From Nemertoderma westbladi (Eukaryota; Animalia; Xenacoelomorpha), in contig JAUCBJ010006752.1 in NCBI GenBank assembly GCA_032718475.1, positions 37,179 to 101,178 on the forward strand: a DNA stretch of 64,000 bases, in the 5' to 3' direction. Below the pieces are notes generated by a model that was not told the origin of the DNA, did no database searches, and saw only the letters and a list, made by a program, of their open reading frames with translations. The translations under genes were made by a program, and so were the position numbers. This document shows positions 1-64,000 of this stretch, in pieces. How positions within the stretch are numbered: the stretch's first letter is position 1; each line of letters begins with the position of its first letter.

Positions 1-1618
1 AGCTGACTGGTTAACTAGTCCGGGACTTCGAGCAGCACGTGAACAACTAAGCTCACTGGTTAACTAAACTTGGGCTTCGAGCAGTACGAGACCATTTGAA
101 TTTGAATTGATATATTTTTGGCGGTTAATGCTAATTACAGAATTATGTACATGGGTACGTACTAAAAGGTCAATGAGCAAGAGCAGTAGACTTCATACTG
201 TAAACTTTGTTCGCGCTTTTAGACCTTTTAGCAGTTTAACCTGCCAATTTTAGTTGTCTTCTTGTTTATAAATCGACTTTAGCCTAGACTAATTATTTAA
301 TGTACTGAAGTTACATCTGCCGAAGCCAGTCTGTGCGCGATCATTCACCCACTGTTAAGGGAGACTGGATTCGGGTGCTTTGACGTTATTGCGGTGTAGA
401 CCTACTGTATTATTCGATTGATCGTTACTATATAATCTCTGACAAATATATTTACTTTCGGGGAAATATTAACAGTTCCTTTAGGACGTGGCGCTTTAAG
501 TATAAAAACAGAGTTATGACTTATACTAATCACAACTAGATGGCTACTGAGTTTCGTAAATAGCGCATTCTTTAGGAGATGCTTTATTATCTGTCACACT
601 ACTTCACACTATACTTCACACTACTGCACACTGATCTGCCGACCGTCACTGAATTTGATCATATATAAAGAAGATCGCAACTGACACTTGTAGGGATTAT
701 GAAATAGCATTTAATTCACACAAAAACCACTATAATTTAAGTCGCAGTTGCTACCGGTAAACTGTCCTCTTACCTTCAGTAATCAATAAGATTGGGGGTT
801 TTATGATTATTTATCGGTATTCTCCAAATATAACAACATATCCAACAATATACAACAATTAATAACAGACAGTAAACAGAAGTAAAATAATGCGGTGAAA
901 GTAATGTTCCCGTAATGCATTGGTAGTTGAGTCAGGTTTGATATGCAGTTTGCAGCCAGTTCAGTGATTCGGATAATAGATTTACGTTCCGTAATCAAAG
1001 CCATCAGATCTTTAGGCAAAGTCTGAAACTTCCACAACAGAAGTAACAGAAGATTTCCAAGCAGTTCTCTCGCTCAGAAAGGTAAAACAAAGACCGTAAT
1101 GCATTGCGCGGTTTTACATAGGCCCTTGTCCAACATAAAATGAAAATCGCTCTGATTGGTTGAGCAGAACAAAGAGAGGTTCCACGTTTACAGTAAATCA
1201 GCTGACAGATTTCGTCATCTGAGTTCCAGCCGTTTAGAGGATTAGGCGCATTGCGGAAATATATGACTTGTTATGTCCGCTAAAGCACCTACACGGTATA
1301 TTGCGGAGAAAAATGACTTGTTATGTACGCAAAAGCTTTTACAAACTTCTTACTGTAGTGTAGTAGCTACTGCTACTGCATGTGCAGTAGGCCTACAGAC
1401 ATATTATCTTATTTAGGTCTACTAAGAAATATTGCGTAGTGTAATTTCATAAGAAATATATACAGCTGTACAGCAGGGAATTGATAGTAAAATATATCGC
1501 AGGTAGGCGGCCTACTGTAATAACAATAGGTGTATAATGCCTCTGCCTATACTGCTGTATTTGTCTATGACATATAATATGATAAAATATTATTATGAAT
1601 GAACATTATTATTCTTAG

Positions 1619-1794
1619 TAATTCGTCACAAAATACAATGCGCTACTAACTCAGAAACTGTAATCCTAAATGCGGAACTTAAACCGAAACAGGGAATAGT
1701 ACAATGTGGACTTTGTAGTGACACATTTGACAGTCAGTGCGATATAATTTCTCATGTACAAGCAAATCACGGTATTGCATGTTCAGTACAAACG
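1619..1794 (+). other. Isolated exon-like segment encoding a C2H2 finger (possible transposon relic)
   Basis: TCTTAG acceptor, GTAATT donor, open frame with QCGLCSDTFDSQCDIISHVQANHG; no partner exons found. Confidence 0.4.
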
Positions 1795-2877
1795 GTAATT
1801 CGGTTATTCAACAATTAACAAACGGTTATTCAACGTCCATTTTTAGTTATTAGCATGACGGTAATACAAATTACGCAAAGTGAACCTTTACTACATTCAC
1901 AATTTTCTATTCATTCATACTAACTATAACGAAAATTGAACGTGCATTTAATCCATGGTACGTTCAATTAACTATATTTGCTACCTGTGTTACTCTATTC
2001 ATATATTCAATGTTAAAGCAGATTTGAATTTACCGCCAAAATATAGGTGGCAGATCTGATCTGCCACCCTTTCCAGTACAAATTGCATGTCTTTCAATCA
2101 TTTGAATTTCCCGCGCTATGGAGCAGGGTGGCACCTTTTAGGGACTTGTGCACATCCACTAAACTGCTAAATAATTTTCCTACAAAAAATAATTATTCTC
2201 CACTATTTATAATTGGATTTCAACTAAAATATTTATGTTTAACAATTTTTAATTTTGTATCCACCAAATATAGTCATTTTATTCACTTTCCACTAATTTT
2301 AATATTTTTTCACTAAAAATAATCACCTTCCTTTTCGCATTAGATCCGACTTCAGCTTTAAATGCTGGTAACGTGTGTCCGTGTGTCCCTTAGATATAAT
2401 AGCATCACCTACATGCTACATTATAACTATTTAAGTCTGCAGTAAATTTTATTAGTTTTCTTAAATTTGACCGTTTTATGTACCTACATTTTTTTAAATA
2501 TTATGATAAAGTATTTTATTCCAAAATAAAAATTTGTAACATTACTCAACGCTGTTAGTATTAAACTGTTAAAGGCGAGTTGTTATTTAGCACTTTATAA
2601 CTTTGGAGGACATTACATACATACTTGTTGCAAAGTACTTTACAGTGTTCTTATCCTCGTGGCTTTATTTTCACTCACTCACTAACGTTCGTTCGTGTAT
2701 CAAAGCCACTCGCATTTTGTAGCAATTATATTTATATTATAACTAATTTTCTAGCAAAAATAAACTGTAACATGTTCTATTGACTTTCGTTAATGTTCTG
2801 GTTAGAACAACGCAGTCACTGTAACCTTCTCCTTTCCCTGAAAATCTCAGAACCTAACGCTTCTATAAAGGACCAAC

Positions 2878-3192
2878 AGTACTGCTGTATTGAGGACTGC
2901 AGTGACTGATGTATTGTACTGCTGTGCCCTGTGCAGTCCGAGTCGTTAACGTTATAGATCACCTCTGCCGGTAGGCGGAATCCCAACTGACAACTGCAGA
3001 ACTACGGCTGTACGGTTCTCGTAGCAGTTTGGTCCCAAACATGGACTTAAAACATTCTGTAGTTGTCAGTTGAGTTGGGAATACCGCCTACCGGTGCGGT
3101 AGAAGTGAGCTACCTACTGCTGGGATGTATAACGTTAACGACAGCACAGCAGTACAATACATCAGTTACTGCAGTCCCCTATACAGCAGTTG
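2878..3192. mobile_element. Palindromic MITE
   Basis: gactgcagtgactgatgtattgtactgctgtgc / gcacagcagtacaatacatcagttactgcagtc and inner inverted blocks. Confidence 0.75.
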
Positions 3193-3293
3193 TGCTGAGC
3201 TGCTTCCCGCAAATTTAAATATGAAAAAAAGAGATGTAAAAATTCTTTAAATATCAAAAATTAATAATTTTCACCCCTCTTTCTATTTTCGAT

Positions 3294-4376
3294 TCAGATT
3301 GGGTTCAGACTTGGTATAATTCTCGACATTGGGGGTCCAGATTGTGTTCAGATTTGGTATAATTCTCGACATTGGGGGTCCAGCTTGGGTCCAGATTTGG
3401 TATAATTCTCTGACATTGGGGGTCCAGATTGGGTTCAGATTTGGTATAATTCTCTGACATTGGGAGTCCAGATTGGGTCCAGATTTGGTATAATTCTTGA
3501 CATTGGGGGTCCAGATTGGGTTCAGATTTGGTATAATTCTCGACATTGGGGGTCCAGATTTGGTATAATTCTCGACATTGGGGGTCCAGATTTGGTATAA
3601 TTCTCGACATTGGGAGTCCAGATTGGGTTCAGATTTGGTATAATTCTCGACATTGGGAGTCCAGATTGGGTTCAGATTTGGTATAATTATCGACATTGGG
3701 GGTCCAGATTGGGTCCAGATTTGGTATAATTCTCGACATTGGGGGTCCAGATTTGGTATAATTCTCGACATTGGGGGTCCAGATTTGGTATAATTCTCGA
3801 CATTGGGAGTCCAGATTGGGTTCAGATTTGGTATAATTATCGACATTGGGGGTCCAGATTTGGTATAATTCTCGACATTGGGGGTCCAGATTTGGTATAA
3901 TTCTCGACATTGGGAGTCCAGATTGGGTTCAGATTTGGTATAATTCTCGACATTGGGAGTCCAGATTGGGTTCAGATTTGGTATAATTCTCGACATTGGG
4001 AGTCCAGATTGGGTTCAGATTTGGTATAATTATCGACATTGGGGGTCCAGATTGGGTCCAGATTTGGTATAATTCTCGACATTGGGGGTCCAGATTTGGT
4101 ATAATTCTCGACATTGGGAGTCCAGATTGGGTTCAGATTTGGTATAATTCTCGACATTGGGGGTCCAGATTGGGTTCAGATTTGGTATAATTCTCGACAT
4201 TGGGGGTCCAGCTTTGGCATAATTCTCGACATTGGGGGTTCAGATTTGGTATAATTCTCGACATTGGGGGTTCAGATTGGGTTCAGATTTGGTATAATTC
4301 TCGACATTGCATTGGGGGTCCAGATTGGGTTCAGATTTGGTATAATTCTCGACATTGGGGGTCCAGATTGGGTTCT
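3294..4376. repeat. Minisatellite with mixed 32/43-bp units
   Basis: cagatttggtataattctcgacattgggggtc with an optional 11-bp cagattgggtt. Confidence 0.95.
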
Positions 4377-5556
4377 TATTACCCGACAAAATCAAACAGA
4401 CAAGGAAAGGTAGTAGGCCTACGGGGCTAACTATTTTTAGTGATAAATCATTATTTATTGTGGATTTGCAATGTTTATATTTTTAGTTAATTATTTAGTG
4501 AAGAATGATTATTTTTATTAATTTTAGTGAGTCGAAAAATAGATGGGATTAAGTAAATAATAAGTATGCTTTGCTTTCTATACCAGAGTTTATGTTTACG
4601 TCATGAGAACATCTACTATCAGCTACAGAAAATTACAGAAATTGTTTCTTGCTATATTATTTCACTAAATATGGTATGTTTTCAACTTTAAACAATCTAA
4701 TTTCTACAAAGTTTCAATTTCAAGTTCCAAATCCCGCCCGTGAACGACTGCGATAAAACCGCAATTAATTTGATATTTTTTAATTTAATTTCTGAAATTT
4801 TTGGTTATTACTTTTTAATTTATTATTTTTATTATATTTCTTTTATTATATTTTTATGGATTTATTTATTCTTTTATGTAATTTTTTAAAATATATTTTT
4901 TGAATTTTTTTTATTTAAGTTAAGTTACGTTAATTTAATTTTTATTTGTTTTTTTAATTTAACTATGTTATTTTTGTGTGATGCTCATCACACTGGCCAC
5001 CCTACTATTGTATAGTAGGCCCTAAACACACGCGTGATTGGATAATCGGTGCTGATTCTGAAACTATCACAAACTAACAGCTTAGCCTACTAAGCATAAG
5101 TAATTATTTGTGGGTCCCGCATTCCAACACACGTACATAACTTTGTACCGGTAGTTGGACGTAAAGGTCAAGCTGACGATTTTAGGGGGAATTATTTATT
5201 AATTGGAGACCTACAAATTTAATAGATTAAGGGGGGGGGGGGGGGGTAGCCCCTTACGGTTATTTCTTCTTCCTTTGTACGTACATGTCTCCAATGTGAT
5301 TGAAAAATGTATATAAAACAACATACCATGGAAAAGAGAACAATCAAAAGTACTAAAAAATTTGAAAAAACTTTATTGGCGCCCCCTAGTGGCCTACGTG
5401 AGATTTTGAAAATTTAACTAAAAAGACTAATCCTCCGTTATTTTACATTTTTATTTTACGATACCATTTTTTTGGAACAAAGCATGTTCATTTTCATATT
5501 TTTCACGCACTTTTTGTATTTCTGTTTTAGATTTCTGATAATTGGCAATTTTAAAA

Positions 5557-5785
5557 GGCGGGGTAGCTCAGTTGGTTGAGCGCCGGGCCTGCAATCTATT
5601 GGTTGTAGGTTCAGCCCCGCCAGGGTCCACTCAGCCTTTCATCCACTGGGGTCGATAAAATGAGTACCAGTTAAATTACTGGGAGCAAATCGTGGGATAG
5701 GAGTAGCGCCCACCCCTACCCTCGGGTAGCAGCTATCGAAAGAGGAGCCTTCGGGTCGCCTCCGGCCGACTGTTTGCTTTTTTTT
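5557..5785 (+). mobile_element. tRNA-derived SINE with conserved central domain
   Basis: A box TAGCTCAGTTGG, B-box-like GGTTCAGCCCC, then ccactcagcctttcatcc..gggtcgataaaatgagtacca, which I recall as a widespread invertebrate SINE core (Deu/Nin-like). Confidence 0.75.
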
Positions 5786-6517
5786 ATGCTTGTAAAGAAA
5801 AAATTCAATTATTTTTAAAAACTAAAAAACCCATATTTTTGTAATTTTTTATTCAAAAATTGAGAAAATATTATTAAATTAAGAAAAGTGCGTGGAATAT
5901 ATTAAAATAAAATAAAAAACTACCAGTTAGCATGGGGTCTGGTTGGTTAAAGTGTCTGACATGAAGGAAGCACACCACCGTGCTAAAATTATATTTATTG
6001 GGGTGTTCGGGGTCGCTGGTTTCATTTCCGATGTTAGTCTTAAAATTTGGCGGAATGTAGTCTGTCGGTTGTCTGCAGTCTGTCTGTCTTACATTTTGAC
6101 AGACAGGTATTCCACGATATCGCGAGAACTAAAAGAGATAAAAGCCGTTCTCAGCTGATTTGAAATACCCTTTAAATTTTGCTCTGATGTGGAAATAGTT
6201 GCAATGAAAAACAAACTTCTGAAAATTTATTTTAATAGTCATGACGTTGAGTATTTTGCAGCCATTTTAGTGACCTTTGATTACGTGTTCCTGATTACAA
6301 CCCAGACGAATACCGCAATCCATATTAATATAAATTTACAAATAATTAAAAAAACCATAAATTCCTTTAATAAAGTTGAGTAGCACTCTACTTTACTATA
6401 TTTACTCTTCCCAATACATTCATTAACATTTTCAATTGTTCGGTTAATTGCAAAAGTAAGTAATATTAATTTAATCTATATTGCTAGAATGATAGTTCAT
6501 ATTATACCGAAATGATT

Positions 6518-6805
6518 TCATTCGATTGCCTCCATAGCGATATCATTAAGTGGAGTTTCATTATCTAAAGAGGTAGCAATGCTACCAGTTAAATCATCCT
6601 GAGAGTCGTTCAGCTGTTCTACCGTAATATCTGTTTGTGGAATTGACTCCTCTTTACAGACGACGACGGCAGACCCTTCAGGGGTTCCATCGCGACCCGT
6701 TTCCTCCACACCATTCGAGGTATCCTGGATACGGCTCGGCGGTGGCAGCATCTTTCCTGTTCTACTCAGTAACGTTTTGGCGTCGACATCTAAATCACTT
6801 GAAGT
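6518..6805 (-). CDS. PHF14: PHF14 terminal exon 15 (acidic tail)
   Basis: TTTTAG acceptor at 6806, phase 0, open to TGA at 6518; summed exons give 2727 nt, a multiple of 3. Confidence 0.7.
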   Translation of the reverse strand, partial: TSSDLDVDAKTLLSRTGKMLPPPSRIQDTSNGVEETGRDGTPEGSAVVVCKEESIPQTDITVEQLNDSQDDLTGSIATSLDNETPLNDIAMEAIE

Positions 6806-6807
6806 CT

Positions 6808-7688
6808 AAAATAACCAAACCAGGCGTAGTCAGTTAACAAAATAACCAAACCAGGCGTAGTCAGTTAACAAAATAACCAAACCAGGCGTAGTCAGTTAAC
6901 AAAATAACCAAACCAGGCGTAGTCAGTTAACAAAATAACCAAACCAGGCGTAGTCAGTTAACAAAATAACCAAACCAGGCGTCGTCAGTTAACAAAATAA
7001 CCAAACCAGGCGTAGTCAGTTAACAAAATAACCAAACCAGGCGTAGTCAGTTAACAAAATAACCAAACCAGGCGTAGTCAGTTAACAAAATAACCAAACC
7101 AGGCGTAGTCAGTTAACAAAATAACCAAACCAGGCGTAGTCAGTTAACAAAATAACCAAACCAGGCGTAGTCAGTTAACGAAATAACCAAACCAGGCGTA
7201 GTCAGTTAACAAAATAACCAATGCGTAGTCAGTCAACAAAATAACCAAACCAGGCGTAGTCAGTTAACAAAATAACCAAACCAGGCGTAGTCAGTTAACA
7301 AAATAACCAAACCAGGCGTCGTCAGTTAACAAAATAACCAAACCAGGCGTAGTCAGTTAACAAAATAACCAAACCAGGCGTAGTCAGTTAACAAAATAAC
7401 CAAACCAGGCGTAGTCAGTCAACAAAATAACCAAACCAGGCGTAGTCAGTTAACAAAATAACCAAACCAGGCGTAGTCAGTTAACAAAATAACCAAACCA
7501 GGCGTAGTCAGTTAACAAAATAACCAAACCAGGCGTAGTCAGTTAACAAAATAACCAAACCAGGCGTAGTCAGTTAACAAAATAACCAAACCAGGCGTAT
7601 AGTCAGTTAACAAAATAACCAAACCAGACGTAGTCAGTTAACAAAATAACCAAACCAGGCGTAGTCAGTTAACAAAATAACCAAACCA
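6808..7688 (-). repeat. 31-bp tandem array (~28 units) abutting the exon 15 acceptor
   Basis: Unit GTTAACTGACTACGCCTGGTTTGGTTATTTT; only the last copy is followed by AG. Confidence 0.95.
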
Positions 7689-7852
7689 CTGGGTATTAAA
7701 TATGAAAATAACCTAACAACAATTTATGTTTCTCAGAGTGAAATACATAAAGTGTAAACCACGAAATTTCCAGTTCATGTGACTAAGTTTTTATACTTAA
7801 CATGACTTGACTGACTTGAGTAACAATATCTTATTACTTTTGTCATTTTAGA

Positions 7853-8385
7853 TGTGGGGCGAGCCACGAAGTTGGCGGAGCCTTAGCGAATTGACACTGT
7901 TAGGGGGTGGGTCAATTTATGCAAATAGTTGTCGTCGTCGTCGTTGTCGTCGTCGTCGTCGTTGTCGTCGTCGTCGTCGTTGTCGTCGTCGTCGTCGTTA
8001 CGATTTTGACATGCTAATAACTTTGTCGGATTTAAAGCTGCCAAGTTGAAAATTTGTAGGTATCAATATGAGCAAAAGTTGAGATTTTTGAGAGACTTTC
8101 AGACACCATCAGTGCAATGGTCTCCCGCTAGAGGGCCACATGTCTAAACATTAAATGCCCTCCCATTTCTTTGCTTTTAATCCGTTTAAGCTGAAACTTG
8201 GCAGATATGTATTAGACCATTAGCTGTGACTTTCAAAGGAGGCGAATCCATCTGCAGTTCTCCAGTCTGCCGCTAGAGGGCCAACGTGACTATTTGCATA
8301 AATTGACCTACCCCCTAACAGTGTCAATTCGCTAAGGCTCTGCCAACTTCGTGCTGCGCGAAGTCCCCACTTCGTGTTTACCTTA
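7853..8385. mobile_element. Non-autonomous element with subterminal inverted repeats and (GTC)n; HINE/DINE-1-like
   Basis: ~60-bp inverted repeat 7870-7929 / 8289-8353, microsatellite, and ccgctagagggcca motif shared with 18850-19160. Confidence 0.55.
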
Positions 8386-8445
8386 CGTAATGATCAAAAT
8401 TTATACATTTAATCGGAAGTAAATATTGAACTTTTCTATACTCAC

Positions 8446-8637
8446 ACTAGCCACACAATCGTGACAAAACCAGGCCCAACCCCTGATCTTGGGGTTTCCC
8501 TTTAGGGGAGGTATCGTGCAATGCTTGTGGTAAGATAGTTGACAACCATCGCAGGTAACGAGGACCTTGGTGGACCCAACCTCCTTGCATCGATCGCATG
8601 TTACTTCTTGAGGTGTCGGTTTCATCTTCTTCGCACC
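8446..8637 (-). CDS. PHF14: PHF14 exon 14 (fourth PHD finger)
   Basis: CDRCKEVGSTKVLVTCDGCQLSYHKHCTIPPLKGNPKIRGWAWFCHDC; GTGCAG acceptor, GTGAGT donor. Confidence 0.9.
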
Positions 8638-8974
8638 CTGCACCACAAGATGAAACAAAATCAATATCAGCTCAATGCTCGCATGGTGTTATAAAAAGTT
8701 CACACTTTCTCATTTATGACCCATTGAATTTACCTGGTAAATTAATATCCCTAAAAACGTAATGAAAATTAATTAATATCTTGTTAATTACATCGATTTA
8801 TTTAATGTTTAAAATTAATTATTTTGGCTACTTGACACGTTCAGCTCTAATATACTTAGAGGTTAAATAAATACTCCATCCATAATGTTCATATGTTATA
8901 TGTTCGTATGTATGTTACATATGTTACATATTCATATGTTCGTATGTTATGTTACTATTATGATAAATGCCTGA

Positions 8975-9480
8975 GCAACTTCCAGTACCTTGGATCATGG
9001 ATAGAGAGTAGCAAAAAGGACATACAGTAGAAGTTAGGAAAGCAAAGGCTTGGGTAGCTCTATCAAAAATGGATACCATCTGGAAATCAGATCTCTCCAG
9101 GCACCTGAAGACTAAGTTCTTTCGAGCCACAGTGGAAAGTGTATTTTTATACGGGGGTGAGACCTGGACACTGACTAAATCACTTGAACAACGAATTGAT
9201 GGTTGCTAGTTGCTACACAAGACTACTAAGGGCAGCCCTAAACATCAGCTGGAGACAACATATGACAAACGCCGAGCTTTATGGTACAATACCACCTGTA
9301 TCAACCACCCTCCGTGAACGCAGATTAAGATTAAGTGGGCACTGCTGGCGAAGTAAAGACGAGGTCATACCAGATCTACTTCTCTGGCAACCAACTCATG
9401 GAAAGCGTAGTCGTGGACGACCGGCCATAACATATATAGATCAACTTGAAAGGGATACTGAACTTAGGAGAAACGAAATA
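8975..9480 (+). mobile_element. RTE-clade LINE 3' fragment
   Basis: YLGSWI, YGGETWTLT, RLRLSGHCWR, GKRSRGRP motifs with frameshift. Confidence 0.85.
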
Positions 9481-10960
9481 TTATAAAAGAAACGTAAAAA
9501 CGATATATTTAAGGAAATGGTTCCGTCAATAATTATATTATCAACATAAAATATTATATCGGCCAAGTATGTATGCTTAACTGCCTCTGCAACGTAACAT
9601 CTCATCAGTTCCAGATTCAGTATTATCAGGACCAGTGACTTTAGCTGACGTTCAGGATTGCTCGTGGCCGAACAACAAATTGGCTCTCGCCAATTATTGT
9701 CTGAGAACAAAATAAAAAAAAAAGACAAAACATTGTTAAAATAGCCAAATAATCACGAAATGGAGGTTTTATTTGCCTATAATCGCCCTGCTGCAATGCA
9801 GCTGCACATTTTATTGCTATCCTGGCTTGACAAAAATATGCTTGCCACCCCCTATGGTGACTCACCTCCAGTTTTTGGAAATGTAACTACTCTGTACTGA
9901 TCTGTGATCGTGAATGGTCTTGACATTAACCAATAAAACTTGTAGACATAATTTTTAAATCTTGATCAGAAGTCTAATAATATATAATATATATATATAT
10001 ATATAATAATAATTAACTAAAAAATAAAAAGTATTTTTTTGGGGCCATATTTTTTTTAATTATCGGCCCAAAATATAACTTACACTCAAAATGTTAAAAA
10101 TAGTAAAAAATAATTTTTTTTGGTCTATGTCAATACCACTGACTGATAATTTCAAACGAATTGATTAAAAAATCACGGAGTAGTTCCATTTTAAGTGAGC
10201 AAAAAACGAGAATAATAATTTCGAGTAACATGCGTTTAAAGTTTGAATTGAACCTTCCCGAGTAAAATCCTTTGTCTGTATGGGACTTTTTAAGGAAGCA
10301 GACAGCTGGAATTTTCGGTATATATAGGGGTTTATTTGTGTTCATTGGGCAAAATCTAGTCCACCTGTCTGGCTGTCTGTCGTAATGTCTGTCAGCCTGT
10401 TGGATTGTCCGTGTCCGTCAAAATATGATAAAACATATCCGATGTCAGTTTTGATTTTTTGGCGAGTCTTGTCTGTCTGCCTATCCGTCTGGCCGTCTGT
10501 TGGTCTGTTTTCTGTCTCTTTGAATGCCCCGCAAGTTAGAAAAACACACGCTCTAGCTAAAATTTTCATTATGGGGGTTTTCGGAGTCGCTGATTTCATT
10601 TACGATGTCAGTTTTGATGTTTGACAAAATCTAGTCTGTCTGATATGTCGTCATGTTATCAGATTTGATCGGGAAAATAATGTTCATTTTATTTTTATGC
10701 AAAATTGCCATAGTAAAATCGCCACATATCTCCACAACTAAACATGTTGAAGTCAAAGCTTACATATTCGGATTCGCCATTAAGTTCTGCACAAAAATAG
10801 ACCAAAATAAGTTCTTTGAATTTTATTAACCTTAAGGCCAGTGTCATTTAGCGCAAGATTGTGCACAGGCTGGTCCTTACTGCGAAAGCAATATAACCTG
10901 CCAGTAGCTTCTACGGAAATAATTACATTTCTAAATTTAATTTCTCGGTTTAAAACTTAC

Positions 10961-11116
10961 CCGCTTATTCTCATCGCGACATCCTTGGCAGATAGATTTC
11001 CCCTTGTGATCGGAATACCATGAACTCGACTCAGTAGTTTCGCATTGCGAGCATTGAGATGTTTCGGTTTCAGATAAAGCATCGCTACCGAAATCACTGG
11101 CGTCGTCAGCCGATCG
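10961..11116 (-). CDS. PHF14: PHF14 exon 13 (GATA-spaced C-x2-C-x17-C-x2-C finger)
   Basis: TTATAG acceptor, GTAAGT donor, 156 nt, phase 0-0; CSQCETTESSSWYSDHKGKSICQGC. Confidence 0.78.
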
Positions 11117-11303
11117 CTATAAATAAAACGTTAAACGTAAATAATAGGCCGAAATCAAGCCTTTTGTCTCGCCTTCGCACCAACTGGTCCCCAGAGGTTA
11201 TAGTACAAGATATCGCTCATACTGATAGTTCTAGGATGACAGTGGCCAGCAAATCAGCGTTGCGCTCGAGTTTGGTATATTACGTTCCGATGACGATATT
11301 TAC

Positions 11304-11441
11304 CTTAACTGCCTCAATTTGCGACTCCCGTTTATCGTACTCTAGTCCGTGGACTCCGCGTTGGTGTCGGTGGACTCCGCTGAGAGTGGCGAACTCTTTA
11401 CCACACAGTTCGCAGTTGGTTTTGGGTTGGTTCGCACGAAT
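11304..11441 (-). CDS. PHF14: PHF14 exon 12 (C2H2 zinc finger)
   Basis: ACTTAG acceptor, GTAAAT donor, 138 nt, phase 0-0; IRANQPKTNCELCGKEFATLSGVHRHQRGVHGLEYDKRESQIEAVK. Confidence 0.78.
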
Positions 11442-11694
11442 CTAAGTAAACATTAACGGTATTCGCCGCATAATATAAATATAAAATAGAAATGTAGTTA
11501 AATACAATGGAAACTGTTCTGTATGGTATAGTGATTTAATCTAGTGGACAGAAACAGCTATTGTCAATATCTTAATTGAGCTGACGACTGATAGTATACG
11601 TTTACGTGTAAGAGAAAAACCAATAACCAAATAACTATAACGTTTGAGTTGAATTTATTATGTTTGGCTTCCATATTTTTTTGTATTATTTTAC

Positions 11695-11844
11695 CTTTTT
11701 TCGCTTTGGTTTATCTGACTTCTCCTTTTTCTCGTTGTTTTTCGGCGACGCCGCTGTAAACTTCTCCGGTTCCTTTAGTAGCCGTTTGGTTCTTCTATGT
11801 CCGTCCTCAGTTACTTCAGAGGTTTCCACAATCATTGAATTCGT
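11695..11844 (-). CDS. PHF14: PHF14 exon 11 (basic linker, RRTKRLLKEPEKF)
   Basis: TTTCAG acceptor, GTAAAA donor, 150 nt, phase 0-0, K/R-rich. Confidence 0.8.
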
Positions 11845-12351
11845 CTGAAATAACGCCAGTCAAAAATAGTCAGCATGGTTTTAAGATACGACCCTGTTGC
11901 CAGGTTTTGATGGTGTACATCAGGAGGGACAAATCCAAGGTGTACTAAATAACAGATGTACCGAGCGGATTGCTGAAATTAGCGTGGGACGATCGCTTCC
12001 CTATTTATGACACTTTTTTCATAATATTTCCTTAGAAACTTCATATATACTACTTTTGTTACGTGGATATGATGACTAGGATTCATAGAAATGTAATTAA
12101 ATGTCTCTCTGGAATTTTTATCTTGTAGTTGCCAAGGTAACCGGGTGCAAAGTTCAAACTTTGCACGCCTGTATTTCAAGGCGATAATGGATTCTTTCTT
12201 TGAGATTTGGTAGGTGATTAAAGGAAATATTATGAAAATAGTGTCATAAATAGGAAAAGATCGGCCCTCGCAAATTTCAGCAATCCGCTCGCTGCATGAC
12301 CTGTTATTTAGTACACCTTGGACAAATCCCACCTAGTCACCAAGTCAGCAA

Positions 12352-13029
12352 CTACTAACCATTTCATTATCACTTCCGGTAGGAGCGCATTCGCAGCACT
12401 GCCACGCCCCACTAACCATTTCATTATCACTTCCGGTAGGAGCGCATTCGCAACACTGTCACGCCCCACTAACCATTTCATATCACTTCCGGTTGGAGCG
12501 CATTCGCAGCACTGCCACGCCCCACTAACCATTTCATAATCACTTCCGGTAGGAGCGCATTCAGAGCACTGCCACGCCCCCCTAACCATTTCATTATCAC
12601 TTCCGCTTGGAGCGCATTCGCAGCACTGCCACACCCCACTAACCATTTCATATCACTTCCGGTACGAGCGCATTCGCAGCACTGTCACGCCCCACTAACC
12701 ATTTATATCACTTCCGGTAGGAGCGCATTCAGAGCACTGCCACGCCCCCCTAACCATTTCATTATCACTTCCGCTTGGAGCGCATTCGCAGCACTGCCAC
12801 ACCCCACTAACCATTTCATATCACTTCCGGTACGAGCGCATTCGCAGCACTGTCACGCCCCACTAACCATTTCATATCACTTCCGGTAGGAGCGCATTCA
12901 GAGCACTGCCATGCCCTACTAACCATTTCATTATCACTTCCGGTAGGAGCGCTTCGCAGCACTGCCACACCCCACTAACCATTTCATTATCACTTCCGGT
13001 AGGAGCGCATTCGCAGCACTGCCACGCCC
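12352..13029 (-). repeat. 55-57-bp tandem array (~12 units) of the exon 10 end plus splice donor
   Basis: Unit GGCGTGGCAGTGCTGCGAATGCGCTCCTACCGGAAGTGATAATGAAATG|GTTAGTGG. Confidence 0.95.
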
Positions 13030-13154
13030 AGGTTCGCGTAGCTTTTGGGACTCGGGAAAGCGGCGGCTCCAGACAGCCGATGTGGTAGTGGCGTCGGCAA
13101 GTCTCGCAATGAGCCAATAGGTGCTGGTCGGAGGTCGTAGAACATTTGGCGCAT
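12980..13154 (-). CDS. PHF14: PHF14 exon 10 (third PHD finger)
   Basis: CAKCSTTSDQHLLAHCETCRRHYHIGCLEPPLSRVPK...WQCCEC; CTTTAG acceptor, GTTAGT donor. Confidence 0.93.
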
Positions 13155-13388
13155 CTAAAGGGTAATAAATCCTATAACTATACTGCAGGGAAACGGCGAC
13201 AGTAATACTATGCGACGGTTGGATGGGTGTTTACTGTTTAGTCTTGGTTTAAATTTACAATAGCAGCTAAATATATTCAACAATTTATTAATAGGCCAAA
13301 AATAAACTTTATTATGGTGTATGATTTCCAAACCGGTGTGTCAGCGGTGGTGCTTTCCAATTCAATCAATATTGATAAATCTACTAAC

Positions 13389-13585
13389 TCGTGGATAACT
13401 GTGTCAATGATAATATTGTCGTCGTCGACATCCGCAACATCTTCTTTACTCCTCAAAGTTACCGATAAGACGTCCGGGAGTTCTATTTGTGTCCCCAGAA
13501 TATTGCACAGATTATCATGAATTCGCATAGAAGGTCGACGAAATTTGTCGCATTCGGAGGAAAGCAATGATACTTTTTCATGTCC
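13389..13585 (-). CDS. PHF14: PHF14 exon 9
   Basis: TCCTAG acceptor, open frame, GTTAGT donor (phase 2) compatible with exon 10. Confidence 0.8.
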
Positions 13586-13685
13586 CTAGGACGATGCAAT
13601 AAAGTCTGTATACTATTTGTTTAAGCCACGAAAAGGAAATACAAGGGAACTCGTATAAAAGTCCTACACTGTCGGAACAACCAAC

Positions 13686-13874
13686 CTTATCGTATTTACT
13701 TCGAACGACGACTTGTTCCCTTAGCAACTGTAAGTTTTCCCTCTTCTTAGACTCGACTTCCGCCCGCAGTTCATCGATCTTCGTGTTTCGTTGCAGGAAG
13801 TACCCAATGAACTCTACGCTCAAGGCCGCCTGAGCGTGGCTCTTCTTCTTAGCGTCGTCCAATGAAACAACTCC
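13686..13874 (-). CDS. PHF14: PHF14 exon 8 (coiled coil)
   Basis: AALSVEFIGYFLQRN matches PALTADFVNYYFERN; ACTCAG acceptor, GTTGGT donor. Confidence 0.9.
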
Positions 13875-13958
13875 CTGAGTCAATAATAGTTTATCAAGTA
13901 TAATAAATATAAATCAACAGTTATGTGTCAGATGTCGTAGTAAGGTACCCCGCTCTAA

Positions 13959-16900
13959 ACCACCTGAGTTACCCACACTAACCCACCCAGGTACCCACAC
14001 TACCCCACCCAGTTACTCACACTAACCCACCCAGTTACCCACACTAACCCACCCAGGTACCCACACTAACCCACCCAGTTACTCACACTAACCCACCCAG
14101 TTACCCACACTAACCCAGCCAGTTACCCACACTAACCCACCCAGTTACTCACACTAACCCACCCAGTTACTCACACTAACCCACCCAGTTACTCACACTA
14201 ACCCACCCAGTTACCCACACTAACCCACCCAGTTACCCACACTAACCCACCCAGTTACTCACACTAACCCACCCAGTTACCCACACTAACCCAGCCAGTT
14301 ACCCACACTAACCCACCCAGTTACTCACACTAACCCACCCAGTTACTCACACTAACCCACCCAGTTACTCACACTAACCCACCCAGTTACTCACACTAAC
14401 CCACCCAGTTACCCACACTAACCCAGCCAGTTACCCACACTAACCCACCCAGTTACTCACACTAACCCACCCAGGTACCCACACTACCCCACCCAGTTAC
14501 TCACACTAACCCACCCAGTTACCCATACTAACCCACCCAGTTACTCACACTAACCCACCCAGTTACTCACACTAACCCACCCAGTTACCCACACTAACCC
14601 AGCCAGTTACCCACACTAACCCACCCAGTTACTCACACTAACCCACCCAGGTACCCACACTACCCCACCCAGTTACTCACACTAACCCACCCAGTTACCC
14701 ACACTAACCCAGCCAGTTACCCACACTAACCCACCCAGTTACTCACACTAACCCACCCAGGTACCCACACTACCCCACCCAGTTACTCACACTAACCCAC
14801 CCAGTTACCCATACTAACCCACCCAGTTACTCACACTAACCCACCCAGTTACCCACACTAACCCAGCCAGTTACCCACACTAACCCACCCAGTTACTCAC
14901 ACTAACCCACCCAGGTACCCACACTACCCCACCCAGTTACTCACACTAACCCACCCAGTTACCCACACTAACCCAGCCAGTTACCCACACTAACCCACCC
15001 AGTTACTCACACTAACCCACCCAGGTACCCACACTACCCCACCCAGTTACTCACACTAACCCACCCAGTTACCCATACTAACCCACCCAGTTACTCACAC
15101 TAACCCACCCAGTTACCCACACTAACCCACCCAGGTACCCACACTAACCCACCCAGTTACTCACACTAACCCACCCAGTTACCCACACTAACCCAGCCAG
15201 TTACCCACACTAACCCACCCAGTTACTCACACTAACCCACCCAGTTACTCACACTAACCCACCCAGTTACTCACACTAACCCACCCAGTTACCCACACTA
15301 ACCCACCCAGTTACCCACACTAACCCACCCAGTTACTCACACTAACCCACCCAGTTACCCACACTAACCCAGCCAGTTACCCACACTAACCCACCCAGTT
15401 ACTCACACTAACCCACCCAGTTACTCACACTAACCCACCCAGTTACTCACACTAACCCACCCAGTTACTCACACTAACCCACCCAGTTACCCACACTAAC
15501 CCAGCCAGTTACCCACACTAACCCACCCAGTTACTCACACTAACCCACCCAGGTACCCACACTACCCCACCCAGTTACTCACACTAACCCACCCAGTTAC
15601 CCACACTAACCCACCCAGTTACCCACACTAACCCACCCAGTTACTCACACTAACCCACCCAGTTACTCACACTAACCCACCCAGGTACCCACACTAACCC
15701 ACCCAGTTACTCACACTAACCCACCCAGTTACCCACACTAACCCAGCCAGTTACCCACACTAACCCACCCAGTTACCCACACTAACCCACCCAGTTACCC
15801 ACACTAACCCACCCAGTTACACACACTAACCCACCCAGTTACCCACACTAACCCACCCAGTTACCCACACTAACCCACCCAGTTACTCACACTAACCCAC
15901 CCAGTTACCCACACTAACCCAGCCAGTTACCCACACTAACCCACCCAGTTACTCACACTAACCCACCCAGTTACTCACACTAACCCACCCAGTTACTCAC
16001 ACTAACCCACCCAGTTACTCACACTAACCCACCCAGTTACCCACACTAACCCAGCCAGTTACCCACACTAACCCACCCAGTTACTCACACTAACCCACCC
16101 AGTTACTCACACTAACCCACCCAGTTACTCACACTAACCCACCCAGTTACCCACACTAACCCACCCAGTTACCCACACTAACCCACCCAGTTACCCACAC
16201 TAACCCACCCAGTTACTCACACTAACCCACCCAGTGACCCACACTAACCCACCCAGTTACCCACACTAACCCACCCAGTTACCCACACTAACCCACCCAG
16301 TTACCCACACTAACCCACCCAGTTACTCACACTAACCCACCCAGTTACTCACACTAACCCACCCAGTTACCCACACTAACCCAGCCAGTTACCCACACTA
16401 ACCCACCCAGTTACTCACACTAACCCACCCAGGTACCCACACTACCCCACCCAGTTACTCACACTAACCCACCCAGTTACCCATACTAACCCACCCAGTT
16501 ACTCACACTAACCCACCCAGTTACTCACACTAACCCACCCAGTTACCCACACTAACCCAGCCAGTTACCCACACTAACCCACCCAGTTACTCACACTAAC
16601 CCACCCAGGTACCCACACTACCCCACCCAGTTACTCACACTAACCCACCCAGTTACCCACACTAACCCAGCCAGTTACCCACACTAACCCACCCAGTTAC
16701 TCACACTAACCCACCCAGGTACCCACACTACCCCACCCAGTTACTCACACTAACCCACCCAGTTACCCATACTAACCCACCCAGTTACTCACACTAACCC
16801 ACCCAGTTACCCACACTAACCCAGCCAGTTACCCACACTAACCCACCCAGTTACTCACACTAACCCACCCAGGTACCCACACTACCCCACCCAGTTACTC

Positions 16901-18391
16901 ACACTAACCCACCCAGTTACCCACACTAACCCAGCCAGTTACCCACACTAACCCACCCAGTTACTCACACTAACCCACCCAGGTACCCACACTACCCCAC
17001 CCAGTTACTCACACTAACCCACCCAGTTACCCATACTAACCCACCCAGTTACTCACACTAACCCACCCAGTTACCCACACTAACCCACCCAGGTACCCAC
17101 ACTAACCCACCCAGTTACTCACACTAACCCACCCAGTTACCCACACTAACCCAGCCAGTTACCCACACTAACCCACCCAGTTACTCACACTAACCCACCC
17201 AGTTACTCACACTAACCCACCCAGTTACTCACACTAACCCACCCAGTTACCCACACTAACCCACCCAGTTACCCACACTAACCCACCCAGTTACTCACAC
17301 TAACCCACCCAGTTACCCACACTAACCCAGCCAGTTACCCACACTAACCCACCCAGTTACTCACACTAACCCACCCAGTTACTCACACTAACCCACCCAG
17401 TTACTCACACTAACCCACCCAGTTACTCACACTAACCCACCCAGTTACCCACACTAACCCAGCCAGTTACCCACACTAACCCACCCAGTTACTCACACTA
17501 ACCCACCCAGGTACCCACACTACCCCACCCAGTTACTCACACTAACCCACCCAGTTACCCACACTAACCCACCCAGTTACCCACACTAACCCACCCAGTT
17601 ACTCACACTAACCCACCCAGTTACTCACACTAACCCACCCAGGTACCCACACTAACCCACCCAGTTACTCACACTAACCCACCCAGTTACCCACACTAAC
17701 CCAGCCAGTTACCCACACTAACCCACCCAGTTACCCACACTAACCCACCCAGTTACCCACACTAACCCACCCAGTTACACACACTAACCCACCCAGTTAC
17801 CCACACTAACCCACCCAGTTACCCACACTAACCCACCCAGTTACTCACACTAACCCACCCAGTTACCCACACTAACCCAGCCAGTTACCCACACTAACCC
17901 ACCCAGTTACTCACACTAACCCACCCAGTTACTCACACTAACCCACCCAGTTACTCACACTAACCCACCCAGTTACTCACACTAACCCACCCAGTTACCC
18001 ACACTAACCCAGCCAGTTACCCACACTAACCCACCCAGTTACTCACACTAACCCACCCAGTTACTCACACTAACCCACCCAGTTACTCACACTAACCCAC
18101 CCAGTTACCCACACTAACCCACCCAGTTACCCACACTAACCCACCCAGTTACCCACACTAACCCACCCAGTTACTCACACTAACCCACCCAGTGACCCAC
18201 ACTAACCCACCCAGTTACCCACACTAACCCACCCAGTTACCCACACTAACCCACCCAGTTACCCACACTAACCCACCCTGTTACCCACACTAACCCACCC
18301 AGTTACCCACACTAACCCACCCAGTTACACACACTAACCCACCCAGTTACCCACACTAACCCACCCAGTTACCCACCCTAACCCACCTGAG
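13959..18391 (-). repeat. 22-bp tandem array (~200 units) starting at the exon 7 donor
   Basis: Unit GTGGGTTAGTGTG(G/A)GTAACTGG; fills almost the whole intron. Confidence 0.97.
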
Positions 18392-18629
18392 TGATCCCCA
18401 TAACTTCACTCTTACGGACTAGTTTCCGAAGGGCCGATGGACTCGCGAACACACTCCTCGGCTCCACCGCGTTGTACGACTCCACGGGTTTAATCGTCGC
18501 GCTCTGTTTGAGGTAACGGCGTCGCCATCCAGCCAACTTCCGCTCCGATCTGTCGTCATGACGAACCTCGTGGTTCCGTAACTGAGACATTAACACGAGA
18601 TGTTGTCTCTTCTTCTGTTTCATATCTTG
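18387..18629 (-). CDS. PHF14: PHF14 exon 7
   Basis: ...PRSVFASPSALRKLVRKSEVMGITQ matches PHF14 SASAIRKLMRKAELMGI; ATACAG acceptor, GTGGGT donor. Confidence 0.9.
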
Positions 18630-19429
18630 CTGTATGAAGGAATACCACTAATATTGTGAGGGACAAATAACATGGGTATGTAACATGACGGTACATGAAG
18701 TCATAATGAAGTCGATATAACAAAATAATGAGGACTAAAGAGAGCCCTCTATTGTCGTAATAAAGTATAGAGCAATTGAATGTGGAAGAACGCCTAATAT
18801 TTTATTATTGAATATAATATTACATCTGTTGATCAACAGATTGTACAAACATTTTAGTGGGGCGAACGGTGAAGTAAACGAGCTTACATATCTCACACCG
18901 CAGTTTCAAACGTTGTCTGTCGGCCTGCTTGTCGGCCTGTGTGTCTGTCGGCCTGTCTGTCTGTCGGCCTGTCTGTCTGTCAATCTGTCTGTCAGCAAAT
19001 GTTTGAAAGATAATATCTCAGTCAATATTTTTGATTAAATTAAACGAATTTTGGTACACAATCTGTCTGTCAAATATGTAGTCTGTTAAACTTAAAATAC
19101 TGTAATAGATTTTACAGGGGGAGATTTAGCAATTTCCAGTCTCCCGCTAGAGGGCCACTACGCAACGGTATGCTAAGCTAGACTACCCTACGCTACCCTG
19201 ATACCCTACGAACGTGTTTCTGAATAACACTGCTAAATTCCTGTATTTAGTTTAAAGATTCACCAAACCAAATGAAGACATAGTTAACACTATATTAATA
19301 ATTATTATAAAACATAATTATAAGGTAAAGCTCATGGTGAACACAGCTGTCTCGATTGGGAGATATGATCACACCCCGACCAAACCAACCCACCACCCCA
19401 GACCTATTACCATGTATTATTAAATTTAC

Positions 19430-19621
19430 CTTGTTAACGTGTTGTTTGCAGTAAATGTAGAAGGGATCCATATCAGCATTGGGGTCATCGAGGGTGGCTT
19501 CCGAGAGTAGACCCTGTCGTTGGGCGCAACTCACGTGGAAGTAGTTGCGACACATACCGGCGTCGCAACCAATACATATACCGGTACGGGCAAAGCGTTG
19601 GTCCTCACATAAGCAGCATTC
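19430..19621 (-). CDS. PHF14: PHF14 exon 6 (PHD2 of PZP module)
   Basis: ECCLCEDQRFARTGICIGCDAGMCRNYFHVSCAQRQGLLSEA...DPFYIYCKQH, diagnostic for PHF14; CTCTAG acceptor, GTAAAT donor. Confidence 0.95.
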
Positions 19622-20022
19622 CTAGAGAACAGATGGTAAGAAAGGATTAAACGGTGAGTCGGAAATTTTAGAAAATAATGATAAAAAAATGCCTGCTAAT
19701 TATTGAGTGACAAATATTTAACTGGTAATTAACAACTTTTTAAATATTACATTTTATCGGCCGAAATATGATTTTGCGTAGAAATTTTAAGATTTCTTTG
19801 CATCGATTGTTTTCAATTATAGATATTAACTAGGAGTGAATAGACTTGTAGATTATGACAGATGTCTGCTTATTGTTATGGTCTTGGGACGTTAGTGCCC
19901 GCGAGACATTAGTGCCTGCGGGCACTAAAGTCTCAGTACCTTTAGTGCCCGCGGTCACCTAGTCGCATTATCGCGGGCACTAATGTCCCATGAGACGTTA
20001 GTGCCCGCGAGACATTAGTGCC

Positions 20023-22369
20023 ATAGATAGATAGATAGATTTATTTATACATTATGTAAAAACAATAACAACTACACCAAACAATATACCGGTATAAAGG
20101 TAGTGTCCAACATAACATATAGGATTACCCCTAAAGCTTTGCAGCTTATTTCCAAGGGGGTCCTTTATGTTACTTGGTTACAAATACAATATTACACTAC
20201 GCTAACCTAAAACCAATATAAAACGTAATTACACTATGTACATGTACAACTTTACCGAGAGCGTGACAATGCCCGACTCAACGATAAAGATGTAATGTAC
20301 AGAACAATTTATTATAAAACGTAATTACAGTATAAATAGTAAATAATTAATAAACTAATAACTTACTGTAGAACTATTGTACCTATTTTTACATTGCACA
20401 CGGAGGTGAGATTTAACTGCAGATTTAAAAGAATGTGGATTATCTAGGTTTTTAATTTCATTAGGCAGAGCGATCCAATTTTTAATGCTGTTAAAACAGA
20501 AAGTATCAGATTCAAAGGATTTACAATTCGGGAGGTAGAAGTTTGAAGCACTAGCTCTGGTACTGTAAGAGTGTGTATCGCGTACTCTGTTGAATTTTTG
20601 TTTTAGGTAATTGGGACATTTACCATTATACACTTTATGCACATGGTTAAGGCGTAGCTGCTTAACTCTACTATCTAAGTTAAGTAGTCCAGATTCAGAA
20701 AAGTCATCTGGAGTTAGGTGGTGCCTATGTTTGTAGTCTTTAATAAATCGTACTACTTTATTCTGAGCTACTTGTAATTTACATTTAAGCTGTTTGGTTA
20801 AGCCTTCATACCAAGAAGGGCACGCATAGTCCATGTGACACTGTATTAAAGAAGAGCATAGTAACTTGCGGGAGTCGGTGTTCAAACTATTTTTATTTCT
20901 GTATAGGAACCTAAGCCTACTGTTAACTTTCGAGGAAATATTTTTCACTGTACTTTCTCCTGATAAGCAGTTATCCAATGTGGCGCCTAAATATTTAACT
21001 TCCTTTTTATTTTCAATCTTATATCCATTACTAGTGACTTCAAACTTAGTTACCTTCTTTAACTTTCTTTTGGAACCAAACAAAATACTTTCAGTCTTAC
21101 TGCTTACCGTAGTGAATGGATAGCTTATTATCAACCAACCACTCATTACAGGATTCTAGAACTGCACTTAACTTTTGGGAAATATGGATAGGATCTTTAT
21201 GAGAGAAAATAAGAGCACTGTCGTCGGCATATAAAATGAGTTTAAAATCGGGATCTATACTACTTATCATATCATTTACATAGCATACAAAAAGCAGAGG
21301 ACCTAATATACTACCTTGCGGTACACCACAGGTAACCTCTTGTACAGTAGACTGCGATTTGCTAATGACTACAGTTTGACCTCTGTCTGACAGGTAGGAC
21401 TTGAACCAGTCTATAGAACCTACACCCATCAGGCCTAACTTACCAAGCAGAATTTCGAGATCGACAGTATCGAAAGCCTTTTGTAGGTCCAACATTACCA
21501 TACCAGTATATAAACCCTTTGCGTTATTACATCTAATTGTATCAGTTAAGTTAATAAGGCAGGTGTCTGTAGAATATGATTTACGAAAACGGACTGAAGT
21601 TCATAGATCAGATTTAGCCTACTAAGATGTGCCTCCAGCTGTAGAAAAACAGAACGTTCTAGAATTTTAGATACAATACTTAAGGTCTGTAATTACAGGG
21701 TTCTACTTTACTATTCTTTTTATACAGAGGGACAACCTTAGCTAATTTCAGTTCGTCTGGTACTACATTATCTACGATAGAGTAATTAATAATAAAAGTA
21801 ATAGGTACTTTAAGTACTTCAGCACCATCCTTAAGAAAACGGGCAGGTATTAGGTCTAGACCGGTACTTTTTGAGGCTGATAGGCTAAGTAGATTTTGAA
21901 AAACGAAATCCTCAGAAACGGGTTTTAAAAATAACTTTTCTGAATTTTGTAACTCTTCTAAATAAAAATTATTTAGAGTTTCGGACCCTATAAACTATAT
22001 TTATTTCTTGGTAACGGTAACTTCTTAACTAAATTAGAGGCAACATTAGTAAAATAATTATTAAATAAATTACTAACTATAGAGTATGATCATGAATCAG
22101 CTCACCGTTAGACTTTTAGGATTATCTTTATTCTCACTTATTTTGTTGTACAAATATTCAGATTTAGCTTTTTTTATTTCCCGTTGGACAAGGTTTCTAT
22201 ATTTGCAGTAATTATTATAATCAGCTGAAACATGGTATTTTCTAAATTTATACAAATAGTTATCTCTTTCTCTGATATTACTAAGAATACCCGAGGTCAT
22301 CCAGGGCTCAGTGCGTTGTTTAAGACTAATTTCTATAATTGGTGCTACAGTATTAAGTTTATTGATAGT
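20023..22369 (-). mobile_element. Decayed, 5'-truncated LINE (CR1/L2/Crack group)
   Basis: Frameshifted RT pieces [28 protein letters not shown]; 3' tail of (TCTA)n at 20023-20040. Confidence 0.9.
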
Positions 22370-22606
22370 AACAATGTGTTGGCAAGCTGTATTTTTCGAG
22401 GTGTTTGTTATTATACATTTTATTATATAAGAAGGGATCTAGGGGTCTTTACCTCGAATGATAAGTTTATTTTACCGAAAATAACTTATCTTTTATTGGC
22501 GCAATTGTAGGACTAATCCCATCACATGCGTACTTTTTAACCGGGTAGTGTACAAATTTAGGAATCGCGTAATTTTTCTTGAAATTAATATCTCATATCT
22601 CTCCAA

Positions 22607-22649
22607 ACCACGTACGCGTTTCGACCTTACTGGGTCTCATCAGCGTGGT
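22607..22649 (-). ncRNA. Minimal type I hammerhead ribozyme, copy 1
   Basis: Minus strand reads ACCACG-CTGATGA-GACC(CAGTAA)GGTC-GAAA-CGCG-TA-CGTGGT: complete core, 6-bp stem I, 4-bp stem II, palindromic minimal stem III, GUA cleavage triplet. Confidence 0.9.
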
Positions 22650-23018
22650 GTCGGATTCGAACCTGGGACCTCGAGGCGGAAGCCGAGACTACAACCACTA
22701 GGCCACAGGTTCTTGAGATATGGATTATTAATTTCAAAGACAGCTGCCATTTTATTAGCCCCTGATTTTTGATTATTGATAGTAACAATGTGTTGGCAAG
22801 CTGTATTTTTCGAGGTGTTTGTTATTATACATTTTATTATAAGAAGGGATCTAGGGGTCTTAACCTCGAATGATAAGTTTATTTTACCGAAAATAACTTA
22901 TCTTTTATTGGCGCAATTGTAGGACTAATCCCATCACATGCGTACTTTTTAACCGGGTAGTGTACAAATTTAGGAATCGCGTAATTTTTCTTGAAATTAA
23001 TATCTCATATCTCTCCAA

Positions 23019-23061
23019 ACCACGTACGCGTTTCGACCTTACTGGGTCTCATCAGCGTGGT
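23019..23061 (-). ncRNA. Minimal type I hammerhead ribozyme, copy 2
   Basis: Identical motif 412 bp from copy 1. Confidence 0.9.
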
Positions 23062-23200
23062 GTCGGATTCGAACCTGGGACCTCGAGGCGGAAGCCGAGA
23101 CTACAACCACTAGGCCACAGGTTCTTGAGATATGGAGTATTAATTTCAAAGACAGCTGCCATTTTATTAGCCCCTGATTTTTGATTATTTCGAATCCGAC

Positions 23201-23243
23201 ACCACGCTGATGAGACCCAGTAAGGTCGAAACGCGTACGTGGT
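23201..23243 (+). ncRNA. Minimal type I hammerhead ribozyme, copy 3 (inverted)
   Basis: accacg ctgatga gacc cagtaa ggtc gaaa cgcg ta cgtggt read directly on + strand. Confidence 0.9.
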
Positions 23244-23432
23244 TTGTGAGAGATATGAGATATTAATTTCAAGAAAAATTACGCGATTCTTAAATTTGTA
23301 CACTACCCGGTTAAAAAGTACGCATGTGATGGGATTAGTCCTACAATTGCGCCAATAAACGTTAAGTTATTTTCGGTAAAATAAACTTATCATTCGAGGT
23401 AAAGACCCCTAGATCCATTCCTATAATAAAAT

Positions 23433-23830
23433 CTCTAGATGGCACATTCACAAGAATGCTACTCCGGGTTCACTGTGGCAAGTACAATGAACACATCTCC
23501 AATAAGACTCTATACAACATTGGAGGTGTTCCATTAATCACCCCTAGCTTGACACTTGAACGGAACCGCCTCCGCTTTGCAGGACATTGCTTTCGCCGTG
23601 AGGACCAGCCAGTGCATAATCTTGTACTTTGGCGGCCTCATGGAGCGAATAAGCATGGTGGCAGCCATGACTTTCTTGAGACGTATCTTAAAGGACACTG
23701 GCCTTGAAGATGCGGATGATCTAGCAAATGTCATGGGTGATTTCGAGTTGTGGCGGCGCAATTTTGTCGACAAGCCGGCACAGCTTTCTTAATATATATA
23801 TAATGCAGCTGCAATGCAGCATGCAATGCA
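23433..23830 (+). mobile_element. RTE-clade LINE 3' fragment
   Basis: RLRFAGHCFRREDQPVHNLVLW; same family as the 50520-52545 copy. Confidence 0.85.
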
Positions 23831-23859
23831 TCGTGATAGTAGTAGTCTACAGGGAGATT

Positions 23860-24050
23860 GTATTAGCCCTACGCAATTGGCTGCCACCATTCGCTTTCTG
23901 TTTGAAGCCGACGACCTGGCAATCTACTCCCGAAATCCCATTGACATCCAGAACGCGTTAAATAAATTACATAAATGGTGCAATCTTAATGGAATGGAGG
24001 TCAATTTGGTGAAAACCAAAATAATTAAGTTTAGAAAAGGCTTAGAAAAA
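23860..24050 (+). pseudogene. Short RT fragment
   Basis: ADDLAIYS..QNALNKLHKWC..MEVNLVKTKII. Confidence 0.65.
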
Positions 24051-24670
24051 ATATACAGTAAAATTACTTTACGGTATTGAAAAAGCTATTACGTTACGGT
24101 TTACGATACGGAAAAATATTGAACTACGGAATTCCTGAAAAGATACCGTAACGTAACGTAATAACATCCTTTTCTCAAACTAATGTTATTAGCCAAAAAA
24201 TAAGAGCTAGTCTGATTTTTGACAAGCCTTCGAGCAGCACGATATTTTATAATTAAATACGGCCCTTTTCATAAAAAAAAACCTTTCACGGTACAGAATT
24301 GAATAAAATTGCTTGAATAAATTCAAATTTTCATTTAAACTCTGCGGAGTAGCCGAACGTATGGGGGTGGTGGAAATTCAAAATGGCAGAAATAACATTT
24401 TTAAAAATAAATTCTACCAAAACTGAAATAATATTGTTAAAGTCTAAATCAAGAAATCAATTACGAGATACAAATCTTGAAATGTTGTAAGTTATTTTCT
24501 GATAATATTTCATCGCCGCGCGGATTCACGGACTATTTGTTTCATTACAAATCGGAATATTAAATAACAAAATGATAATGGGAAAACATTAATATGTACA
24601 TTATAAACACCGATGGATGGATAAAACGAATGATAAATGAGAAACTACAATAGTTTATGAAATTATCGAT

Positions 24671-25409
24671 TTACACCGAGTGCGACCCGTAGTCAGTGGA
24701 ACTACAGCTGTAGAACCACACGGTATTGGAATCCTTCGCAAAGTCCTTCTTCTCGTGGAGTCGTTCACCGGTGAAGAGATTAGCTGCGAGTAGAACCCGA
24801 TAGGGGCGACAACTTTCCGAAGTGGATAAACTCTGGACGAGAACAGCGAGAAGGTAACGAACATCGGCGAACTGGTCGGGATCGGACCAGGGGTTACCTC
24901 GGAGTCGGATTACCATCGAGGTGCCCTCGTTTCGGACGCACTTGACCCCTCTGGACCAGTGGGCCGCGACGAGCGTGCGGATAAACTCGCCGACGTCGTC
25001 CGGGGCTCCGATAACGCGAACTTTACCGCGCTCGTTGGTGCTCACGGAGAAGGTGTTCAACGCGTAGCGATGCGTCGCCCTCTCGAACACGAAGAACCGG
25101 TGCGTCCGGAATATTTGGAAGTTGGACGGGGATACGGACCAGCCCTGTCCGGCGAGCGTGGCGAACACGCGTCCGAGGAGGAGTCGCGAGTCGATCGCTT
25201 CGTGGCTCGAACTCGGCGGCTTCCAGGGCTGCCCGCCCAACTCGTACTCCCAACTGCTGCCTAGCAACGTCTGGCCTTGGATACCGCGGGGCCAGGCTCG
25301 ACGCAGCGCTCCCCTAACAACGGAGATCATGGCTTTAGGAGCGTCCGACAGACGGAGTCGATTGTGATTGGTTAATGAGATTAGAAGGCGTTGATTAGGG
25401 GGCTTCAAA
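24671..25409 (-). CDS. Nested gene exon 2, uncharacterised repeat-domain protein
   Basis: TTTCAG acceptor matches exon 1 phase; two repeats ISLTNHNRLRLSDAP..AWPRGIQ..YELGGQPW and VSTNERGKVRVIGAP..HWSRGVK..IRLRGNPW; joined CDS 1428 nt. Confidence 0.8.
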
Positions 25410-26094
25410 CTGAAACAATGATAAGGTAACTTTATAAGTAAAGTGTGATCGTAGTCCGGTACACTATTATAGTGATACAACAATTCTGATTAATAAACGT
25501 GATTAATGAACATATATTTCGTAACGACTTGCGGTGTATAAATTGTCAATAATAACGTTGAAATTAAACTTATGATCTAATAATGATAGGTAATAGAGTG
25601 AAACAATAATATGAATTGAAGAGGTTACAGAACTAGCTGGCATGCAGGAAGTAAGTAATTAAATCTAATAGCAAAAAAATTAGATAAAAATACTGTATTG
25701 AATTTCATATCTTTCAATTCTCCTCAATTCATTGTTCTACCCGATTACCTATATTTTCAGTAGGTCATACTTACTTATTCATTTAAACAATCTTATTATC
25801 AATTGATCTAATCAAGCACCACTAGGCGTTATGAAATGTATTATACTTAATTTATCGCGCCACAAACTTTACTCGACTTTATATTCAATCTCAAACTTAG
25901 TTTATCAACGGCCTATCGCACTAATAGTGTCAAATAATTTGTATGTAAAATAAAGTAAAATGTATGTTGTATAAAGTGCTCTCGGTAATAATTGTAGAAT
26001 GGCATATTAATTATATTTGACTACCTAAAATAAGCAGAATCAAGAAACGTTTAAAGTTTGTAATAAAATAAATTAGTAACAAAATCCAGCTTAC

Positions 26095-26783
26095 CTGCAT
26101 GTTAAGTAAATACAATCTGGTTTATTCATAGCGTGAAGGGAAGTTAAGAGATGCCAACCGGCGGTTGCGAGGACTTTGAGTAACCTGCCGACTATAGTTG
26201 ATATGAGACCGGAAGCTGTGGGTCCGTCGTCCATCCACGGATAGCGACCTAGAGTGAGCACGTTGGTGGTACGGGGGCACGCGATATCGCTTACCAAGAC
26301 GCCCTCGTCCGCTACTCGGAACACTGTCTGCACGGTGGCGACCAGTCGCGAAGGCGCGTTGATCAATGTCACTTTGTCGTATTCGGTGAAACATACGGAT
26401 AGCGGCTCGCTCGACATGGGTTGCGCGTTCAGTTTACGGAACAGCCAGCAGGTTTCCTTGTAATAGCAGGAGATATCCGCGGACACCACCGCCCTCCAAC
26501 CCAGACTGTCCAGTCTATAGATGAGCACCGAACCGAATATCTGGAAGAATGTCGAGTCTTCCCACATCGAGTGCGGGTTGTGGTCTATCCTTATCGTGTG
26601 CTCGCCCGTGCATCCGGTTTCAACCGAGACCTGTTTACCCCAGACCGTCGCCACGGCTTCTCGGATAACTTCGACCTCCACGGCCGTGGCGAACTGAATA
26701 GTCAGACAGTGATCGTTGCTGATCCCCACGCTCAGGGTATCCATGGCAACGGGACGAATGTCTGTGGAATATCGCGTTCCCAT
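26095..26783 (-). CDS. Nested gene exon 1, uncharacterised repeat-domain protein
   Basis: GC-rich 230-aa ORF ending at an AG|GTAAGC donor (phase 2); two internal repeats (e.g. SVCFTEYDKVTLINAPSRLV...LGRYPW). Confidence 0.75.
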
Positions 26784-28207
26784 ACCAACGTATGGACAAC
26801 CGATTTATATAATAAATATATAATTTAACATAAAAGTAAATAAGTAAGTTCCTATAATATCGATGAATTAACGACTCATAAAGTAACTTTAAGTAAATAG
26901 CGACTTAATATAATTATAACACACACACCACTCCCATGCGTTAATTATAATATAGTTACTGTTGCTCTTCTCGCAAGCTCCTATAAAGATAATTCGGTCA
27001 TAAAAAAAATAATTTATTTATAAGATATTCGCACATGATTTGCACAACTCCTTCACAACTATAACGCTAATCTCACGTCACGTATATTGTAACCACTACA
27101 GAGAAGGTACGTGGTCTAATTACACAATAAATTCATACGATTCAACAACCGCTCAGTACCGTATTCAATTATTGTTCTATTTACCCATAAATAATCAAAC
27201 AATTTACAATTCACACTCTCAAACAACCCGTCTCATTGCGCCTCTGGTTAAATACAGAATAAATCCCAGGTCGGATTACAACGGAGCGGGGAATACTGGC
27301 AGATGGAGGATTAATCCTGGGCAACACATTCTCCAATAGGAATCCGTGTGCCCAATTGGTGCACTCAATGACGCAATGTGGCGGGAGGGAAGCTGAGATA
27401 AGGACATAAGGAAGGGCTTGTAAGTAACGGGGGGAGAGTAGGAAGTTACTAATGTCGGGAGCTTATAGGGACGATAAAGCAAAGCGATTCCTGGAAGTAG
27501 CGTAAAGCTTTAAAGAGGTGCACCCAGCCCAGAGGGTTGGACAATGTCAATACGACCACGCAAAAACAAGTACTCCACCTCCACGCCCACCCATACTATA
27601 ACGATAAGTTTACGGCAAAGTTATTTAGTAAATACGACGACAAAAACACACTGATTCCCGTTTAATAATGACATTAGAACATATTTATATAAGATAATTA
27701 ACTCAATTTTAATGTAAAGCTTATCAAAGCTACTAATTGTATGTTTAGCGAATAAGTTTTTTCGAAGATTTAATGTTTTTAATTGTAGAGCAAAAGGAAG
27801 TAAAAAACTATAACCTATAATAATTAGGAACGCATAAAAATAATAATAATTGTATTAATAAAGAATGCGGCATACAGAAGTAATACCGTTACATAACGTA
27901 TAAATAAGGACTTAGGGGGTAGGCCTATATAAAACAAAATAAGAATAATCGAACCCCACCGGCCCACCCCCACAACCAAGACGGAAAATAAAAATAACAT
28001 GCGGTCAGGTCCAATTTACGTGTTACCTGGAATATTTTTATATCTCCCGAGATTTTAAGGGAACACAAAGAGATAATCAAATAACTGTTGTACTGAGCGA
28101 AATGTTGAACAATATGTGAGACTATTAGAAAAACGTAAATCTAGTTCAACGATAACTGGATCATCCTGAGGATAAAGTGAGAAATATAACCATCAAAAAC
28201 AATACGT

Positions 28208-29083
28208 ACCATCTCCCTTAATACAATAATAATGTTTAGGAGGTCGGAGCCCCCCCCCCCCCCCTCTTAATTTTTTTCAAATTTCAATAAAAAGCTACGA
28301 AATTTGGTATGATGATAGTTCGACAATTTTTCTTACTGATGGCAGAGTCGGATTTTTTAATTTATGAGCTTTTTCGACACAACAAGTCGTTAAAAACGGA
28401 TTCTTAGTAATATTTAACAACCATCTCGGTTTGGCTTTATTTTTAATCATTTTGAATGTTATCTAGATAGTATGAGAACCGCCTTCATGAAAACCGTTTA
28501 AAATTTCATCAAAAAATGCCATAAGATATTATCAAGATACAAAGACGTGTAAATTTTGAATCACTATAATTCTATTAACTATTATTATTTAGTTGAAACT
28601 TTAAAACTATCCATCTTTTTTTCATTATTAGGCGTAATTAATATTCTAAAATTGAGTAAATAAAACATTAGAATTATGGCAATTTGCAATTAGAAATATG
28701 GTAATTATGGCAATCTCAAAATTTGCACTTAGTATTTTGATAATATCTTTGACATTTTTTGATGAAATTTAAAACGGTTTTCGTCGGAATCTGCAGATGA
28801 AGGCGGTTCTCCTAATATCTAGATTACATTCAAAAGATTTAAAAATAAAGCTGACAAAGATGGTTAAATATTGCTAAAAGGGCGTTTTTAGCGGCATTGT
28901 TTTATCGAAATAACTCATAAATTAAAAAAACCGGCCAGGCCAGAGCAGTAAGAAAAGCTGTCAAACTATCATAATATCAAATTTTGTGACATATGATTGA
29001 AATTTGAAAAAAATATGGGTAGGGGGGGGGGATGTGGGGGGCTCCGACCCCCTAAATATGGTTGTTGTATTAAGGGAGATGGT
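28208..29083. mobile_element. Foldback/MITE with long inverted arms
   Basis: accatctcccttaatacaa...ttgtattaagggagatggt with inverted similarity continuing about 400 bp inward. Confidence 0.8.
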
Positions 29084-29879
29084 GTATTACAAATTGTTAG
29101 ATTTTCGGAATAAAATAATTGTACATGAAACTAAAAAAATTAAAAATAAATCAAAATTAGATTTCTTACGTTGTTCACAACTTTATTTTAATATATTCAT
29201 GTCGATCATAAACTTTGGTCGTTAATATAGTAAGCAATATTAATAAATAAAATTAGTAACCAGTAGAATAATCTAACAGTAAAAATGGATTGGTGGGTCT
29301 GATACGTCTACATGTCCTTCGCAATAACGTTAAATTAACGGAATTAATTATTACATTTTCCACTGATACCAATCGAATTCTGCATTTAGAAATTCTTGAG
29401 ATTTGATTTCATTGATTTGCCTATAATTCACCTCTAACTGTAAGTTCTCGTAAGTTACCATTATATACTGTATAAATGAAAGGTAACAAAAATTTTGAGA
29501 GTTTTTTGGACACACCTAAGCAAAGTCTGTCCAGGGTAGGTGTAAAACGCGGATCCGGATCCGGATTCCAAAATTATCAATTAAGGGAAAGGAGCAGGTT
29601 ACAGTGGCACGATATTTTAACCAAAACAATAAACTAAAGTCAATAGAACAGGTTATAGTTTTATTTTTGGGAATTATAAAAATGTAAAAAAATCGACTTC
29701 CGTAGGGCCAATGTTAAATGTAGAATCCGGATCCGCTTTTTACTCTGACCAGTCTGTCCATAACTTGAACAAAGCAATAAACTAACTAATTAATTAGCAT
29801 CAACATTCTCCTAACCAATTACCCGGTAAGTGACATTATCTCTGACCTTTCAATTCTTTAACCGCTAACTAATACTAAC

Positions 29880-30047
29880 CTTAGCTCCCATCCTATTGGC
29901 CGGTAACTCATTCAGTATTACAGGTGTTAACGAACTCGTGTCACCAAAGGTTACCCCGGGGATATACAACGCGCAGAGCATGTGCACCCAACGCCCAGTG
30001 TCTGTTTCTTTAAATAAACCTCCAAGTGCCGGGCACAACTCACAATA
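29880..30047 (-). CDS. PHF14: PHF14 exon 5 (Zn knuckle of PZP module)
   Basis: CELCPALGGLFKETDTGRWVHMLCALYIPGVTFGD; TTTCAG acceptor, GTTAGT donor. Confidence 0.95.
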
Positions 30048-30146
30048 CTGAAAACACAACACACGCGAGTCATTATAATTTAATATCACTAATTGGAAAT
30101 GGATTTACGAGAACCAACTGTGAAACGGACGTAACAGTATTGGACT

Positions 30147-31834
30147 AGGGGTTGAATTTACGGGAGAAAAGCCGGCTCTACATGCGTCGCAGTACCGGCT
30201 CTACATGCGTCACAGTACCGGGTTGAACTTACGGGAGACAAGCCGGCTCTACATGCGTCACAGTACCGGGTTGAACTTACGGGAGACAAGCCGGCTATAC
30301 ATGCGTCACAGTACCGGGTTGAACTTAAGGGAGACAAGGCGGCTCTACATGCGTCACAGTACCGGGTTGAACTTACGGGAGACAAGCCGGCTATACATGC
30401 GTCACAGTACCGGGTTGAACTTACGGGAGACAAGCCGGCTCTACATGCGTCGCAGTACGTCGGGGGTTAAACTTACGGGAGACAAGCCGGCTCTACATGC
30501 GTCGCAGTACCGGGTTGAACTTAAGGGAGACAAGGCGGCTCTACATGCGCCACAGTACTGGGTTGAACTTACGGGAGACAAGCCGGCTCTACATGCGTCG
30601 CAGTACGTCGGGGGTTGAACTTATGGGAGACAAGCCGGCTCTACATGCGTCGCAGTACCGGGTTGAACTTAAGGGAGACAAGCCGGCTCTACATGCGTCG
30701 CAGTACGTCGGGGGTTGAACTTACGGGGGACAAGCCGGCTCTACATGCGTCACAGTACCGGGTTGAACTTACGGGAGACAAGCCGGCTATACATGCGTCA
30801 CAGTACCGGGTTGAACTTACGGGAGACAAGCCGGCTCTACATGCATCACAGTACCGGGTTGAACTTACGGAAGACAAGCCGGCTCTACATGCGTCGCAGT
30901 ACCGGGTTGAACTTACGGGAGACAAGCCGGCTCTACATGCGTCGCAGTACCGGGTTGAACTTAAGGGAGACAAGGCGGCTCTACCTACATGCGTCACAGT
31001 ACCGGGGGTTGAACTTACGGGAGACAAGCCGGCTCTACATGCGTCGCAGTACGTCAGGGTTGAACTTACGGGAGACAAGCCGGCTCTACATGCGTCACAG
31101 TACCGGGTTGAACTTACGGGAGACAAGCCGGCTCGACATGCGTCACAGTACCGGGTTGAACTTACGGGAGACAAACCGGCTCTACATGCGTCGCAGTACC
31201 GGGTTGAACTTACGGGAGACAAGCCGGCTCTACATGCGTCACAGTACCGGGTTGAACTTACGGGAGACAAGCCGGCTCTACATGCGTCGCAGTACCGGGG
31301 GTTGAACTTAAGGGAGACAAGGCGGCTCTACATGCGTCACAGTACCGGGTTGAACTTACGGGAGACAAGCCGGCTCTACATGCGTCACAGTACCGGGTTG
31401 AACTTACGGGAGACAAGCCGGCTCTACATGCGTCGCAGTACCGGGTTGAACTCAAGGGAGACAAGGCGGCTCTAGATGCGCCACATTACCGGGGGTTGAA
31501 CTTACGGGAGACAAGCCGGCTCTACATGCGTCGCAGTACGTCGGGAGTTGAACTTACGGGAGACAAGCCAGCTCTACATGCGTCGCAGTACCGGGTTGAA
31601 CTTAAGGGAGACAAGGCGGCTCTACATGCGCCACAGTACCGGGGGTTGAACTTACGGGAGACAAGCCGGCTCTACATGCGTCACAGTACCGGGTTAAACT
31701 TACGGGAGACAAGCCGGCTCTACATGCGTCACAGCACCGGGTTGAACTTACGGGAGACAAGCCGGCTCTACATGCGTCACAGTACCGGGTTGAACTTACG
31801 GGAGACAAGCCGGCTCTACATGCGTCACAGTACC
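30147..31834 (-). repeat. 48-bp tandem array (~35 units) of the exon 4 end plus splice donor
   Basis: Unit CGGTACTGTGACGCATGTAGAGCCGGCTTGTCTCCC|GTAAGTTCAACC. Confidence 0.95.
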
Positions 31835-31950
31835 AGGGTTCCGTTGAGCAACTCGATTCGGTGCTGCTATGCGATACGTTGTCGCCGACACCATCGCCGT
31901 AACAATTCTCGTGTACCGATATCCCGCATGAATCGCACACCATTATCTCG
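31800..31950 (-). CDS. PHF14: PHF14 exon 4 (PHD1)
   Basis: EIMVCDSCGISVHENCYG...STEPWYCDACRAGLSP matches recalled human EIIQCDNCGITVHEGCYG...STEPWFCDACKCGVSP; CCGCAG acceptor, GTAAGT donor. Confidence 0.92.
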
Positions 31951-32235
31951 CTGCGGTAACAAATATAGATAAATAATGCGGGACTACAATACAAATCGAC
32001 ATTATATATTTAAACGAACTTTCTAGTGATTAAATAACCAATACGTTCATAAGGAAGGCCAGGGTGGCGGTGGGTACTCCAGCCTGAGAAGCGAGAACTG
32101 AGCAGTGGTACATGGCAGGGTCTCCTGACAGTGGGTTTTTTTTTAATATTTTAAACATCGTAAAAAACCCTAAAAGGCCTACGTTCTAAAAGTATTAGTA
32201 AAATTGCCGTCCATTACATCTATAACAACACTTAC

Positions 32236-32486
32236 TTTTGGTCCCCCAAACATACAGCGCACACGTAAACGTGCAACGCAGGTACTTTGGTAATCGCTCC
32301 AAGTTTAGACTCTATTTTATCGTCTGTAACTGAGTCTACCAGCGTACCGCTAATAACGCTGGCTTCCACCGCACTGTACTCCATTGCACTCCCCCCATCA
32401 ACCGGAGTTGCACAGTCCGATTGTTTATTGACTTCCAAACCGTCCGTCTCCAGTTTACAAGCTTCATCTATGTCCTCATCGTCGGA
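32236..32486 (-). CDS. PHF14: PHF14 exon 3 (linker, start of PHD1: CAVCLGD)
   Basis: AAACAG acceptor, GTAAGT donor (phase 2); CAVCLGD matches PHF14 CCVCLGD. Confidence 0.85.
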
Positions 32487-32596
32487 CTGTTTAATAAAAC
32501 ATAATGGTCCTTATAGATAATGGGCTAAAGGTGGTAGGTAAGGTACCCCAAAACAACAATCTGTAAGGCAGTACGAGTACGTCTGTACGTACATGA

Positions 32597-32875
32597 GAAG
32601 TAAAGTAAAGTGATCGGTGAAAGTGTGAAACACGAAAAACCAGGAGGCAACCCGAAGGCTGGTCTCGCTATTACCTATACGGAAGTGAGGGAGCCACACT
32701 AACTCCCAAGGGTGAGGGTGATCCCACCCTTTTTCTTCACCCACCTACAGAAGCCAGGTTCCCATATCACCGGGTTGGTGCTTCAGTTCGGAAATTGTAA
32801 CTGGCTCTGCAGGGGGTCGAACCCGGGACCTATAAACTAGAAACAATGCGAGTGACCTCGCCACCAGCTAGCTCG
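32597..32875 (-). mobile_element. tRNA-derived SINE
   Basis: A-box-like TAGCTGGTGG, B box GGTTCGACCCC, (TTTAC)n-like tail. Confidence 0.6.
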
Positions 32876-33148
32876 ACATACACGTAGCAATACCAATGTA
32901 CATTAACCCGGTAACACATGTTGGGTATGCGTACCAGGAACGTACCGGTACAACACTACTGTACTACACACAAAGTCTGCTGAATGGTGGGGGATATCAT
33001 CAGTTATATTGCATCACGCCTCGCTCCGATAAATTATTAAATCTGGGTCTGCCACTAATTTTCTTTAAGAAAAATATCATTACAAACGGTTATAGAATTG
33101 AGCCGCCCGTTGCCTGTTCTAATGTTCATAAATAACAGCAATACTTAC

Positions 33149-33336
33149 TCCGGTCTCGCCATCATCTTCACTACTTCCGCCGTCACTGGAATCCGAATCA
33201 TCATCATCGTCGGCCCCACTGCTGACGTCTTCCACATCGCTGCCCTTAAAGTCATCATCCTCTGAGTCGTCGTCCAAATCGATAAATATCGGGTTCTCTA
33301 CGGTCTTAATCTTTCGCTTCCCGGAACCACGAGACA
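33149..33336 (-). CDS. PHF14: PHF14 exon 2 (basic motif plus acidic D/S-rich tract)
   Basis: TTGTAG acceptor, GTAAGT donor; SRGSGKRKIK...DDDSEDDDF resembles the basic-then-acidic PHF14 N-terminus. Confidence 0.8.
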
Positions 33337-33891
33337 CTACAAGGGGAGTATAAGTAGATATAGTACCGGTAAACACTAAACTCTGAAACTAACATTCCAC
33401 TCTGACACCGTTTGCTGGTTGGATATGATATGGGTTAAGGTTACTTACTTATCTCTTCAAATTACGGTTTGTGCCCGACCAAAGACCAACAAACCCTAGG
33501 CCCTAACCAAAAAAATAAACTATCAAACAAAGTAAGTAAGTTACAGCAGTGTTCTGGTGTTCAGTGTTGGTCTGTTGGTAGGCGATTAGTATTACAGCAT
33601 TAGAGCGTACTTTTAGGTGATTTTTTCCCAGTCCAATTATTTCCCATTGTCCATAGACCTGTAGACAGGTAGACCCGCATTGCTGCATTGGTGTAGAGAG
33701 GAGAGACTGAGAGAGGGTCGGGCAGTCGGGTTTTTCCGCGGACCAGACCAGCACCAGGCTGCAAGCATTTAGGGAGACCCATACTTCTGTCATCTGTTAG
33801 TAGGCCTACTTGGTACTGCCGTAACGTAACAGGCAACGAGGCAGGTAGGCTACTTAATGCTGTATCGGACCGGTACGCGGTACTGACTTAC

Positions 33892-33940
33892 TCATTGATT
33901 GTATCATAGCTTCCGCTTCCTTCGATCGTTCGCTAGCCAT
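33892..33940 (-). CDS. PHF14: PHF14 coding exon 1 (putative; MASERSKEAEAMIQSM)
   Basis: ATG at 33940, open to a GTAAGT donor at 33891; phase 1 joins exon 2 in frame. No homology support for this peptide, only splice and phase logic. Confidence 0.55.
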
Positions 33941-34942
33941 TATTTTATATCAGATCACAGGCAGACAGCACAGGATTATATTTATACCGTCAGACCGTAG
34001 CGTAGACGTAGATCAATACTGCAATAGGTCTAGACTGCAGACTGCTAGAGGGGATGACAGACAACTGGCAGACTGGAGAAGATAAAAACAACGCCCGGAC
34101 TAATATACCATATACCAGTATACCGGTACGGCGGTACCGATAACAGGCTAAACTATTGAAGACTGAAACCGCAATAAAGTAATTGTATCGCATCAGTCAG
34201 TGTATAGAGTACCGTACTGCCGTAATAAGTAATGAGTACGTAAAAGGTTAAACAGTTCAAGTAGGCCTAGGCCCTGTGAGTCTGGTGTGGATGTCGGAAT
34301 GTAGCAGCTGTACCATGTGCTATGTCTGGGTCGGATATGCAGCTAGGCAACGAACGTGTATGTGACAAAACAACGGCCAGACGGCAGATAAACAGAAGCT
34401 TTTTACTACTGGGTAAGACGTCGACGCCCATGTTTCCATTTTTTCCGAATAGTAGAATGGTTAATAATGGTACTAATGGTTAATGGGTAATATTACTTTT
34501 ACTTAACATGTCTCGTGTTCGATCCCGGCCGTATCTGTTTCCTATTTTTTGCATTTTTTATTTATTTATTTATTTCACAATTAATATTAAAATTTAAATC
34601 GGAAACACACAGATTAAAATATTAAAATTAAAGGGAGAAAATCACCAAGGTTCCCTTCCGAGAGCACTAATAGGTAACCTAGCATCCGATCGGAATACTC
34701 ATTTCGAAACCTTTACTAAATATACAGTATAACGGTAAGTAATTTAAAATTATTGTAATTTATGATGCAATAAACTGATAAAAACGTTATGTAATTACAA
34801 CAAATAAGCGTACGTAGTAGCATAAAATAACAAATATGTAACCATGAACAACAGTGTGTGATGAAGCAGATTTTAAAAAATGGGCACAAATATATGAGAA
34901 TTTAAAAAATGCACATGAGAGTATATACAAAATAAAAAATAT

Positions 34943-35330
34943 TTACAAATGTCTGTCAAAAAGACAGTGTTGCATTAGTTCTACGTTACGCAATTTTCTT
35001 GAAAAAATATTTAAACTGTGCGCGTTTACAACGTCTGGCGGCAAACTATTCCAAATTGGCACTACTCGGTTTGCAAAACTGTACTTAGTAATCTGGAGTC
35101 TATAACGATTTATAAATAATTTATAACTATTGCTACGCGTAGAATGACACGATGCAGTAAAAAATGAATTCAAATCTAAATTAACACCATTATTAATAAT
35201 ATTGTAAGTCATTTTTAAATCAAATATAATTCTACGGACCTCCAGTGGCTGCAAATTTAAAAACTCTAAACGTTTAATATAATTATTACGACTCAGGCCA
35301 CAACGGGCGTATAACCTGCGTGTAAAATTG
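34943..35330 (-). mobile_element. CR1-type LINE 3' fragment
   Basis: LEVRRIIFDL..TRSNSYKL..FANRVVPIWNSLP. Confidence 0.85.
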
Positions 35331-37105
35331 TTGGTACGGTAGCGGCATTATCCTTTATTATTATAAATATAATTATTCTTTAATATTATTTATATTCTAT
35401 GGTTATCAATTACAATAAAATCAATATCTTAGAAACAACAAACAAAGGTATTATTCACCAGAACATCGAACTCTTTTTATGTCTACAAAAACAACCGAGA
35501 CTATGTGCTAAACCATATGGTAGGTCTAACGTTGTGGACACCCCCTCGACGACGCCTACCACTACTTAATCATTAACTTAACCATACTTAACTACATATA
35601 CTTTAAACAAATTACTTTATGGAATGCAAGCACATGACCTAGACATAGTCCGAGCTATATACATTATTAGAGACCTATGTGATGCGCAATTCTCTTCAGG
35701 GAGTTAATAATATTGTTTATGTTTGGCGATATCATGTCATATAAACTTTGCTAAAGTAGCGGTATCTATTTCATTGGATTGCGTTCATATACAATAATTT
35801 GACCGAAGGGACGATATGTTTTCTGAGCTTGATTGAACGCATTGCTAAAAGGTTTTCCTTTTCAAAATCAGGACAGTTTGGAATAGTTCTTTGGAAACAG
35901 AAACTGAATTGAAGGCGAAACTCGCGAAATTCGCCAGCTCCTGTATTATTTTGTAACACTTCAAGATTACGTTGGCGATTCCCTAAATTTCTCAGCCATA
36001 AGGTTGCTCCAAATGACGTCGAAACTTTGCAATAGGTTGCTCGCAATACAAATAGCTAATATATATATATGAATACATATATAATATAAATAATATATGT
36101 ACAATAATTTATAATATAATATAATAGATATATATGAATATCTAATAAATTATTCATTTGTATTGCTTATATTTGCTTATATTTGTATTCATTTGCTAAA
36201 ACAGTCTATCTCTATGATCTACTATACAATAATGACTTTAAAATTTACTTTAAAGTTACTGTACGTAGTTTTACTAGTTTCCTAAAATTTAATGGGCTAT
36301 CCTACATCGTAAACGCAATTTATATAGCTAGGTTAATTGTCGTGCTCGGTGCTGTGGTCCCTTTCTGGCACCCATCAACAATAATTTTCGTGCTAAAATT
36401 TTCAAAACTTTTTATGGCTCACTAAAATAAATTTATTTGCGGTATAGTGCAAACATGATAATGAAAAATCAGCATGAAATCAAGGCAATTTTATGACCTT
36501 TATTGAATTTATTTATTTGTTTTTTGGGATGCTGATCCCGAATATGACACTGAAATATATCGTACCTTGTTGATTTAGTAGTATAGAACATATTTGTTAA
36601 TCAAAAATCATTACTAAATCACCTTATTTTATGACATAGGGGGATTTCTGAGACGCTGATCACGAATACGAGACTCAAAAATATCGTATTATCCAACCAA
36701 ATTCAATTTTTGGCCTTTGTAAGTTTTATGCTACAATTGCATTTTTCGTGAAAACCAATATTACCCAAACAAAGGCAAAATTTAACAGTATGAAATTTTT
36801 GCTACTTCTAGTTTTCATCCTGGGGCATCAGAATGGCACAAAAATTAACGTTTGACTTACCAGAAATATTTTTAACAAGTTTCATCATGATCAGCAACAT
36901 CGAAAACTCGTACACCTTTGGAATTATCAAACCAAACACAACATTTTTTTGTGTTTTAACCAATTACGTATTTACGAATAGTTTATATCTGAGATACTGT
37001 AGTCTGTTTTGGCATGTATGAATGCCTAGAACTTCAGGTTAAACAACAAATTTATACATGCCAAACAGATTATATCTGAGATAGACGGTTTCGGCATACA
37101 AATCT

Positions 37106-37756
37106 TGTAAGCGGATTCAATTCCCTGCACTACCCACCGAAAATGAGATTAGTGGCATTTTACCAATATAGTTGGCGATGTGACATTACCAATAATAATC
37201 TCACCTCATAACCAACTGGGGGGGGGGGGGGGGGGGGGATACACGCCGTAAGCCACAGAGAGAGGTGAGAGGTCAAACCACCTCAGAGGGAGAAACAAGC
37301 TAGTGAGGCTAGCACCAAGGGGAAACGCCAACAGGGAGTGGTGAAGTGACAATTAACAGATAAGCCAATAGTGGGCAGGAAAGCACATTGGGGAGGACAA
37401 GAGCGCATCCATTGGATACTAGAGGCCGCCCAGTAGTGTAGGGCTAAAACCAATATGTGTCAATGATATAACCCTTGTAATTACTGATTATTAGTTAGTT
37501 GATTTCCTTATGGTTGTGAGACTGGAATAGTTTTTGACCGTCATTACCATTACTGTTTGTATTGCATATTATTATATTCAGACTGTGCTATTATCAATTG
37601 CTGTGATTAGAAATACTGACAACTAACTCTGTTATTTTCAACGGCCTTCGGCCTAACATATATCCAGCACTTCAGCCCGAGCCCACGATACGACGACGCG
37701 TACAACCTTCACCGGTCGGTATCTCAGTACTGTCAACTCCAACGGATTCCGTCACA
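37106..37756 (+). mobile_element. LTR (TG...CA), probable 5' LTR of a decayed element
   Basis: tgtaagcggattc...ccgtcaca; homologous over its length to 42361-43041; followed by GC-rich internal-like sequence. Confidence 0.8.
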
Positions 37757-40700
37757 GTCAAAACTAACCATCAGAGTTTAACAACCGAGACAAACTGTGA
37801 CCACAACCCAAGAGACAATGAGCGAACAACACGAGACGCCCTGAGGTTCAGAGAGGAGAGAAACACCGCCACGGACCCCGAAGCACTACAGACCAAACGA
37901 TTCGTGAGGCCGCAATGAGACGATATCGGCCCGCCACCCCGGACTTGCCAACGAGGGACGATCCAGATACCCAAGCAGCGGGCAGCCGACAACGAGGAGG
38001 GAGAACTGACGAGTCGACGCGAGATGCCGATGGCGCTCGAAGTACCGAAGTTGCCGGCCAACCAAAGGCTGAGGGCGACGAACGGCCCACCGGAACGGCG
38101 ATGGTGGGGCCGACGGTACTGCGCCGGATGAGGAGGGAAGGGGGAGTCAACAAAGAGGACGTCGGGACGAGTGATTGCCTGCGACGGGCAGAACAACGCC
38201 ACAAAGAGGATGCTACAGGACGCTAAGGAAGAGAGAAAGGTAGACCAGCCCAAACTATATCACAACGCCACAGAAGTGTTTGAATTGTGGCGATCCGAGG
38301 TGGTGGAGGCGGACATAGTGTACATAGGGCCTTCTCTAGTGGATGCGAGGGGGATTAAGTTAGTGGGATGGACGGACCCGTACGACGGCGAATCCGAGGT
38401 TAACGATGAGGATTCGGTGTCGTCGGTTAGTAGGAACCCCAGCAAACGGGGGAAAATTAGCAGGACGGACAGGCGACGGGAGTCCGTCGCAACCGAAAAG
38501 TCCGCTACATCCTCCGTGAAAGCAAGACGGCGGGTGTTAGAGATAGATCTGGCGTAGTCAGATTGGAATTGTAGCGCTGGATGCAGAGAGTGTAAAGAGA
38601 GGGCCGAGAGGGTGGCGAGAAACTATAGGGAGCGGGAGGAGAGAGAGATAAACGAGCGCGAAAGAGTGGGAGGAGAGGGATGGAAAGCGAGCGCAATGAG
38701 CGGGAGGTGAGACGAGCGCAAAGAGCGAGAGGAGAGAAGTGGAAAGCGAGCGCAAAGAGCGGGAGCGTAAGGGAGGTGAATGAGTCGCAAAGAGCGGGAG
38801 GCGAGGAGGGCTGAGAGGATTGAGACAGAAGTGAACGAGCGTAGAGAGCGGGAGGCGAGGGAGGCAGAATTAGCCAACCAGAGTATGAGAGGAGGATAGA
38901 GAGAGAGAGGGCGGGCAAACGCTTGCGGGATGATATGCATACCCGGTTGAGGTGGTTAATGCAGTACCAAGCGAAGCAAAAGCGCCGGTTAGAACTGGCA
39001 AAAATGGGTTTATCGGAGAGTGAGGCTGGTTCGGGAGTATTTATGAGGAACCAGAGGTGATGGAAACCTTTGTTAATACCCCACTTACAGGTACCGGACG
39101 ACAGACGCACGACTGGTGTGACCGTACGGGCAGGAGGGGGTAATAATAATACGTTTGATGAAGTTAATGTTAATAGTACTGTAATAGATAACCCTAATAC
39201 TAATGAAACCTTTCTTGCAGGAAATAATATTTTACCCGGTGGATAATCCTAATATTGGTGCACAAAATAATTTAAATAATAATATAAATAATGTAGACCA
39301 AAATAATTCAAATATTTAAATAATGATAATCCAAATATAATAAATAATCCCGGTGGACATTAATCAAAATAATATAATTAACAACGTAGTAAACCAGAAG
39401 GCGAGACTATTAACGGTGCAATTAATACAAACGTAGGGCAAACAAGCGACCATGCCCAATGAGAGCCTACAAGGCCACGCATTTGCGCAGGGAGAAGCGG
39501 GGGTGAATGAACCCAGAGAGGGTAGAACTAACGCGTCGACTAGAAGGGAACGTGGGGGCGAAGTAAGAGGTGATGGATGGGGGGGGGGCTACGGGCAGCC
39601 CACCACAAGCAATTAACGACGAGAGGGGGGGGGGGGGGGGCAGAGAATCTCCCACAAGCGTCGATGGGGAATGTGCGCGGTGAGTTGAGTGAACCGTGGC
39701 ACCCGACGGCGGCCGAGGGGGGGGGGGCAGAGAATGTCCCACGAGAGTCGACGGACAATGTGTGCGGTGAGTTGAGTGAACCATGGCACCCGACAGCGGG
39801 CGACAGGGGGGGGGGGGGGGGGCAGAGAATGTCCCACGAGCATCGGCGGACAATGAGCGTGGTGAGTTAAGTGGACCGTGGCACCCGACGACAGAGGTTA
39901 GTAGGGGGACTGCGAATATCCCCAGGACCGTCCAACCGGGCAGAGGGAGGGACGTTGGTGCCGTGAGCGGCCGAACGAGGAAACGTCGAGCCCACTCGGA
40001 AGACGGAAGAAGAACAGTGGAGTTCGTCCCGGAGGTCGCTAGGCGAGATCCCATGAGAGAGGACACTACGCTGGAATCAGAGGAGGCGAGGAGAAGCGAG
40101 GAAGCGTTGCTACGAGCAAGCAGAGGGGAAGGACGGAAGTGAACCGTCAGTAGTCGAGATGGAAACAGAGAGCCGGTGGGGTCGTACTCCGGGAGATTGC
40201 CTTCGCCCCGGAGAAACACAACCTGGTGAAATATACCACACACCGGGAGAGTGGTACAGAGTGTACCGGTACGAGGATGAAGACAGGAGAGGGGATCAGA
40301 GAGAAACTTCCCGTCGGAACGTAGCTGCCGATCGAGAATATGGTAGTCGCGGGGAGGACGTCTCGGAATACTCGAGAAGATTAAACTTCGGTCCGGAAGG
40401 ACATAGGCAGACTGCACATGCTAGAACTATATTGCTGCATTTGGCAGCGCCGAACGGAGATATCTTTCTATTCGACCTGGGGACCTATGGAAAGAAGAAT
40501 GGGCCGAAGTTAAACTGGTTGCTGAGGGTGGTGCAGGAGCTAGTGAGACAGAAAACTACGGTTAAGGTGGTATCGGTGATCCGCAACAACGCGGATAGGA
40601 TCATTGGACCGGACACCTCCAATCTCCTGGACATGCAAGTAGTCTATATGGCTATGTCAAGACCAGAGGGGTTGGGATTGGTGGAGAATACAGGACATTG

Positions 40701-41166
40701 CAGAGCCGTGGCGATGGGCCAACTAATGGGGCTCGTCTGCCACAAGTCGATGGACTGGAGCAAGCTCCGGGAAGAATACGGAGCGGAACTTGCGAACTCG
40801 CTAAAATGGGGAGCGAGACCAGGAAAGCAAGAAGTATATCAGTTCCGGAGGGGAGCGATAAAGATATATCAGAAGAGATATATCTTACAGGAGGATTGGA
40901 TTATGATAGGTTTATTAAATCTATTCATTACAGTGGTTATCGGGAGGGAGCCGACGGTGTTTCTACTATCAGGAGCACCTCTGAATCACAGGAGAGCCTT
41001 TAAGGTAACCTTCGAAGGTCTTGTAGACCACCCGGGGCTGAAGGGCGAGTCGGTATATTACGATACCCGACACCTAGTGGACAGATCAGTAGACACACCG
41101 TACAAACGATGGAAGAAACTGGAGGTGGATAGGGTCGAGGAGAGGAGACTAGAGGAGGTCGCCTGA
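37757..41166 (+). mobile_element. Decayed internal region of probable LTR element (broken ORFs, E/R-rich coiled coil, exonuclease-like ORF)
   Basis: Abrupt GC/purine-rich shift after the LTR; interrupted + strand frames; no RT or integrase motif seen. Confidence 0.55.
40159..41166 (+). CDS. DEDDy 3'-5' exonuclease-like ORF (WRN/RNase D/EXD-type), probably degenerate
   Basis: LLHLAAPNGDIFLFD, TVKV, NLLDMQ, WGARP, KRYILQED in the order expected for this fold; ExoI position reads FGPEG instead of FDxEG. Confidence 0.6.
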   Translation: METESRWGRTPGDCLRPGETQPGEIYHTPGEWYRVYRYEDEDRRGDQRETSRRNVAADREYGSRGEDVSEYSRRLNFGPEGHRQTAHARTILLHLAAPNGDIFLFDLGTYGKKNGPKLNWLLRVVQELVRQKTTVKVVSVIRNNADRIIGPDTSNLLDMQVVYMAMSRPEGLGLVENTGHCRAVAMGQLMGLVCHKSMDWSKLREEYGAELANSLKWGARPGKQEVYQFRRGAIKIYQKRYILQEDWIMIGLLNLFITVVIGREPTVFLLSGAPLNHRRAFKVTFEGLVDHPGLKGESVYYDTRHLVDRSVDTPYKRWKKLEVDRVEERRLEEVA

Positions 41167-42360
41167 ATCGAATAGAAGCAAATACGCTCTATATCTCACA
41201 TTGCAATTATGTAGATCGAAGTTTCAGTAAAAAATATGCTGTCCATAGAATTCCATGACTATAACTTACCCAAGGACATCATTTCACAGGATTTCAAAAC
41301 AATCAGGAAACAAATGACATGCCTTGTATGTATTTGCGTTTTTCTCAAAACTATGTAAAAATGAGTTAAACCGAGTGAGGGCCAAGTTGTCTGTAGGCAG
41401 GGCCCTATCGTAAGCCAGTCCAGTTCCATCAAACTATCCCCAGTTGTAAGCTGAGCAGGGATATCCCAAGGCCGGGGGGGGGGGGGGGGGTGGGGGTAGG
41501 GGTGGGGGAGGCGATGACGGGAAAATGTTGATTAGCAATATCGCAGCGCGGTAGAGGTATGAGGCCAATAATAGAGTAATAGAGAGAGGCCAAACAGTAG
41601 TGACAAATACTGAGATTTTGAAACAATGTTATTACAAAATTATTGCTATATTCTGTCTATTCAGTAGTATAATCACTGTGTCACCTACCGGATCTGGTGG
41701 CGGTAATGGCGTCAGGACAAGGTCTGGTGCCGTAAGTGCGAAAGTACAGTAGCGCTAGGGCTGGGTCTGGAGCCGATAATATCGCCATTTTCAAGTCTTT
41801 CATTGAAATATCTTCATTTAGTAACGAATCAGTGCTGCCATCCATAAGTGTATCACCATAGGTCGTCGTCTCTGGATTATCACTTTTGTCGTTGTACCGC
41901 GATGATAGTTGACCATCTTCTTCAATGTAAGAAGTAACATCACGCGCCAGTATCGAAACCCAAGAAAATTGAAAATGTTTTTTATCGATTAATAATGTAA
42001 AAAATTTAATTATGCGTTAATTATGTTTCCGGTATTCCATTATTTATGTTAAAATAAGCTGAAAATTCAATCTTTTTGAAAATCAAAAATATCTCAAATC
42101 AAACTCAAAATTTTTGAAAATTTTTATATTTTACACACCGACCTAATTTAAGTCGCTCTTTCAAAGGAAACCAAGGTAGCCCCATTGGTTTACAGTAGAT
42201 GCAAGTTTCGAGTTTAAAACACCCTATGCTTGATCCTCAGCCGTGCCATTTAAAGGTAGGGTGTTTTTCCTTAGAAAAGCTTATAATATAATTGTGTTAT
42301 ATTTCCTATTACTTATACTTAGATATTGGCGGGAATTTCAGGTTGTTCGCATTTACACGT

Positions 42361-43041
42361 TGTAAGCGGATTCAATTCCCTACTTTACCCACCCAAAATG
42401 GGACTAGTGGCATTTCACCAATATAGTTGGCGATGTGAGATTACCAATAATAATCTCACCTCATAACCAACTGGGGGGGGGGGGGGGGATACACGCCGTA
42501 AGCCACAGAGAGAGGTGAGAGGTCAAACCACCTCAGAGGGAGAAACCAGCTAGTGAGGCTAGCACCAGGGGGTAACACCTACAGGGAGTGGCGAAGTGAC
42601 AATTAGTATATAAGCCAATAGCGGGCAGGGAAGCACGTTGGGGAGGACAAGAGCGCATCCATTGGGTATTAGAGGCCGCCCAGTAGTGTAGGGCTAAAAC
42701 CAATGTGTCAATGATATAACTCTTGTAATCACTGATTATATTAGTTAGTTGAGTTAGTTGATTCCCTTACGGTTGTGAGACCGGAATAGTTTTTGACCGT
42801 CGTCGTCGTTATTAGATCATTACTATAGCATTGTTTCTGTTACTGTGCATTGCGTATTATTATATTCAGACTGTGCTATTATCAACTGCTGTGATTATCA
42901 ACACTGACAATTTAACTCCTTGTTTTCAACGGCCTACGGCCTAACGTATCCAGCAGACAGCCAGCAGCTTACGAACGCGACGACGCGTACAATCTACACT
43001 GGTCGGGAGCTGATACTGCCAACTCCGTCAGTCCCGTCACA
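42361..43041 (+). mobile_element. Solo LTR with 5-bp target-site duplication
   Basis: TG...CA ends; CACGT at 42356-42360 and 43042-43046. Confidence 0.85.
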
Positions 43042-43529
43042 CACGTGGGTAAAATACCTTAGGAAAGATTTTATACTTACTACTGATTCTATAGAATCTC
43101 AATTCTGTCGATTAGGAATATTCAAAGCCAATGGAATTGGAAAACGAATTTTATGGCTTCAACTTGGTTGAGGATAGCGCCATAGCGGTGGCGGTGTTAT
43201 AGCTCAGGTGGTGGTGGACTGTGCGCTTTAGGTCAATGGGTACAACGAGTCAAAGGGACCAAAACGAGTCAAAGGGTTAAAACAGGGTTAAAACAACAGG
43301 AAAGGGTAAAACGAGACAAAGGGTACAATAGGAAAGGGTAAAACGAGACAAAGGGTACAAACTAGGCGGTCAAAGGGTACAAAGCAGGACGTCTAAGGGT
43401 ACCAAAAAAAACGAGTCAAAGTGTACAACATCAAAGGGTACAACGAGTCAAAGGGTACAAACAACGCGGTTATTTAGTTCGTTTATTATTATGGTTAGGG
43501 TTAGTTGGTCAGGCCTCAACCATAATTAA

Positions 43530-43923
43530 AACTACAGATGAATCAAAAACAAAATTCTGGACATATCGCGAAATAATGAACCCCAAGCTCGAACCACACC
43601 AGTTGTATAAAAAACGCGACCTATACCTGCCAGATTATATCCGGATATGGTTCACCCGTATTAGACTAATGTCACACAACCTAAGGATAGAAAAGGGTAG
43701 ATGGAGCCGAACCCCGACCGAACAGCGGGTGTGTGAGTGCGCCAAAATTTCTGTACAAAATGAACCCCATGTTTTACTTTTCTGCCCTTTAACCACAAAA
43801 TTACGGAATAAATATGAAAATTTGGATTTTGATAACGTTAATGTATTATTCTATGGTAATAATAATAATTTAGGGTTTCTATGTAAATATATATATGAAG
43901 TAATACAGGTCTTCGGCGATTAG
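43530..43923 (+). mobile_element. LINE C-terminal fragment with Cys/His knuckle (RTEX-like)
   Basis: TRIRLMSHNLRIEKGRW..RVCEC..EPHVLLFCP. Confidence 0.75.
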
Positions 43924-45997
43924 TGCTTATATATATATATACTGTAATTACTATATTAGTATTGAACTATCGTTGTTTATATCATTTGAATATTTTGGAC
44001 ATTATAATTAGGTACTGGGTACTGATTTCCACTGTCCGAGTTCGCTCGACCTAGTAGTAATTAGGTACTATTTTTTGAATACGGTCTAACAGTTCCTTCA
44101 TTATTCCTATTTCGCTTATTATTTGTGATTGTGCTGTGCTTTATATTATTAACAATATTATCAATGTCAATAAAATACTACTAACCATAACCCTAAGTCA
44201 TAATCTAAGAAATTTAGCGGAATTTCTGACATTATTGCCATCTAGGCCCGAAGGGCCGTTAATGCTAAATATCATAAAAACTTTACGGGCAAAGATGTAA
44301 CTATAATCGATTTCAAAGAGTTGAGTTTGAGTAATTTATATTCACGGAATGGTAATCTGGAACCATATCCCATGATGATGTTTCCAGGTTTTGTTATATT
44401 AGTTTTCAACTGTATGTTAAAATTGAGTTATAGTGGTCGCAAAAATGATTTAAAATGTTCGCAAATACAGTAAGCCTACCAACCCACGTGTTTATTTATC
44501 TTCCATCCGCATTCATTGGCAATGAAAGCATGCCTGTTGAGTTATGAACTGGAGGTCAGTTGTTTTATATTTTTAACTCGTTTTATGATGTTTAGGAGAT
44601 AATAAATGTCAATAAAACCAATTTCAGGTGTTCAGGGCAATTTTATAACAACAATTTTGTAACAAATACAATTATGTATTTATTATTATTATTATGTATG
44701 TATTTGGCTTTGATTTTATACCGATAATTAAAATTCCAAAGCTGGTACTCAACTCACGTGTTGTTTACAACTTGTCACTATGGTAACCATACCATGTTCC
44801 AGATATTCTTGAACGTGTCCATGACGGCATCTCCTGACACGAATCACATAAATAATTTACTTTATATTATTGGAGGAATAATTTTATGTGCTTGTGTTGT
44901 GAACGCGTTTGTGGTTTACCATGTGTGCAATTTTTTACGATTATAATGTAACTAACATTACTATAGAGTGGCGGTAACTTAAAATTGTTTTAGACTTCGT
45001 TGTTGGCATTGCATGTTATGTATCTTTATAAACTGCCCGCCGAGTAGGGCCTAAATTTACGCGGCGGGCAATTCCTATTTATGAATTAAATAGTTACGCA
45101 TTTTTCAACCTTGGGAAAGAGTAGCGCCCTCACTGCCTTACAGGTAATTGCAAAGAGAGAGGAAGCCTTAGGGATGGCTCCGCTTTCTGTTGCCCGTTTA
45201 CCAATAACTTTACTTTATGTCACACTTAGGATATATGTTTATGGTACCATTGACGGTACCAAACTTTATTATTAGAGTGTTAAATTAATTAATCACTTAA
45301 CGGAAGTTATGTAATTGAGACTGTCGTTTCTGATTCTGCCGGAAATGTACCCTAATCAACCAAATTTGTTTTTGACCTTCTACATAAATAATGACAATAT
45401 GTAAAGGCATAAAATAGTGATATATAATTTATACATAACCGTAACCAAACGTAATATTCTATGGCAGAACGATTGATACAGCAATTAGTTCCTTTGAAGA
45501 ACATTGTAAACCTCAGTACGATATTATATGGCCAACAGTTTATAGGCTCATTCCATCAAATGTCAACCGCAGTGCCAATTTTGAAAAAAGTGTATTATTG
45601 CTTCTCATATCAATTTTCAGAACCAATATATGATGCGGTTTACGAATTTAATGCAAAAAACCGCATCAAAATTGGTAAACTTTCTGAAATCTGGTGTTAT
45701 TCGGGTTTACCTCTCAAACTGCAAAAATACAGTTAACTGAGTGCATAATATGACAACAGCGTTTTATGAGTATTATTTTAGGCAGATGGCAAAGTAATAG
45801 AGTACTTTTCGAAGCAAAACAATCATATTTTCTAATGAAATCATTTGCTGTCAATTAAAACAACGTTAGTAGTAGGGTCTTGGGCGGCTCGGCGACAGTT
45901 AGACCACACTCATGACTCATCGCTTAGGAATGTGACACCCATGGGTGTCATTGGGTGTGATTGGCGCCAGACTGTCTGGGTGACACCTCCTAATTAG

Positions 45998-47786
45998 AGT
46001 TATAGTTCTTCCGGGTAGAATACTATTATTGGGTGATTTTAACTTTCATGTTGATGTCTGCGATAACAAGGATGCCGCCGAGTTTCTTGACATTTTAAAT
46101 TGCTTTGGATTGGTACAGTTAGTAAATCAACCAACCCACATAAAGGGCCATACACTAGATCTGGTGCTAGTACACACTGACGACCAGAATATCGTTTGCA
46201 ACGTTTTTGTACGAAATATAGGTTTATCCGACCACTTTGCAGTCTACTTTAACTTGAATTTCACTAAACCAGCCGATATATCACAGACAATAAGTTACCG
46301 AAATATAAGTAAAATAAACGGTAATCTGTTTTTGGAGGATTTAAAACATTCACCAGTATGCGACTCTCCTTCTGGTGATATTAATGGAGTTATTAAAATG
46401 TATAATGATAACCTAATGAACATACTCGATAAACACGCCCCATTACAAACAAAAACTGTTTCCATGAGGCCGAAGGCAAATTGGTACACTGATGAGATTA
46501 ACGACGCAAAAAGAAAACGCAGAAGATTGGAGCGCCGATATCGAAAGACGAATATCTGTGCTGATTGTATCGCCTATCGCCTACAGTGCACGGTGGTTGC
46601 CAATACCATAGCGTCAGCAAAAGAGACATATTATAGTAACATTATAAAGAATAATGCAGGTGATCAACGAAAACTATTTTCAGTGGCTGCCAAAATACTT
46701 TATCGTAAAAACAAAAGTACATTGCCTTCACACGAGGATGATGAAAAGTTGGCGAACAGGTTTATGGAATTCTTTGACAAGAAAATAAAGGATATTAGAT
46801 ATGACTTATTATCTGGAAATGGCGGTTCTACTTCACGGGGCGTTGATGATCTGGGGGCTCCTACGGAGGGCGCTATCAAACTGGGTGTTCCTACGGGGGG
46901 CGCTACTGAATTGGGCATTCCTACGGGGGGTGATACTGGACTGGGCGCTCCTACAGGGGAATCATCCGACCAGGGCGTTCCTACGGGGGGAGCATCTGAC
47001 CTGGGCATTCCTACAGGGGGTGCTGCTAGACTGGGTGTTCCTACGGGGGGCGCTACTGAATTGGGCATTCCTACGGGGGGTGATACTGGACTGGGCGCTC
47101 CTACAGGGGAATCATCCGACCAGGGAGTTCCTACGGGGGGAGCATCTGACCTGGGCATTCCTACAGGGGGTGCTGCTGGACTGGGCGTTCCTACGGGGGG
47201 TGCAACTGGACTGGGCGTTCCTACGGGGGGCTCATCTGAACTGGGCATTCCTATTGGGGGACCATCTGACCTGGGCATTCTTACGGGTGAAGCATCGGAT
47301 CTGGGTGTTCCTACAGGGGGCGCTAGTGAACTGGGCGTTCCTATGGGGGGCGCAACCAACCTGGGCATTCCTACGGGGGGTGTTACTGGACTGGGCGCTC
47401 CTATGGGGGGGGCTACTGAACTGGGCATTCATACGGGGGCCGCTACGGGACTGGGCATTCCTACGGGGTGCGCAACTAACCTAGGCATTCCTACGGGGGG
47501 CGCTACGGGACTGGGCGTTCCTACGGGTATGGGGGGCGCAACCAACGGTAAAGGAAACAATATTCCCAAATTGGAACACTTTAATAAAATAACAATGGAT
47601 GAGGCAGAAAAGCTAATAAAGAACTCAAAATCTAAATCTAGTACCATGGATCCGATTCCCACGCAATTAGTAAAACATTCAATAAAATTGTTGCTACCAG
47701 TGATTATGTTAATTATTAATTTATCAATTACAACTGCTACTGTGCCGACTCTATTCAAGGAAGCTGTGTTAACACCAGTCATAAAG
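45998..47786 (+). pseudogene. Duplicated 5' part of the L2 element, broken before the RT domain
   Basis: Same translation as 54701 ORF up to TPVIK, then unrelated sequence. Confidence 0.9.
46851..47530 (+). repeat. 30-bp coding minisatellite (~23 units) in L2 ORF, copy 1
   Basis: ctgggc(a/g)ttcctacggggggcgctactgaa units. Confidence 0.95.
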
Positions 47787-50627
47787 TGTTGGCAAATATA
47801 CCAAAGGGCTAACTTTGCAAGCTCTTTTTCCGCTATTGTGCTAACTTTTCCAAAGTGCTAACTCAAAGTGCTAACTCGTGGTCCTTGCAATCTGAAACTT
47901 TGTCAAAACGTTTTTTAGACCATTTCCCACAAGTTAGCATTTTACCACTTTTGCAGTCCAGTGTGTCATGTGTATGGAAAACTTGGCCCCCCTTAGCGGC
48001 ATTATGGGAACTGGTACTTTTCAAACACACTTAAACACTCAAGAGTATGGAATGGCCATAATGCTAACTTACAAACACACTTCTTACACTTACATTCCAT
48101 TTGTACCAACTACCAAGTGCTAAATGATTATAAGACCGCAAATACCCTAATACGCTAACTCGCTGAATGTTAATTGCGAATACCCCTCCGTTTCGCGAAT
48201 AGCCAATTGTACACGTATACGTATAACCTAATAATAAAAGCGTTTTGCACAAACTGCGGGGGCACTAAAGTCTTAACTTATTACTTTTAGATAGTCTTTG
48301 AAAGTACTCTATACAAAGTCCTAACCCGATAACTGTGTATTGTCATGGAAACGTAATGGTTTCTTACCTGGACATCCATACAATGTATTTCCATTTATTG
48401 CACAGGCGACATATTATTATGTAGTGAGTGATTGCCGTGGAATGGAAATACCTAGATATATTGACAATCGTTATTTCAAAATTCATCCGGTCTAATTGTT
48501 GAGATACCCCAAATTGAGGTTCTAAATTTGTGAAAATATTAGTGAAATAATTTTATGGTTAAAGAGAAAACTCTATTTGTTTTTATGTAGAGTAATGCGT
48601 AATTTTATTCCACAAAGTTGCCTTTTCTTTTATAGCAGGTAAATTGCAATAATTAGTGCATTATAGGCGTACCTAAACATGCGCTATTTTTATGAAAATT
48701 AACAACTTCTCGATGTGGTGATATCCTCGTAACGCAGCTAAGTAATAATAATCACTAACTTAGTAACAATAAACTTCTATAACAAATATTGATAGTATTT
48801 CCCATTACTGATAACCATTGATTGTAGGCGAAGTGTATGTTTAGTTGATGTACCAACTGCAATTAATTGCATAAAAAGGATATTAATTTCATTAATATTC
48901 CTAAACATTACAATATTAACGCTAATAATTAAGCATTCAGAACGCCCTTAAATTTACATAATTTAACAAAATGGCACCATTTTGTGAAAAGGGCACTGTC
49001 AACGTTTATGAATGAATGACCCTTGTAGATTTATGGAAACATCCCTCGCCACCCCCGCTCGGTACATAAATACTGCTTATGTGAAACCTTTTACACAATC
49101 ATGTAAAATAGTTATAGTTTCACTTATATCAATTTACAATATTTGCAGGAAAAAATAATACAATTCAATCATTGTTCGTGTAACATCAGTTATAAATCGG
49201 TAAAATATGAAAGTTCCTTTACATAAATCATTACGTCGGTTTTTCTGACTTTTATTGTCTGCTATATTTTAATTTTTTTTACCTATTATCAATAATGTTT
49301 TTTACTTTCTCTCGTGTTATTTTAATTTTCGTTGGTTAGTCATAGTCAATCACACTTATATTCAATTTGTACTAAGTGCTAAATGATTGTAAGACCGAAA
49401 ATATTGATTGCGAATACCCCTCAGTTTCGCAAATAACCAATTTCACATCGAACACAAAAATAAAACCGTTTGCATAAACTCCGGGAGCGCTAAAGTCCTA
49501 ACTTATACTTTCTTTTGAAAGTACTTTATACAAAGTCCTAACCCGATAATTTTGTATTGTCATGGAAACCTAATGGTTTCTTACCTGGACATTGACAACT
49601 AGTCTAATGAAACATAGGCAAACCGAAATTTATTCCCAGACTGAAACGAATAAGAATGGTGAAATGGATAACTTACACATAGATAGGCAATCGTTATTAG
49701 AATATTTCCTCGTTTCTTCTATTGTTGAGATTTAATAAAATACATAAAACACAAACTCAAACTGTGGCAAATTTAATTTTGGTTGTAAATTGGTGAAATT
49801 TGTTAGTGAAACAATAAATATAATATGCGTCAGATTAATAATTAACAATTGATAAAATTCCAAACCATTAAAATTCACTATAATGATAGGCTGCTCAGAG
49901 TAACTTAAACCCACATAAATAATTCCCTTGAGTGAATTCTATCCGCGTAGGAGAAATTAAATATAAAAATGTTAATTATGCGATCATTTTAGAAATTTTG
50001 ATCTTATGAAAAGATAATGAAAAGAGTCATAGTGAAATTCTCATATTAAAGCAACGTTTCAAAACCAATCCGGATAATTCTAAAGTGCCGGGGGAAAATA
50101 AATTAACACAGTCCAAGAATTGGAGCCGCACCTAACTAATATATCGTGGACACTGATAAAACACAAGATATACTGTATAATAATAATTTTGATGAAAAAT
50201 ATGAAGCATTAGTTGCATCATTAACTGAAATATGACTCATCTCATTGCACTGATTCAAATGAATAGCCTTGAATTATTATATAGGAGCTACGGCAATTTT
50301 GATATTTTGTATCTCTTAGAATTTTCCCAGGAGTCTTTTTCCCAAGTTTTGTTTTGAATCCGTTACTGTAAAATTATGATCCATTACCAAATTTAATATA
50401 ACATTTCCCTTGCAATAAATAGACCAATAAACTGATCTGAAATTTTCAAAACCAAGTTTCATATCGTCACTACTGTAATCTTTGACAAGTTTTTCTGATA
50501 ATTGAAAAATCAGGTATCCCTAATGCCAACTAGCTAGGATCGGCATGCTGCATTGCAGCTGCATTTTTAAAAATACTGTGCCGGCTTGTCGTCAAAATTG
50601 CACCGCCTCAACTCCCTATCACCCAAG

Positions 50628-52032
50628 CAGGGTTGTTTGAATTAAATCATTTGATTTAAATCACATATAAAAATAAAAAAAAAATCAGATAGTTTTGATT
50701 TTTTTAAAGTCATGAATTTTATCAATCATGCTTTAAGGCCAGGATAAACATTGCATTACTGATTATTAATAAATGATTCAAATTACCTAAATATTTACAT
50801 GAAAATACAGTATCATCTCGCATTTCCAATACCATACAGTATTCACAGGCCCATTAATTAAGTTGTACTTTAGAGTTCTATTAAGTTTGTTGTTTATTTA
50901 GTTTATATTCGAATTCAGACTTTTCGGGATTTCCGGGATCGGGACCGGGATTATTCCTCTCGAGATCCCGTTTTACGGAATCGGTATTGCAATTTTGGAT
51001 TAAATTCATCAAAGTTAATAGTATATGAGGCAGGTTTTCAGTAACACTCACTTTATTTTACACTTCTGAAATATTAGTAAGATAAAGTTATATTAAAATT
51101 ATCTTATAATTGATTACTGGATGGTTTACTGAAATAAAAATTCGATATAATCAAAACATTTCGGTTCTGCTGAAACTTTATTTTAGATGTTCAACAAATT
51201 TATTTAACCATTTAAACTTCGGGATCCCGTTTCAAAAAAGTCGGAATCGGGATTGGATATTTCGCTGGGATCCCGGTTTTTCGGTTTTTTTTAAACATTA
51301 GTGCATTGATGAAGCCAGAAGTCTTCCGATTGTTTAAATATAAAATCTGATTTAAATAAAAAATCTGATTTAAATAAAAAAATCTGATTTAAATAAAAAA
51401 ATCTGATTTAAATAAAAAAATCTGATTTAAATAAAAAAATCTGATTTAAATAAAAAAATCTGATTTAAATAAAAAAATCTGATTTAAATAAAAAAATCTG
51501 ATTTAAATAAAAAAATCTGATTTAAATAAAAAAATCTGATTTAAATAAGAAAAAAGTGATTTAAATGGGTGACTACAAAACAAAGACCAAAGACCTAAAT
51601 AATAAAGACCTGCATAATCTTTGAAACATGTGTTAACTTTCGTTTATTGTTTTGGTTCCCCCAACAAGCCTCTGTAACATGCTCCTTTACTAACCTGTTC
51701 CTTTAAATGCAATGTAACCTAACGCTCTTTGGCACCTGTACAAAACAAAGATATAAAGTCGCGTTACGTCCTAAAGGGGATTAGGTCCCATTGCCATATA
51801 GCGTTAGGTCCCATTGCCAATTACAGGAGCAGGTTAGCAAAGGAGCAGGTTACAGAGGCGTGTTTGGGGAACCAAAACAATAAACGAAAGTTAACACATG
51901 TGTTTCATACAGGTCTTTGTTATTTGGGATTTTGCTTTTTAGTCACCCGATTTAAATGAAAAAAAATCTGATTTAAATAAAAAAAATCAGATTTTTTTTA
52001 TTTAAAGAAAATCATGATTTTTATCAACCCTG
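50628..52032. mobile_element. Non-autonomous hAT-like element
   Basis: TIRs CAGGGTTG...CAACCCTG; 8-bp TSD cacccaag/cacccatg; internal 19-bp repeat aaaaaatctgatttaaata. Confidence 0.85.
51567..51948. mobile_element. Mutator-like MITE nested in the hAT-like element
   Basis: Long imperfect TIRs GGGTGACTA...TAGTCACCC; 9-bp flanking duplication gatttaaat. Confidence 0.75.
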
Positions 52033-52571
52033 CACCCATGACATTTGCTAGATCATCCGCTTCTTCAAGGCCAGTGTCCTTTAAGATGCGTCTCAAGAAA
52101 GTCATGGGCTGTCCACCATGCTTATTCACTCCATGAGGCTGCCAAAGTACAAGATTATGCACTGGCTGGTCCTCACGGCGAAAGCAATGTCCTGCAAAGC
52201 GGAGGCGATTTTGTTCTAGTGTTAAGCTTGGGGGAACCAATGAGACACCTCTCATGTTATATAGTGTCTGGTTGGAGATGTGTGCATTGTACTTGACACA
52301 ATGAACCCGGCGTAGCATTCTTGTGAATGTGCCATCCAGAGATTTGGTGTCCTCAGCAGTTAGAGCCCAACATGGTCTCTCATAGAGAGGTACTGGAACT
52401 ACTGCTGCTCTAAATAATCGGACCTTAAGTTTCCGATTAACTCTCGGTGACTTCCAAATCCTGCAAAGCATATTCAAGGCTGCCCATGCCTTTCCCTTGC
52501 GTATTCGAAGGTCTCGCCTGACCTCCGGATCCAAGAACCATGGTGACAGAAGCAAGGTAACAAGAACCATG

Positions 52572-55500
52572 GTAATACAGGTCTTCGGCGATTAGTGCTT
52601 ATATATATATATACTGTAATTACTATATTAGTATTGAACTATCGTTGTTTATATCATTTGAATATTTTGGACATTATAATTAGGTACTGGGTACTGATTT
52701 CCACTGTCCGAGTTCGCTCGACCTAGTAGTAATTAGGTACTATTTTTTGAATACGGTCTAACAGTTCCTTCATTATTCCTATTTCGCTTATTATTTGTGA
52801 TTGTGCTGTGCTTTATATTATTAACAATATTATCAATGTCAATAAAATACTACTAACCATAACCCTAAGTCATAATCTAAGAAATTTAGCGGAATTTCTG
52901 ACATTATTGCCATCTAGGCCCGAAGGGCCGTTAATGCTAAATATCATAAAAACTTTACGGGCAAAGATGTAACTATAATCGATTTCAAAGAGTTGAGTTT
53001 GAGTAATTTATATTCACGGAATGGTAATCTGGAACCATATCCCATGATGATGTTTCCAGGTTTTGTTATATTAGTTTTCAACTGTATGTTAAAATTGAGT
53101 TATAGTTGTCGCAAAAATGATTTAAAATGTTCGCAAATACAGTAAGCCTACCAACCCACGTGTTTATTTATCTTCCATCCGCATTCATTGGCAATGAAAG
53201 CATGCCTGTTGAGTTATGAACTGGAGGTCAGTTGTTTTATATTTTTAACTCGTTTTATGATGTTTAGGAGATAATAAATGTCAATAAAACCAATTTCAGG
53301 TGTTCAGGGCAATTTTATAACAACAATTTTGTAACAAATACAATTATGTATTTATTATTATTATTATGTATGTATTTGGCTTTGATTTTATACCGATAAT
53401 TAAAATTCCAAAGCTGGTACTCAACTCACGTGTTGTTTACAACTTGTCACTATGGTAACCATACCATGTTCCAGATATTCTTGAACGTGTCCATGACGGC
53501 ATCTCCTGACACGAATCACATAAATAATTTACTTTATATTATTGGAGGAATAATTTTATGTGCTTGTGTTGTGAACGCGTTTGTGGTTTACCATGTGTGC
53601 AATTTTTTACGATTATAATGTAACTAACATTACTATAGAGTGGCGGTAACTTAAAATTGTTTTAGACTTCGTTGTTGGCATTGCATGTTATGTATCTTTA
53701 TAAACTGCCCGCCGAGTAGGGCCTAAATTTACGCGGCGGGCAATTCCTATTTATGAATTAAATAGTTACGCATTTTTCAACCTTGGGAAAGAGTAGCGCC
53801 CTCACTGCCTTACAGGTAATTGCAAAGAGAGAGGAAGCCTTAGGGATGGCTCCGCTTTCTGTTGCCCGTTTACCAATAACTTTACTTTATGTCACACTTA
53901 GGATATATGTTTATGGTACCATTGACGGTACCAAACTTTATTATTAGAGTGTTAAATTAATTAATCACTTAACGGAAGTTATGTAATTGAGACTGTCGTT
54001 TCTGATTCTGCCGGAAATGTACCCTAATCAACCAAATTTGTTTTTGACCTTCTACATAAATAATGACAATATGTAAAGGCATAAAATAGTGATATATAAT
54101 TTATACATAACCGTAACCAAACGTAATATTCTATGGCAGAACGATTGATACAGCAATTAGTTCCTTTGAAGAACATTGTAAACCTCAGTACGATATTATA
54201 TGGCCAACAGTTTATAGGCTCATTCCATCAAATGTCAACCGCAGTGCCAATTTTGAAAAAAGTGTATTATTGCTTCTCATATCAATTTTCAGAACCAATA
54301 TATGATGCGGTTTACGAATTTAATGCAAAAAACCGCATCAAAATTGGTAAACTTTCTGAAATCTGGTGTTATTCGGGTTTACCTCTCAAACTGCAAAAAT
54401 ACAGTTAACTGAGTGCATAATATGACAACAGCGTTTTATGAGTATTATTTTAGGCAGATGGCAAAGTAATAGAGTACTTTTCGAAGCAAAACAATCATAT
54501 TTTCTAATGAAATCATTTGCTGTCAATTAAAACAACGTTAGTAGTAGGGTCTTGGGCGGCTCGGCGACAGTTAGACCACACTCATGACTCATCGCTTAGG
54601 AATGTGACACCCATGGGTGTCATTGGGTGTGATTGGCGCCAGACTGTCTGGGTGACACCTCCTAATTAGAGTTATAGTTCTTCCGGGTAGAATACTATTA
54701 TTGGGTGATTTTAACTTTCATGTTGATGTCTGCGATAACAAGGATGCCGCCGAGTTTCTTGACATTTTAAATTGCTTTGGATTGGTACAGTTAGTAAATC
54801 AACCAACCCACATAAAGGGCCATACACTAGATCTGGTGCTAGTACACACTGACGACCAGAATATCGTTTGCAACGTTTTTGTACGAAATATAGGTTTATC
54901 CGACCACTTTGCAGTCTACTTTAACTTGAATTTCACTAAACCAGCCGATATATCACAGACAATAAGTTACCGAAATATAAGTAAAATAAACGGTAATCTG
55001 TTTTTGGAGGATTTAAAACATTCACCAGTATGCGACTCTCCTTCTGGTGATATTAATGGAGTTATTAAAATGTATAATGATAACCTAATGAACATACTCG
55101 ATAAACACGCCCCATTACAAACAAAAACTGTTTCCATGAGGCCGAAGGCAAATTGGTACACTGATGAGATTAACGACGCAAAAAGAAAACGCAGAAGATT
55201 GGAGCGCCGATATCGAAAGACGAATATCTGTGCTGATTGTATCGCCTATCGCCTACAGTGCACGGTGGTTGCCAATACCATAGCGTCAGCAAAAGAGACA
55301 TATTATAGTAACATTATAAAGAATAATGCAGGTGATCAACGAAAACTATTTTCAGTGGCTGCCAAAATACTTTATCGTAAAAACAAAAGTACATTGCCTT
55401 CACACGAGGATGATGAAAAGTTGGCGAACAGGTTTATGGAATTCTTTGACAAGAAAATAAAGGATATTAGATATGACTTATTATCTGGAAATGGCGGTTC

Positions 55501-56458
55501 TACTTCACGGGGCGTTGATGATCTGGGGGCTCCTACGGAGGGCGCTATCAAACTGGGTGTTCCTACGGGGGGCGCTACTGAATTGGGCATTCCTACGGGG
55601 GGTGATACTGGACTGGGCGCTCCTACAGGGGAATCATCCGACCAGGGCGTTCCTACGGGGGGAGCATCTGACCTGGGCATTCCTACAGGGGGTGCTGCTA
55701 GACTGGGTGTTCCTACGGGGGGCGCTACTGAATTGGGCATTCCTACGGGGGGTGATACTGGACTGGGCGCTCCTACAGGGGAATCATCCGACCAGGGAGT
55801 TCCTACGGGGGGAGCATCTGACCTGGGCATTCCTACAGGGGGTGCTGCTGGACTGGGCGTTCCTACGGGGGGTGCAACTGGACTGGGCGTTCCTACGGGG
55901 GGCTCATCTGAACTGGGCATTCCTATTGGGGGACCATCTGACCTGGGCATTCTTACGGGTGAAGCATCGGATCTGGGTGTTCCTACAGGGGGCGCTAGTG
56001 AACTGGGCGTTCCTATGGGGGGCGCAACCAACCTGGGCATTCCTACGGGGGGTGTTACTGGACTGGGCGCTCCTATGGGGGGGGCTACTGAACTGGGCAT
56101 TCATACGGGGGCCGCTACGGGACTGGGCATTCCTACGGGGTGCGCAACTAACCTAGGCATTCCTACGGGGGGCGCTACGGGACTGGGCGTTCCTACGGGT
56201 ATGGGGGGCGCAACCAACGGTAAAGGAAACAATATTCCCAAATTGGAACACTTTAATAAAATAACAATGGATGAGGCAGAAAAGCTAATAAAGAACTCAA
56301 AATCTAAATCTAGTACCATGGATCCGATTCCCACGCAATTAGTAAAACATTCAATAAAATTGTTGCTACCAGTGATTATGTTAATTATTAATTTATCAAT
56401 TACAACTGCTACTGTGCCGACTCTATTCAAGGAAGCTGTGTTAACACCAGTCATAAAG
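52572..56458 (+). repeat. 3.9-kb segmental duplication, copy 2
   Basis: Matches 43900-47786; one substitution noticed (tagtggtcgc vs tagttgtcgc). Confidence 0.95.
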
Positions 56459-57817
56459 AAAGCACGATTAAACCCTGAGATACTTACGAACTTTAGGCCG
56501 GTGTCTAATCTGATATATTTAGCAAAGTTAACAGAAAGGGTGATTGCAAACCAGCTGATGACTCATATGAACATAAATAAATTGTATGAACCTTTACAGA
56601 GCGCGTACAGACCCTTACACGGAACGGAGACCGCGTTGCTTAAGGTAAGCGACGACATATTACGCAAAATCGATTCGGGATCGGGAGTACTTCTCGTCTT
56701 ATTAGACCTTAGTGCTGCCTTCGACACGGTCGACCACGTTAAACTGTTGGACACTCTAGATCGAGAAATCGGGGTTGAGGGAATCGCCCTGGACTGGTTC
56801 AGATCGTACTTGTCGAATAGGTCACAACAGGTTCGCATTAATGCAAAATATTCGAACCGGTTGGATTTGCTGTACGGGCTGCCACAAGGATCGGTACTTG
56901 GGCCTATATTATTTTCGATATACACTCGTTCGCTTTCAAATGTTATTCGCAACCACGGCCTCTCGTATCATTTGTACGCGGACGATACACAGCTATACAT
57001 TAGTTTTAAACCTATTAATTCGTCCGTCGCTGTTGAGGTGACTGAACGTTGCGTGGCCGATGTAAAGAAGTGGATGGAAGATAATTTATTGAAAATGAAC
57101 TCAGATAAAACGGAGATTATCCTTCTGCAGTCCCGTTTCGGTAAACAACTAACGCCCCCTAACATACAAATAGGGGATGACCTGATCAGCTGCAGCGACA
57201 AGGCACGTAATATAGGTTTCATCGTGGATTCAAATCTGACATACAGCAATCAAATAAGTACAACGGTCCGAGATGCATTTCTTCATCTTCGAAGTTTGGC
57301 TAAAATTAAACGGTACCTCAGCAGACATGACCTTGAAATCTTAATTCACGCCTTTGTCACAAACAAACTCGACAGCAACAACTCATTATATTATGGATTA
57401 CCCTCGAAGTCAATCAAAAAATTACAATATGTACAGAATTCCGCAGCGCGACTGCTAGAGGGCGTTAAGAAACAAGAGCACATCACTCCAGTCCTTAAAC
57501 GTTTGCATTGGTTACCTGTAAATTTACGGATCAAATTTAAAATAGCTTTGTTGACATTCAAGTGTTTACATGGTGCTGCTCCTGCCTACTTGACCCATTT
57601 AATAACTCCCTATGTACCTCCACGACAATTACGGTCTGCTGATAAGGGACTTCTATTTGTACCGCAGTTTTACTTGCATAATTACGGGAGACGGGCGTTC
57701 TCAATTGCGGCACCAACAATCTGGAACTCCCTCCCGCAAGAAGTTAGAGATGCCACGACGCTGACTCTGTTTAAATCGCGACTCAAAACTCACCTGTACA
57801 AAGAGGAATATTGCTGA
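54701..57817 (+). CDS. LINE ORF2 (partial endonuclease, decapeptide repeat insert, reverse transcriptase)
   Basis: 1038-codon open frame; no true ATG start (begins at TTG inside the endonuclease). Confidence 0.8.
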   Translation: MGDFNFHVDVCDNKDAAEFLDILNCFGLVQLVNQPTHIKGHTLDLVLVHTDDQNIVCNVFVRNIGLSDHFAVYFNLNFTKPADISQTISYRNISKINGNLFLEDLKHSPVCDSPSGDINGVIKMYNDNLMNILDKHAPLQTKTVSMRPKANWYTDEINDAKRKRRRLERRYRKTNICADCIAYRLQCTVVANTIASAKETYYSNIIKNNAGDQRKLFSVAAKILYRKNKSTLPSHEDDEKLANRFMEFFDKKIKDIRYDLLSGNGGSTSRGVDDLGAPTEGAIKLGVPTGGATELGIPTGGDTGLGAPTGESSDQGVPTGGASDLGIPTGGAARLGVPTGGATELGIPTGGDTGLGAPTGESSDQGVPTGGASDLGIPTGGAAGLGVPTGGATGLGVPTGGSSELGIPIGGPSDLGILTGEASDLGVPTGGASELGVPMGGATNLGIPTGGVTGLGAPMGGATELGIHTGAATGLGIPTGCATNLGIPTGGATGLGVPTGMGGATNGKGNNIPKLEHFNKITMDEAEKLIKNSKSKSSTMDPIPTQLVKHSIKLLLPVIMLIINLSITTATVPTLFKEAVLTPVIKKARLNPEILTNFRPVSNLIYLAKLTERVIANQLMTHMNINKLYEPLQSAYRPLHGTETALLKVSDDILRKIDSGSGVLLVLLDLSAAFDTVDHVKLLDTLDREIGVEGIALDWFRSYLSNRSQQVRINAKYSNRLDLLYGLPQGSVLGPILFSIYTRSLSNVIRNHGLSYHLYADDTQLYISFKPINSSVAVEVTERCVADVKKWMEDNLLKMNSDKTEIILLQSRFGKQLTPPNIQIGDDLISCSDKARNIGFIVDSNLTYSNQISTTVRDAFLHLRSLAKIKRYLSRHDLEILIHAFVTNKLDSNNSLYYGLPSKSIKKLQYVQNSAARLLEGVKKQEHITPVLKRLHWLPVNLRIKFKIALLTFKCLHGAAPAYLTHLITPYVPPRQLRSADKGLLFVPQFYLHNYGRRAFSIAAPTIWNSLPQEVRDATTLTLFKSRLKTHLYKEEYC
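55523..56202 (+). repeat. 30-bp coding minisatellite (~23 units) in L2 ORF, copy 2
   Basis: Encodes LG(I/V/A)PTGG(A/S)(T/S)(E/D/G) repeats. Confidence 0.95.
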
Positions 57818-57942
57818 TTTTTATTTAATATTGTTCAAACTTTTTAGTTATTAATTAATTCTCTGTACGTAGCCTTTTTAGTTGGTTTCAAATAGTTTTT
57901 AAGCGCCTTGAAATATGTTCAGAAAGGCGCTATATAAATATA

Positions 57943-57973
<31 letters not shown>

Positions 57974-60043
57974 TAGGCTAATAAGACCCTAATTGACAGG
58001 TGTCATCAATTAATTAATACATTTAATCCCTAATAGGTGTCTTACGACTCCTAATTAGGGTTTAATTGATTATTGATTGATTATCACTGGGGAACAATTT
58101 GAAAAAAGTTTCTGTTGAGTGGGATTTGTTACCTGATTTCGACTAAACTTGACATGCTGAATTCAAAACTGCGGTCAGTTTTTGCCTAGCACGTCAAGTT
58201 TTTGCTCTACAGCTTATAATCTGAGCAAGCAAAATTGAATTTTAGCTGTAATTAATAAGGACTGATAATATACAATTACAAACATCTAAGGTTAGCAACC
58301 AGTGCAGTGTAGCCTATTTTAGGAAACTTACATTTGTCCAACACTAAATCGTGACTTCAGTAAGTTCTCAGGTGGAGGGAATTTTTCATAGGGAATTAAT
58401 CAATAATTATTGATTATATTTAATTGATTAATCAGACCGCTTAGCGCCCTTACACCCAATGGGTCATGAGTGTTGTCTAACTGTCACCTAGAGGCCCAAG
58501 AGGGTGTCATAAGTGACACCGCAGCTCTTTTATTTATTAATTATTATTTATTTGTACTTAATTTTAATTAATTATTTGTATTTAATTTTAGTTTATTTAA
58601 TTGTATTTATTTTTACTTTATTTATTTGTACTTAATATTATATTTACCAATAATTAGTTTTATATATTGGTTTCTAAATGACCTCATTGACTTTCATCTC
58701 GTTATACTGTACATAGCCATAGGTTATACAGCTCCCTTACTGGTAACTAATTACTCTCATATATATCCAGACAGCTTTATCGTTGACCTTTGACCCCCCA
58801 ATTAGCATTAACCAAGCCAGAGCTTATTAATATTAGTTGTATCCAAGCGCCCCGCCCCCTCTCGTGACACCTCAGATCACTAATTACTCTTACCTATATC
58901 CAGCCGTTTGCAGTTCCATAGTCTGCCACTAGAGGGCGTATTATCTGAAAATTAACATCTTCTCTAACTATGTTATTTTCATTCCGAATAGGTTTAAACT
59001 CGGTAGGCATCCAATATCTCAAAAACTCAAGCTAGTACGCAGAAATTTTAATAACAAACTTTACATAAATTTTGGTTGCGCACAAGACTGTATATTTTTT
59101 GTGGCGTTTCGATCACGGGATCACTGAAAAATAGCGGTTTTGAAAATTTAATGTCGAATTTCACCGATTTCAACTGGTCGAGTATGCACCAACTTTTTTA
59201 TTTGGGCTATTCAGTCACTTGAGCAACATACAGTATTTGTGCCTCAGAATCTTTTCAAATATTGCCAATCTCACCAAAAACGTCGCCAAAATTTGTTAGT
59301 CCGGCAAAAAAACGCACAAGTTCGTCTAAAAGAGTAAATTATTTAGTTGCGGAATAATATGATTCAACTAGAAAAGCCAGCCAGCTGGCTGTAAGGAGAC
59401 CGTCCATATAGACAAACGTAGTGTAGTTGGGTCCCTCATCATTCATTATCATCAACCTATAAACCACTTAAAAGGCCCAGTGCTTACAATTCAATTACCT
59501 GGCCTCCCATCTAACATAGCAGTGAGTAACCGTATAGATTATTGTCATAGGATTCACAGGGAAGAGCTATTCATCTGGTGGGGTAATACATTATACAAAC
59601 TAACAGTTGATGTTTGATTACTGTCTGGGTTAGAGTGAGAAAGTAATAAATTTGGCAAGTAATATACTTCTCTGCAGTCTGGGCTATCCATTCAATAAAT
59701 AGTAGTAGCTTACTAGGCCCACATGAGTACCAGCAGCTGGTGTTTCTATCGTTGAGTTGATGGCAATTATCGTGTTTTCATTTTCGCTCACTCAGCAGGG
59801 TACTGGTTTGAGGGGCAGGTTAAGATAATTTTTGCATTTTAGGATTATTAGTATCACCAATCAGACAATGTAAATCACAAGACATTTATGAGCGACGACT
59901 TTAAGACGGCTAAGTACAGTAGGATGTGCACAATGGCAGATCAACGATGGCATGATGGTATTGAATGATGGGAGACCATGAGGACTTAAATTGCGGACAT
60001 ACAATGTATCAGGTAGTATTTCCAGATCTACATTTTACATGAG

Positions 60044-60358
60044 CTGCTAGCTGAATGGTTAGAGCGTCAACCTTCCAACCCGGAGGATACCAGTTCGATC
60101 CCACCTGGACATCATCAAAGCGGTGCCCAACAAAAGTAAGACTTTATGTTGGCATTCATTAGCCCAAGTCTCCAGTTGCACTCACTGACAACTTATTGAC
60201 ACAACTCTGGTAGTCGATTCCGGAATGAAGTCTGGGCGTCCTCTAGGTTGGAGGCGACCGCCGCGGTGGGCGGCACAGGGGCCACGTAGGCCCCCTGGCG
60301 GTGGGGGTAGTACTCGCTCGGTGAGTCCAGACATAACGCGCCAACTAACTATAACAAC
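60044..60358 (+). mobile_element. tRNA-derived SINE
   Basis: TAGCTGAATGG A box, AGTTCGATCCC B box, GC-rich body, (AAC/AACT) tail. Confidence 0.6.
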
Positions 60359-60442
60359 GGGGTGACATCACAAAGTGGCGTGGCTTCACAGAGTGGCGTG
60401 ACGTCAGAGAGGGGCGAGTCGACGTCATAGCAATCTAAGGAA

Positions 60443-61085
60443 CCACAGTAAACCCTTCCATTCTGTTTCCTAAAGGAATGCCTGTACACCACCATGGGTA
60501 ATCTTCCACAGTAAACCCTTCCACTCTGTTGCCTAAAAGAATGTCCATTCATCCACCATTGGTGATCTTCCACAGTAATTAAACCCTTAAATTCTGTACG
60601 TTAAGGAATGCCTGTTCACCACCATGTGTGATCTTCCTGTTAACCCTTCCACTCTGTTTTCTAAAGGAATGCTTGTTCACCACCTTGGATAATCTTCCAC
60701 AGTAAACCCTCCCATTATTTTCCCCAAAGGAATGCCCGTTCAACCACCATGGGTGATCTTCCACAGTAAACCCTTCCACTCTGTTGCCTAAAGGTATGCT
60801 TGTTTACCACTATGGGTGATCTTCCACAGTAAACCCTTCCACTCTGTTTCCTTAAGGAATGCCTGTTCATCACCATGGGTGATCTTCCACAGTAAACCCT
60901 CCCATTATTTTCCCCAAAGGAATGCCCGTTCACCACCATGGGTGATCTTCCACAGTAAACCCTTCCACTCTGTTGCCTAAAGGAATGCCTGTTCAGTAGT
61001 GTTCACCACCAAGGGTGGTCTTCCACAGTAAACCCTTCCACTTATGTTGCATAAATCAATGCCTGTTTAACACCATGGATTATAT
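60443..61085. repeat. ~60-bp minisatellite (~11 units)
   Basis: ccacagtaaacccttccactctgtt..aaggaatgcctgttcaccaccatgggtgatctt. Confidence 0.9.
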
Positions 61086-61604
61086 ATTCCAACGACCTTT
61101 TATTAATCTCGCTGACGCTCGGTAAATAAGATAGATGCCTTGAGAAAAGTGAAAAAGTTATGCTTATTTCCCATGTAATAAATAATTAATTATTAACACA
61201 TCCCAGTACAGTAGTTCTTATAAAGCTATTGCCAAATGCCATACGTACTGTAAATACATACAAGGTAGTATATGGACGGTGTTATGCATAAGGGTGTTAT
61301 CCCACATTTGTTGAAATTGAGTTTTTGGTATCATTCGATAGAGAAAAGTGTAATCTACTGTACCTAATTATGACTTCCTATTGCCCAATAATACGAGGAA
61401 ATAAATGCCTTAAAAATAAAAGAAATACAACAACGATCACACAGGATGTTAAAAACTTTGTGAGATCGATTATCTCAAATTGAACTTTTGTGGCTTAACA
61501 CCCCTTTGCATAACACCGCCCCTATTGTATGTAAGCATACTGTATTTATGTACCTGCTTATTTTAATGTATTTACTGTAATCAATATATTTCCTATTAAA
61601 TGTT

Positions 61605-62846
61605 TTACATATTATTATATTCATTTGACTTTGTCCTTAACCTAATAAACATATCCCAGGCGAGTTCCATATTACCTTGGAATTCATCTACAGTTATAAC
61701 TATATCTCTCTCAACATGGTGTATATGTGTAGCAAACATACCGCAAAGAATTGTATCATCTACAGACAAAGTTATTCCAGTAGTCAGAGACAAACATTTC
61801 TCACGCGTTTCCTCATTAATGGTTCGTAATTCATCTACACCATCTTGGATTCTTTGTGGCCCATAATTTCGTATCGTTTCCCATAATGTCTTATTGAATT
61901 GTTTATATAACATCCAATCTCCTAGATTTATCTCTCGTATTTTATCTTTGATTTTGTCATCAATTTCATCGAGTTTACCAGGATTAGTATTCTTCACTTT
62001 ATAAACTACATCCTGAATCGTCCAGCAAAGAAGATCTTTCATAACAATTAAAGACTCATCGAAATGTTCTAGAACGATAATAAAGTCAAATTCTTTAGAA
62101 ATATCATTAATTACTTTTTGAATTTCGTTAACATCGCTATCATTCTGTAAGATATATCCCAACTCGTATAACATTGGGTTAACGAAGGCTCTTCCATTGA
62201 AAGTTACATCGTCTGGGTATTCCATATAGTGATTGAGAAAAGATTCATTGTCGATCGGAAGAATGGATGACGAAAAAAGTTTGTATTTTACATCGTTTTT
62301 GTTGTAATACTTAATATAAGAAGGAATTAAAGTGGCCGGGTCTCTTATGCTAGAAATATACATTGTATCAACCGGCATAACATCTCGGATGCTGTGACTA
62401 TATCGACAATGAAGGAATGACACATTGGGATGTTTTGTGTTTACATTCATGTCTGAATGCCAATTGTAGTTCCAATCTGGGTACCCTAAACTATTAATCC
62501 ATTGCATGGTGAGTGTAGCAGGTTTCAGTTTGTTTTTATACGCGTGGTTTACGAACATTGGTATTGTGGTAGACGAGCCTATTTTGTGCATTTTTAACCA
62601 AAATATGTTCATTGCGGGTTCACTGCACTTAGTTTCATAGTGTATCGCTGTGGTTACGGATGTCTGTGGTATGGTAATTTGATCTATATTGGTCTCGTGA
62701 GCCTCATAATTCGTGTTGTTTGTTGATTTCGAATTTGGTAATACTTTGCTATCAGTAGTGTAGAATTTATTATCGATGTATAGAAGAATAACGAATAATG
62801 TCCCAAAAATTATTGTAATATGTTTGATTAACTTATAACAGCGCAT
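61605..62846 (-). CDS. GAL3ST: Galactose-3-O-sulfotransferase family protein (type II Golgi membrane), uninterrupted CDS
   Basis: N-terminal TM helix; 5'-PSB motif WLKMHKIGSST; RDP motif; EFDFIIVLEHFDESLIVMKDLLCW and DWMLYKQFNKTLW family motifs. Confidence 0.92.
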   Translation of the reverse strand: MRCYKLIKHITIIFGTLFVILLYIDNKFYTTDSKVLPNSKSTNNTNYEAHETNIDQITIPQTSVTTAIHYETKCSEPAMNIFWLKMHKIGSSTTIPMFVNHAYKNKLKPATLTMQWINSLGYPDWNYNWHSDMNVNTKHPNVSFLHCRYSHSIRDVMPVDTMYISSIRDPATLIPSYIKYYNKNDVKYKLFSSSILPIDNESFLNHYMEYPDDVTFNGRAFVNPMLYELGYILQNDSDVNEIQKVINDISKEFDFIIVLEHFDESLIVMKDLLCWTIQDVVYKVKNTNPGKLDEIDDKIKDKIREINLGDWMLYKQFNKTLWETIRNYGPQRIQDGVDELRTINEETREKCLSLTTGITLSVDDTILCGMFATHIHHVERDIVITVDEFQGNMELAWDMFIRLRTKSNEYNNM

Positions 62847-63504
62847 TATGTTTGTACTGGAATTTACTTTAGATATAAGCTAAGGAAAGGTAGCGATTAT
62901 TAAAAAATAACTTTTCCGATGGAAATATTATTGTTATTTTGTAAGTTAAATTGAAATTAAAAATAAAGTAAAATATAAATCCTTAAAAACGAATGTAGGC
63001 CTATATAACAAAATGTAGCTGCCTCTTATGTGTCACTATACACAATTCTGAATTATTTAATTTTTTCCAATCGGGGCCAATAATATAGATAACCCGCAGC
63101 ATTTAGTATTTAGTTTGCTGCATTGCAGAAATCTTAATCATATTCCTCTAGAAGATATGCCTACTTTAATATGTAACAAGATGTTGTGAAGACAGGCTCG
63201 TTTGTGATTATTTTATAAGTAAGCATAAGTAGCATTAATAAGTAGGACTGTAGGCCTATGCCATTAGGAAGAGCCAGGCCAAGGTGGGTTATAATAACCA
63301 GTAATCTTTGGTAGCATCTGTGAATCGAAGTAATTCAATACAATTCAATCTAAATTTATGTTTCCAATAGTCATGAATAATATTCATTATCATAAGCCTA
63401 CACAGTAACATGTACAGTATTTGTATTACTGTAAAATTAATTACAAACTAACATTAACATAATCAGTGGATGGATGGTGGGGCTAGTGAGTTACATCCAC
63501 CATG

Positions 63505-63775
63505 TGGAAGAGGTGGTGGTGCGGTGTGGGATGGGGTTCGGGGTGGAGGGTTGGGCGTGGTGGGGGGGGGGGGGGGTTGGGGGTAGAGGGTTTGGGGTGG
63601 AGGGTGGGATTGGATGTGATGGAGTTCGGGGTGGAGGGTTCGGGGTTGTGGGGGGGGGGGGTTGGGGTGGGATTTGGTTCTGGGTTGAGGGTTGGGGTGG
63701 ATGATTCGGGGTGGAGGGGGGTGGGATGTGTTTCGGGGTGGATGGTTTTTGGGTGGGGGGGGGGGGGGGGGGGCA
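63505..63775. repeat. G-rich low-complexity tract
   Basis: Degenerate ggggtggagggtt repeats and G runs. Confidence 0.85.
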
Positions 63776-64000
63776 TGAGCATGAGCATGGGCAAGTCCGC
63801 AGAAATTCGAAAATCAATGTGCTGTTAAGAAATTGGAATACCGCAATATTTAAATAATTGGTTAAGGCAGAATAAAAGTACGGCGGTAAATTTATTTTCT
63901 TGTCCCATTGCTGGTGTTGACGTGTAACATGGGTATGGTTGGAAAATCTAACACAATATTTTTTAAGTCTACTGTATGCGATTCAAGCGATCATGAAGAT

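What the first reader, a model, noticed from the sequence alone, without database searches (positions are those of the whole stretch)
22360..23432. tRNA-headed hammerhead 'retrozyme' array inside PHF14 intron 5
Seen: a ~412-bp non-coding unit occurs twice in tandem plus once inverted and truncated. On the minus strand each full unit has Pol III-type A and B boxes (TGGCCTAGTGG, GGTTCGAATCC) running straight into a complete minimal type I hammerhead (ACCACG CUGAUGA GACC-CAGUAA-GGUC GAAA CGCG UA CGUGGU). Established: minimal hammerheads with a palindromic stem III (here ACGCGU) are typical of Penelope-like element termini and of metazoan non-LTR retrozymes, and they cleave best as dimers in tandem transcripts; partial-tandem and inverted layouts are typical of Penelope-like insertions; Schistosoma Sm-alpha is a precedent for a SINE-like hammerhead repeat. 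Inference: this is a non-autonomous, self-processing retroelement family combining a SINE-like promoter with a ribozyme and releasing a 412-nt monomer, probably mobilised by a Penelope-like RT.
Basis: partly seen in the sequence, partly recalled or inferred. Interest (0 to 1): 0.9.

Follow-up and report, generated by a model that had tools for sequence, protein, structure and literature searches.

The report
tRNA-promoter retrozyme with Penelope-style insertion
This is one young copy of a high-copy, non-coding jumping repeat that places a tRNA-type promoter motif directly in front of a hammerhead ribozyme motif; it likely makes a self-cut 412-base RNA circle that a Penelope-type enzyme likely pastes back into the genome, a design already known from the blood-fluke Sm-alpha repeat and animal retrozymes but seen here in another kind of animal.

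Summary
In detail: two head-to-tail 412/414-bp units (minus strand) and a head-to-head, 5'-truncated third copy lie in a PHF14 intron (number unverified). Each full unit has consensus A/B boxes (0 of 20,000 shuffles) fused to a type I hammerhead. Public contigs indicate a high-copy family; in one run the unit assembles as a closed 411-nt loop. A long helix (0 of 2,000 shuffles) encloses the tRNA remnant and ribozyme and forms only in read-through or circular RNA. No genomic end sits at the cut site or the predicted Pol III start; this and the inverted arm fit Penelope-type internal priming on a circular or multimeric template. Cleavage, transcription, circles and the helper enzyme were not shown. 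Both flanks are truncated LINEs and there is no target-site duplication, so LINE template-switching remains a rival. Closest known: Schistosoma Sm-alpha and non-LTR retrozymes; a 2020 review says animal retrozymes seem to lack promoters. The scan noted similar tRNA-bearing Penelope-style repeats in other genomes before. Verdict: new variant of a known kind; interest 0.43.

The parts
22773..23184 (-). Unit A (5' copy of the direct arm), 412 bp
22359..22772 (-). Unit B (3' copy), 414 bp; its end at 22359 is the genomic 3' terminus, 252 nt downstream of the predicted cut site
   Evidence: 4 contigs of run X5 have loose ends before 22772, the equivalent boundary
23185..23189 (-). 5-bp terminal redundancy: the direct arm is two units plus 5 bp
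23189..23432 (+). Inverted, 5'-truncated arm (unit positions 112-354), head-to-head with the direct arm; intact hammerhead, no A box; 6 differences from both direct units
23062..23124 (-). tRNA-derived head of unit A (A box 23117-23107, B box 23075-23065), truncated after the B box; the copy in unit B is 22712-22650. The family-majority base at 22677/23089 gives a Gly(TCC)-like anticodon loop (tentative, read by eye)
   Evidence: not called by ARAGORN or Rfam
23019..23061 (-). Canonical type I hammerhead of unit A; predicted cut 3' of 23025
22607..22649 (-). Canonical type I hammerhead of unit B; predicted cut 3' of 22613
23201..23243 (+). Hammerhead of the inverted arm; predicted cut 3' of 23237 (position derived from the unit offset)
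22991..23149 (-). Long imperfect helix (arms 23149-23127 and 23013-22991) extending stem I and enclosing the tRNA remnant and ribozyme; its 5' arm lies upstream of the predicted Pol III start
22890..22893 (-). Only T4 run of the sense strand (possible weak Pol III terminator, inside a predicted hairpin); 22481-22478 in unit B
20358..22358 (-). Left flank: multi-copy LINE, 5'-truncated at the element's 3' end
   Evidence: RVT_1 hit; reading frame runs to the junction; a contig of run X4 continues into other sequence at 22358
23429..23840 (+). Right flank: high-copy LINE 3' fragment (RTE-like; that label is recalled and comes from no call), 5'-truncated, with 4-bp microhomology to the inverted arm; end coordinate approximate
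19622..29879 (-). PHF14 intron holding the insertion; the direct arm is in the gene's sense orientation

Best explanation
This is a young insertion of a high-copy, non-coding repeat with A/B-box and hammerhead motifs, likely a retrozyme that carries its own Pol III promoter and is likely copied into the genome by a Penelope-like element's enzyme. Proposed cycle: (1, inferred) Pol III starts near unit position 61 and reads through the single T4 into the next unit, or a host transcript such as the PHF14 pre-mRNA passes through. (2, predicted) Two hammerheads cut at position 160, probably helped by dimer pairing of the palindromic helix III, releasing a 412-nt monomer whose two ends are held together by stem I and the long helix. 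(3, inferred from published retrozymes) A host ligase closes the circle. (4, inferred) A Penelope-type RT/endonuclease primes internally at the A/C-rich site 252 nt downstream of the cut, runs twice round the circle to give the two units, and a second cDNA primed from the other DNA strand, possibly on a second RNA molecule, gives the inverted arm. Because the promoter precedes the ribozyme, only tandem copies would regenerate a full unit, as described for Sm-alpha. Shown directly: the layout, the motifs, multi-copy status and the end positions.
For: Layout and motifs. Multi-copy: summed contig depth about 113,000-460,000 over the element against 31 in a neighbouring bin of run X1; crude bounds about 80 to 10,000 copies (the tool warns depth is no copy number). 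Run X4 contig 18 is 441 nt with a 30-nt end overlap, a closed 411-nt assembly loop, so the head-to-tail junction is the main path there. Four X5 contigs end at the unit boundary with differing flanks (agreement 0.54). Unit folding z = -4.67, 0 of 100 shuffles. Long helix -24.2 kcal/mol, 0 of 2,000 shuffles and 0 of 25,129 other window 31-mers. Stem I pairing probability is 0.91 in circular or dimer context against 0.23-0.57 for the first ribozyme of a primary Pol III transcript. All three cut sites are intact inside the arms and no end coincides with the cut site (160) or the tRNA start (61). Internal priming in an AC-rich stem-loop, extension of both strands and a predicted dimer are reported for a Penelope protein (PMC11167929). 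Partial tandems with an adjacent inverted 5'-truncated copy are the described PLE layout (PMC8557442). The inverted arm holds 6 of 9 private changes (p = 0.006; 0.02 within the overlap) and has the family-majority base where both direct units share another.
Against: No Penelope partner was found: a short motif scan of the window shows none and no genome is held. No target-site duplication is visible, and both arms end against 5'-truncated LINEs. The 30-40-bp PLE tail cannot be read: the arms differ by 58 nt, but a LINE junction sits there. The closed loop in X4 fits tandem DNA as well as circular RNA; its depth (13.8) is close to the flanking LINE's (8.1), as expected of low-coverage DNA. Rfam scores are below gathering. 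Eight of nine predicted Xenopus retrozyme dimers did not cleave in vitro (preprint 10.64898/2026.07.22.740005), and hammerhead cleavage was dispensable for in vitro insertion by the anole Penelope protein. The excess divergence of the inverted arm could also come from later conversion or duplication between the two direct units. Conservation of the ribozyme core across copies was not measured: none of the 40 variant rows shown (of 119) falls in it, but 79 were not shown.
Confidence: 0.62

Rival explanations
1. Same promoter-plus-ribozyme RNA, but copied by LINE machinery: a LINE RT switched template from its own RNA onto the abundant repeat RNA, giving repeat-LINE chimeras.
For: Each arm's 3' end abuts the broken 5' end of a LINE in the same orientation; 4-bp microhomology at the right junction; no target-site duplication; LINEs are named as possible helpers in PMC7229834.
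Against: It needs two different LINEs to make two chimeras that meet head-to-head with 1 bp of overlap. The 3' end is not a predicted RNA end (not the cut site, not the T4). The same terminus recurs with other flanks in 4 X5 contigs. The window is dense in LINE remnants, so LINE neighbours are common.
Confidence: 0.13
2. The unit is simply the pLTR (terminal repeat) of an autonomous Penelope-like element, left as a truncated partial tandem; the A/B boxes belong to that pLTR.
For: PLE layout; Xenopus retrozymes are homologous to pLTRs; one X5 contig shares only the last ~37 bp of the unit and continues for 255 or more letters in other sequence, which could be a partner element or a sister family.
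Against: Two full identical-period units with no ORF between them (longest stop-free stretch 95 codons); a closed 411-nt loop in X4; the hammerhead is canonical, not the pLTR minimal type.
Confidence: 0.1
3. Retrozyme whose tRNA-like segment is a structural passenger and not an active promoter; RNA comes only from read-through transcription.
For: In the predicted fold the A-box region pairs with the segment before the B box as a hairpin rather than a cloverleaf; no tRNA call; the long helix needs sequence upstream of the Pol III start; PMC7761336 states that retrozymes seem to lack promoters.
Against: Both boxes match the strict consensus at tRNA spacing (0 of 20,000 shuffles) although the tRNA's 3' end is lost; Sm-alpha is described as Pol III-transcribed.
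Confidence: 0.12
4. Satellite-like DNA spread by DNA-level amplification and recombination, with the ribozyme and boxes as relics.
For: Tandem junctions dominate in X4; no RNA evidence.
Against: Only two units here, sharp ends, an inverted 5'-truncated arm, a recurrent terminus with different flanks, and intact RNA structure.
Confidence: 0.03

Closest known systems
Schistosoma Sm-alpha / Sj-alpha SINE-like hammerhead repeats (Ferbeyre 1998 and Laha 2000, not held; seen through passages of PMC6765202, PMC2770079 and PMC8490949)
   Same: tRNA-derived Pol III promoter followed by a type I hammerhead; tandem copies needed to regenerate a unit; high copy; similar size (335 bp for the W36.2 example).
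   Different: The host is probably not a flatworm (the 12 named PHF14 hits of 14 are lancelet, acorn worm, gastropod, sea urchin, insects and bryozoan at 61-74%; weak evidence). The head looks Gly(TCC)-like rather than Gln(TTG). The passages read do not link Sm-alpha to Penelope-type inverted insertions. Sequence homology was not tested.
Animal non-LTR retrozymes (Cervera and de la Pena 2020, PMC7229834: passages, parts 2 and 4 of 6, section 14; Li, Clavereau and Pollet 2026 preprint 10.64898/2026.07.22.740005: parts 1-3 of 5)
   Same: 150-450-bp low-GC tandem unit with a type I hammerhead in each copy, no ORF, strongly self-paired monomer, Penelope proposed as helper.
   Different: Carries consensus A/B boxes, whereas PMC7761336 (passages) says animal retrozymes seem to have no promoter; shows an inverted 5'-truncated arm. 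The supplement of PMC7229834 could not be read, so published retrozyme sequences were not checked for A/B boxes.
Penelope-like elements and their non-autonomous derivatives (PMC8557442 passages; PMC4209133 passages and section 5; PMC11167929 parts 1-2 of 4)
   Same: Tandem plus adjacent inverted 5'-truncated copy; 3' end internal to the RNA in an A/C-rich region.
   Different: No ORF; canonical rather than minimal hammerhead; tRNA-derived boxes; tail and partner not shown.
Classical tRNA-derived SINEs (PMC4758252, passages)
   Same: tRNA-derived A/B boxes, non-coding, high copy.
   Different: The unit starts 60 bp upstream of the tRNA start, is head-to-tail, and has no simple-repeat tail or target-site duplication here.

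Membership tests
Animal non-LTR retrozyme | Complete type I hammerhead in at least two consecutive tandem units | tested here: met
   operational definition
Animal non-LTR retrozyme | Unit of about 150-450 bp, GC under 50%, no coding capacity | tested here: met
   412 bp; GC 0.34 in the bin 22001-23000; longest stop-free stretch 95 codons
Animal non-LTR retrozyme | Multiple genomic copies | tested here: met
   contig depth and variant counts in runs X1, X3 and X5; no exact count
Animal non-LTR retrozyme | Target-site duplication longer than 4 bp, when present | tested here: inconclusive
   only 6-bp chance-level matches; the flanks belong to two different LINEs
Animal non-LTR retrozyme | Self-cleavage and accumulation as circular RNA | not testable with these tools
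   needs bench work; the closed assembly loop in X4 cannot separate tandem DNA from circular RNA
Sm-alpha-type SINE-like hammerhead repeat | tRNA-derived A and B boxes upstream of a type I hammerhead | tested here: met
Sm-alpha-type SINE-like hammerhead repeat | Transcription by RNA polymerase III | not testable with these tools
   no reads with 5' ends available
Sm-alpha-type SINE-like hammerhead repeat | Sequence homology to Sm-alpha | not tested
   no Sm-alpha sequence was available from a tool; filed as 'works like', not as a member
Penelope pLTR minimal hammerhead | Helix II 7-8 bp, helix I 4-5 bp, unpaired base before helix II | tested here: not met
   helix II 4 bp, helix I 6 bp, no extra base against the definition
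Non-autonomous Penelope-mobilised element | Tandem copies with an adjacent inverted 5'-truncated copy | tested here: met
   description
Non-autonomous Penelope-mobilised element | 30-40-bp tail at one end | tested here: inconclusive
   the arms differ by 58 nt at the 3' end, but the shorter one abuts a LINE
Non-autonomous Penelope-mobilised element | 3' region shared with an autonomous PLE of the same genome | not testable with these tools
   no genome held; no PLE motif in the window
Classical tRNA-derived SINE | 5' end at the tRNA start; 3' simple-repeat or LINE-derived tail with target-site duplication | tested here: not met
   the unit is permuted by 60 bp relative to the tRNA start; no duplication found

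The most novel reading that the evidence does not exclude
The Sm-alpha design is not a schistosome oddity but a widespread class of self-transcribing retrozymes: Pol III-driven, ribozyme-circularised RNAs that parasitise Penelope enzymes instead of LINEs, with one insertion built from two RNA templates by a dimeric enzyme (two turns of one circle on one strand, part of another on the other strand).
Probability: 0.3. Interest if true: 0.65.

Novelty: new variant of a known kind. Interest (0 to 1): 0.43.

Why it matters
How animal retrozymes are transcribed and which enzyme inserts them are both open in the papers read. This element carries a candidate answer to each in one 1.07-kb locus: an internal Pol III promoter motif and a Penelope-type footprint. 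It is young and intact, so cleavage, promoter activity and internal priming can be tested directly. The direct arm also puts two sense hammerheads inside a PHF14 intron, which could cut the pre-mRNA; that effect is untested. It is not a new category: Sm-alpha has the same promoter-plus-ribozyme plan.

Tried and rejected
No whole genome is held, so copy number, insertion sites and a Penelope partner could not be searched. No RNA holder was listed; this is no evidence on expression. Run X4 is only guessed to be RNA, and its depths track repeat abundance, so it was not used as expression evidence. A pattern for B box plus hammerhead core gave 13 loci in viral contigs and 2 in metagenome contigs; these are tRNA genes followed by hammerhead-like cores with no similarity to the unit beyond the B box, so no covariation analysis was possible. 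ARAGORN and Rfam found no tRNA. The sigma-70 scan was at chance level and is irrelevant to an animal. Several joints link direct and inverted coordinates (for example 22531-23324 and 22849-23361) and could be inversions at other loci, but the unit's own hairpins can mimic them, so they are not counted. I first took the inverted arm's 1-bp insertion for a family variant; the indel rows (22572, 22984, 23273) map to a different A-run, so that idea was dropped. The reading as a minimal pLTR hammerhead was rejected. Literature: 8 searches; in the listings, and in the passages of the 12 papers opened, I saw no report of a tRNA-headed hammerhead repeat with Penelope-type inverted insertion outside schistosomes. 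Subscription papers, Repbase/Dfam entries and the supplement of PMC7229834 could not be seen and may bear on this; PMC5785218 is not held.
Full report
Observation. The layout is as reported. Two units lie head-to-tail at 22359-22772 and 22773-23184, read on the minus strand, followed by 5 bp of a third unit and then a head-to-head copy at 23189-23432 that covers unit positions 112-354. The two direct units differ by three events in 412 bp, so the insertion is young. No other copy lies in the window.

Motifs. Each full unit has a strict A box (position 68) and B box (position 110), 42 nt apart. These are the only such pairs in 64 kb, and 0 of 20,000 shuffles of the unit produce one. The tRNA remnant stops three bases after the B box and runs into stem I of a hammerhead. 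ARAGORN and Rfam do not call it a tRNA. Rfam matches the ribozyme to HH9 and Hammerhead_1 at E about 0.001-0.002, below gathering. Helix I has 6 bp, helix II 4 bp, helix III 2 bp with a 2-nt palindromic loop. By the definitions in PMC4209133 (passages and section 5) this is the canonical metazoan type I form; the minimal Penelope form has a 7-8-bp helix II and an extra base. That paper says such a helix III impedes cleavage as a monomer and is rescued by dimer folding in tandem repeats. PMC7229834 reports efficient cleavage for most invertebrate retrozymes. A dimer requirement is therefore plausible but not shown.

RNA anatomy. The unit folds better than all 100 shuffles (z = -4.67). A long helix joins positions of about 34-60 to 172-195 and continues stem I, leaving the tRNA remnant as a side hairpin. 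Its duplex energy (-24.2 kcal/mol) is not reached by 2,000 shuffles or by 25,129 other window 31-mers. Its 5' arm lies upstream of the predicted Pol III start (position 61), so it can form only in read-through, multimeric or circular RNA. In those contexts stem I is predicted at probability 0.91, against 0.23-0.57 for the first ribozyme of a primary Pol III transcript. In the predicted 412-nt cut-to-cut monomer the helix clamps the two ends together, which would suit ligation (inference; RtcB-type circularisation is shown for other retrozymes). One T4 run lies at 292-295 and would have to be read through.

Family. No genome is held. Of 12 public runs listed, 7 hold the stretch or part of it; four were laid once. 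In X1 the summed contig depth over the element is about 113,000-460,000, against 31 in a neighbouring bin. The tool warns that this is no copy number; allowing for up to 31-fold overlap it brackets roughly 80 to 10,000 copies. In X4 a single 441-nt contig overlaps itself by 30 nt, a closed 411-nt loop. This shows that the head-to-tail junction is the main path there. It fits tandem DNA as well as circular RNA, and the depths in X4 look like low-coverage DNA. Four X5 contigs end at the unit boundary with differing flanks. Of 119 variant rows 40 were shown; nine fall in the element and none in the ribozyme, which is too little to claim conservation. Pattern scans of viral and metagenome contigs found no relatives.

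Context. The host gene is PHF14 (14 hits among 16 candidates, 61-74% identity, the named ones all invertebrates). The element lies in the 10.3-kb intron between exons ending at 29880 and starting at 19621. The intron number could not be fixed. Both immediate flanks are 5'-truncated LINEs oriented like the arm they touch: an RT-bearing LINE on the left with its frame open up to the junction and a LINE 3' fragment on the right with 4 bp of microhomology. No target-site duplication is present.

Mechanism. None of the arm ends falls at the ribozyme cut (160) or at the tRNA start (61), and all three cut sites are intact inside the arms. The template was therefore circular or an uncut multimer, and copying began inside it, 252 nt downstream of the cut, in a region whose last 60 nt are 67% A+C against 54% for the unit. 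A purified Penelope protein primes internally in an AC-rich stem-loop, nicks and extends both strands and is predicted to be a dimer (PMC11167929, parts 1-2). Partial tandems with an adjacent inverted 5'-truncated copy are the described Penelope layout (PMC8557442, passages). The inverted arm carries 6 of the 9 private changes (p = 0.006; 0.02 in the overlap alone) and has the family-majority base at unit position 343 where both direct units share another. This suggests a second template, though later conversion between the direct units would look the same. I put the Pol III-driven, Penelope-mobilised retrozyme model at 0.62. Rivals are LINE template-switch chimeras (0.13), a promoter-less retrozyme with a passenger tRNA remnant (0.12), a plain pLTR (0.10) and DNA-level satellite (0.03). 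Transcription, cleavage, circles and the helper are all inferred.

Comparison. Sm-alpha of Schistosoma is described as a Pol III promoter followed by a hammerhead in tandem repeats, where only tandems propagate (PMC6765202, passages), and as tRNA-derived (PMC2770079, passages). The unit works like it; membership by descent was not tested. It meets the sequence-level criteria of non-LTR retrozymes, for which Penelope origin is argued in a 2026 preprint. It departs from the review statement that animal retrozymes seem to have no promoter (PMC7761336, passages). Eight searches showed no report of this combination outside schistosomes, within the limits of the library. Earlier unchecked notes of this scan describe similar tRNA-bearing Penelope-style repeats in other genomes, one with a hammerhead; they are leads, not support.

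Verdict. A real feature and a new variant of a known kind.

Noticed in passing
L001-L015: In 14 of 15 viral or metagenome loci a complete tRNA gene is followed within a few bases by a hammerhead-like core. The loci were selected by that pattern, and full ribozyme folds were not checked. One literature search with four terms returned nothing.
   Followed up: partly
window 26804-26094 and 25489-24674 (minus): Two long open frames inside the same PHF14 intron, no Pfam hit; the first resembles an unnamed eukaryotic cluster (atlas score 0.93 with low recognition, weak). Possibly a nested gene.
   Followed up: partly
window 30149-31840 and 12354-13029: Tandem arrays (periods about 48 and 57 bp) that repeat the 3' ends of two PHF14 exons encoding PHD-finger ends.
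   Followed up: no
window 43900-47786 and 52572-56458: 3.9-kb direct duplication at 99.97% identity that includes the start of a LINE ORF; a recent duplication or an assembly artefact.
   Followed up: no
window 13955-18404: 4.4-kb strand-skewed 22-bp satellite with telomere-like words inside a PHF14 intron.
   Followed up: no
window 22773-22809: One contig of run X5 shares only the last ~37 bp of the unit and continues in other sequence for 255 or more letters; a candidate sister family or autonomous partner. Other joints suggest shorter subfamilies that lack the hairpin near unit positions 280-350.
   Followed up: no
window 62879-61608 (minus): Open frame of 424 codons matching galactose-3-O-sulfotransferase.
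   Followed up: no
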